From assembly GCA_001244265.2 (NCBI GenBank), contig CDLV01000012.1, positions 248,001-312,000 of the forward strand: a stretch of DNA of 64,000 nucleotides. The letters are read 5' to 3'. The position numbers were made by a program, and so were the translations under genes. Source of the stretch: Microbotryum violaceum (lineage: Eukaryota). The stretch's first letter is position 1. Each line of letters starts with the position of its first letter. A model generated the notes under the pieces. That model was not told the DNA's origin. It worked only from the letters and a program-made list of their open reading frames with translations, and did no database searches. Positions 1-64,000 of the stretch are shown here, piece by piece.

Positions 1-2300
1 GCGCAGGTGCAGGAATGAGTAAGGGGGGGGGGGGGGACTAGGCGATACATACTGGCTTGGAGGGGTGCGACGCTTCCTCAGTTTCGCCTCTCGCAATCAT
101 GCGCTGCAGATACGACGAGTATCCGATAACATTGCATCGAATTAGCTCCTCGAGTAAGAGCCTAATCTCGGCGTCCTCATCGCCAGCTTTCCTCGCCCCA
201 CCGGTTCGGGCACCTGAATCGATCCAGTCGATGAAGACTCGCTCGATGTCGACGCGAGGTTGTTCGTCCATGTCCATGTTTTGCTTCTCCATAGCAATCA
301 AGGCAGCAGCAGCGTATCGCCTGTATGGGCCTGCCCGATCCCCGCACGTCGCCCAGGTGAACATCAGGGGCAGTTCGACCTGCAAACCACGCTTTCTCCG
401 ACGCTTGTGGAACAGAGACTTGTGAACCTGCGCCAAGAGCGTCGGAAAAGCGATGGAATCAAGCAACTGGATCGTTTCGTTGTCGTCGGGCTCGGAGGAG
501 TCCTCATCTTCAGTTCCTTTTGACGCCGCCTCTGACCGAACCTTGAGATCGGACATGTCGGCTCGCACCATTTGCATTAATACGGGATCCTCAAGGCCGT
601 CCAATAGCTTCGTCAAGGAGGAAGCGTACTGCGACCACAATGGTGCAGCTATGAATGCATCCGGTAATGCTACAAATGTTGATTGGATCAACGAGGTGAG
701 CGTTGATATTGTCGCGGAATAGATCGAGGTTGGTGTAGTTAACGACCAAAGGCTGTCCAGCCGCGCGAAGCAAGCCGCTATAAGTCGAGCAGAGAGAGGT
801 TCGGATAAGAGGAATTCGCCCAGGTATTCCTCGGCAAGGAAGAGGGCGAAGGGAAGTTGACCAATGTTGGAGGAGTCGATCTGATTGACCAAGAAGCGGA
901 GGAAAGAGTCGCTGTCGAGTAGATGCTCCTCGTGCAGAGCTTCGAGCAGTCGGAGACTGTGGGCAGCGGCGGGTCGGCTCGAGATTCCCATTCTCACTTT
1001 CGTTCATACGAACAACGAGACTCACGTGTAGGAGAACTTTGTGGTCCAGACATTCCTCAGATTAGTGTCCAACATGACGGGCTGCTTGGCCTGAGCTTTG
1101 GCACTGAGGCTCGTCCGCAGAGGATGCGTAACCGTGGTCGGTGAGGTCAAACTGGCTGCAGGTGCCTCATCAGTGGTAATCTCGGCAAGCTGCTTGCGCA
1201 CAAACTCTTGCACGATCAGAGTCCATTCCAGAGTATAAGAGGCAACTGCACTGGGTGCGCTTGCTGGTCGTTTCGCGATGTTGTTTTGCTGCAGGGATGA
1301 GTATGACGATGAGGTCAGGCCCATGTCATCAGATCCGTTCAAAGTAAGGCAAATTTGCTCACTATCTCGAGTGCACCGAACGCTCTGACGAACCAAATCG
1401 CTCTCGAGAATGGCACCTTCTTGGAGTAGAACATCTCGAGGATTTGTTGTCCACGGTAGCCGTGCGGCACGATCGAGAAGAGTTTGGAAAGGGGCACGGC
1501 TGGATTGGACAAGTCGGTGAACCATTGCTCCCGCTTGGTATCGGTGACAATATTGCGTTTGGGAAGCTTGAAGGACGGAGGACTAATTGAGGAAGGATAC
1601 ACAAAACATACCATTTACGATGAACGGTAAGTGGCTCGGACCGGTGAGTATGAGAGGAGAGACGAACGACGCACCCGTAGGTGGGGACCAGTTGCTGGGC
1701 CCTGTCCCTGACGGCGTTCGACAAGCGAGATAAATTGCCCAAGATGTCTTCGGATTTGAGCTTTTCGTAGATGAGCTGATGAGCCGAGAAGGTCTCGGTC
1801 TGTGGCATTACACAAGTTCGTACGACGTCATGATGACGGGGTGATCAGCACAAGGCCATCGGTCGTACCGACGTGTTGCACTTGGGGGTCAAGGCGCCGA
1901 GCCGACATACCTGCACGACGTTTTTGCCCCCAAATCCCGTTTTGACGGCGGTTTCGGTCAGTTGGTCCTCCTCTTGTCCGTCGCACGGTGCGTAGAACTG
2001 AGGGTAGATCGAGGTCGACGCAGCAGCTGCTGCTGCTGCTGCTGATGAGCTCGAGCTCGAGGTCGAAGCTCCTCCTGGTCCACTTCCACTTCCAGCTCCT
2101 CCAGCAGGTAGCCAAGGTGGTCGCCATGAAGGCGGTTCAAGGCGATACCTAGTCAGACCATGTTGGCGCAGCACGTGGTCGAGCGGGCATGGCTGGAACC
2201 GATGCGCGTTGATCGGGGGCAACGCCGAGTTGGGATTCTGGGTCGGCGTCGGTGGTAAGGACGAGGGCAAGTGGCCACGACTTCCCAGCCGAGTTGCCAT
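1..2300 (-). CDS. MED12: Mediator subunit Med12/Srb8, multi-exon, continues past the left window edge
   Basis: Exon at ~1370-1600 encodes FKLPKRNIVTDTKREQWFTDLSNPAVPLSKL...VPHGYRG...KVPFSRAIWFVRAFGALE, the Med12 domain signature. ATG at 2300 (MATRLGSRGH); GT-AG introns. Confidence 0.88.
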
Positions 2301-2685
2301 CGTTCGAGAAGAGCGACTAGCCTCCGATCCAACGAGCCTGAGAAGAGAAAAGGGGAGAGGAAGAGAGGGGGAGAGGGGAGAGGGAGAAAAGGAGAAAGGG
2401 AGACGTCGGTCGTCGGTCGCACGAGCCAAGGGAGAAGAGAAGAGAAATTGAGCTCGAGCTCGAGTGTGGGGTTCAGCCCGACTGTGAGCGCTGTGAGCTA
2501 CAGGGAGTGCCTGAGCTGGCCAGCCGGCAGCCGGCAGCCGCCCGCCGCGCCCGGCCGAGGTGCCGTTGACGTAATCGAAGCCGAGCCTGCTCTCCTTTCC
2601 ACCCCCACTCTCGCTCTTTGAACCTCCTGTCCCGCGCATTGCGTCGTACGCGCACTACCCCAGTCCCACCAGGTCACTCGGCACC

Positions 2686-4577
2686 ATGTTCCGCCCCACC
2701 GCGATCCGCTCCATCCTGCGGCCGACCTCGAGGCTGCTCTACGCCGAAGCCACCTCGTCGTCGTCCTCATCTGCAAACTACCCGGCCTTGCAGCCCCACG
2801 CGCATTCGTTACCCGTAGATGGCTTCGTCGGAGCGATCGGCAACACGCCCTTGATCAGGATCAGCTCGCTCAGCGAAGAGACCGGATGCGAGATTCTCGG
2901 CAAGGTACGCCCAGTCTATTGATAGCTTGTCTGCTCATTGTTCAGTCCGCGTCGAATGCCGTCGCTTACTACTCAATGCGGCCACGGTACGACTTATCTA
3001 AACTTACCTTCCGCCCAGGCCGAGTTTACGAACCCCGGAGGAAGTGTCAAGGACCGAGCTGCGTTGGGACTGGTGCAATGGGCAGAGAAGCAAGGTGGGT
3101 ACATCTTGAGCAAAATGAAGACGGGCCCGTCGTGGGCCTGGGTCGACGGCCACATCGGCCCAGCCGCTCACGTGACATGACATGATTCTCTGCAGGTCTC
3201 ATTAAGCCCGGTGGAACGATCGTCGAAGGAACGGCTGGAAACACCGGGATAGGATTGGCGTGCGTGCCATCCACCCTGATTATACCGTCGAACGTCGTCT
3301 CTTTGCGTCACCGAGACTGAACTAGCTATCTCGACCCATCCGTGCAGACACGTCTGCCGAGCTCGAGGCTACAAGTGTGTCATTTACATGCCCAACGCAA
3401 GTCCGCCAATGTGAGACGATATGTCCGTATCGAACATATTGCCTAATCGTGGCTCCAATCAACACACCTACAGACCCAATCGCAGGAAAAGATTGACCTG
3501 TTGCGCATGCTCGGTGCAGAAGTCTATCCGGTCCCTCGTGAGCACAAGCTGCACGTGTTCTGGCAAAATGCCCATATGTTGACCGTGCATATTCCCTCAA
3601 TAAAGCCGTTGCATTCGAGAACCCTGAGAACTACAACCATCGTAGGCTTACTAGCGCTTGGCACGAGGCCCCGTGCCGCAGCTAACGTCCGAGTTGATAC
3701 CATTTTTTTCCGCAGAGGCAAAGCGCCATGCCGAGCGACTCGACAATGCTGCCTGGTGGGTTGACCATAGCGTGATTTGAGGCACTTACTGTTGAACTCG
3801 TACTGATTCTAACTTTACGGCCTTGCGCGCAGGGTGAACCAATTCGAGTTCGTCACCCGCCTCCATTGATCACCCAAGTGGAGGAAGCTGACTTGTTGCC
3901 ATGATTGATCTGTCAGCAATTACCACGGTAACCGACAAGCCCACATTGACACGACCGGTCCCGAAATTTGGGAGCAAACCCGTCTCCTCCCTGGCGGTCT
4001 GCAAGCCTTCATCTGCTCCACCGGAACCGGCGGAACGCTCGCCGGCATTACTCGAATCCTCAAGGAGAAATCCGAGGGCAAAGTTCAATGCTGGCTCGCC
4101 GACCCTCCAGGCTCGTGTTTGGAATCTTTTATCAACCGAGGAACGCTCGATCGTGTTGGAGGCAGTATCACAGAAGGGATTGGACAGGGGCGAGTGACCG
4201 ATAACCTCAAGCAGGACATCGACTTGCTCGATGGGGCCTTGTTCATCCCCGACGAAGAGACGATCAGAATGATTTACCATCTGTTGGACAAGGACGGTTT
4301 GTACTTTGGCGCTTCGACCGCGCTCAATGTTGTCGCCGCCAAGAAGCTCGCGCAAAAACTCGGCAAGGGGTCCCGAGTCGTCACCGTCCTCTGCGACGGC
4401 GCTTACAGGTGCGTTGTAGTAGCGAGGAAAAGTATTTCCCTTGTCACGCACATGTCTGATCCATCTCGAAAACGCTGCAGGTATCAATCTCGTCTCTTCT
4501 CAAAGAAGTGGCTCGAATCAAAGGGCCTCCTCAAGGAAATCCCCGACCACTTGCAGAAATACGTGGTGCTCGAATAG
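2686..4577 (+). CDS. Cysteine synthase (O-acetylserine sulfhydrylase, PLP-dependent), probable mitochondrial presequence
   Basis: Spliced motifs [23 protein letters not shown] (PLP lysine), [41 protein letters not shown]-rich N-terminus; includes a GC-AG intron (3397-3473) and a 15-nt exon. Confidence 0.93.
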
Positions 4578-4734
4578 AGGGATCCTGTTTGCCAATCAAA
4601 ATTTTGAAGAATTCAAGGGAAAGGAAAAGCAGAGATTGCATTGCGGATTTACAGATTTCTTCGGTAGGGCAAGTCCGTCACACGAAAGAAAGAGGACATA
4701 GCTGTCCACGAAAGCACAATGTTGGCCTCTGGGT

Positions 4735-7700
4735 TCACGGATGTTGTGAAGTGGGTGCATACGAGCTCGGAGGCCGCGAATACTGGGAGGGGTACTGCTG
4801 CGGATAATGCTGAGGGTGCTGCTGCTGCTGCATACTCTGGTGGAGGTGCGGGTACTGCGGTTGCGGTAGTGGGGCCGAGGAGGAAGACAAAAACGGTGCC
4901 GGTGGCTGCCCGTGCCCATTGCTGTATCCACCGCGGTTACTGTAGTCACGATTGTTCGATGTCGATGACAAGGGGGGGTAGTGGGAGTGATGACTTCGAT
5001 CATGATCATTGGGCCGATAGTCTCGAGAACGGTCTTGGCTTCCGCCGCCGTACCCGTTGGAGTAGGAGCTCGTCGAATATGGTTCTCGCCCCCGCTCGCG
5101 ATCATAAGGCCTAGACGGAGGGTACGACGACGACGAGGAAGCCTGATACAAAGAGTGGTGCGACTGCGATTGCTGGTGAAGTTGTGGGCTACGATGTCCA
5201 CCATTGGTCGCGCGAGGGATCGTCGGCAGCGAAGCGACCGAACTCGGGGTCGCTGAAGGACGCGAACCAGAGCCGCTTTCTGACAGTCTCGGCTTCTTGT
5301 GATTCGGATCGTCGTCTGTCGACTTGCGTTTGATCGAGGGCAGACCCCCACTGGCAGGAGGGTGTGGCTGGGTGGAAGGGGCCGAGGTTGCTGCCGGTGC
5401 GTTCGAAGTCCGGCCTGTCAATTTCTCGTACATTGATCGAAGGCGATCGGTCTGAACCCTCCGAGGGAAGAAATGGGTCGTCCATTTCCCTGTGATGTAG
5501 GCAAAAATCTAAATCAGTGATACTGCATCGAGCCGAGTCGATCCCGCGGAGAAATAAAGGGCTCACAGAGGTGCTTGCGACGCTTCTCCGTGCTGCGACT
5601 TGATTCCTCGAGGTTCGCAGTGTATTCAATCCGCTGACCAATCGCCGAAAGGCACTCCTTGAGGTGCGCAACCTTTTCGTCGCGTGAGTAGTCTTGCGTA
5701 TCCAACTTGAGCCGCTTGAGCTCACGCTTTACGGGTCGCAGGAGATCTTTGCACTCGGCCTCGTCCATACTCGCGTAGACAGAGTCATCGTCAGAACTGG
5801 AATCGGGTGCTACAGGTTTCTTCGACTTCGAGGACGACGAGGTTGACCCCTTGTGTGGCTTGGGGATTTTCGACGACGCGGTTCCCACGCTGTCTCGTAT
5901 GCGATCCCCAGCTGCAATCTTGGGGCGAGGTGCTCCGGCTGATTTCGCCAGCAGAGACGTCGACGACAAATCACCACCTTGTCGGGTGGCTAGATGCGTC
6001 TCGAGCAGGAGATGAAGTAGATAGTCGGCGCGACGGACGAGATGGATCGCATTGGGCAGTTGCCGCTTCGCGCTGTCCTCGGCTTTGATCTTAGCATCCT
6101 CGAGGAAGAACTTGCCCTCTAAGCCCAATTGTGGATCGTTCTCGATCGCTTCCCACATCCCATGCCCGTGGCGCCAGACTCCGATCATCAACTTGGCGTC
6201 GTCGGCGACTGCCCACTCGCAATTCCAGTTAAGCGTCGCTTTGGTGTCTTCGATCGGGAACACCCACGCAGAGGGGTCGGGCAAAGGGTTGAGATCTGTT
6301 TAAGCAACTGTTCTTTAGCTATCAGGCCCACAAAATAGCAAGCACTGCTAAATCACTTGCATTGGTGCAATAGCCTGAGCTCAGCCGCGCGCTGCAACAC
6401 CGTCTCGGCGTTGATGTTCGTGATAGACCTGTACGACACAAGCACTGCCTTGTTTTTCATCGCCACAGTGACCTCCTCACCCGCCAACCGTCTCGTCTCA
6501 AGCAATAGCCGTTTCTCTTCGATCGCATCCTTGCAAATCTTGACCACGTCGTCAATCATCTGCGTCACGACCGTGCGGTTCTTGTTCTCGAGTCGAGCAT
6601 CTTTGACGATCGCGTCGTACCGATGTCGAATGTCGCCGAACCTCTGCAAAGCTCGCACAAGCATGCGCAAATCACGATCCTTGAGCTCCATCGCTCGCTG
6701 CGCCTCGGTCTTGCGAGGGCCCCGCTTCTTCTTCTCTCCTTCACCCTTCACCGAATCCTTGTCCGAATCAGGCGACGAGCTCCGTGAATCTGCTCGGGAG
6801 CCTTGTTGGCCTTGGTACGCTCCAGGTGCGACTTGGGCTGCCGCCCTCCGTTGTGTTTGCGCCGCGATCGCCGCTTCCGTTTCTTCCTTGACGCGCTGCT
6901 CGTCGGCCTCGGCACGGATATCGGCGGGAATGATGTCTTCCCACGACGTCATGTCGGCTTTGACGTCCTGTACCGCAAATTGATTGAGAAACTCTTCGCC
7001 GCCGAGTGAGGTCCCCGTTGCTCCCGTGGCGGTCTCGTACGCTTCGGCTTCATTGATGACTTCGTCGAGATCCATCTCTTCGAGCTTGGTTTGACCGGCA
7101 TCCTGTTTGAAGATGTTAGCTGCTCCAAATTTGAGAATCTGAGATAGCTCGTCGCGCGTGTAGTTGTCCGGTCGCGAAGATGCGGCGGCGCCAAGATTCG
7201 TACCACTCGTGTCCATCTGGTTGACGACTGCGCACGTGAACGGATTGGTGTCAGCCCACATACACCGGACACAAAACAGACATATCGTAGAGCAAACCTA
7301 CTAGCATATTCAAGCACCATCTTTTTCCTAGCTCTTTCCAACACATCCTCCTCGACTGTATCCTTGGTCACGAACCGATAAACGTTGACATGCGATTTCT
7401 GCCCGATACGATGAGCGCGAGCCATGGCTTGCAGATCGTTCTGCGGGTTCCAATCGCTGTCAAAGATGACGACGGTGTCGGCGGTTTCCAAGTTGATACC
7501 TAGGCCACCGGCGCGGGTCGAGAGCAGAAAGACGAAATCGGGGGACTCGGGCGCGTTGTAGTGCTCGATGGCCTTGCGACGCGTCTCGGATGGCACGGTG
7601 CCGTCCAGCCGTTGGTACAAATAGCCTCGAAGAGCACAATAGTCGGACAAGATGTCGCTGAAGAACAACAAGAATGATCGATCGTCAGCAAGTACGACCC

Positions 7701-10700
7701 CGAAAAGAAGTAGGCTCCGAGTCCACTCACAGCATTCGAACCATCTGGCTGAACACGAGGACACGATGTCCATCCGCCTTCAACCTTGCCAGCAACTTGT
7801 CGAGCAGAACCATCTTGCCACTGTTCATCACCAGCCCTTTGAGTGTCTCCTCCCTGACATCCGACCTGATCTCGGCGCCTTCAAAAAGGAACGGATGGTT
7901 CGACGCCTTTTTCAGCTCCATCGCGATGTTGAGCAACGACACACTCGGGTTCGAGCTGCTCAATGCCTGGTAGTTGCGGGTCAAGATATTTTTGTACCAC
8001 CACATTTGCATCGTGGACATCTCCACGCGGAGGATGCGTTCGCTCTTGGTCGGTAGTTCCTTGATGACGTCGCGCTTGAGTCGACGTAACATGATCGATT
8101 CGAGCTTGCCGTGCAGGTCGCGGATCTTTTCCTCCTTCTCCTCGTCGTTGAGATCGAAATCGCCCGCGAGTTCAAACTTGTCCGGCGAAAGGAAGTGCAT
8201 CAACGCGAGAAGTTCTGTAGACCGCTCCCGCCAAATTATCAACAGGCCCACGCGCGGTCAGTGCGATTAGGCAGCCACAGCCAGTACGGACCTTTGACGT
8301 TGTTCTGGAGCGGTGTCCCCGTGATGAGCAGTTTCGCAGCCGCGCTAAAGCTCATGAGGGCTTCATAAAGCTGCGACTCGTTGTTCTTGAGTCGATGCGC
8401 TTCATCAATCGCCATGTACTGCCACTTAAGCGCGCCCAGGTCCGACTTGTCCTTAAGCACGAACTCGTACGTCGTCAGCAAGACGTTGAAGTTGGGCTTG
8501 CGACGATCGCCAAACTCGTGATCGCGGATCGTCTTACGACTTGGCCCGTTCCCCATGTAAGCGATAACGTTCAGATCGGGGGACCAATGTGCCAGCTGCA
8601 TCTGCCATGCCGGCAGCGTCGACAGAGGAACGACAACCAGGAAGGGTCCGTACTGCTGTCGTTCGTGGAAGAGGTATGACAGGAACGAACATGTCTGCAC
8701 CGTTTTCCCAAGTCCCATTTCGTCGGCTAAAATACCATTCTCGCCCCTCGACCACAGGTACGCGAGCCAATTGAGCCCCGTCATCTGGAACTCCTTCAGC
8801 GTGCCGCCTTGAATATAATCGGGTTGCTCGACCAGTTTCCTGAACGGCGGTCTTGATTTGCCGTAGTGCGTGCTTTTGTGAGGTAGATGTGCTGATCCAA
8901 CGCGTTCGAGGAAGGACTCTATTGCTGGCGCAGCGATCGACCGAACGGTGTCGTGGTCTTCCCATGTGCACTCCGAGTAAGCCAAACCCCACCACTTGCA
9001 AAGGTATTCCAGGTGTTCATGATCGATGTCGGCATTGGCGGGGGCGCTGCGTTGCGCCACGATGCGCTCGACCCGCTTGTACCCTTCCAGCTGCTCGGCC
9101 TGACGCTCCCTCTCGATCTCCAGGGCTTCGAGGTCCTCGCGGTTGGTGGCCGGGTCGTTGAGGATGCGCTGGCGGAGCGCCCACACCGTCTTGATGAAAT
9201 TTTCGACGCGCTTGAAGCCCTTGAAACGTTTCAGGTATTCGTAGGTCTCCCAGGTGTTGTGAATGTGTGAATAACCCTGCCACTTGACCAGGAACCGCAG
9301 ATTTCGACTCGGCTCATCTTCAGGATCGTCCTCTGTTTCAAGACAGCCGAAATCTGTGATTAGAGAAAGGCTGCACAAAATATGAAGACCGACCACGCTA
9401 GCACTGACCATGTTCGCCGTCCCTCTTGTATGAGAACACACCATCGATACCGTCTTCGTCGTCTAGAGGCGACAGCGGCAACGGAAAAGCTCAGTTCACG
9501 GCTCGCGACCACCTCGGTTCTTGATAGCACGACTCCTTGACTCACTTTTCCCTTGAATCACATAGCCGCGCCCCACATCAAAGTCATCGTCACTCAAGTC
9601 AACTCCCATGTGCTTCTCGTTGTAGTTTGGTAGCACTTTTCCATTCCTCGACGAGATCCTCGGCATGTTAAAGTCCGAAGTCGATCTCCCCTTCCCCTTG
9701 GAAGCCTTGGTGCTCTTGCTTGTCGTTCTCCTCGAGGTGTGTGCCGTGATTCGAGTCGGCTGTTTTTTCTTGGTGGTGTAACCCTTGTCGTTCTCATCGT
9801 CTTCCTCGGATGATGACGACGACGACGACGAGCTGGCCGACTGGTCCTCGGAGGTGCTTGCAATGCGAGACGTGCTGGAGATTGCTTGGCCTGAACCCCA
9901 ATCAAGGCCAAGACGCAAAAGTAGGGCGAATTGATGAGCAGCGTTCAGTGGTGGTGGTGGTTATATCAACATACCTTTCCCTCTATTGCTCCGACTCGGT
10001 GGCTCGGCACTGGACGAATCCTCGTCGTCGCCGTGGACCTGCACAGAGACGATCTTTCGGCGGATGAGCAACGCGGCTCAGACTCTATTTGGGGATGAAA
10101 GCTGATTGACCTTGATTGGCAGTGATGCGCGGCCCTGTAGGTAAGCAAAGCAAAGTCTCAAGTTCAGTGACAAGTTCTCGCAACGGAGAGGGGTCAGATC
10201 CCGGAGCGAGGGCTTCGGAGTTGGAGGGGTTCCACTTTGGGGCGCCGGCGTTACACTGGCGCGGGCGGCGGAGTACGGCCGAGCACGAGGCAGAAGAGAC
10301 AGAAACAAGGAGCACTGACCGATCTTCTGACGCCATACAATTCAGGATCATAGTCTTCGGGTAAATCAAGTCTTCGGGTTGGTTTCTGACCGCCCGTGGT
10401 CAGCCCGAGAGTCGAAGCCGACGTCGTAGCTCGAGACCGGTCCCTTTCCCCGTGTCCTCCATCGTCATCGTCGTCGTCGTCGTTGTCGTTGTCGTCCTCG
10501 TCCTCGTCGTCCTCATCATCTTCATCGCCGTCATCATCACCCTCCTCGCTTTCATTGATTGAGAGATCTTCATCGTCGTCGTCAATGCTCATGTTGCTAT
10601 GCCCGTCTTGTGGTGCCATACTCGCCAAAGTCGGAATCGGCTGAGGCGCGCCGACAAGAACCGACGAGGAAGACGAGGCGGTCGGCGCTGCTGCTGCTAC

Positions 10701-10784
10701 TGCATTCGGCGGCACCTCCACCCCGCCAGATACGAGTGGCACGGGCGGCGTCGGTGGCCCAGCAGGCAGTGGTTCCACCTGCAT
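4735..10784 (-). CDS. CHD1: Chromodomain helicase DNA-binding protein 1 (SNF2-family remodeller)
   Basis: Two chromodomains ([32 protein letters not shown]), [70 protein letters not shown]-like region and C-terminal helical domain. Confidence 0.96.
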
Positions 10785-11723
10785 GTTCGTAGCCAAGTCG
10801 AGTCGTGATATAATTAGACCGACGTCGTGTGCAGTGTGGCCTACCGGTTACAAGCTCCCAAGCTGCAGGTCGTCGTCGACTGATCGGTCGCTGGTCCGGC
10901 ACTCGTGGGCGGCCGATCGCGTTGAATTGAGCCGCTCCTGCTCGCTGAGGCGCCTTCACGTTTCGGAAAAATGCTAGGGCTAAAGGGTCGATCTGGCCGA
11001 GACACAGTCGGTGTAGAAAGACCTGGTATCCAGAAGATCGAGCCCGGCGAGGGAGATGGGGGGTTCAGAGCAGAGAACAGGCTAGCAGCTGCCACGAGAG
11101 CCAGGGCATTTTCGAAAAGGTCCGGGACAAGCAGGGACAAGCGCGCCTCAACCAGTGAGCAGCCCCGCTCGACGACAGCTTTGCGTCCTCCAGTGGCACC
11201 CGACAGTTGCGGTCTAGGCCGGGATTCAATACCTCCACGCTTTGGCGGGCCGTAGTTTGGGTAGCGGATGCAACAATGCACGAAGCACAGGTCGTAAAAC
11301 AAAAGGGAGCAGCGAGGCGAGGCCCTGATTTGAGAACTCCGAGGAACGAGCAAAAGAAGGCTACAATAGCAACCCTCGAGCCGTCACTGGCGCCGCATCC
11401 TTGGAGAAATTCAGATGTTACAGGCATCGGCGGACCGCAAACACGCAGGGACACTGAACTGGGCGGGGTTTGGTATCCAGAGACGCCGCCAAAGAGAGAG
11501 GGGAACGGAGAGGGGTGGAGTGGAAAGGGGATTACACAATTAAACACGATACCGCAACTCAAGGTGGAGGCTCGGCGCAGGATGTCGTAGCTTGGGAGGA
11601 AGACGAGTGTGGAAAGCTATAGGATCCATGAGTGAGTCAAAGGGATGGCGATAGTGCGACAACAGGGAACGACGAGCGCTGTTTTGTGGAGTCGAGGAAG
11701 GCGGTCGGAAGAGCCGGACCCGA

Positions 11724-13852
11724 TCAAGCCGTGACCTCGTCTTGAGGTGCGGTGGTGGCGGCGTCGTTCGCGGGAGAGGCATCGGCAGCTTGTGTGGTAG
11801 CAGATCCGTTGGTACCGTTGGTCTCGGTGACACCCTCCATCTTGTCTTTGTATTCTTCGGCGGGCCCGCTCGAGTCGTTTGGTGTTTCTGTCGAGGCGGC
11901 GGCGAGCTCCTTGTGCTCCTCGGATTTGGCCGTACCGTCTTCTTTAGGCGTGGCTTGGCCAGACGGGTCGATGAGCGAGGCCCACTTCTGTGCGAGAGCG
12001 GTTGATCGTTCACGGAACTTGTGCGTCTCCTCGTCCGGGATCTGGTTCGGGTTGAGGAGTACGATACGCTTCAGCACTTTGGCAAGCTTCGATTCCTGCG
12101 CGAGCGCCAAAGCCAAGCAATAATTAGTTCTCCGACATGATCAAAGCAAGAGAGAAGGAAGAGTGCCGAGGGATCGTAGCACACACAGCGAGCCATTCGC
12201 GCTTCATGTCGAATGTCTCCATCGCGTCAAAGTACTCGCGGCACTTTGGCATCTCCTGTGGGTCAAAATGTGGGACCATGAGTTCGATAGGTTGACGAGG
12301 GTTAGGAATGGTGACTATGCTGTAATGACTGACATCGGCGTTCAGAGGGACTTCGTTTTTGTTGCTGAGAAAGACTTTTTGCAGCTTGTGGCGCCAATCG
12401 CGAACCTGCTTCAAGCCGGGATCGTCGACCTCGACGGCTGGGGTTGAGGGCGAAAAGGGTCAACTAAGCCAATATTCCGAGATGCTGGACCATGGCTTGG
12501 AACTCACGCGCAGGGGCGGGAGTCGGCTTGGACTTCTTCGAGGGAGGTGCGGCCTCGGCTTCTTCCTTCTCGGCCTTTTTGGTCGATTTGGGAGGCGCCT
12601 GAGGGGGGTGATCAGATATCCGGGAAAAAAAAATCAGCGTTCAACGACCCGTCAACCGTGTGAGAAACATGAGGGTGCGTTCGATTCAGCACATCCGCGT
12701 GCATGAATAGTTGTGATGTACGCACCCGGGTCTTGGCCAACTTCTCCAGCTTGGCCTTTTTCGCCTTCTTGTCCTCGACGGGATCCTTCTTGGCAGCAAC
12801 GGCCTTGCGCTTCTTCGTCGCAGCCTTGCCCTTGCTACCGCTAGCCTCATCCGCACTCGCGAGCATGTCCTCGTCATCATAGGCCGCGACGGCGTTGGCC
12901 TCGTCCTCTCGCATCTTCAACCATGAGCTCGGGTCTTTGGCGATTTTGTAGGCTTCGAGCAGGTCACCCTTCGTCTTGCTCGACGACGAGACGTAGGTAT
13001 CGATCTCGTCCTTGGTGAGGGACGAAATATCGCGCGGAGCAGTCCAGGCACTGTGGAACGATGCAAACAGGACCAAGTTCAGCCACAGCACGAGCTTGAT
13101 CGTGCGTTGGGAGGCCGACTGCTCCACGCGTCGTCGGCGATGACGCGATGACGGGCGCTGAGCTGGAAAGCGGTTCCTCGGGGAGGCCGACGTACTAGTC
13201 ACCTGTCGGGAAGAAGCGAACGAGGTAGGTCTTGGACTTGGGAGGCTGCTGGCTGCGAACATTGACAGGCGCGTCCTTGCCGTCGGTGATCTGTGATGAT
13301 GCAAGGCCATGTGGTCGAAGCGCGTAGGATCGACGAGGTCGAGGGCCGGATGAGCCGAGGCAACCGACAAAGTGAACGATGGGCGAGACGCGCGTCAAGG
13401 CGGAGGGAGAGGGGGAGGGGGGCAACAGTCAGCAATGGGCTCGCTGTCTCGACGACTACATGCCTCGCGAGTCTCTGGAAGAGATCACCCAAGTTGCAGG
13501 ATGCAATCGGGCGAGGTGCAACGATGCACGGCGTGCTGCCAGGGCCACTGGTCGCCGCGCCAGGTCGCGCCAGTCGCCGTGACATCCTGCGACAAGGGGC
13601 AGGGACGCCGTGCGTTGGGAGCATGGAATGGGATCTTACCTGACCAGGCCACGATGGGTATCCCTTGATCTTGGCGAGCACCTACAAGTGCCAGTGATCG
13701 AGCGCGAAGAGGGAATCGGTCGCACCGGGAGAGCGCGTCAGTCTCGATCCGACACCCACACCCGGACCAACGGGAGACGGCACGCGACGACATACAATAT
13801 CACCCGGCGTGTACGACTTGTCCACTGACGGAGCGGCACCTTTCTTGGACAT
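11724..13852 (-). CDS. PWWP-domain chromatin protein with C-terminal helical bundle
   Basis: Spliced N-terminus MSKKGAAPSVDKSYTPGDI/VLAKIKGYPSWPGQ ... YLVRFFPTGDY/AWT ... LLEAYKIA; C-terminal VRDWRHKLQKVFL ... SKLAKVLKRI. Confidence 0.85.
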
Positions 13853-15672
13853 GATGACGACGACGCTGGTCTACGTGAGGGCTTGGCCAGGGAAAGAGAG
13901 AAAGGTGAACGGGAATAGGGGGAGGGGGGGCAAGACAGGGCGATCAACAATCAGGCTCGAGGCTGGGTGGGAGCAGGTGGACGCAGGGGGGGGGAGGGGG
14001 GCGAACGCGACGGGACGACCGACCCACGGCGCGCAAGCCCGCACCCGATGGACAGGAGCTCGAGAGATGACCCGTGCTGGCCAATCGACAAGACCTACAT
14101 GTGCGAGACGAGTTGAGGTCGGCGAAAGGCAGCGCAGTGATCTGGCGTCGGTAAGTAAGGGCAGGTAGGTGCGTGAGCCAGGCCAAGCCGGCTGCCTTCC
14201 ATTTTGGGCCGGGCTTGCTCCAGCAATGCTTCAGCTGGCTGCTGGGCAAAACTGCCAGCCGCGTCAAGCGGCTGGCGTGGGGCCGCCTCGCCGCAGCCGA
14301 GGGGTTACCTCTCCACACGGCGCCGTGTCGGGCCCCCGCTCGGCGTAGCTCCTCGTTGACACTGGTACGACGGTGGTTCATGTGGGTGAAAGTGATTCCT
14401 GTATCAAGCAAGGGAGACGCTACCGAGCTCTCAGTTTCTTCGCTTCCAGTACTAATTCATGATGCTTCGCGGACTATTGCGACGACTACTATGCTCCCAG
14501 TACTGGTACTAGGCTGAATTGGTCAGAAACTTCCATGTTTACATCCAGAAGCAAAACTGATGATTGAGCTTAGACGAATGAGTTCGGCTTTGTCAAGGCG
14601 GGCCACCGTTCCACTGTTGGCCCTGGCGAGGTCGATGCCGATGTTCTCGAGCAAAGTCGATGGCGAGCTCGCGTCGACAGGGGTGATGGCGAATTTGTGC
14701 GCGGGAGTTCGCAGCTCGAACAGAACGTCGAAATTTTCGAGAAAGAGCGCCCCTTGGGTTCGGACAGTCGGAACTATCAGTATGCGGTGCACAAATAGCA
14801 GACACTCGGTTGAAACAAACGGCAAACTTGAAGCTGAGTTCCGGTCAGCGCTCGCTCAAAATGTCGACTTGATGATCGTCCGAATCTCGGTCGTTCCGGC
14901 AGAGAAAAATTCAGTGAGTGAGACTTATTACAATTCTACACGATGTTCGCGGTCGACATACGGAGAGATTAGCAGATGCCTTTCTTGCAGAGCCGTTTCG
15001 CCTTTCGCATGATCATGTTGTGATCTGCGCATCGCTGCACGCGCCTCCTGCGTCAGTTCTTTTCCACTCGACCTGGCTACTGCTCGAACGCCGCTCAGAT
15101 TACTCGAGAAGTTAATAACCACAGTCGACGTCTGGGTCTCATCTTTAGCGTTGCCTTTTGTCTCGATTTTTGTTCTGTGGGGGGTGCGAGCTGTGCGGCG
15201 CCAGGTCCAAACTGTGTCAGCGTCTCCTTTTCCGACAGTCCCCGCGGGAGACGAGAGTGGAGGAAGGCTCGGTCGCCCAACCCTGGCCACCGTGGTCATC
15301 TCATCCCACTCACTCCTTTGTGTGCACGTGCAAAAAACACGGGGATAAGAGCTAAAAGATCGGGCCAGAGGTGAGAGTTTGGTAAGGAGGAAAACAGGTT
15401 GGCTCCTGCGCGGGGCGGGGGGTCCACGAATCGGTGGTGCAGTCCATGACGTGCATCACACTGCTGCCGCTAGATCGCGATTTCAATCCATCCTCTAATC
15501 GGCTCCTAATCGCCGGCTCGTGATGACGCTACATCCGAAGTCAAATTGAATTTGGAGTAGCTAGCACTTCTGCCAGTGATAGGGGATGGGACTTGCACCG
15601 CCGTTAAGAGGATGATACTTATTGAGCAGAGCAATCGATTTCGCCTGCACGCTTTCCGTTTCCAAGATAGTT

Positions 15673-16896
15673 CTAGTTCTCCAACAACCATTTCTCGACC
15701 TCCCACGCCCCTCCCCAAGGCACGGGAGTGCACTGCAACGGGCTTGTCTCCTTCTCGCTGACAATCCTCCTCGACAGCTCACGGTACATCCTTACCAGCG
15801 CAACATCACCCCTGTTGGATCCAGGATGACGTATGTCAGCATTTCTCGTGATACGACCCGGATTACTTCAGCTTTGTAACGCACTTCCGCAGCCTCAAAA
15901 GCGGGCAAAAGTCATTGCCTCCATCTCCAACGTAGACGACTCGGTCGTACGATTCCCACCCTCCGTTGCGAGCCATGTACGCATCCAGCTCTGCGCCTGT
16001 AGCATGCAAAGCCATCTCAGCTTCTGTTGATTATTCGCATGATTCTCGACATAGCCCCAACGAACCCTTGCACATATTCGGGCTGCAGCCAACTTTGCAG
16101 CCGTGCTGAGGCCCGTTCGGGTCAACTCGTCGGCGCAAGTCGAGGAGATTTCCCTTCCATTCGGCTGGGTTCGTGATGATTTCCTCAAAAAAGTTCTCCA
16201 TGTTGTGGTGCTGTTGGATGTTTAGGGATCGAGGAACATGAATGAGCTCGGAGATTGGAGCTCGGTCAGGCCGGTGTCTGGAGGTACTTTGAGAAGGGTG
16301 TTGATGTAGACGCTGTTGCTGTTGGACAAGCACAGGAAGCGAGTCTTGGAGTCGGTACGAGCTTTGGCGGTCTGCACTCCTCGCAACATGGCGGGGTGCT
16401 GGAGGACAGAATGAGGATGCCCGACATGTCAGAAGATTCGCTCCACCGGAGGCTCCCGTCGGTGTTCCCAACAGTCGACGTACGACGGGGAGACCTTGCA
16501 ACGACTCGATAATCTGTTGCTTCGTTGCACCCTTTTCGTTGAGTTTACGCAGGTGCAATGCTCTGTGGAAGCGAGAGTGAGGGGCACATGGGGTGAGCCG
16601 GGCGGTCGTTGCAGATCGTTAGAGAACGACACGTTCTCTTCGTTCGGAGGGAAGAAAGAGGGAACGCACACGTTGTCGGTCCATTGAACGGTCTTCTTGT
16701 GTTCCCTCAAGCTTACTCGCAACTTGGGATCGAGCACTTCGAGCACATATCGATCCGTGTCCTGATCTGTTGGAGGCGAGCGAGCACGAGCTGGACCACA
16801 GTCAGATATGTGTGCCAGAGAGCTAGGATTCAGAGCTTACTGACCTGCGAAGGACCAGTCAAAATCAAAGACGACTAATTGATTCTTGACAGCCAT
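15673..16896 (-). CDS. HAD-family phosphatase of the PHOSPHO1/PHOSPHO2 (pyridoxal-phosphate phosphatase) type, 7 short exons
   Basis: Manual splicing with GT-AG sites gives MAVKNQLVVFDFDWSFADQDTDRYVLE ... HPAM ... LSNSNSVYI ... IITNPAEW ... CSPNMCKG ... VYVGDGGNDFCP ... WGGAWEVEKWLLEN*. All HAD motifs are present and the frame stays open. Confidence 0.92.
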
Positions 16897-17283
16897 GATT
16901 CGTGAGGTGTGTGGGTGAGAAAGACGGATTGGAATGGGATCGGGGAAAGCGGAAGGACCTCGAGCTCCGATGCGGTGCGGGAGCGAGTTTGGGCTAATGC
17001 GGGATTTCGCACCAAGAGTAATGGCAATTGAGCGTGTTTCGCACGGTGCGAAGTGTGGCGCGTGGGCGCGGAGGAGTGCGCTCGCTCAACTTTCGCCTTC
17101 TTCCCGCACTGTATACGCCCGCCGTATTACATTTATGTGAGTGGCCGCGTGTTCAATTTCGAGAGTATACATCGTGACTGATAGTCTTCCTTGTTAACGT
17201 CCTTCGACCGCACTCTCGGTGACGTGCGACTGCCTGCTGCGATCGACTTGTTTTCGCACTCGCTCCGCCGCAGATATCACAGC

Positions 17284-19021
17284 ATGTCTCTCATCCTCGG
17301 TCTTTGGTAAGCCGGAGATGGACTGCATTCATACATGATATATCGGCTCTGACCCAGAGCTTGGTCCCATTCTCGACGTTTAGGTCTGTCACTCTCGAGC
17401 CGGGAAAGACCTACTCCCAGAACACAACCCCCGTAAGTTCTTTGTCTACCATCCGATTCCCAACGGATTGAGGAACATGTACTCACTCGAGAACGGTTTC
17501 CTTCACAGGCTATTCAAATCACCAACATCTCGGTAAGTAGTGTTTGCTGCCGGAGCCCATCGCGGTTCTAGTATCACATTTCGCCACTTTTGCCTCGCTC
17601 TTCCCACTTTCCGTTCTCCGCGGAGAGCAGTCCCAGTCCCTCCACGACTAATATGTTGTGTCTGTCTGCCCCTAGTTCGGTGCCGAAGTCAAGGGAGATG
17701 CTCGCACCGTCGTCAGCATGAAGTATCCCGATTGGGACCCCGAGGATTCGGATGAGGAGGAAGAGGAAGAGGACAAGGATGAGGATGAGGATGACGAGAA
17801 CCCGGTCGAGCTGCCCAAGCTCATCACCAAGGAGACCGTCCTCGCCGTCTTGAAGCCGAACGGCACTGAACAGGTCCAAGTCAACATCAACTTGGTCGAG
17901 GACGTCGAGGTTGTCGAGTTCTCCATCACCGGACCCAAGTAAGTGTTACCACTGCAGCCCGCTTACCCTCTCGTCGGTGCTCGGAGGGCCCACGTGGGGT
18001 CGGGGTCGCTCGCTTTCCGGGATATCTACCCAAGCTTGATTTCTGACTCTTGCTTCCGCGACTGGTTTTATTGCACCCTCTCAGCCCCGTTCACTTGCTC
18101 GGTCACTACATCCGCCAAGAGGACTTTGATCAAGACCCGTACTCGGACTCCGAGTACGACTCGAACGACGAGTCGATCCCTTCGGACCTCGAGGACGACG
18201 AGAACGAGGACGATGAGAGTGACCTCGAGGGTCTCTCCGGTTTGATCGACGACGACTCTGGGGACGAGGATTCTGAGGATGAGGAGATGGACGAGTCACG
18301 CTTCGAGGAAATCGCCCAGCCCAAGGCGGAATCCAACAAGCGAGCCGCCGAGGCCGCCCCCGACGCCGGTGACGAGTCCGTCTCTTCGACTCTGTCCAAG
18401 AACCAGAAAAAGAAGCTCGCCAAGAAGCTCAAGGGCGCCGATGGAGCTGCTGCTCCTGCCCCTGCTCCTGCTGCCCCCGCCGTGAAGGAAGTCAAGCCCG
18501 CTACCACAGTTGAGAAGAAGGAGGCTTCCAAGAAGGTGCGTCTAGTCCATGAAGCCAGACTCCTACGAATGCCAGCTGAACGCAGCGTTGCTCTTCCGCT
18601 CACAGTCCGCCACGCAAATTTTGGCCGGTGGTCTCCAAATCACCGATGCCAAAAAGGGTGACGGTCCCGTCGCGAAGAACGGCAAGAAGGTCGGCATGAG
18701 GTACATTGGTAAACTTGAGAACGGCAAGATCTTCGACAGCAACACCAAGGGTGCCCCCCTCGTCTTCACGCTCGGCCGTGGTGAAGTCATCAAGGGCTGG
18801 GACCAAGGTCAGTCCGGTCGGGTCACGGCGTCAGCGGTGCGACGCCTGCAAGCATGTGCTGACAGTCCTCACGTTTTGCAACAGGTGTCCTCGGCATGGC
18901 CGTCGGCGGTGAGCGCAAGCTCGTGATCCCCGCTGCGCTCGCGTACGGAAAGAAGGGTACCCAAGGTATCCCCGGCAACGCAACCTTGATCTTCGACGTC
19001 AAGCTAGTCTCGGTCAAGTAA
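17284..19021 (+). CDS. Nucleoplasmin-like FK506-binding PPIase (Fpr3/Fpr4/Fkbp39 type)
   Basis: Short exons [33 protein letters not shown], acidic and Lys-rich linkers, then FKBP domain [18 protein letters not shown]...[10 protein letters not shown]...[13 protein letters not shown]...YG. Confidence 0.93.
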
Positions 19022-19376
19022 ACGTCAACTCGGACCGCGTTAAAGCCACGAGATGGGTTGGATGAAGGCCGAAGAATCATGTGGGGGGGTGGACTACTTC
19101 CCCGGATCACAACAGTAAAACTATGAAGTGAAAATCTATAGAATCAAAAGAAGAATACATGGACTGTTACGCCTGTGTATTTCAGCTGTGGGCTCTGTTG
19201 CTCGCTGTCGTAGTTTAGTCGAGCTCGACTTGGAATGTGCTTCAATCTGAGAGTGGCACAGACTTAGTCCAATAACATAGACTTGAGCTAAATCCGAAAA
19301 GAAACAACATTTTGAGATACGAGGCAAAATCTAGATCGGAGGAAAACTGATTTACGTTTTTGGGCGAGACCGGCGG

Positions 19377-20572
19377 AGGACCCACGAAAGCCCAGCCATA
19401 GGTGGCCCTCTAAAAACGGCCTTTTTCGAGGCAAAATGTCCAATTTTTTTCCGGATTCTGACTGAGAATGTCCAAAAAAGAGGGCCGCCTAGTGTTGAAT
19501 AATTTCTCAATATTACTCTACAAGCTGTACAATGCTCAGTTTTTTTTTTGTGCTACGCGCAGACTGCATTCCCGCCGCGCGCGGGCGGGAAAGATTGCGC
19601 GCGCGCGCACCGAGCACCAAGAGCGGTGCCAGCGCGACCGCCAACGAGCCTTTTCAAAATGAAATGGACTCGAATAGGATCTCATCTTTGTTTATCATTC
19701 ATTTTATGGATCAAAATCGATATAATTTACATCTTAATGGAAGAATGCACGCCGAAATAAGGTTCTCAGCCGTGCGCCATATCCTAATATGTATGTGCCT
19801 AGAAATATCTGGGAAAGTCGGAGGAAATGCAGGTAAGCACACTGGCTAGGCCAGTAGTGTAGGACTCTTTGACCCTGAATCAGAATCGATCATACCCACC
19901 AAATCCCCCTTAGGTGTTTTACAGAGACACAAGGCCAGCCTTGCACTCCTGAATTGATGCCTAGAGCTCTTCGAATGCCATTTCGGTGATCGCGCGATCG
20001 GGTGATCGGTTCCAAAGAATCCGACGTGTATCGGCGGCGGCGAACCCTGGGAATCTTTGACCGACTAGGAAAAGAAATATAAGACTAGGAAGAAAAGATA
20101 TTTCTCGGCGAGAGAGCTTCCAGATCGAAAGGAAGAAGAGGAGACGTAGCTCGACAAGTCGGCGTTCCGAGCGAGAGACGATCAAAGCGAGAGACGATCA
20201 AAAAACGACAAACGATCGCAAATGTCTTACAGGAACAGCCCAATAAGTAGCCTCTGAGTAGTTCTAGTTACAACTTGCTCTTAGCCTATCGTTCGAGAAC
20301 GACAGATTGTATTTTATGCACATCAGAGGCACATACCTTACAGCAAATACAGACACTAACGCGCTCCAAACGCAAACAGCGCGACTGTTCACCGCGCCGC
20401 GCAGCTGGGCCCGGCTATGCCCTGCGGCCCTGCGCCTCCCGCTACCCTGGTCTGCGCTTCAAAGTTCGACCGGAGGGAGGAAAATGTCCAAAAATGAGGT
20501 GAGCCTCGACCCCTTTTGAGCCAAAAATGTCCAAATTTGCGGGCCGCCTCTGGCTGGGCTTTCGGGGGTCCT
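19377..20572. mobile_element. Non-autonomous TIR DNA transposon (AGGACCC family, copy 1), 8-bp TSD
   Basis: Left end AGGACCCACGAAAGCCCAGCCA; reverse complement of right end AGGACCCCCGAAAGCCCAGCCA; ACCGGCGG at both 19369-19376 and 20573-20580; repeated subterminal AATGTCCA motifs. Confidence 0.85.
19798..20180 (-). mobile_element. 3'-terminal fragment of the same LINE family as 39681-42022, nested in the TIR element
   Basis: Reverse complement aligns to ~41725-42022 (VSRSERRLVELRxLFFxSIWKL plus 3' UTR); small duplication at the 5' junction (~20170-20200). Confidence 0.85.
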
Positions 20573-20900
20573 ACCGGCGGTGCGTTCAAGCTCAAGCAGG
20601 GGGCGCTTGCTCGATCGCCCGATTGCTTGTTACCCACTGCCCCCCACTGCCCCGTGCCATCACAGACCATCACGCGGATACGAGTACGCGCCGCGGCGAA
20701 CAAATACAACCTCCTCATTCATATCAACAGACCGCTCGGGTTTGTTCAAAAACTCTTGGCGCCACTCTTCAATCGAGGCCAGCACCTGCCAGCGAGACCG
20801 TCACAACGCGTGTCAGCTAGTATCCGCAGAGGCGTCATCAATCTCCAGCCGTCTGATCGTATACCGACCTCCAGCCACATCTACCTGATTGAACATCATC

Positions 20901-22684
<1,784 letters not shown>

Positions 22685-23211
22685 ACCACGAAGAATTCGG
22701 GCTGTTATGCTCTAGCTCTTAGTCGCTTGTTGAAACAGTTAGACTGGATAGAGTCGCCTCAGATCGATCGCCAAGGGGTCCGTGCGAGTGACTTGTGGTG
22801 AGAAAGTCGACGACCTACAATACAAACTCACGCGCGCGCACTGCTCGCGACGCCTTTCACGACGCAGCGACGCAGTGACGACGTTCTGCGATTCCTGTGC
22901 CAGCGTTGCTCATCGAGACCCGTGGTGACCATCTCTGTTGGATACAGTTGTCGTGTTCGTTGACGGTCCCCGTGCGAGGTCTAGGCTCTCCTCCTCTCTC
23001 CTCCGTTCCCTGCCGCTTGCCGCGTCGTTGTCACAGCCAACCCCCCGCTAGCCCTGCTCCCTCCCCCTCTGCTGCCATCGACTCGGTCGCACGACACCCC
23101 CCACCCGACATCTACACCCACACCCACCCCTGCTGCGCCTAGCCAACGCCTAGTGATCTCACAGAGTAGGCTCGCATCGTAACCGTGGCGGTCATCGTGG
23201 CAGTCCAGAGG

Positions 23212-26200
23212 ATGAACGGTACAGAAGAGACGATGTCGCCCGCCGCGGCGTTGTCCTCCGCGTTGCCGCTCTCGTCGTCGTCGTCGTCGTCGTCGCAGGC
23301 GCTCGCCGCTCGCAAGCGATTGACGCCCGCGCTGAGCACGACCACCCTCGACGCCACTTCCAACAAGAAACCCCGCCTCGACTCGGCGCTCCCTTCCATC
23401 GTCCAGGAGGATGACGAGGACAAGTCGGAACAGGAGATGCAGCTCGAGGTCAGTTCATCATTTCGTCCTCGTCCGCGAAGGCCTGGGAGGGCGTCGTGGC
23501 GAATGCGTTCGAGAGCACACTCGACTGCACTCCCCACACTCCCACAGACTCCAGCCGTGAACAGTTGAGCGCCCATTTTCTGACCTACGCGATTCTGTAT
23601 TCTGTGATCACGTGTAGAGCTTTCGCAAGCAGGCCATCTGGCGCGAGATGCGAGAATACCGACGCCGGTTCGAGCACGCGCAACGCCAGGTGGAACAGTT
23701 GACGCTCCAAAACGCTCATACCCAAGCTCGTTTGGCCGCAGTCGATGCTAGTTGGAGCTTGGTCAGTCTGGACAAACGAGGTGATGTTGATGGATGTGCT
23801 ACTGACCACAGACTGCTGTCGCTACTGTCAGCTCGTGAGGGAGGCCGATCTTCTGCTGCCTTCGACTTCGACCGCTTTGAACGGTCACTCGTCGAATGCT
23901 GGTACGTCTTTACATCGCGCCCATTCAAAATACGCAGTAGATCCTAAGTCCGCACGGAGTATTCTCATAGCTCTCACACCCGCCGTCTCGGATCGATCCT
24001 TGACCGAAGAGCAACTCGACGAGGCGCTCGCACAACGCTCGGCCGCGACCAAAGCCCTGCTAGGTCGATTGCAGACTTTGCATCCTTCCAACGCCTCCAC
24101 ATCTGATGAAAAGGTGGCAGACCTTGAGAATCAATGCCGTGAATTACTCAAAGAGGTACGCTGATGCCGAGTCAACCCTGGCGTGCGGTACTCGTGGGGC
24201 TCGGGAGCTGACATTCAAATCTCGATTTCACCACTCAGGCGACCCGCTCGCAGGAAGCTCTTCGACTGCTCCGACAGCAACACGAGCAAGTCGTTGAACA
24301 GGTCGAAGATACGCAAAAGCGACTCGCTCGCGCCGAGAAGAAGTTCGACCGTGCGCAATCGAGCACCGTCACCACCGTCGAGGGACGAAGTGGACCGACC
24401 AAGGGGACCGCTTCCGGATCGTCATCCCCTAAAATCGGCGCCAACCCCAATGGAATTGATCCTCATGGACCGAATGGCATCAAGGCCGAATCCGCCGCCG
24501 CCGCTCGACCAGCCTCACCTCTGGGTCCGCGCCCCACCGTCATCGATCCCGAGCTCCTGGAGGAGCTACATCAGTTGCGTTCGATTGGACAGATGCGCGC
24601 ACAAGAGCTTGACGAACTTCGAGGGGAGAGGGTTCGCCTTCGATCCGAGGTCGATGCTTTGAAGACCCGACTCGTCGAACTGCCGGAAGATGTCGTATCC
24701 GAATCGACGCCTTTCAAACTGATGCAAAACTACGTGCAGCATCTGACGGTCGAGATCGAGCTCCGCCGTGGCGAGCTCGAAAAGCTCATTGCTGAAGTCG
24801 AGGTGCTACGTGAGGGGCAACAGGGGTTCAAGGCCAAAACGTTCAAAGAAGCGAACGAGCAAGTCGAAGAATTGCAGAAGCGCATGCTGGCCAAGGAGCA
24901 AGACTTATCGAGGATCCGAGCGCAGCGAGAGGACCTGCGAGCCGAGGCGAGCGAACTCAAAGCGAGGGATACGGAAAAGTTCACAAGCGTCAATGACCTT
25001 AACGTCTTGGTCAAGTCGAGGGAGGACCGCATCACGGCCTTGCTGTCCGAGGTCAGGAGGCTCAAGATGGTCAAGGCGGCGAGCGAGGGGGATGCCAAGC
25101 GTGTCGAGATGCATGCCGCCGCTGACGAAGAGGATCTCGTCAAGGATCTGTCCTCGCGGATCGAAAAGGCCGAGGCTTTGCTGCTTGCGCTGAGAGATCA
25201 ATTGCACTCGTACGCCGCTGCGGCTGGAGCCACTGCGAACGGTGCGATCGACGCCTCAACGATTGTTCAATCCGAGATGGATGCACGCAAGGAACTGAGC
25301 GAGGCCAAGGCCCAGCTCGCGAAGTTTGAACCGTTGTTCGGTCCGGGCCCGGAATACTCGTCGGAAGCTTTGGCACGGAAGATCACGGCAGCGACGGAGA
25401 GACTTGCGGTTGCCGAAGCGCAAGTCCAGAGCAACGAGCTCGCTACGAATATGCTCTACAGCGAGATCGATCGGTTGTCGGCCGCGTGGTCCACGTTGGA
25501 CGAGCAGCAGTCATCCAAGGCGGCGCAGTTGCATGCACTTGAGGAGAAGGTCCATCGCTCGGCGACCGAGAAGACCAAAGCGGATAACCGGTACTTTCAG
25601 ACGATGCGACAAAAGGAGGCGCTTGTCGCCGAAAATGCCGTCCTGACTAAGCTCGCGGACAAGCAGAACCGAGCCCTCGAAGCGGGTGAGGAGGCTCGAC
25701 ACGCGCTCGGTGATCGATTGGCCGCGACCGAGAAGGAGATCACACTGCACCAGCGCAACCTTCGCTTGCATCAGGATCAACTTGCGCGGCTCAAACGGGA
25801 GAATGTCGACTTGACGCTTAAGCACGACCAGCAGGTGAAGGTCGTTGCCGAATTGCAAGCCTTGCTGAACGAGCGTGTCGCCCAGGCCGAGCACGAAAAC
25901 GCGGGCAAGCGACGAGCCGAGGAGTCCATCCAAAGGCTCGAAAGGGACCTCGCTACAGCCAAAGCCACAGTCAAGACTCAGTTGTTGACCGGTGGAGGCG
26001 CCGGCTCTTCCAAGGATGAATCCACCCAATTGCGCGAGCTCAAGAGCTTCAACGACGACCTGTCCAAGATGCTCAAGTGTTCGACGTGCAACTTGCGCTT
26101 CAAGAGCGTCATCATTGACCGATGTCACCACCTGTTTTGCAAGGACTGCATCGATGCGCGTCTGTCGAACCGGCAACGCAAGTGCCCGACATGCGGAGCG

Positions 26201-26239
26201 GCTTTCGGCAAGGACGATGTTTCGACCGTCTACTTCTGA
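23212..26239 (+). CDS. BRE1: E3 ubiquitin ligase Bre1 (histone H2B)
   Basis: FRKQAIWREMREYRR, long coiled coil, KTKADNRYFQTMR (Bre1 domain), C-terminal C3HC4 RING CSTC...CHHLFCKDC...RQRKCPTC. Confidence 0.93.
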
Positions 26240-26499
26240 GAAAACCTCTGCTTCGGTGTCTTCGTCATGGCTGGGCCATCTCCGTTCCCTTTGTCGCCGG
26301 CTTCTAACGGCGTTTATATCAGACCCGATCTTCCAATGGGACCGCACCATCCGCCCCCGCTTCGAAAGCTGTATGATAATTTATTGTATACAATGTAACT
26401 GAGTGCCTGTTCATTATGAGGGTCTATGTCTACATTACAGATGCTGGATACGATGCCATCCCACGTGAGAACTTCCTGGCCGCAAATTGATGTTTGGCT

Positions 26500-27300
26500 T
26501 GCCTCCGTGCCATCATCTCAATAGCCAGCGTACTCCTGGCTTTGCCTGACACGACCTTGACGGAGAAACTTCATTTCGCACGACCAGTGGATCCAAAGCC
26601 TTATGCACGACTTCTCCTCGTGTGACGTGATGCTCGTACGAGCTGGCTTGTCGATCGTCATTCCAATCACCACCGTCGAAGCATTTTATTCACTCTCCCC
26701 CTGAATCAATCCGACATGGCCGTTCATTCGTCGGCTCGAGCGGGTCAGACAGGATTTTATCGAATAGGGGGACGAATCGAGGCAGGGAACTGGCGAAGCA
26801 ACGATACATCCCGGCATGATCGGCGGGGTAAATAATGTTATTTTCGATCTAGACGTTTCCGTTGGGATCGAAGGTAAAGTCTGAAGGGAGCCATGAATAC
26901 ATTTTTCGACCTGAACACAGAGTTAACGTCGGTGTTGGCCGGAGCCAGAGCCGCTCCGGATTCGTCCGCCACACGTTTTCGAGAGCCGTCGTCCTGTAGC
27001 TGATTCAGGGTGGTACGGTCAAAAAACGAGCGGGCAGAGCGACGAACGGATCAGATCCTGGGTCTGCGTGCTGGACCGATTTGAGTATGCAGTGGCTGCT
27101 CGTAACGACAGGTTATGTTCAAGCTCGCCAAGAGGGCCGAATGAACGTGTCGGGTATGAGCCATCCCGAGTCGTAGACCGCATCGGCACCCGCCATCCGA
27201 GAATGCGAGAAGCTAGCAACTGCGAGTTCCGTTGGTGGTCAAGATAGGTCCGGGTTCTGTGACAGCTACAGCGGCGATGACACCCTTTTTCCGAATCGAG
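26500..27300 (-). pseudogene. Degraded DUF4246-like gene
   Basis: Frame-shifted, stop-containing fragments DLIRSSLCPLVFDRT, YSWLPSDFTFDPNGNV*IENNIIYPADHAGMYR...FVPLFDKILSD resemble DUF4246 motifs DLVHPSLxPLxxGRT and QWLPxDF...YINNLHP (recalled from memory). Boundaries approximate. Confidence 0.55.
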
Positions 27301-27433
27301 AAAGTCCACGAAACGAATTATAATTACTTCCCCGCTCTTAGCGGACTGATGCGATAATTACACGTGGATACAGCACTTAGCAGCGCAATGGGCAAAATTA
27401 AAGTGTACACGTTGAATAAGGTTCGTAGACCCT

Positions 27434-29067
27434 TCACAACTTCATCCCACCCGACGAAGCGCCGCCCAACCTCATCCCGATGCCCGGTGTGCCCAACTCA
27501 CTCAGTCTTCTTATCGTACCCGGAAAGCCCGGTCGCGTCCACATGGTCGTCGAGCCCCCAATACCCAATACACCATTCCCACCCGATTCCTCATCCGACC
27601 CCTCGGAATCACCACTACTCGCATTGCCGATCCCCACAGCGCCACCGACGGCCCCCATTGCCGCGCCGCTCATCCTCCCCGAAACGAGTCGATTCACATC
27701 CATCATGACGTGGTGCATTTGCATCCTCAGACCGTGGGTTAACGCTCGGAGAGAGGCGATCTCTTCGCCTGTTCGGACTGAGTCGTGTTGTATCGTTTGG
27801 GAGAGGCCGGCTTCGAGCGACGAGTGAGAGGACTGTAGGGAGCCTAGCTGGGATTGAAGCGAGGATAGCTGCGTCGAGAGTGTAGTCGAAGAGGTGGCCA
27901 AGCCGGGTGAACTTAAACGTGAACCGACAGAAACCGACAGAGGAAGGGCTTCGAGCAATGGTGTCGAGTCGAAGCGTTCGGTGGAAGAGGTTGCATCGAC
28001 TTTTGTCGGTTGTGGAACGCTTGATGGTTCAGGGGCGACCCAAAATTCGCCCATACCTCTCCTTACCCCTTCGAGGACTTCCCGCATCTCCCTCATGCCT
28101 TCTTCGAGCTTGCCAACTCGTTGCCGCAACCACCAGTTTTCCCCTTCGACGCGGTCGATGATGCCCTTTTGTTGATCGAGATAGGTCTTGATCGGTTCGT
28201 AGGGACAAGCGACGTCGAGGTGTTCGTCGGCCATCAGCGAGCGAGCGACCCGGCTTGAGCAGCCATGGGCAGCATGCGGACATAGTATTGGGATCATAGG
28301 ACAAGTTTCGAGGTGATGGGACGGTAGTGCTGATCGAAGGAGCATTGTCGAGCAATAATTGCAGTTGACCTCGGCCGAAGGACAGGTCAATCCGTGCGAC
28401 TGAGGACGAATTTTCATACGCCGACCGACGAGTTAGACCGACGAGCGTTCCAAATTCTGGGCAGGCGAAAGGCACTCACCGAGAGATGACTGGCGAGCAA
28501 ATCTACGCGACATAAATCACATACGACCCATATCTCCTGGCCGTTCTCGTCAACATTCGCCGAATCCTCTTCGACGTTGCTGACGGTGACCTTGGCCTTG
28601 CCCTTCCCCTTGGTATCCGAAACGGTGGCGATCTCGCGCTCGTATTGACACTGGTCCTTGAGATGAATGGACAACCAGCCCCTCTCACATTCGATATCGC
28701 ATCCTTTTTCCGCGTGAGGACACTTGACGCTCAATTCATCGACGAGTTGGTGGACGATGCGAGGCGCGTCGACCAACTCCTGCTGCAGCAATGCCGAGCG
28801 GTCGATCGGGCACGTCGACGACAGCAAAAGGGCGCGGCTGATGCAGTGATGACAGAAGATGTGTTGGCACATCGGTGACATGACCGGGTGGATGAAGGGG
28901 TTGCTGGTGGACGACATGAACGCGAGGGGTAAGGTAAGCAATGTGGAGAACTGGATGACCGGCCCGTGCCAGTCAGACGGAAGACGGGGTGACACTCACC
29001 GACATATGGCGCATTCGAGGGATGCGTTGACCTGGCCCACATAGTCGTATACGTTTTCGCGTTCCAT
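27434..29067 (-). CDS. RING (C3HC4) + TRAF-type zinc-finger protein, probable E3 ligase
   Basis: YDYVGQVNASLECAIC/RNPFIHPV...CQHIFCHHC...CPIDR, LVDELSVKCPH...GC...H...C, further TRAF fingers (CNYC...H...CP...CPHAAHGC) and a coiled coil. Start codon uncertain. Confidence 0.85.
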
Positions 29068-29614
29068 CCTGACGCAACAAGGTGACAAACCGGAGCAGAA
29101 GCGAAAGCAGAACGCGCAGAGACGGGCCTGACGCGCCACTCGTACGCCTGCACACACCGGTCCGGCCGAGTCGAGATGCCGAGTCGGATTTCATGAGGGT
29201 GCCAAAAAAAACTGAACTCGACAAGCACTTCGGTGAGGCAGTTAAAATGATGCTTTGATGCTTTGACCGCGAACACAAAATCACTCGAATCTACACAAAG
29301 CCATTACTGCTCATTACACTACTGCCGACATGATGCCCACTCTCGCGCAGTCTTTATTTTCGCGACGGCATCCCATATGAAAGAGTGAAGAGGATGCAAA
29401 TTTGTAAACATGGAGAAGCAGCTGCAACAATAAGAGGATTTGTCAGCTTGACCACTTCGGGTTAAACCAAGCCATTCCTGCAACGAACCTTCGTGGCCCA
29501 TCGGGTCTCCGCGATGTGCCGGTGTCGCACGTGACCGCGGCGGGGACCCGCCCCAGCAACCAGTGCCTGATTGTCCACGCATTCTCTCCCTCCTCCCCTC
29601 CGCTCCTACAGCTC

Positions 29615-29992
29615 TCAAGCTTGTACCACTTTCCATCCAATCAGAGCCGTGACACCAGCTGCCACACTACTCTGGATCGCATCTTTGGCGGCCATGTCGC
29701 CGTGATGATAGCTGAGGTACCCGATGCCCACGTCGAGCGCCTCGGTAAGCGCGACGAGTTTGGCCGTCGTCCTGTACTCGGTGCTTCCACGAGGCGTGGC
29801 CAAAAGCATGACCCCAAAGACGATGTTTCGGACGCCAATGAGACGCGAGAGGTGTAGCGTCGACGAGGTGATGGAGGTGAGGTTGAACGCCACGCACGTT
29901 GCCTCCGGGAGGAAGGTCAATCCGATTCCGGGGCCGACCACCATCAGCGAAAACAGGTACGCCCACAGCGCTGAGCTAGTACGAGCGGCCAT
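29615..29992 (-). CDS. Small 4-TM membrane protein, DUF4267-like
   Basis: Intronless ORF with four hydrophobic segments, a RLIGVRNIVFG (GxRd-like) motif and a downstream Asp (ALDVGIG). Confidence 0.65.
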   Translation of the reverse strand: MAARTSSALWAYLFSLMVVGPGIGLTFLPEATCVAFNLTSITSSTLHLSRLIGVRNIVFGVMLLATPRGSTEYRTTAKLVALTEALDVGIGYLSYHHGDMAAKDAIQSSVAAGVTALIGWKVVQA

Positions 29993-30133
29993 TATTGGGT
30001 GTCTATGAGCGGTTGGTTGGTAGTTGATCAAGGGAGGTGTTTGAGTGACAACAGCGACTGGATGAGCGAGACGGAAGGCAGACTCCTTCCCGACGGATCC
30101 TGCAGGACCGTGCTGCTAAGGCTAGCCAAGGCT

Positions 30134-31520
30134 AGGACCCCCGAAAGCCCGGCCTGAGGCGCGTAGCGCCCGATTGGGCAAATTTGGGGCCTCAGATGGG
30201 CCAAAATCGCCAAGGCGCGTAGTCGGGGGTGGACAAATCATGGTGCGCCGGTGTGGGTGGGGTCCTAGGCCCGTAGGTTTCAGTGGACAAATCGGGACCC
30301 ATTTCGGCCGCGTTCAGCTTGGAAAGCCAAAGTTTGCCGACCCTCAAGGGCAGCGAGAGCGCGCGCGAAACATTCCGGGCTGTACCGAATTCACAACAAC
30401 GGCTCTAATTGATGGATGTTTTGCACTTCCAACATTTATTCTTACACATCTACAATTAATTTGATCGACGTGCTTTTAACCTTCGGTTTCATGAATTATA
30501 GCCTCTTGGCTAGTTGAACGAAGCGTTTGAAAATTTGAACGTTTGAGTGCGCGCGTCTCTTGCCTTCCCCGCTACGTCGCGTCGACGTCGTCTGTGCCAT
30601 CATCGCCAATATCCTACATTCTCGGCACGGCTTGCTTTGACGAGACGTAGAGGTCCGGATATCGATCTCTTTGACGATGATTTTGAGCGAATGGCACCCC
30701 TCTTGGACGTGAGGGTGTCTGAGCTTTTCGCCTCCAGCTTTGACAAACCAGCCAATGCACCCGGATTCAGCTTAAACAGCTTTCATGGTCGACAGACGAG
30801 CCTCTCGAGTTTGAATCCCTTGCTAGGCCGCTCGATGCTTTGAGGGACAAGTTGAGGATCGTGGAGCAATCCTTGCGGCACGTAGGCAAGGCCACCCGTC
30901 TATCATTATCGGCTGCCCTTCGACGTCGAATCTGGCGGCATATGCATCACGCTGAGCGCATGCGTTCGGTTGTCCTCAGTAGCCAAGAGTTGGTGAAGTT
31001 ATCCGCGTGTCGGCATCGAAGATCAACGTCCCTTCGTTAGAGCTCTGGAAGTGATGCCGTCACTGCTCGTTGAGGAGCAATTACCCCCCTCAATGAACCT
31101 GGGGGTTCGTAGATCTCACTGTAGCTAGCTTACTGCTTCGCAGAGTGACTGCAATCGATCTTACCTCTCGTGGTTCGTTACATGTATACTATGGCCACGT
31201 TAAATCATAGGCAAAGAGGCAGGCAGTAAGTGCAGGTGGGGAGCCCTCGGCGAAGCAGAACCGAAACGGCTGACGCGCGCGCGGGCTCCGCCGATTCGGC
31301 CCGAGCGAAAAACGTCCGGACGGCGTTTTCGCGATTTTTAAAGATGTTTTAGAGCATTTGAAGCAATTCTAGAGTTATTTTTTGAGGCGCGTAGATGGAC
31401 TGGACATTTTGGGGACATTTTTGGGCCAAAATTCCAAAAAATGGTGGACAAATGAGGTCCAAAATCGGCGATTTCCCCGGATTTTACCTGCGCGCCTCAG
31501 GCTGGGCTTTCATGGGTCCT
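30134..31520. mobile_element. Non-autonomous TIR DNA transposon (AGGACCC family, copy 2), 8-bp TSD
   Basis: Left end AGGACCCCCGAAAGCCCGGCCTGAGGCGCG; reverse complement of right end AGGACCCATGAAAGCCCAGCCTGAGGCGCG; CCAAGGCT at both 30126-30133 and 31521-31528; subterminal GGACA(T/A)(T/A)T motifs. Confidence 0.87.
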
Positions 31521-31779
31521 CCAAGGCTCCCCTGAATGTCAAAATCGACCGTTCGATCCCGAAGCGGTCCGTGCGTCACGCGGGCGAGTTCGGCGATACT
31601 TGTCAGCGCGCCGCGGGTGAGCACGCCATCCAACAACCGCCTTATAAGGAACGCCAGATTGCACGGCTCTGCGAAACGCGCCTTGGCCGACCTCGACGGG
31701 GTTCGCTTACGGCACTTCTACTGCCACACCTTTCCTCCTTTCCATCCCTCCACACACCACAAAACCTTTCTCACTAGAT

Positions 31780-34195
<2,416 letters not shown>

Positions 34196-35578
34196 ACGCG
34201 CCCAGTGTAGAAAAAAGACGGTATATAGAGTATGTGTCTGATGTAGGAGAAAACGTCACATTGACAGGCGAGATGCAATTCTCTGATGCCGCAAAACATG
34301 ATGAGCTAAACATGATATGTCGTCCCGAAGAGGGTCGGGAGGGGGACAGTACACCAGAGCTACTGTGCCATTCAAGCCGAGCCTGGAAGTGTTTCCTCAC
34401 TCGATAGATAGGTAAAACCCCGCCCATAGTTAACCTTTATACGCCAACTTTGGATCGATAGTTGACTATCGCAAGTTTGAGCGTACCTTGAAGTTGGTGT
34501 GCGCACGCGAGCCTGAGCACCGGCTCGCCAGCGGACGATGTGTTTCCTGACTGTCTGCTCGCTCTGGACGGGCTTTCGGGCCCAAAACCCGGGTAAGCAA
34601 AGTCGCGACGCGTCGCGTCGACGTGCGCAGCACTTCGTTGTCAGGGCCAAAGCACGCCGGCCGCTCGGGGTGGTCGGCCACAATTTTTTCCTGACTTCCT
34701 GGCTCAAGGTTGACTAAGATAGTAATCTGTTATTTACCTACACATAGCAAAGTTCGGACCCCAGTGTTCAAACTTTGCCCGAAGTTCCGCGTGAGCGAGT
34801 ATTTAATTATCGGGCGCTCGGACTCCGACGGGCCGATAAAGTTGTTGTGTTTTATGTATCATTCAGGTTGTTACAATCACCTGCTGCCATAATCCGAAGT
34901 TGATCTGAGGCATTTAAAGGTGAAATGGAGGTCTGAGCGGCGCGGCAGAGGCAAGGTACATGCAACTCGAAGATCATGTACGTTGTGCACTGTCATGAAC
35001 TTGAGGCCACAAATACTACGACACCCCACTGCAACGGAGATCGGACTTGGCAAAAGTAGTGCTCTCGGGGCAGATTCTGCTCCATCGCCACGGTGACTAG
35101 TGTGTCACGGCAGTTCTTCCGGCGGAGTGATCTTTGCCGAGCTCGAGCTCCGAGCGGCGGCGACCCAACTGTATGGCACAAGCTTCGTACATCCAGAATC
35201 AAGTGACGGACAGTTACTAGTGGTTCAAGTTCGAGCAGTTTTCCTGCGGAAGTCCGATTACGACTCTCCAACAAGTGACCATGCAACGCCCCCTGCGAGA
35301 GAATTTTCAGAGCTTGCTACATTCGAGCGAGTATTCAAATCGTTCGCGCCCTTGAATCGAGTCTACAAGTCCCACAACTCAGCCGATGGGACGGGGAGCA
35401 AGACAGTCTAACTTGTAAGTGATCTGAGTTGAATTGATCCGAAGTGATCTGGACTAATCCGCCTGCGAAATTGACCGTGGACAGGCTCGATCCGGTATGT
35501 CATCTGCCTACGTCACCTGCTCCTCCCTACCCTCCCGACCGTTAAAGCGAATCCACGCACTCGGACACTTTGGCCAAG

Positions 35579-36983
35579 ATGCAGTCCTTGGTCGACTATG
35601 GCAGTGATTCGGATGACGAGACACCAACTATGTCAGCTGTCTCAGCCACGGCATCCGTCAAGTCCGGCTCGTCGTCGTCGTTCCTCAATCTGCCACCTCC
35701 CAAAGTATCCACAGCCTCCACAACGCCAGCTACTTTATCATCGTCGAAAGATACAATACCAACCAAGAAGCCTCTGCCAGCGATGCCACCGAAGAAAGCC
35801 AAAGGCCCCGTTCGGATCCTGCTCGACCTACCGCCTCCGTCTGCTTCGTCGTCGTCGTCCCCTTCCACCTCCACGTCCACACCGTCAAACAACGACATTG
35901 ACCACGATGGCCCAGACGGACCAATCAAGAAGAAGCCCAAGCTCACACTAGGCGGCTTATCGTCTGGAAGCGATGGTGGATTGGCCGCGTTGTTGCCCAA
36001 ACCCAAGAACGAAGCTCCACCGCCGTTGCAAACTAGCGGATCGTCGACTAAGCCGCTCGGTGGAGGAGGTCTGATGGGTAGGTTACCACCTCCAGCCTCG
36101 TCTACGGTTCAGTCGAGCTCGACGGCCGTCGATCCAAGTGAGGGTGGGAAGACAGGTCCAAGTGGGGGATTCTTGCCAAATACGTTGGCTAACAAAGCCA
36201 AGGCCAAGGCGACAAATGGCGCGGTTGCTGAGACGACACCAGCTCAACAAGACCTTGGATTGGACTTCTTTGGACTAGGTAAGAGCCCCAGAACAGCTGG
36301 TTTCATGCCTTGCTCGAACTGACCCTGGGGGTTTGCGATTCAGGCTCGGTGGCCTCATCAGCGCCGTCGCACCCGTCGGCGACCTTGTCCTCGTCGAGAT
36401 TGAGCAAGCCTACGATGACGATCTCCTCCGCACCAACACCTATAGCCGTACCAGTAACTTCACTATCCAAGACACCGACGGCTTCCGATCCCTACCCAGG
36501 TTTCACCCAGCTCCCTTCCGGAGAATGGGTCGCCAAAGATCAAGAGACGTACGATCTCTGGGTACAGTCCATGGCCGCCGAACAGCAGCAGGCACAAGAA
36601 GTGCCGAAGGAGTTCATCGATGCGACTCGACAGGGTAAGATTCTCGATTTGCACGAGGAGCAAGAACGGGCCAAGAACGTTTGGGCCGACCGACCGGAAC
36701 AGTTGCCGGGTCAAGAATGGCAAAAGAAGGGGCACGACGAGGAGGCCCAGGCTAAAGTGGTGAGTCGAATGGGATCTAGGGAGCTTTTTCGGCGCATCAC
36801 TAACATACTCCTAACATCTTCTACGCGTCAAAGCCACTCAAACCGGGGCAGTATCGAGCTCGGCAAAAGGGCCAACTGTCGGCCTTGCTCGCCGATGCGG
36901 TCGAGAACCGCGCCGAGTTGGAGGAGAGGATCGCAAGGGGGAAAGCCAACAGGAAGGCTGCGGGAAATCGGTATGGCTTCTAG
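35579..36983 (+). CDS. PRCC-like (MAD2B-interacting) protein
   Basis: N-terminal SLVDYGSDSD, Pro-rich middle, C-terminal RARQKGQLSALLADAVENRAELEERIARGKANRKAAGNRYGF*. Confidence 0.82.
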
Positions 36984-37204
36984 ATTGCAGACTCAAGAAT
37001 ATGTTGATTGTAGATGATGCATGGGGAAGATCGTCGTACCACCCTACACATCACTACCTTCGGACCGACTTCCGTGTGTGAGGAGTCGAAGTCTGGGCGC
37101 CTGTGTGCATCTGTGCAAGTCTGTGCATCGGGTGAGAGCGCGTGGAGGGGTGATCGCGAGAGCGGAGAGGTAGCTTGTACTGTTTGCCACATCTTTCCGA
37201 GGCA

Positions 37205-39536
37205 ATGCCTCCCAAACACCGGAGTGGAAAGTCGTCTAGACATGTTGAACGACATGGCAAGGGCGAGGTGAGAACAGAACGGTTGCTTCAGAAAGCCAGC
37301 GGTGACGTTGCTTCGCCATCTGGGGCACCCACCACACTCGTCACAGGCGTCGCCGTCATCGGTGCTTCTTCGGAGCTTCTTCTTGTGTTTCCCCTACCTC
37401 TCTTCCGGAACATCGACGACGCTGCTCAATCCTATTTTTGGATCTACTCCGGTCGAAGTCAATACGGAACACGTCGTGGTCTACCCCGTCGTGCTGGGTG
37501 TCGTCGTTTCGTTCGTCTACTTGTCGAGCAATCACGGCCGGCCAATCCCATGGACAGCATGCTGGAGCTTCACCGCAATCTGGTCCATCGCTTCCGAACG
37601 CATCGTGAGAATATGCTCGGGTTGGTTGGTCGGACAGGGTCTGAGGCGGGCCGTGAGGTGGGGCTGGTTCCTCTTGAGAGGACCGCCGGCGATGTTGAGA
37701 GCCTCGTGGAGGATGGGACTCGTTAATGACCTCAAGGTGAGCAATCCTCGATCCCCGCAGATCATTGGCTCACCTTTTTGAAAATATCTCCTCCGTATAC
37801 AGACCGTCAAAGGTCCGTGGTCTGCCCTCGCGACTCTTGCTGGTGCCATGGGTATTGCGCTCGCCCTCGAAAGTTCTTCCCTCGGTAGCTTCAATAACCG
37901 ATGGCTGCCCTACACCGGAATTTATCCGACGCTGGTCCCGGAAACAACGGTCGTGAGTGCGACAAGTCGGTGATCAAGGCTTGGACGTACTTGAGCTCAC
38001 CTTTTGAACCTTGTCCGCACTCACAGATGAATATTCACTCGCTGGCTTTGATTTTAATTGTGCTCGTACCGACCCTGAGGCGCCAAGTCGACCCTCCAAA
38101 CGGCCTTTCGACATCCTCAATATCTACAAAATCGAGCGTTGTACTTGTGTGCCTCACCGCATCAGCCTTGCTCGCATCGATCTTTTCGTCGCCGACTTGT
38201 CACCTCAAACCCTATCTACCCTCATTCTTCTGCTCCAAGCCGATAGCAATCGGTCCAGTCCGAATTCTGGCTTCTCAGCAATCGATCACGGGTCGAGTCG
38301 TTGTTGGAGAGACTATGGTGCACAATCTTACGCTGAGGTATCTGCGCGTCGACCATTCGTTGCTCGGAGGATTGTGGATGATGCCTGCTAAACAGGACAT
38401 GGCGACGGGTCGACCGAGCCGATCAGCTGTGGACGATGTGGAAGCGGAGCTGAGAAGAGCCGAAAGCATTTATGTAAGTGATCGGTTTCCTTCCGACGAG
38501 AGCGGGTGCTTGGCTGCTGTGCTGGGGCAACATGAGTCTAACTCCAACCGATCTGTCACCCTCGGCGAGATAGTCAACCTTCATATTACAGGAGCTAGTC
38601 AGGCTAGCGAGGCCACCGAGGATAACGGGTGGAGTCCAAGAGGAAAAGGCTTTAGTCATGTGAGTAGGCTAAATTCGATACATTCAACCCATGTTCGATC
38701 CGTCAGCTCATAGACCGCGCCGTTTCTGATCGCAGTGGCTTAGGGGCGGGATTGATCGCTCGTTCGCTCGAGCAACATGGGATTGTGACATCGCTCGTCG
38801 AGATTGACCCAGTCGTCTACCAATATGCACGTGACTATTACGGAGTGAAAAACATGCGCGGCGAGATTGCTCTCGAGGACGCGATTGGGTTTCTCTCGAG
38901 GAAGCAAGTACAGGAGGTGAGTTGGGGCGGAACTCAACACAGTGGCAAACGGCCGACGCTTCGGGAAGGCTGAATTCCGCACCGTTTCGCATTCACTGCC
39001 AGACATACGACTACATCATTCACGACGTCTTCACCGGTGGCACGGTCCCTCCTTCGCTTTTCACGATGGAGGCTTGGGCACTGGTCAAATCCGCTCTCAC
39101 CCCGGACGGTTTGGTCGCCATCAACTTTGCCGGCACAGTCGATTCCCCCACCAGTCACGTCGTGCTATCAACCATTCTCGCCTCTTTCTACCATTGCATC
39201 GTTCTAGGTGATGGAGGCCTGACGCGTTCCACCTCGGGGTTCAGTAACCTCGCAATCTTTTGCTCTGCGCAACCGGGTCGGAAGGTCGTTCTACGACCAG
39301 CCGTAGCCAGCGATTATCTCGAATGGCCTTCACCCAATCTACGACGCAAGATCCTGGGTAACTTCCAGGACTTTGTTCAGGATCTGCATGAATTGGTTCC
39401 GAGGAACAAGTTGGAGGACGTGTTGAGAGGGAAGAAGGGGCGGAGAAGGCTGAAGGATTTGCAAAGGGGTTCGGCCGAGTTGCATTGGGGTTTGATGAAT
39501 GGGGTGCTGCCGCTGGAGGTATGGGATATGTATTAG
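37205..39536 (+). CDS. Membrane-anchored spermidine/spermine-synthase-like SAM-dependent methyltransferase
   Basis: N-terminal TM region (LLNPIFGSTP), then QSITGRVVV, LRYLRVDHSLLGGLW, ALVIGLGAG, VEIDPVVYQYARDY, YDYIIHDVFTGG, NFAG. Confidence 0.85.
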
Positions 39537-39680
39537 ATCGACGTTTTGATTGGATCTAATTCAACATTCCTTGCTTCCCCGTATGGAATCGCGAGCTTCT
39601 CAGAGACTCTAACTTAAACAGGGTCGTGGCTGCCCGGCGTGGGGCCGACGTAGTACGTATTAGTGCCGTAGTTTAGTATT

Positions 39681-42022
39681 CAGACGCCCAACGATCCACC
39701 AGCAGCTTGGACGTCCACCAAACACCGCCTGCTGCCCGAGCTGCAGGCTCTGGCCCGGACTTTCGCTCGGTGCCGTCGTGGCGGGTCGGAGCAAGAGAGG
39801 GCTGACCACTCGCGCTACGGCGCGGCCCTGCGGTCCCGCCTCGACCCATCTCTGGCGGGTCCCTCTTCCATCTTCATCCGCCTGCGCAAAGTGCGAGCAT
39901 CCGACCTGATCCCTTCGCTCACGGTCAACGATGTTGTTCATTTCGACCCTGATTTGATGCTTGGAGCGGCCAGCGACTACTTCGAGCGGGTCTATGAGGA
40001 CCGCCCCATCGATGACGCGGCCCTGAAGGCGATCATCGACGGCCTCGCTTCAACTCGCCTCTCCCCGCGGACTCACTCAAGCTCGAGGAAGCGTACCCGT
40101 TGGAGGAGATGACAAAGGCTCAAGAGGCGTTCCTCTGCGCCGTTGGCCTCGGCCCCAAAGCCCGCCAATGGTACCGAGCGACCTACACCAACCAATCTGC
40201 CTCGATCTTCCTCAACGGTTGGCTCTCTGCCACTTTCGACATCCTGTCGGGCGTTCGGCAAGGTGATCCTTTGGCTCCGTCTCTCTTCGTCCTGGCGATC
40301 GAAGGTTTTGCCTGTCAGATTCGATTGAGAGTCAAGGGCATCGATATTGCGGGCCTCCAAAACGTTCGCGAACTCCTTTTTGCCGACGACGCTTGCTGCG
40401 CACTCCACAACCTCTCGGACCTCGACCACCTCAATCGGGCGATCGAGCTTTACGAACGGGCAAGTGCCAGCAAGCTCAGCAACCCCAAATCTTTTCTCTA
40501 CCCCCTTGGAGCTTTTCGGGATCGGCCGGTCGCTCCAGATCTCGGGACCTGGGGTCTCAGCGATTCGCAGTTTCGCTACCTTGGTATTCAGGTCGGGGTG
40601 GAGATCGCCGAGGATGCGGGCTGGGAAGATGTCAAGGCCTTGACCATCGCTCGGATACGCTCAGTTCCGATGTACGATCTCCCATATGCAGCCAATTGTT
40701 CGATCATCAACATCTACTGCTACACAAAGATCTCGTACTACAGCCGATTCCTTCCCGCCCCCAAGAGCGTTGTCAAGGAGATCGAGGAGGCCGCCATGCT
40801 CGCCATTCACGGTCGAGCTTCGGATGGTACTCAGCGACGTCCGAAGGTCTCCCGGTGGCGCCTCTGCACCCCTCTTGATCACGGCGGCTTCGGTTTGATT
40901 GATCTGCCTCGGCGTCTAGCAATCGATCACGCGAAGTGGGTCTTCCAGCTCCGGGCCCCGGACGGCTGCTTCACACGCCACCTCTTCGACATCCGCATCC
41001 GCCTCCAGGCACCAAACGAACCAACCCCTTTCACCTTGTCCAGACCGGCCCCCAACCAGCATCGTTGCCCTTGGATTTGGATCTGGTGGGCATACTTTTG
41101 CCATCCTCCCCCAAAGTGGGACCATGCGGTGAGAAAAAACGACAAAACTTCTTCCTGCTCGTTGGGTCCGATACTTCGAAGCCTGGGCGTTGGTGACCAC
41201 GCTCAATCCCCCGGAACTCTCCAAGAGCCAGAACCTCGAGCAATGGGCGACGCACATACTCTATTTCTCAGCGGGCCACGGAATACAACTCTCGGTAAAC
41301 CCGACGCTTTTTCGAGGGCCCGATGGCGAGGTGATGACCCCGTCTTCGTTTTTGAACGCGTTCAAACGCCACCAAGTCTTCATCCTCCCTCCTATCTTCC
41401 CCAAGGGACACCAGAAGGTATTCGATCTGCCTGAGCAACGCTGGAACGCTTGGTGGAAGGCTTTGCGCAAGGTTCGCCGGGTTCACTCGGACGCCGAGGA
41501 TACCGGCCACCTTCTCTCCCTGGGATCCCTCCATCCGGGAAGCCAAGTCGCCTCCCCAACCAGCCCACATCCCAACAATCGATCTACCTCCTGTGTGATG
41601 TGCCTCTCGGAAGTACCCGAGTGCCTGGTTCACCTCGCGGTCGGCTGCCCATTTGCCCGGCGCCTCTGGTCTGCTCTGTCCCCGACCCCCCACCCAGTCT
41701 TTGTGGACTTTGTATGCCCGGTCGTGTCTCGCTCGGAACGTCGACTTGTCGAACTACGAGTCCTCTTCTTTCACTCGATCTGGAAGCTCTGTCGCCGTCG
41801 TCGATTCTCGTCGGATCTTTTGGAACCGATCACCGAAACGGAGTTCGAGGGGCTTCGAGCCTCTATCCAGGAGTCCAAGGGTCGCCTAGTGTCTCTGTAA
41901 GACACCGAAGGGGGTTTTAGTGGGTATGGTTGATCCTGGTTCAGGGTCAATGAGTCCTACACTACTGGCTTCTGCCAGTGTGCGTAACAGCATTCCCTCC
42001 GACTTTTCCGAAGATTTCTAGG
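39681..42022 (+). mobile_element. 5'-truncated, internally deleted non-LTR retrotransposon (L1/Tx1-like)
   Basis: RT motifs SGVRQGDPLAPSLF, LFADD, YLGI, GGFGL; C-terminal CxxC...HLxxxC zinc knuckle ending at stop 41900; frameshifts; N-terminal RT motifs missing. 5' boundary approximate. Confidence 0.9.
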
Positions 42023-42100
42023 TATTAATATAATTATGCTGTTAATGAAGTCTATCAAATAAATGAAGCACGCACACATAACCGCTCTACTCGCTTGTCA

Positions 42101-42300
42101 CTTTGGGCTCACATAAGGTCGGCTTTTGGGCCCACATCGGAGGCGACTCTGGTCCCACACCGAAGGCGACTCTGGTCCCACATCGGAGGCGACTTTGGGA
42201 TCACATCGGAGCGGACTTTGGGATCACATCGATGCGGACTTTGGGATCACATCCGAGGTCATTCTTGTACCACGTTCATGGGAACTTTGGTACCACATAG
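42101..42300 (+). repeat. 23-bp tandem array in the left TIR (~8.7 units, consensus CTTTGGGATCACATCGGAGGCGA)
   Basis: Units start in exact phase at 42101, 42124, 42147, 42170, 42193, 42216, 42239, 42262 and 42285. Confidence 0.92.
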
Positions 42301-45300
42301 TGTAGAGGCCTGTATCTCTTGCAATATGTGATGTATCACTCTGGGGAATGTAGTATGATGTATGTACAGGTCTATAGTACTTCTGGCGGGTGAGACGAGG
42401 CGGACAATGCAGTAGTTGCTACATCGGCGTTCTTCCGCGCTGTGCCGCTCCGCGCCCGTGTCAGCGGTTAAACCTTACGCCGATCGTCACGAGGCAGCAA
42501 GCGTAGCTTGCAATAAATATCATAGGGTGGAGCAAATGTTTTTTTATTGCTGACTAGAATACTTATGCGGTAATGGCATAATCACTACATGGGTGAGCTG
42601 TAGTGTTCCTTAGGCCTGCAATCGTTAGCACCCTTATTCGAGAAAATTCAAACATTCGGCGAAAGCCCTGGGGCCGCGCCAAAACTCGCAGGCACTCGTC
42701 GTTTGACGGGCTACACCGGCAAACTCACGAATGCCCCTGAAAGCAGCTCCTTTCCTCAGAGCTTCACACGCTCACTGGTCTTTCCCCCCACTCTCTCTTT
42801 CTTCTTACACATAAAGTCCTCACGTAAACACTCCTCCCTAGCTTAGTCGCGCGGAAATACTGTGCATCTCGAGCAAACGACGCCCAGTGAAGGGTTTACC
42901 TTCAAGGTAGATGGCGCCAGTCGCACTCATCATGTCGACAGGAGAAATGAGTCAACTGCTCCAAAACAAAGGGGGCCGACCACCCATCGCGTTGCAGGAA
43001 CAAAGCTCCCCAGAGGGATACGCATCGGAAGTTGACTCGGAAGTGGATGAGGATGAGGACAGTCTGCAGGTCTTGGCAGCTTTGGTCCCGGTTCCCTCAA
43101 AGTCCTCGATATCTAGCCCCTCCGCAGTCTCGGGGCTTTTAATCTCTCCAAAGAGCCGTTCGAGAGACTCCGACGAGGATTCGGCAGACGGGGGTTACTA
43201 CGGAGTCGACGACGACAATTCGGACGAGAAATCAATTGACAACATCTTCTCGGCACTACTCCTGGCTTGGAACGACATGAAGATCCTTGACCGGCACACG
43301 TACGAGCCCTCTCGACAGGACAAAGAGTTATCGAACACGACGCGCGAGGCAATTTTCTCAAACATGAGCCTCACGACTGCAGAGCACAACGAGCTCCGTC
43401 TCAGACCGCTTGTTCTCAATTGTCGCAAGCCGAGGTCCGAATGGGAATTCGTACGCAAACTTCCTGTCCTGGAGCTCCCAAAGTTCATGGCAAAAGAGGT
43501 ATGTTGAAGCTGCATGCTGCGCTGCGTTTTGTTTCGTCCTGTGAACGACCTAACTTTCATTGGTGCGATCTATTAACAGAAGCACGACTGGGCTCCACGC
43601 AAATATGAACGCTGTCTCGCTGTCGTCGAGCGACCTTACGGTGACCCGCCCTCGTCTACTCATCATCAACATCCGTCCGAGGTGGCAGTGGGGATCGAAT
43701 GGCGTCCGGAAGTACCTATCACCCTTCGAGAAGCTTGGAGTCAACCCGGCGAAGGTCGAGCTGTTGCGGAGGTTCTACGGATTACACATCGTTGCTCGGG
43801 GGCCTGTAAAAGAGTTCGGGTCAAGGATGGCAAACTTGGGTACAAGAAACGAGACAATGACAAGGACCCCGGGAAAACATGCTCTACTCAACTCAAGGTG
43901 ATCATCCCGGATAGGAAATCAAAGGAGCTTGGATTGGGTGGCTGATAAGACTCTCTGTTACCTTCTTCGTCCCTTGTGTAGATCCTCGTTCAGGCCGACG
44001 ATCTTTCATCGGCGCTGGTGTACACCCTCGGCAACCATGAAGGACGCCAACCACCGCCGAACGTCCGACGTCCAGCCCCTTTCATTCGTGCGTTGGCGCA
44101 TCAGGAAGTCTTTCGGCAGGCCAACACGCCCACGCTTGCATTTCAAAGTGAGTGTGTGCTCCAAGTTTGCACAAGAAGTTTCCACTTCTCAAGACTGACC
44201 ATCAGTTCCTTTCTCGATGATGAACTCGATCATTTCACAGATATGAACCAGCGGATGTCGGTCTGGGAGAAACAGAACGAGATCATTCTCCCGCAGTACA
44301 GGAAAGTCGGCGCAAAACAGCTACGCAATATGTTCAGGGCAAAAGGTCGACAGAACGCGCAGCATGGATCCGCCTTGTACTCGCTAGCTCGCACGGCTGA
44401 GCTGAGACCGTTCACCCTTCAAAATGCAACGGAGCCCGAGACACGCGGAGTGGCCTAGTGAGTGATCACGATCTAAGCTGCTTGCCGATTTGATGAGCTA
44501 ACAAGCGGCGGAGGTATTTACCCTTGTCAGCTTTCAACCTTTTAATGAGAAAACGGAGCAGCCGTTGATCTGCGTCCTTGCCTCCCTCCACTCCATCGAC
44601 GTGTTGATTTCCTTCGCCACAGTTGGGAACGATTCAGGCGATTGGTCGAGGTTTGTTGGACTTGACTCAAGCTGGCGATACCTGAACGAGAACCGCGCCC
44701 CCTCACCGCCCTCGTCGCGACTGGCTTGAAAGACAAACTTGCGCTAGGTGAGAGCCCGGGAAGCACTTGAAAGGAAGGTCCGGACGAGTACAAAGACTCA
44801 TTTCATCGCTTATGTATTGTCTTCTTCAGGTCCTATGTTTCTCTCCAGTGATGTGAAGGCAGATACTCTCGTCATCTACTTGGACACGGTAAAGAGGCTG
44901 GTCGAGGAGCGCGCCGCGATCCTTGTAAGGAGTGCGTTGTAAGATGGGTTGACCAGGGTGTGCTGCGCGTCACGACAGTTTTGAGAGGAGTCGCTCACGC
45001 CCTTCTGTACCGTCGACGATTTGTATGCGTACTTCAGAAGCTCGTGAGAATGGGCCCAATCTACCCGGCTCGTCCCCCAGGTTGCCAAATCTTCTCCAAA
45101 ATGCCGATTTCATCTTGGAAAATCAGTGGCAACCACCAAATTTCATGATCGACAAAGGTCGGACTGAGCTCAACGCCTTGACACTCTGTAAGCGCCGCTG
45201 CTTGCTAGGGCTACTATATGAGATGTGCAGACTGCTCTCACGATTTTGAATTCCTGATGATCGTCGTCTTCTGCATCTACGTTACTATAGGGAAAGAAAA

Positions 45301-47130
45301 GCACAACCTGAACTTTCACATACGCCTTTGCCAATTCCACGTGGTTCAGGCCATTATTCGGTGGTCGAGTGACAGGAATGACGGCGAAAGGGGCAACACC
45401 GTCAAGCCTTCTCGGATTGCTCGCAAGACGTTGATCAACATTTTGTACGAATTTCGATCCATCATCCAGCGCTTTCGTTTCATACGCACCGAGCATGAAA
45501 CAGATGCCGAGGCGACAGCTCGGCGCTCGGCTGAGTTCGAAGGGAAGAAGCGGGCGTTCTTTGAAAAATCGGACGCATGGATCGACGAAGAGTTCCGAAG
45601 TCGTCGCAAGCCAGCAGCAAACAAATCAGACGTCACCAAGAAGTCGGAACTGGGTTGCAACAGCCGAGAAGAAGAACAATTACAAGCAAAGAAGGATAAC
45701 TTTCGGGCGTATTTCAATGTCAACTGGTTCGTACAAGAGTGGATCGGTGAGTCTTACTTATTCCTTCTTTACGTGTTCTCTCACAGCTTTTTGGCTCACG
45801 CATTTCCACAATTCTGAAGAAACATACACAGATGATGGTTTACCCCTTGGCGTTTCACGGGAAACCATCAACACCAACAACGTGACTGAACGAGCCTTCA
45901 AGACCATCCAGCAAGAGCATCTCCACGGCCGAGCCAACAAGATGTATTGCGTAGCACCGGACTCAAGGAGCGAATCTCGACGGAAGAGCTGACAATTCTG
46001 CTTGCGCTCTGCACCTGCTAGGATCGACAATCTCGTTGTGGTCTTACCCGACAATGCTCTAGTTTATGACATTTGGAAGGACGTATCGAATGCAAAACCG
46101 GATCATGTTCTTCGAGATACTCTGGCAAATTCGATGGACATCTGGGAGCTTGGACAGTTCCGCCCTACCGAAAAGGAGGGCCAGTGGGTGCTTAGTTTAC
46201 GGTGAGGTTTTACGGGTACCAGTGCCTTGGCTACCAAGCCCTTACTGACGCGAGAATGCTTGTCGATGGCAAAGCAACGGCAGCAATTAGATGTTGGATA
46301 CGCGACAAGCTCAATCCTGATCAACTTCGTCCAAAAACTTCCAAACACACCATCTTTGAGAATGGAACCACTCAGTTTGGGAAGACCCGTGGACGCCCAC
46401 GTGAGACGAAATTTTCCAACAGCTTATCCTCGACCAAAGATCACGCGGCTGCCAAGCGAATGGCGGCCATTCCCGAGGTCATAGACATCGAAGAACTGAG
46501 CGACGACGAGAGGCCACCATGCCAGCTCTCGCCGTTACAAGAAGGACGTCTTCCACTCGACATCTACGATACAGTTCAGCCGGAGGAGCGCCGAAGCAAT
46601 GTTTCCGCCGTCAAGGACATTATCAAGCGCATTCCCAACGAGGTTCAGAAGGTTGATTGGGACGTATTCCTCGACATTCACGCCGGCGACCACGCACCAG
46701 GCCTGAACTTGAGCTCCTTGTGCGAAATGGCCAACGCCAATTTGTGGTTGAGGGCTTCGCACGTCGATGCTTTCAGCAGCGCTATCAATCGGTTCCAAGG
46801 CCAATTGCCTTTCAATGGTCGGTCAAAAGAGGTTCGTGACCTTGAACCAACATGCTACGCATTCTATCTCGAAGGAGGAAAGTGCGCCAAGGGAATTGGA
46901 GGCACTCGACCAACCGAGCGGCAGCAGGGGGTGAGTTCGGATGGGAGTTCGCGAGCATATCTTTCTATCATTATTGACAGGAGGCCTGCCTCTTTGTTTG
47001 CGCTGCCCCTTTACCAGATTATCCTTTCTCGAACACCAGTTCTACTCTTCCCAACTCATGTCACCAATCATTGGATACTTGTCGAGGTACGCCTTTCGGA
47101 TTGTACATTTCTGGTGTACGACTCTCTTTT

Positions 47131-47372
47131 TGTAGAAGTCGAACAGCGATGTGCTGAACGAGTTGGCGGCAGTGGCAAGCCAATGAGTTCGTAATCAAGT
47201 GGATTGCAATAAAGGAGTTCTTCACACACCTGAACGAGTTGGCGGCAGTGGCAAGCCAATGAGTTCGTAATCAAGTGGAGAAGAAGAAGGAAAGACGCGA
47301 TTGGACCGCGCGGCTAATACAAATAGAGACGCGCGCTAGGCAGATTTAAGGCAAGAGTAATCTACCTCAACA
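47131..47372 (-). repeat. 3' LTR of the copia element
   Basis: Identical by eye to 51526-51767; adjacent to the polypurine tract at 47373-47384. Confidence 0.95.
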
Positions 47373-50300
47373 CCCCCCTTGCTCTTGGCCTGAAATGCGG
47401 CGCAGACCGATGGCGTCACAATGACGCTGGAAGACTACTCGCGGCAGCGGCTTGGTGAAAATGTCGGCAACCATATCGTGGGTTGGGATGTAGGTGACCG
47501 AGATCTCTCCATTCCGAACATGCTCCCGAACGAAATGCTCCAACATGCGCAAATGTTTGGTGCGAGCGTGGAAGACCGGATTCTGGGTGAGCGCTATAGC
47601 TCCCTGGTTATCCCCGAGAAGACGTAAAGGGGACGACGTATCGAGACCGAGTTCGGTGAGGAGCGAGCGAAGGAAGACAGCCTCCTTGGCTGCATGCGAG
47701 AGGCCCAGGTACTCCGCTTCCGTGGATGAACAAGCTACGCGAGGTTGGAGACGAGATGACCATGAGATGGCCCCACCCGCCAGTTTGAACAAGTAACCCA
47801 TAGTGGACCTCGACGTCTGTATGTCCGATCCCCAGTCCGAGTCAGAGTACCCCTCGTACCCCAGCAGAGGCGCACTGGTGCGCGTGTAGTGTATGCCAAG
47901 ATCGAGTGATCCTTTGATGTAACGAAGGACGCGCTTGGCCGCCTCGAGGTGAGTGTCGCCAGCCTTGCCGACGAAACGTGACAGATATCCGACGGAGTGG
48001 GCTAGATCAGGGCGAGTGGCAACAACAGCGTACATGAGTGAGCCGATCATGGAACGGTAGATGGCATTGTCGGCGGAGTCTGTATCGGGTTCCGGCGAAA
48101 GCTGTAGGTTGGCTTCCATGGGTGACTTGCAGGGGTTGCAGTCGGACATGTTGAAGCGATCCAAGACGTCAAGGAGGTATTGACGCTGGAGAAGGGAGAT
48201 CCCGCCATCGTCGTGTCGTACGACCTGAACCCCGAGTACCCATTCGGCCGGGCCGAGGCGTTTGACTCCGTAGAGGGTGTCGAGTTGGTCAAGGACTCGA
48301 TCGATTTCCCCAAGATCCGGCCCAAAGAAGAGTAGATCGTCGACGTAGAGTGCAATGTAGTGATCACCCCAGCGTCCTCATGACGATAGATGCATTCGTC
48401 GCAGGCGAGGCGACGATAGCCGAGACTCGCGAGCGTGGCGTTGATCGTGTCGTTCCACACTCGACCTGCCTGCTTGAGACCGTAGATCGATCGATGAAGG
48501 CGGAGGCATTTGCCTTCGTAGCCTTCGATGCCAGTTGGAACCCGCATGTAGATCTCCTCCTCCAGCACACCGTGAAGATAGGCCTTGTCAACGTCGGCTT
48601 GAATGATGTGGTGGCCCTTCGAGGCCGAGTGCGCGATGAGCGTGCGGATGGAGGTGTACTTAGCCGTGGGTGAGAAGGTGTTGTTGAAGCTGTTTGGGCC
48701 TTGTGCGCAGCCCTGTGCAACAATGCGGTTCTTCAGTGAAACCATCTTCCCGGCTTTGTCGCGTTTGGTTCGAAAGACGTGACGACTTGGTAAGATCGTA
48801 GCTCCTTTGGGCACGGAGGATAGTCCGACGACGCTGAACACCTTGAGATCGTCTTTCATCGAGCGGAATTCCTCAATGGCTCCCGCTTTCCATGCCGCGG
48901 CGTGAGGATGGCGCATGGCCTCATTCCACGTGGTGGGATCACTGCTCGGGAGCGAGAACGGGTCCTCTGGTTCCGAGAGCGGTCGATTCGCCGTCGAGGT
49001 GTCAATGCCCGCCGCGTCGAGATCAGCAACAAGTTCGGTTACCTCCTTGCCTAGAGAGAATGCGAAGGCAGAAGGGGTCGAGCGCAAAGATGCTAGGGCG
49101 CCGTAACGAGCTGGGGGGTTGCGCGGGCGCGAACCCACGGGTGGCTGCCACGCGGGCCCCGGTGCGTCGAAACGTAAAGCAGCCGGAAGCTCCGCTTGGT
49201 CGGGGGGTGCCTGATTGGCATGCTGGTCAGGGAGTACAACGACTTCGTCATCGTCGTCGTCGCCTGCGACGGGCGCGTGAGCTGCTGTGATGCCCTCCCG
49301 CCTGGCTGGGAACTCGTCCTCGAAGAATGTGACGCTGCGCGATTTGAAAACTTGTCTGGTAGCGGGGTCAAACAGTCGGTATCCCTTGGATTCGAGATCG
49401 TAGCCGACGAATACGAGTGGAATGCCCCGCGGATCGAGTTTGCTGCGCGCTTCGGTGGTAGCTGCCTTCCACGCTCTGCAGCCGAATACGCGGAGATGGC
49501 CGGCTGACGGCTTCGATCCGTGCCAACGCGTGTGTGGTGTGACGCCTGAATTTGCCGAGTGTGGTGAGCGATTTTTGACGTAGACATATGTCGCCAATGC
49601 CTCGGCCCACAAAGCGTGAGATAGACCCGACTGGTGGAGCATTGATCGGACACCCTCGGTGATCGAGCGATTTGCGCGTTCGGCAACCCCGTTTTGCTGA
49701 GGGGCATCGGGAATCGAAAGCTGACGAGTGATGCCTTGTTCTTCCAGGAAGCTCGAGAACTCGTTCGACAAGAATTCACCACCGTTGTCGGAGCGGACTG
49801 CCAGGAGTTTTCTCGACGAGGAGCGCTCGACCTTTGCAAGCCACGACTTGAAGGCCGCAAAGGTATCGGACTTGTGCGACATCGGAATTGCCCAGAGATA
49901 TCGGGTGTAATCATCGACAATGACGAGGGCGTATTTTGCGCCGCCTAACGACACGGCGCCGTCGAACGCAAGAAGGTCCATGTGGACTCGATCAAGAGGC
50001 TGGGCTGAACGATTCGACGCGACGGTGGGGAAAGGGTGATGTGTGATCTTCCCAGCCTGGCATGTATCACATTTCAAGTCTGCGTTCAATGCTACCTCCA
50101 TGTTGACTCCCAGCACAGCCTCAGTTGAAATCAGCTGTCGTAGAGCGCGTGGGTGAAGGTGAGCGAAACGTCCGTGCATGATGGAGACGGGGACGGCCGC
50201 GAACGCACGTGGGGACGCACCCGGTTGTTCGATGAGAGTAGTGACGTCGACTAGGGAAGCATGCATGTGGTACAAGCCGTTCGTGATCTCCCCGGTGTGG

Positions 50301-51475
50301 CAAATCGACCCGTCGACTGAGACCGTTGCTTTGCCTCGGGAAAGGTTGATGTCGTAGCCCGCGGCGTTGGCGCGACTGGCGGAGAAGAGGCTGACCGGCG
50401 CGCTGGGGACAAACAACGCGTGGTGGAGTTGACCGATGCTGCCGTCGAAGGAGCGAACGACAGCGGAACCGACGCCTTCGATCGAATTGACCGCCTCGCC
50501 CGTGATGCCCTCGAGCGGAGCAGGCTTGCACTTGCGGAAGTTGGTGAAACAAGCGCGATCGTTGACGATGTGATGCGTCGCGCCGCTGTCGAGGATGAGG
50601 GAAGGTTTGGCCAATGTGGACATCGCTGCGGTGAGGTATCCGCGGACCGGGCCGTCTACCAACGTCGAGATGTCGGGAGCAGCGGCGAGTGATGCGGACG
50701 GCGCGGAGGAGGCCTTGGACTTCTTGTCCTTGACGGGGCATTTTCGATTCCAGTGAGGACCTCCACAGTGTCGGCACGGAGCTGACGGAGTCGATGAAGA
50801 TCTGTCCGTCGCGGTCAAGCTAGCTACCATCGCCACGGGCTTGTGTGCCGGCGTGGATTCAGCTTGAGTCTGAAGCGTTTGAAGCGCTTCAATCGGATCA
50901 GGGAGCTTGTCGAGGTCTTGACGGAGCGCTTGAGTATAGTACTCCTTGTAGAGGTCCTTGCCAAAGTGGATCAAGCGTATCGAGATGACCTGGTCAAAGG
51001 TAAGGTTGTATCCCGAAAGAGTGTTAAACAGCTCAATGGTGTTGGCTTGGTACTTCTCGAACGCGTCGACACCGGAGGGAGGCGGACCCGCATCGAGCAG
51101 GGCTTGGAGCTTGATGAAGATGTCGGTGACTGTGCCTGCTGCGACCGCTTTCTTGATCATCTTCAAGACGTCGGTGGGAGTGTGATCGAATCCATCTTTG
51201 ATCTGCTTCTTGATGTTGAGGGAGACCGAGCGCCTCAAGAGCGCGATCGCTTGGAAGTTGGCGTGCTCCAGGTCGGTGCGCGCGTTGGGTTTCTGAATGG
51301 GCGTCGCAAGCGTGCAGTTCCAATAGTCGCCCCCGAGAGCTCCACGGACGTCGTTGATCCATTGCGACCAGCCTCCCGCGTTGCGCAGGTGGCATGACGG
51401 GTCGATATCGCGGGGTTTGACATAGACGATAGAGGTTGTTCCCCCTGATACCACAGTGTCCGTATCACCGGGCAT
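47367..51475 (-). CDS. Copia gag-pol polyprotein with one frameshift at ~48367-48370
   Basis: CRHCGGPHWNRKC knuckle, LDSGAT protease, H-H-C-C plus VHMD/RSDNGGEF/QNGVAER integrase, RSIYGLKQAGRVW and YVDD RT (in the shifted frame), GYSDSDW...SSTEAEY...ADIFTK RNase H. Confidence 0.95.
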
Positions 51476-51513
51476 GATGACTTGATGACTCGAGTTGGCT
51501 GGGCCGCTACGTT

Positions 51514-51525
51514 GGGCTCGTAACC
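51514..51525 (-). other. Primer-binding site, half-tRNA-iMet type
   Basis: GGTTACGAGCCC directly follows the 5' LTR and resembles the GGTTATGAGCCC-type PBS of Ty5/Drosophila copia. Confidence 0.75.
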
Positions 51526-51767
51526 TGTAGAAGTCGAACAGCGATGTGCTGAACGAGTTGGCGGCAGTGGCAAGCCAATGAGTTCGTAATCAAGTGGATT
51601 GCAATAAAGGAGTTCTTCACACACCTGAACGAGTTGGCGGCAGTGGCAAGCCAATGAGTTCGTAATCAAGTGGAGAAGAAGAAGGAAAGACGCGATTGGA
51701 CCGCGCGGCTAATACAAATAGAGACGCGCGCTAGGCAGATTTAAGGCAAGAGTAATCTACCTCAACA
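51526..51767 (-). repeat. 5' LTR of the copia element
   Basis: Direct repeat of 47131-47372; followed on the minus strand by the PBS and gag ATG. Confidence 0.95.
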
Positions 51768-53596
51768 CTTTTTGGCAGGGAGAACATGCGCAAGGAGGCA
51801 AACGAAAGTCTCGATGTGAGTTCATCCCCATGACCATCACAAAGCACTTTCAAAGGCGCTCAAACTCTGCGCAGCTGCTGACGTCATTCGCCCTTTCTGC
51901 CTGCCAGTCAATCATCACTTTCTTGGAAACTCGTGCAGAGGGACCGATAGAGTGCATCACTGGAGGCATCGATCGACCGACGGTCCCGTACAGAAATTGG
52001 AAGCGATTGATTGTCAAAGCGGCGAAGGCCGGCGATCAGCCTCAACCGGATAGATATCCTCAACAGACTGATGGCAACACGTGTGGGGCGTTCGTGTGCC
52101 GAGCGATGGAAACCCTGGTATGCGCAGCAGTCGCCAAAATGGAACCCGATTGGAGCTGGGGCCCACAGGTTGAGCCGGGAAGATTTTATTCGGAGCTTCG
52201 AGACTATATGTTGGATGTCACCCTGCACTCTCGTCTACGATGCGACATGAGCTCGTCTTGGTTTTCGGGCTCGCCAGAGTCTCCAACCGTCTCGTGTGCT
52301 ACTCGTGATCCAGACAACACAATGGATAGCAGGAAGCCTCATGGCAATATACAGCCTGGAGATCACGTCGGTGAGTTCGAATAGGATATTGAAGCTCCTG
52401 CATGCTCTATTGTCCTAAGGAGCTCTGCTCTTCTCCTCCTCCTCATGTCCCTTGTTGTTTCGGAATGACTCACCCCTGATCTCATCACCCGGCCATTGTT
52501 TCGTGCGCAGGCTACAGCAGTGACGACGCGGAAGAAGTCTCACAACATCACAGTAAGTTCCAGGACAGAAAAAGCAACTTCTTGGCTTTGCTCGTGCCCT
52601 TGATTCCAGATTGTCACTCAATGATCCTTCCTCTCTTCGTGTCTGCGGCGCTCTAGTTTCCACCCCTGTGTCTACGAGATCCGTAACTTTCGAGGAGTCG
52701 AGACTTGCAAGGAATGTTTCGTCCTCTCCTGACACAGTCATTATCCAGCACCCACAACCTGGCGGTTTGTCACACGTGGGATCTGTACAAGGAAACAACA
52801 CGTCGACAGCACGAGCTCGTCTTGCATCGGACCAATCCGATTCGCCCCTAAACCGACCAACGCTCGCCTTTCCTTCATTTTCGCCAGTATTCGCCACGCG
52901 CGATATCGAACACCTACCAAAGAAATGCAAGTACTCTGCGGTTCCTCAAGAGAGTAGCCCTTCCGCTGTTGTTACTCCCAGCAAACGGCGTCATTCGGCA
53001 GCGGAAAGCGTGACCCCGAGCTCCAGTCGGCGGAAAGCTTGCTCGCAATGTCGAGACCGAAAGTTGAAGTGTGATCTAGGTCATCCATGCTCGAAGTAGG
53101 TACAGTCTAGTATTTCATCATATCAAGAAAGAGCTGACAACTGGTTTGTTCACTTTGAGCAGCTGCACTAAGAAAAGGAGAGGTAAAGCGAGCCAAGTTT
53201 TAACATGTGAATACGTTTAAATATCGTTCAACTGCAATGATCATACAAGCAAAAGTCCGCCGATGTCGAAGCGTGACTTAGTAGAATCTGTATCTTCGTT
53301 CGATCTCTATGAACTGTTCTTCTTGGATGAGAGAAGCGAGGGACCGGTGCCAATTCTGATCTAATCCGAGTCGGCGCAATCACGTTCGGGAGCGTCGGCC
53401 TTGGCGGCTCGGGCGCCGGACCGCTGACACCACGGGCGCGGAGAGGCCAAGCGGGGCAGAACATCGATGTAGTAGCTACTGCTTCGTCCGCCTCGTCTCA
53501 CCGGCCAGAAGCCAGAAGTATTATAGACCTATACATGCATCAAACTACTGTTCCCAGAGTGATACATCACACATTGCAAGAGATACAGGCGTCTAT

Positions 53597-53750
53597 ACTA
53601 TGTGGTACCAAAGTCCCCATGAACGTGGTACAAGAATGACCTCGGATGTGATCCGCAAGTCCGCACCGATGTGATCCCAAAGTCCGCTCCGATGTGATCC
53701 CAAAGTCGCCTCCGATGTGGGACCAGAGTTGCCATTTTCGGAACCAAAGT
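53597..53750 (-). repeat. 23-bp tandem array in the right TIR (~6 units plus one degenerate)
   Basis: Reverse complement of the left array, with unit variants in the same order. Confidence 0.9.
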
Positions 53751-54694
53751 GCCCTGCTATTCGCGGGATTAACCTAATTCCGATAAATAAAAAGCTGTCG
53801 ACCTGTCGGTTGCGCCTGCCGGCAGGCCGCAGCTGGTAGCAGCTGGCCACGCGGCCACGCCCTGTCACGCCTTGTTTCGCCTTGTGGCGCTCGCCTCACT
53901 CTGGTCCGATCGCCTCGTGCGTTGACTCGCCCGACGTTCTTACTTGGGCACAATAGCGCTGCTGGTCACGCGTTGGTTTTCGGTTACACGACTGCACGTG
54001 TCCCACTACGCTTCACTCTCGTACGGCGGTCGTCGTCTGACCGGAGTGCAGTCGTTCCGAGTCCGACGAGTCGTGTCGCGCGCGCCCACCGACTACCGAC
54101 TGCACGACCCCGTACCCGAACCGATCACCAATTGACGGGTCTCCAGCGATTGATTGAGCCCGGTGCACCGCCTTCGCGACCGTCGCTATCACCGGCCACA
54201 CTCTCGACCCCTTTTGGATCGTCAAAGGAAGGCTCGACGTTCAAAGTACAGTCCTCGAGTGGAGAGTGGCTTCTCGACACCTGCCTGGGCTGCATCGGGT
54301 CGGCTGGGCAGTGCGTACGCGGATTGGTCGTACGAGCATCGCCATCGCACTCCTCTTGGGCTTGCAGTCGGGGCCAAGTCCGAACTAGACGTGGACTGAG
54401 GTGGGTCCGGCTTCCCTCGGCGTGCTGCTCTCGGATGGTACGACGAGCACTTGCTGCGAGCGATGTGAGGAGCGCCACGGACCACCACTGCGCGCCATCG
54501 ACAATCGGAACATCGACTTCCGTTGGATTTCTTCCCGACGATAAGGAGCTAACAGTCCACTCTGATTCTCTTCTCGCAGTGCTCTGATCCAGCCAAGAGG
54601 TGCAGCAGGCTCGTAGGATTCCTTGTAACCCGAGAGCTTCCTCGACACGCCCACCTCGCAGCTCGCAGCTCGCAGCTCGCAGCCGTCAGCCAGC

Positions 54695-57600
54695 ATGGCC
54701 TACAACCAGGGCAGCGGCAACAACCAGTACTATGCACCACCACCATCACTACAGCAACAGCGTTCCATGTCCCCGGGGCAGCTGTCCCAACTGCGCGCCC
54801 CGATTCGCACCACCTCGAACCCGCCGTCACCGTTGACCGTTGGTGGGGGGTTCGCCTTTCCCGGACCGTCTGGGCCGTCGAACCTATCGGCGTCGACTCC
54901 AGCTTCGGGATCACCTACATTTGGGAGCGATGCTCACTCCGGCGGACCTAACTCGTCCCAATCGGGCCCGTATCAAGGCACATCGCGCTTTCACCAAGCC
55001 TTCGCTGCGTCGCGCCATGCCTCGTCGTCGTCCGTCTCGAGCGACAAGTCGTTCACCTTCGCCAACCCGAGCTTTGACGACAGTAGTTCGAGCCCCACGG
55101 GCGACCGCACTTTCGATATGTTGCATCGTGAACTCATCGGGGGAGGGCAGAACGGCTGGAATCCCGAGGGGCCAGACTCTAGGGGGCCGAGTCCAAGATT
55201 CAACGGGACGGCACCTGGAGGGGCATGGGGTGTAGCGGCACGGGGCGGGAGGGTGTTTGCCGAACCACTTGAAGCGTATAGTGGCATGTCGTCGGAAGCA
55301 ACGGTGCGAAGAGGAAGCGAGAACGCGCGCAGCAATGGCTTGTCTCAAGCTACGATGAACGGGGTCGAAGCCATGCCGAACGCCGACTTTGGCAGGCCCG
55401 CTTCGATGATATACGATGGCGGTGAGGGGGAGACCGGGTTCGAATTCTTGCTCTCACCGCCACAGACTGGGTTCCAGAGCGATCGTAGTGCCACGCTCCC
55501 GACGACTGCACCTCGGTCGACCAGCTTTGGCGCCAATCTTAATTCGCAAGGAGTAGGGGACGCGACGCCGAAAGCGAAGGACCGGTCGCGCGATCGCACC
55601 TTCCCGGCGCCCTTGTTGCTCAAGACGAATCGAAGTCGACCCTTTGCTCAACCCACGACAAACCCTGCATTCCCTGGTGTTGCTCAAGCCTCTCAGCCGA
55701 GGAGACCTTCGACTTCAGCAGGTTCCTATTCGGCGTCCAGCGTCCCCACCCTCACCACCCCACTGCCACTAAATACGCCTGGCGCCACCAGCTATGCCGC
55801 TGCGAGACCTGGTGTCGCAGCCGCTGATCCCCTACCGAGCAATGCACCATTGTCGAGGTCCGCGTTCCCTTATCAACGCCATCGCCCTTCGGCCTCGTCG
55901 ACTTCCTCCATCAGCCACACCCCGTCTCAACTGAGTATGACGCATTCACCGAACGGCTCGGGTGGATCTTCGTCGATGACGGGACCGCCGTCCTTCTCTT
56001 TCTCGAATCTGCCGTCCCAAACGCCGCCGCTTACATCCTCCACCTCCACGCCTTTACTACCCGCCCTGTCAACGCCAGCCACCACCACACCAACCTCCGA
56101 TCCTCCGATAGCACCGCAGGCGTTGTTGTCGCATGTGCAGTCTCTTCGATCGCCATCTTCGTTACCAAACATATCTGCCTCACCGCAGCACTCACTGATC
56201 CGATCGACGACAGGCACTCTAGGGACCGCCATGTCATCATCGACCCTGCCCCCGGAATTTGGTGCAACTCACCAGAGAACCACATCCACCGGGTCGACCG
56301 GCTCTGATGGTGCATTAGCGGTCACGCGTGAGCGGGTTTCGCAGTCACCGACCCGATCGATGGTCCGTCCCAGCACAGCGCCTACCCAAGGATCGCCTTC
56401 CTCCAAGTCGACCCCTGTCAAACTCGAAACGGTCGACCTCTCGCACAAGCGGATTGCCGAGATCCCGCAGGAGGTCATTGACGAGCTGCGAGGCGAGGTC
56501 GAGAAGCTGGCGTTGGGTTACAACTTGCTCAAGGATCTGCCAAGCCAATTTTCGACTTTGGGTAATCGGCTGAGGTATTTGAACGTGAGGGTTAACATGT
56601 TTACTGTGTTTCCTCAAGTCGTAAGTTGACAGAGTTTCACAAGGCAGCTTTGGGTTTTTTTGTTGCCGTGTTAACATATGTACTTCCTGCTACAGTTGTG
56701 CGAGATGCCCTCACTTGAGATTCTCGACATCAGTCGCAACAAGATCAAACGCCTGCCTCCGAGTCCCGGAACTCTTGTCAATCTCAAGGTGAGTGGTGTC
56801 TATGGCTATGGGTACGTGTCTGCCAGGCTCTAATTACGCCCGTATTCTTCGGCTTCAAGGTTTTCTCGATCGCCAAGAACCGCGTCAAGCGCCTGCCGAT
56901 CTGGTTCTCCGCCTTGACGCATCTCAAAGTGCTCAAGGTCGATCACAATCCGCTCGAGTGGCCGCCGAAAGACGTTGCCGCTTTCCCGTCCTCGAGTGCA
57001 ACAAGTACAGGCAACAATAGCAAGATCGAAGATGCCGAAGAGATGCAGCGCTGGCTACCGATGCTGCTCAAATGGATCAGGGACAATTCGAGCGCCGAAG
57101 CACTTCGAGTGTCGAAGAGCGCCATCGAGGAGAAGCGGAGGAGACCGTCAGTGATCACGAGCGAAGACGATGAGCGGTCCTTCGACACGTCCCTATCCGG
57201 GTCGAATGCCCAGAGCCTGACTCGTACGCCGGCCATGACGAGAACCGAGAGTGGACGACTATTGCTCGGTGGTTCGATAACGGGTGCCTCGGGCGCTAGA
57301 CCTCGCCTCGCATCCTCATCGACCTCGGCCGGGCTTGGCAACACGACCTCGACGGACGAGCGCCGCGTCTCCCAGGTGTTGGACGGCGACGATTCCAGCG
57401 TTCGACATGGGCGTAACGCTTCCCTTTCAACCACGCAGACCCTGCAGTCGAACAGCCGATCTGACCTGCGAGGCAAGAAGTCACTGCCTGATCTGCGCCA
57501 GAGCCATGCCGTCATCCTGGCCGATCGCAGAACGGCGACAACCGTGCCCAAGTCCGAAGCGCAAGCGACGGCCGCGGTCGTTGCGGCCGCAGGTGCCGGA

Positions 57601-59648
57601 GCCGCTCTGAGAAGGCTGAATATGGACCGAACTGCTCCTGGCACATCGCACCCTAGGCCGAATCGAGCCGCCCTTTTCAATCGGTCCCGCCTCGAGGACT
57701 CGAACCACAGTTTCGACTTTTCGGATAACGACGCAACACTCACTCGTTCTCGCCCCGGCCCCATATTCACTCACGATGCTACACGGTCAGGCGACAACGA
57801 CGCGACGCCTCTCGCATCACCGCTAGGGCACGACGTCGAGACCCCTCGGACACGAGCGATGCGAATAGGTCATACGGTTGACCCGCGAGGCGTCGATGGA
57901 CTGGATCGCAATAGTGGCGCCTACTTTCGTCGACTGTCAATGTTGCCCGCCTCGACGATCTCCAAAGCCGTCCCGGCGAATCTGCTCAAGTTTGCCGACG
58001 CTATTCGAGGTTTGCTCTTCGCTCTGTCACAGATTTATTCGGCTCTGCGACAATTCGTTGTTTTCGCCTCGCAGGATCGGTTCCCGGCCCCGATCGCGCG
58101 GCTGATGTCCGCTGCCGATGAGTCCATGACGAACCTGATTAACGCGCTTGATCGGTTCGACTCGCTCTCCCGTCGCGCAGCACCGAGCTCGGAAATTGTT
58201 CGCGACATCTTTACCAGCTGTCTTGACAACGTTGCGACTTTCCATGAGCTTGTGCAAACACTCGGACCGCATCTTGGGGCGCTGATTGGGACTGCGGATG
58301 TGCGCTATACACGCACGCTCCTGCTCATGCTCTATGGTTCGACGGGTGAGATTGCGACGTCGTGGGCGGCGATCGCACCTATGTTGAGTGGCATGGCCAG
58401 CATCGTTGACGACCCCTCACTCTCGACCCTCATGTTTTCGACCTCACATAAACCGAGTCATTCGACGAACTCGAGCGGCTCGACTCGTTTACTCGTTCCT
58501 GAATCGACGTCACTATCCCGAACACGGAGCAAGTCTCGCCGACATGCTGGCTCTTTTAGCGTCGAAGATGTCCAGCTCGGTGCCGAGCTCGCGCCGTCTC
58601 CGGTTCATGAAAGCCAATCCTTTCCAGCCGAGCTGTCTAACGGAATGTTGTCAGCTTCGTCGTCGACATCGACGCTTGGTAGTTCGACAGGAGGCAGCGC
58701 GACCAACGCAACAGTCCGAGCGCTCAATCGGAAGGGACTTCGGCCCGTGGGAGGTATCACCGTTCCCCCGGCGCAGGGATATCGGGAGATGGTCAACGAC
58801 GCCTTCAAGAACCCCATGACGCCGGGACAGACTCGCGAACTGCTCCTCGAAGGAAATGCACCCTCGTTACCGAAGATCGATACAAACCTCAGCATATCAA
58901 ATTCTGCGCTCTTCAGTACCAGTTCGCTTGCATCGGCTGGGTCAGGGTCATTGAGTGAAGTTTCGGCAGGGCTCAACAGCTCATCGTCGTCGATGAAGAC
59001 GTTAACGTCTGTGTCGCCTGGACGCGGAGGAGACTCTTTCTCTTTGCCCAGGAGCGAAGGTGGACGACCTGTGTCGACAGCGAACGCCGACGCCACGTTC
59101 GTCGACATGGCCGAATCGACGGTCACCATTGCTAGGTCCATTTACGGCATGCTGCTCGACGCGTTCGACGCCTCGGACCCGTCCTCAGCACCCGTCGACG
59201 ATGACGGTGCCCGGCTCATGCGAGCTCTCGGGCCTCGCAAAGTGCAAGAACTTGCCGATCTCTGTCGCATGGGAAATGAGGCTACGTCCGAGTTACGATC
59301 CGCCCTCGGTCGGGTGCGGTCCCGCGATTCCAGGGGTCCCCTCAAGTTCACGCCGGCCGACGCGAAGAAGCTGGGTGACGATGCTTATGCTTTTGTTCAG
59401 GTAAGACTCTGTCGGGCGTCTTCACAACATTGCACCTTGTGCTGACGTTGATTGCTCTTACTCAGACCGTGATCCGATTCGCCAAACTGGTCAAAGCTAT
59501 CTCGCTCGAGCACGGCTTCGCGCCCCGAATCCGCGAGGGCGTCGGACAGCTTACGATTGCGACGCGCGAGTTCGCAAAGACTCTGAGCAACTCATCGTTC
59601 AACTTGAGGGAGACGAGGGGACAAAAGCCGATCGGGAGCAAGAACTGA
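54695..59648 (+). CDS. SOG2: RAM-network leucine-rich-repeat protein Sog2
   Basis: Long S/P-rich N-terminus, LRRs (TVDLSHKRI, KLALGYNLL, LRYLNVRVN, LEILDISRNKI, LKVLKVDHNPLEWPP), then SOG2-domain motifs YFRRLSMLP and ADVRYTRTLLLMLYGS. Confidence 0.9.
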
Positions 59649-60605
59649 TATGTACTACCTAACCCCGATGCTGTCAATTTATTCTCCAGACTGCACTCCT
59701 GCCGGCTGAGCCGGTACCTCTGAAGTCGCGGCGCATTTAGATCATTGGCATGAATTGATCCAGCCAGACCTCTTTGGCGATCTGTGTATTTTGGGCATCC
59801 CAAGAGCGGGGCCCCGCAGTAGGCTCTCAGGACGGACGTCAGACACCTTCACCTGAGATTTCATACTTATAGCAGGCATCTTGTTTAGGCTGCGGCGAAA
59901 AGCTGCTATTCAAGTAGACAACGTGGTACGTATGCGTGCTCGAAGTGGCATTGAGGCCTCTCATTCATAACTCGGCTCCGAGGCCTGGCCCCCGGTCAGA
60001 GTGACCCTCCCGTTTGCTACCCTGACAACTTTCATGACAACTTTCATGGAAGACTGGTAGAGATTTGCGTGATTGTGTTAGACTAAATGACTAGCCTAAT
60101 GGAAGGTGGGCCGATAGCATGTGCACATCGTGCAGGTCTTGTGTCATTCGGGACTTGCAGGCTAAAGAATCGAGTCCACGATCCAAGACTCAGACGGGCG
60201 AAGCACAAGCGCGCAGCACGCACACGCGAGCTAGCAAGACTCTCGGCTTCCTGGTCCCACGAAGTCCAAGATGACAGGAAACAAATGCTCTCTAGCGCAA
60301 AGTGCGGCGTCTCCCATGGTTTCTGTTCTTCTGCTGCTCCCATTGTTAGCCTGCGATGCTTACACTCCGCATAATGTAGCCTCCTTCATGCTCTTCATGC
60401 TCTTTCGTGGGTATCTTCAATCAACTTCAATAAAGCTTATTTCGGGGTTCGAGAGATATCCCGACGATTTTTAACAATCTTGCCTCTAACTGCACGGCAT
60501 AGTTAGTCATTCCCCGCGACCAGATGGGCGGTAATTCTGGGCCCAATAGACCCCTCCCAATCCTTCTACTGTTCCCAGATCCCAATTGTCGTGCAAGGTG
60601 CCTCA

Positions 60606-61211
60606 CAAGGGTCCGCATTAGATCTGATCTGATCTGACGGGGGTCAGATCAAGTTCAGATCAATCAAGCCTCGAGAAAAAAAAAATCCAAAAGTAGGCGG
60701 TACCTAGATGGTGCCATTGTGATTTGAAATGCCAACTGCGGCGCACCTGATCACTGCATGCATGAGAGAGAAAGGAGCGCGCCATCTGCCATCTGGCATC
60801 GCCGCCGCATTGGGTGTCGGCCCCGCGCCACAGAAATACTACAGGGTGTGGTCCTCCTCTGATGGGCCTTCGTTACAGTGTCAGGTGCTGACTCATTGCA
60901 AACACTTTCTCATAGGGATCATGCGACCCAATCCAGTCATAAAAGCGGAGAGCTCCTCCAAAAAGCGGCGGTTTAGCAAGGTGATCACTTTTGGAGGATG
61001 ATAAGAATAAGGATGAGGATGAGGATGAGGAAGAAGGGGGATTTCAACATGTAAACATGTAGAAGTCTTTATGTGCCAAATTAGGCAATTACATGTCTCA
61101 GATCAAATTGATCTGCTCAGATCAGATCAAGATCAGATCAATCAAGGCAGAATCAGAAAAATCCAGATCTGATCTGATCTGACCGTGATCTGATTTTATT
61201 GCGGATCCTTG
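60606..61211. mobile_element. hAT-like non-autonomous element/MITE
   Basis: TIRs CAAGGGTCCGCA / TGCGGATCCTTG; 8-bp TSD GTGCCTCA (60598-60605 and 61212-61219); dense subterminal GATCT/GATCA pentamers at both ends. Confidence 0.87.
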
Positions 61212-61333
61212 GTGCCTCAGCACATGTGTATGCAGAGGCCGAGCCGACAGCCGCCGCGGCGGGCTCGTCAAATCGGCTCTCGTGCCTCGATTGGGAGCCT
61301 GCCAGTCCCACGCCATGGGCTCCTCCGCTTCCC

Positions 61334-61922
61334 TAAGCTCGACGCCCCTCCCTTTGGGAGGGGCTTGTGAGTTATCGGCGCGTTTGGCCCAGTTGCCCTC
61401 CGAAATTTTGGCCCTGAAAAGTGCCCCACTGCTGTAGCATGGCATATATTGGTGCTATCTGAAAACTGGAGGGATACGTCTTTACTTCATCTCTATTGAT
61501 GAGGCTTCACCGAAGCTTGAAGTCTAGGAACGCTTGATCATCTCGCTACAGCAGCTTGAATCAACTGATTCCGAACGAGACGGAGGTCGGCGGACGGACC
61601 AGTCGTAGTCCAGTCCGAGGCTCGCCGATGATGAGAGCGCCAACTACATGATGCGGTCGGACCATCTGAGGCCCGATCGACCGAAATCGCAGACTTCGGA
61701 TCGCTGTAGCTCCACCCATAGCTTATGAAAGCTCTCGCCACTTGGGGAATGTCATTTTTAGAGCATAAAGAAGAATAGGGTGCCTCACTTTTGCATGAAT
61801 GTAAGTATTTGCCAAGTTACAGAAAACCACCCCAAAATGGCCCTGAAATGTCGGAGGGCATCTGGGCCAAGCGCGCCGATAACTCGTAAGCCCCTCCCAG
61901 AGGGAGGGCTTAGTTGAGCTTA
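61334..61922. mobile_element. MITE with ~75-bp TIRs and a probable 9-bp TSD (Mutator-like)
   Basis: TAAGCTC...CCCTCCCTTTGGGAGGGGCTTGTGAGTTATCGGCGCGTTTGGCCCAGTTGCCCTCCGA is mirrored at ~61845-61922; flanks CCGCTTCCC (61325-61333) and CCGCTCCCC (61923-61931). Confidence 0.82.
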
Positions 61923-61980
61923 CCGCTCCCCCGCCTGACATCACCGTCATCTACGCGCGTCGTCGTTCGCGTCCGAAACC

Positions 61981-64000
61981 ATGGACCGAGCTCGAATCGA
62001 CGAGGCGGTTAAGGAATGGCTCAGATTGGAGTGAGTAGCAAGCTGACCGAAGCTCTCACAACCCGTCCGATATGATTGCTGACACGAACGCGCTTACACG
62101 CTTACACACTTACAACCTTGTGCGCGATTGGCACTCCGCCACAGTCGGGTGAGCCCCACTTAGTGCACCACTCAGGGGCCAATGCCAACTCGGCAGCCTC
62201 TTTTGAGAGCTAGATACCGCCTGGCTGATCATCATTTCGAGGCATCGATGCACAGAATCCATACACCCGCCAAGACGTTGAAGCACTTCGAGATGCGGGT
62301 GACTACACCAAGCTAGCGAAGCGCTTCGACACCCGGATCGCCTTTGGCACCGCCGGTCTACGAGCTCGTATGCAGGCGGGGACGTCATCGATGAACGATC
62401 TCGTAGTACTGCAAGCGACACAAGGTCTCGCTTCTTACGTCAAAGAGCATGTTCCGAATGCGCTGAGCCGAGGCGCTGTCATCGGACACGATCATCGGTC
62501 TTTTGGCGGACTCAACTCGAAGCGATTCGCTCAGCTGGCCGCCGGGGTTTTCCAGCGCGGAGGGTACAGGGTGTACCTCTTTGAAGGTCTTATACATACA
62601 CCTATGGTCGTAAGTAATCGACGATGGCGGTGACTAGTCCCGCCCCGGCTGAGCCTCCTCCAATTCTGCCAATTCTTCTAGCCTTTTGCGCTGAGCAAAT
62701 TGGGCGCTGCTGTGGGACTCATGGTCACTGCTTCCCATAATCGTGAGTCGTTTACGACTCATAAAGACACTTGATTATCACTTATCGTGCCGTTCTTTTA
62801 AAAGCTGCCGCCGACAATGGCTACAAAGGTACCGTTATCCGCCAAGTCCGCCGAGCTTTTTAGCACAGCTGAACGTCTTCTTTTCCGTTCGCTTAACAGT
62901 CTACTGGGAGAATGGTGTACAGATCATTCCTCCCCATGATCATGGTATTGCAAAGCGTATTGACGAATCTCTAGAGGTCGACGAGGCGGCTTGGGATGTC
63001 GACCCGGCCAACTTCGAGTGGAGGGACACCGAGGCTCTGAAGGACGACTACATCGCGATGACGACGACGCTGATTGATCCAAAAATTGGCAGTGGGACAG
63101 CTACCGGGATCGTTTACACAGCGATGCACGGGGTCGGTCGACCTTTCGCTCAAAGGGCTTTCACTGCATGCGGATTCGACCCGAGGGAGTTCATCACCGT
63201 AGAATCGCAGGCAGAGCCCGACCCAACATTCCCAACAGTGAAGTTTCCCAATCCTGAAGAGAAGGGGGCACTCGACGAAGCGATGAAGAAAGCGGATCAA
63301 GTCGGATCGCAGATTGTGGTAGCCAACGACCCGGACGCTGATCGATTCTGCGTAGCCGAGAAAGTCGGTGCGACATGGAACGCTTTTACAGGGGATCAAC
63401 TGGGCACCTTGCTCGGCGCTTGGGTGTTGCACAAGTACAAAGCGAGTGGAAAACCAATAGGTCCGCTTCCTTGGCTGACCCGAGCTGTTGTCGAGATCGA
63501 GGCTAACTCTCAAAAGTGGGGACCACAGACAAGCTGGCAATGTGCGCCTCCGCAGTGTCGTCCAAGATGCTCAAAACGATTGCCGAGAAGGAAGGCTTTG
63601 TTTTCTGCGAGACCTTGACGGGCTTCAAATAGTGCGCAGCGCTTCTTCTGGTGGTCCCGAAACGATTCTGGTAGATGCTGACGCTGAGTTAACATCACCC
63701 GCGCAGTCTCGGTAACGAGTGTTTGACCTGGGAAGCTAAGGGCTACGAGCCGCTGTTCGCGTACGAAGAAGCAATCGGCTACTTGCACGGATCCGTCGTC
63801 CGTGACAAAGATGGTGTCACCGCCTTGGTGTCGTTTTGCGAATTAGTGGCTTACCTCGCCTCGATCGGCAAGACACCCTCGTCACGGCTTGATGAACTGT
63901 ACAATCAGTATGGCTTCTTCAAGACGAGCAACTCGTACTTCATCTGTCGCGATTCGAAAAAGACGGACCGCATCTTCTCAAAGTTGCGATTCGGCACCGA
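61981..64000 (+). CDS. Phosphoglucomutase-2/phosphopentomutase family enzyme, continues past the right edge
   Basis: RIAFGTAGLRA, IGHDHR, MVTASHNP (phosphoserine), DNGYKVYW, VYTAMHGVG, FPNPEE, ANDPDADR, ETLTGFK, FAYEEAIGY, VRDKDG. Confidence 0.94.

Follow-up and report, generated by a model that had tools for sequence, protein, structure and literature searches.

The locus described here raises the question of whether a single transposon gene joins a Mutator-like (MULE) transposase, a SUMO-protease domain and a GAL4-type zinc cluster, or whether unrelated pieces of sequence merely happen to lie next to each other. We addressed it in a stretch of 64,000 nucleotides of Microbotryum violaceum DNA (contig CDLV01000012.1), referred to below as the window. 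With a probability of roughly three in four, this locus is a dead copy of a MULE family of the Microbotryomycetes whose protein ends in a C48 protease domain followed by a GAL4-type zinc cluster. The combination of the three parts in the element's protein appears to be real and to be transcribed. MULEs with a Ulp1 domain are already known, and the addition made here is the zinc-cluster tail; we found no description in the literature of a protein uniting a MULE transposase, a C48 domain and a GAL4-type zinc cluster.

A Transposon Bounded by Long Inverted Repeats

42104..42468, no strand: left terminal inverted repeat, outer limit approximate (inverted pairs and unit register)
53425..53770, no strand: right terminal inverted repeat, outer limit approximate (inverted pairs and unit register)

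The stretch between these inverted repeats of about 300 bp each is a transposon, and long terminal inverted repeats, a feature of Mutator-like elements, are present. One inverted pair (I1; 42165-42387 with 53511-53733) extends over 223 nt with 93% complementarity, and another (I5) over 81 nt with 85%. Both arms are made of 23-bp units, which form a tandem array of direct copies at 42104-42310 in the left arm (family D2) and occupy 53610-53748 in the right arm, with a surplus of about three units in the left arm. With up to three mismatches allowed, the 23-nt unit occurs four times in the window, always within the two arms, and not once in 100 shuffles. A scan for flanking repeats of 8-11 bp over the plausible ends revealed no MULE target-site duplication (about 9 bp); its sole match falls inside the subrepeats, and the outer ends of the MULE are not sharply defined. 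M. silenes-dioicae has four separately named proteins of the same subfamily and M. saponariae one, encoded on contigs that differ in length; there are also fragments, and lesions are present in many of these copies. An intact element would measure about 7 to 7.5 kb and carry, between inverted ends of 23-bp repeats, one multi-intron gene.

Reconstruction of the Interrupted Gene

42911..53220, plus strand: sole gene of the element, broken by a copia element (rebuilt frame; tblastn of P0001)
44698..44702, plus strand: run of five C, one base missing relative to the relatives' frame (tblastn of P0001; rebuilt frame)
46202..46254, plus strand: 53-nt interval with GT..AG ends, situated where an internal segment is deleted (comparison with P0001)
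47131..51767, minus strand: copia-type LTR retrotransposon inside the C48 domain (LTRs; Pfam families on its ORF)

A preliminary description of this DNA had proposed one continuous frame from the ATG at 42911 to the TAA at 53220, and our reconstruction bears this out. In window coordinates, the rebuilt gene consists of 16 exons and 14 introns, each intron with GT..AG ends, and reads on the plus strand from 42911 to the TAA at 53218-53220 over 1475 codons with a single terminal stop. For this frame, the segment 47131-51772 (the copia element and one copy of its target site) was excised and one unknown base was put into the C-run at 44698-44702; without this extra base, the frame is broken at codon 487 and runs into 27 stops thereafter. 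The nearest proteins stem from Microbotryum silenes-dioicae and M. lychnidis-dioicae (94-98% identity), with 94-97% for those of M. silenes-dioicae. Among them, the 1648-residue protein P0001 of M. silenes-dioicae possesses Peptidase_C48 and Zn_clus domains in one chain, and the gene model matches it at 93.7% over residues 1-843 and at 97.5% over residues 1012-1648; these figures show that the reading frame did not arise by chance. All sequence motifs noted earlier (both catalytic D motifs, CxxH, E, RGRPR, the C48 set and the cysteine cluster) were located in the window.

The copy in the window carries three lesions. The frameshift in the C-run falls just past the first catalytic D. The 168 residues that would correspond to P0001 residues 844-1011, among them the SWIM finger and an acidic stretch, are missing, and while the interval 46202-46254 possesses the GT..AG ends of the ordinary intron for which it had been taken, its position is that of the deletion junction. 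The copia element has LTRs of 243 nt that are 100% identical, an ORF (48047-51589) matching RVT_2, rve, gag_pre-integrs and other families, and a 5-bp target-site duplication, CTTTT, that can be read directly in the sequence at 47126-47130 and 51768-51772; it splits the C48 domain between the catalytic Asp and the Gln/Cys pair. Since the reading frame is shifted, the protease is interrupted and the SWIM finger is lost, the window copy cannot work; it is dead and without function.

The Transposase Half of the Protein

43793..44044, plus strand: Cys/His-bearing N-terminal region, C-x3-C ... C ... H (coordinates; alignment A3 consensus)
44658..45899, plus strand: MULE-type DDE core with D, D, CxxH and E (motif coordinates; conservation in relatives)
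46388..46402, plus strand: AT-hook core RGRPR (motif; same type in P0008, P0016 and P0026)

From its acidic N-terminus onwards, the protein of an intact element comprises a region resembling a Cys/His finger, the DDE core of MULE type, a SWIM finger and an acidic stretch, followed by the AT-hook, a C48 domain of the Ulp1/SENP type, a linker of about 180 residues and the terminal GAL4-type zinc cluster. Within the core, the first D motif lies at 44658-44681, the second at 45142-45156, CxxH at 45329-45340 and E at 45876-45899; a CxxH placed between the second D and E is a further feature of Mutator-like elements. In 50 relatives that we picked by hand from 156 collected proteins and scanned, hardly any variation is seen at the catalytic-motif residues D, K, C, F, H and E; Pfam assigned the MULE domain (PF10551) to 23 of the 50, PF02902 to 12 and SWIM (PF04434) to six. 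Of the profile matches foreseen in the preliminary description, those to PF02902 and Zn_clus were obtained, but the Pfam MULE model gave no direct match to the window subfamily (none of three proteins), nor to P0006 and P0007 of a second Microbotryum subfamily. The core of P0001 matches those of P0008 from Exidia glandulosa (E 9e-31) and P0009 from Tilletia indica (E 3e-25), both of which carry PF10551 and PF02902, and a language-model search for look-alikes returned MULE/SWIM clusters. Membership in the MULEs is thus derived from relatives and conserved catalytic motifs and not from a direct Pfam match. An intact element would move by cut and paste, its DDE core using the inverted ends as substrate.

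The SWIM finger that follows the core is absent from the window copy, and its CxC...CxH motif is present in P0001-P0003. The N-terminal region is a candidate DNA-binding finger that no Pfam family matches; its C-x3-C ... C ... H pattern is retained in the A3 consensus, and one Cys is invariant. The region had been likened to WRKY/GCM1 fingers; the conserved Cys/His pattern stands, but Pfam gave this assignment no support in any of the three subfamily proteins or the 50 relatives.

A Putative Ulp1/SENP-Type Protease

46700..47130, plus strand: first part of the C48 domain, with catalytic His and Asp (PF02902, E 3.2e-4, profile positions 83-116)
51773..52370, plus strand: second part of the C48 domain, with active-site Gln...Cys (PF02902, profile positions 134-189)

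The C48 motifs are found at 47063-47074 (His), 47114-47125 (Asp) and 52058-52087 (Gln...Cys), with an intron (51816-51907) inside the second part. The His-Asp-Gln-Cys set is complete and in the order of the family, although split by the copia element in the window. PF02902 matches P0001 with an E value of 2.8e-07, and a profile of the family matches SENP1 (E 9.8e-20) with HW, YDS and QQ...CG (His, Asp, Gln, Cys) in alignment. These data support the assignment of the domain as a putative cysteine protease of the Ulp1/SENP type. Such an enzyme would take SUMO or a SUMO-like modifier off some partner or off the transposase itself; to our knowledge, the role of Ulp1 proteases in MULEs has been open since they were first seen.

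The Terminal Zinc Cluster

52511..52552, plus strand: mini-exon of 42 nt between introns 52371-52510 and 52553-52656 (rebuilt frame; X2 contigs)
52657..53095, plus strand: Ser/Thr/Pro-rich linker exon ending in the first four cysteines of the cluster (PF00172)
53096..53162, plus strand: 67-nt intron between Cys4 and Cys5, GTAGGT...GAGCAG (rebuilt frame; X7 contig)
53040..53208, plus strand: Zn2Cys6-type cluster, C-x2-C-x6-C-x5-C-x2-C-x13-C (motif; PF00172 in P0001)

The binuclear Zn2Cys6 cluster, with the pattern C-x2-C-x6-C-x5-12-C-x2-C-x6-8-C, holds two zinc ions, recognises CGG-type DNA and is the DNA-binding fold of the largest family of transcription factors in fungi; in GAL4-type factors, it lies at the N-terminus, with a linker and then a coiled coil for dimerisation behind it. 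The cluster encoded in the window resembles these factors in its first five cysteines, in the basic residues of the Cys2-Cys3 spacer and in the Pro preceding Cys4, all of which fit the family. It differs from them in being attached to a transposase, in its C-terminal position and in the spacing of its sixth Cys, which follows Cys5 after 13 residues instead of the usual 6-8. It takes up the final 37 residues of the chain, with the TAA at 53218-53220 three codons past Cys6, and the customary linker and dimerising coil behind the cluster are therefore absent. PF00172 scores 21.7 bits on the exon 52657-53095 against a cut-off of 21 (profile positions 1-22), and 27.1 bits on P0001 against the same cut-off (E 4.5e-06), where the alignment covers only positions 1-27 of 39. 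The best match with a solved structure, the zinc cluster of Cep3 (7k7g_M), is weak (E 0.13), and in P0005 of M. saponariae Cys4 is replaced by Arg. Between the end of the C48 domain and the cluster lie 183 residues, 37% of which are Ser, Thr or Pro; a single-sequence fold of P0158 contained neither helix nor strand outside the cluster, at an uninformative mean pLDDT of 42.7.

Transposases often acquire extra modules for binding DNA or chromatin. The cluster would serve as a second, sequence-specific DNA-binding module for CGG-type triplets, its target being perhaps the CGG-bearing 23-bp units of the element's own ends, or else target DNA.

Evidence for Splicing Between Protease and Zinc Cluster

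That the zinc-cluster exons belong to the transposase-protease gene by splicing is supported by several lines of evidence. The introns linking the protease to the cluster (52371-52510, 140 nt; 52553-52656, 104 nt; 53096-53162, 67 nt) proved to be exact as originally drawn, with the phase kept. Reads across these junctions had been proposed as a check, and contigs of two public runs, both presumed to be RNA, indeed skip the predicted linking introns: contigs of X2 skip 51816-51907, about 52371-52510, and 52553-52656, all with GT..AG ends, and a 192-nt contig of X7 joins 53095 to 53163, thereby skipping 67 nt with GT..AG ends. Introns 1 and 2 have no depth in the intron-skipping runs, and X1 reads straight through both; X2 also contains a contig of low depth (4.3) inside the intron 53096-53162. 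In the public runs examined, no single contig covers the distance from the protease to the stop codon. The junctions of the mini-exon are the same in P0001 and in P0159 of M. lychnidis-dioicae, an independent gene model, and both P0001 and P0004 carry the zinc cluster at the end of a transposase-protease chain.

One could object that gene prediction, or our exon model, has created the fusion by joining separate genes in error, or that we are dealing with a domesticated host gene family and not with a transposon. The database proteins are in fact automatic models that disagree at several introns, P0158 is annotated as a separate protein of 250 amino acids consisting of linker and cluster only, and the spliced runs were only guessed to be RNA. 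We nevertheless regard this objection as very improbable, given that contigs of two runs lack the predicted GT..AG introns where X1 reads through and that the frame is open across all junctions. Moreover, inverted ends, several copies and copies bearing independent lesions are not what one would expect of a host gene present only once.

Relatives and Age of the Zinc Cluster

The zinc-cluster exons could also be a passenger, a fragment of a host gene that was picked up in the manner of a Pack-MULE and spliced onto the transposase message without any role in transposition. The atypical form of the cluster, with 13 residues before Cys6 and a truncated Pfam alignment, its C-terminal location without the dimerising region, and the copy lacking Cys4 would all suit such a fragment. 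So would its restricted distribution: the Pfam scan detected Zn_clus in none of the 50 wider relatives, and a search with the cluster pattern found it absent from 148 of 156 proteins.

Against a passenger stand the relatives from the related yeast genus Phenoliferia. In three of seven such proteins, the last residues form a half-cluster, A-C-x2-C-R-x2-K-x2-C-x4-P-C, and these three are the next-best matches to the tail of P0001 after its own subfamily (E 4e-4, 0.013 and 0.042 among 166 proteins). Individually, the half-clusters are weak (Pfam E 0.026 and 0.027, and no match for P0026) and were read from the proteins alone. They nonetheless occupy the same terminal position behind linkers that cannot be aligned, in paralogues of a clade about 1.9 changes per column away. 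Phenoliferia and Microbotryum rows make up one clade of 12 rows (SH-aLRT 97), and each branch of its first split includes tail-bearing proteins. P0006, P0007 and the other four Phenoliferia proteins possess no zinc cluster, which may reflect losses or truncated gene models.

In P0026, the residues K-Y-V follow P-C-M. We infer that these residues fit translation into an unspliced intron at the position known from the Microbotryum gene, which would likewise speak against a passenger. On balance, we deem a passenger origin unlikely. As judged from these sequences, the zinc cluster may be old and common to Microbotryum and Phenoliferia, and it would have been gained once, before the elements of the two genera diverged. 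The earlier suggestion of a captured host DNA-binding domain has to be modified accordingly: if anything, the acquisition is an old one that is shared with the Phenoliferia elements, and no host donor was identified.

Comparison With Known Systems and Implications

The Ulp1-bearing MULEs of Arabidopsis are of the KAONASHI type. Basidiomycete proteins with a MULE core and C48 are among the closest to the family studied here: P0008 and P0009 share a homologous DDE core and carry PF10551, a weak SWIM match and PF02902 in the same order, but in these two, as in relatives from Mycena, Roridomyces and Ramaria, the chain ends with the protease. C-terminal Ulp1 domains have been reported for MULE transposases of plants (Arabidopsis, melon, rice and maize), hydra and lancelet (available part of PMC2836005). 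These proteins and the window family have a Mutator-type transposase and a Ulp1 protease domain in common; the descriptions in that part of the source are without a Zn2Cys6 cluster, whereas the window family is fungal, with a long linker and a GAL4-type cluster behind its protease. Ginger1 transposases, as described in the same portion, also have a C-terminal Ulp1 domain, in one case together with a PHD finger (PMC2836005). They are similar in their succession of DDE transposase, Ulp1 and small zinc-binding module, but belong to an integrase-like superfamily of animal hosts, and their additional module is a PHD finger instead of a DNA-binding zinc cluster. For DNA transposons of fungi, C48 is named as an accessory domain in the accessible section of PMC5751038.

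A further, more far-reaching idea goes back to the preliminary description, which had suggested a self-targeting anti-silencing or self-protecting system: with its three activities, the protein would be a self-addressed anti-silencing enzyme. Parked by its zinc cluster on the CGG-bearing 23-bp repeats of its own ends, the protease would strip SUMO from silencing factors at these sites. Each well-kept 23-bp unit has the CGG triplet once or twice, at fixed positions, and the protease has its full catalytic set. There is also a precedent in principle, since the silencing of plant Vandal MuDR elements is regulated by a sequence-specific factor that these elements themselves encode, according to the part of PMC12730594 available to us; VANC of the plant VANDAL elements and the protein envisaged here would follow an analogous logic with different parts. 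However, the density of CGG/CCG at the ends (4.3-6.6 per 100 nt) barely exceeds that of the window (3.8), and C48 is found in many MULEs without a zinc cluster, as the 50 scanned relatives illustrate. We therefore consider this idea a long shot, albeit one that would not prevent the element from being an ordinary MULE as well.

The pairing of protease and zinc cluster, which is seemingly kept across two genera, provides a handle on the DNA target of the tail and on the action of the protease there. The family is also relevant to the traffic that connects fungal transposons with transcription factors. Annotations list its members as hypothetical or zinc-cluster proteins, and counts of transcription factors are inflated as a result.

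A continuous reading frame in a dead copy

The preliminary description of this Mutator-like (MULE) element had proposed one continuous frame from position 42911 to 53220. We rebuilt the gene model from its coordinates by excising 47131-51772 and adding one unknown base to the five-C run at 44698-44702. The frame proved to be continuous: the model comprises 1475 codons with a single stop (TAA, 53218-53220) and consists of 16 exons with 14 GT..AG introns of 52-140 nt. When the added base is left out, the reading frame fails at codon 487. Compared with P0001, a 1648-residue Microbotryum protein of the element's own subfamily, the model is 93.7% identical across residues 1-843 and 97.5% identical across residues 1012-1648. 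Nothing in the window corresponds to the intervening part of P0001 (residues 844-1011), where a CxC...CxH SWIM motif and an acidic stretch are located; the 53-nt interval 46202-46254 marks the deletion of this SWIM region.

The window's copy is dead, and so, probably, are many of the annotated 'genes' in the family. Three lesions are present in the window: a frameshift just past the first catalytic Asp, the loss of the SWIM region, and a copia-type element that lies between the protease Asp (47114-47125) and the Gln...Cys segment (52058-52087).

47131-51767, minus strand: copia-type retrotransposon with RVT_2, rve and gag_pre-integrs domains

The 243-nt LTRs of the copia element are 100% identical, so the insertion is probably recent; CTTTT forms its target-site duplication. 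Its polyprotein is divided between two frames that overlap (48047-51589 and 47367-48377), implying that pol carries a frameshift.

Transposase and protease domains

A search among longer proteins with the 332-residue open frame 46196-47194 as the query matched five proteins, four from M. silenes-dioicae (96-97% identity) and one from M. saponariae (78%). P0001 carries the Pfam domains Peptidase_C48 (PF02902, E 2.8e-07) and Zn_clus (PF00172, E 4.5e-06, 27.1 bits versus a cut-off of 21) within one chain. The automatic database models disagree with each other: P0001 keeps the intron 45188-45290, and P0003, from the same subfamily, keeps 44148-44240.

The assignment of the protein as a MULE transposase held through its relatives and conserved motifs but not through a direct match, since the Pfam MULE model (PF10551) matched none of the three subfamily proteins searched, nor P0006 and P0007 from the second Microbotryum subfamily. 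When the exons were run singly against Pfam, the DDE core gave no match. Residues 380-870 of P0001, which form its core, nevertheless match P0008 from Exidia glandulosa (E 9e-31) and P0009 from Tilletia indica (E 3e-25), both of which possess PF10551, a weak SWIM domain (PF04434) and PF02902. A full HMMER search with P0006 as the query yielded 182 representatives at E <=0.001. We aligned 50 of 156 collected proteins, hand-picked from the mid-sized and long matches, and found three near-invariant features among them: D-K in the second Asp motif, C-x-F-H, and the E. Pfam detected MULE in 23 of these 50 relatives, C48 in 12, SWIM in six and Zn_clus in none. A language-model search for look-alikes, taken as a lead only, pointed to MULE/SWIM clusters with scores of 0.83-0.93. 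Those relatives that carry names belong to the Basidiomycota (Mycena, Roridomyces, Ramaria, Dendrothele, Tilletia, Exidia and Phenoliferia). At the N-terminus, the finger described as WRKY/GCM1-like has a conserved C-x3-C ... C ... H pattern, but no family model matches it and the label is unconfirmed.

The C48 protease was borne out by Pfam and by a profile that we built from 13 family members. This profile matches the catalytic domains of SENP1 and SENP2 with E values of about 1e-19 and yeast Ulp1 with 1.3e-10; the HW, YDS and QQ...CG motifs of the family align to the catalytic His, Asp, Gln and Cys, all four of which are kept in the window. The catalytic His is replaced by Gln in P0159, a model from M. 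lychnidis-dioicae.

The zinc cluster and its splicing to the protease

With the pattern C-x2-C-x6-C-x5-C-x2-C-x13-C, the cluster ends three codons ahead of the stop and is divided between Cys4 and Cys5 by a 67-nt intron. In P0005, the M. saponariae protein, Cys4 is replaced by Arg. The best match of P0001 to a solved structure was a weak one to Cep3 (E 0.13). A single-sequence fold of P0158, a protein model that consists of linker and cluster only, was uninformative: mean pLDDT was 42.7, and the final 30 residues, although they scored near 70, were modelled as strands.

To follow the junctions between protease and zinc cluster, contigs of four public sequencing runs, only guessed to be RNA, were compared with 51773-53420. 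Run X1 spans this interval without joints and therefore looks like DNA. The X2 contigs are 90-99% alike to the window; one skips 51816-51907, with GT..AG ends, and two link the protease exon to the mini-exon. One of these two joints connects 52362 with 52506 and has three intervening letters; the other connects 52368 with 52492 and has one. The first can be read as the canonical junction in a diverged copy because the letters give D-Y-A-G-Y-S, as in P0005. In the second, an in-frame acceptor 18 nt upstream may have been used. A further X2 contig skips 104 nt, from 52551 to 52656. X2 depth inside introns 1 and 2 was nil, and a low-depth X2 contig is also present inside the last intron. A 192-nt contig of run X7 joins 53095 to 53163, which is exactly the predicted 67-nt GT..AG intron. 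Among the contigs compared with this interval, no single one spans everything. As an independent line, P0159 shares the two mini-exon junctions after the protease. The proposed linking introns are skipped in X2 and X7 contigs. We also considered that the zinc-cluster exons might belong to a neighbouring host gene; this was rejected, as their position is inward of the right inverted repeat and splicing connects them to the protease exon.

Age of the zinc-cluster tail

Of 156 proteins, only P0001 and P0004, both from the element's own subfamily, have the five-cysteine pattern. Its first half, C-x2-C-x6-C, is found in eight: four of the own subfamily, three from Phenoliferia, and one (P0135) at an unrelated internal site. 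In the Phenoliferia proteins P0016, P0024 and P0026, whose models are marked partial, the half-cluster forms the very last residues. Positions 1-22 of the Pfam Zn_clus model match two of these half-clusters weakly (E 0.026 and 0.027), and P0026 gave no match. When the tail of P0001 was used as a query against 166 proteins, the three Phenoliferia proteins were next best after the subfamily (E 4e-4, 0.013 and 0.042).

A quick maximum-likelihood tree was calculated from 82 core regions, using rows whose match covers 270 or more of the 360 positions of the P0006 core. One clade (SH-aLRT 97) unites the five Microbotryum rows with the seven from Phenoliferia, and both sides of its first split hold tail-bearers. 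On the simplest reading of these sequences, the tail would have been gained once, before the Microbotryum and Phenoliferia lineages separated; its absence elsewhere in the clade would reflect subsequent loss or truncated models.

A metagenome scan with the clade alignment gave 267 pattern matches that collapse to 11 loci, all distant MULEs that are 22-32% identical to P0016 and P0001 in segments of 90 residues or more. None of the 11 shows the cluster pattern on its coding strand, and these loci therefore have no bearing on the Phenoliferia tails. Four short models of the second Microbotryum subfamily (P0025, P0054, P0019 and P0028) end in C-x2-C-K-K-R ... C, three residues and the stop. These ends resemble the second half of the cluster, have no recognisable first half, and may represent a degenerate remnant of the zinc-cluster tail.

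Element ends and genomic surroundings

The element lies between inverted repeats, from about 42104 to 53770, in fungal-looking DNA (G+C content of the window about 55%).

42165-42387 with 53511-53733: inverted pair I1, 223 nt, 93% complementary
6353-9462, minus strand: CHD1-like chromodomain SNF2 helicase
24212-26239, plus strand: BRE1-type RING ligase
27434-28432, minus strand: TRAF-type zinc-finger protein
56719-59445, plus strand: SOG2 RAM-pathway protein

The last four are ordinary host genes. A reverse-transcriptase frame on the plus strand (40016-41900; PF00078, E 3e-08), followed by a Cys-rich frame, looks like a non-LTR retrotransposon fragment. It directly adjoins the left inverted repeat, so the MULE belongs to a small mobile-element nest flanked by these genes.

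Inward of I1 the inverted repeat continues for 81 nt at 85% complementarity. Towards the outside, each arm is an array of a 23-bp unit. Allowing up to three mismatches, the window contains four occurrences of this unit, all of them in the arms, against none in 100 shuffles; the left arm exceeds the right by about three units. The extreme parts of the arms (42104-42172 versus 53734-53770) are only about 60% alike, and the element's outer limits are not sharp. The true termini may have eroded, or a rearrangement may have affected one end. A scan for flanking duplications of 8-11 bp gave nothing credible, its sole match being spurious and within the subrepeats. CGG triplets stand at fixed places, one or two per well-kept 23-bp unit. 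They are only candidate sites for the zinc cluster because CGG density in the element ends is near background; enrichment there was not convincing.

A three-part transposase and its possible role

Ulp1 proteases on Mutator transposases are known from plants, hydra and lancelet; in Ginger1 transposases, Ulp1 is found both alone and together with a PHD finger (PMC2836005). In fungal DNA transposons, C48 is counted as an accessory domain (PMC5751038). Additions listed for MULEs in a survey of their architectures include SWIM, Zn-knuckle, AT-hook and OTU (PMC1702500). We found no literature description of a Zn2Cys6 cluster on a transposase. The Microbotryum transposable-element literature, in the portions available, pools TIR elements without architecture; its supplements may hold a consensus of this family.

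The three-part architecture is real and apparently conserved, and the analyses above show the element's anatomy, its splicing and the lesions of this copy. By analogy with established MULE behaviour, the DDE core would act on the inverted ends in a cut-and-paste manner. Judged by their families, the protease would take off SUMO or a similar modifier, and the zinc cluster would bind DNA. Because the cluster follows a linker of about 180 residues that has no predicted structure in a low-confidence model, this arrangement suggests a tethered auxiliary DNA-binding module. A putative anti-silencing role of the protein, as suggested in the preliminary description, is possible.
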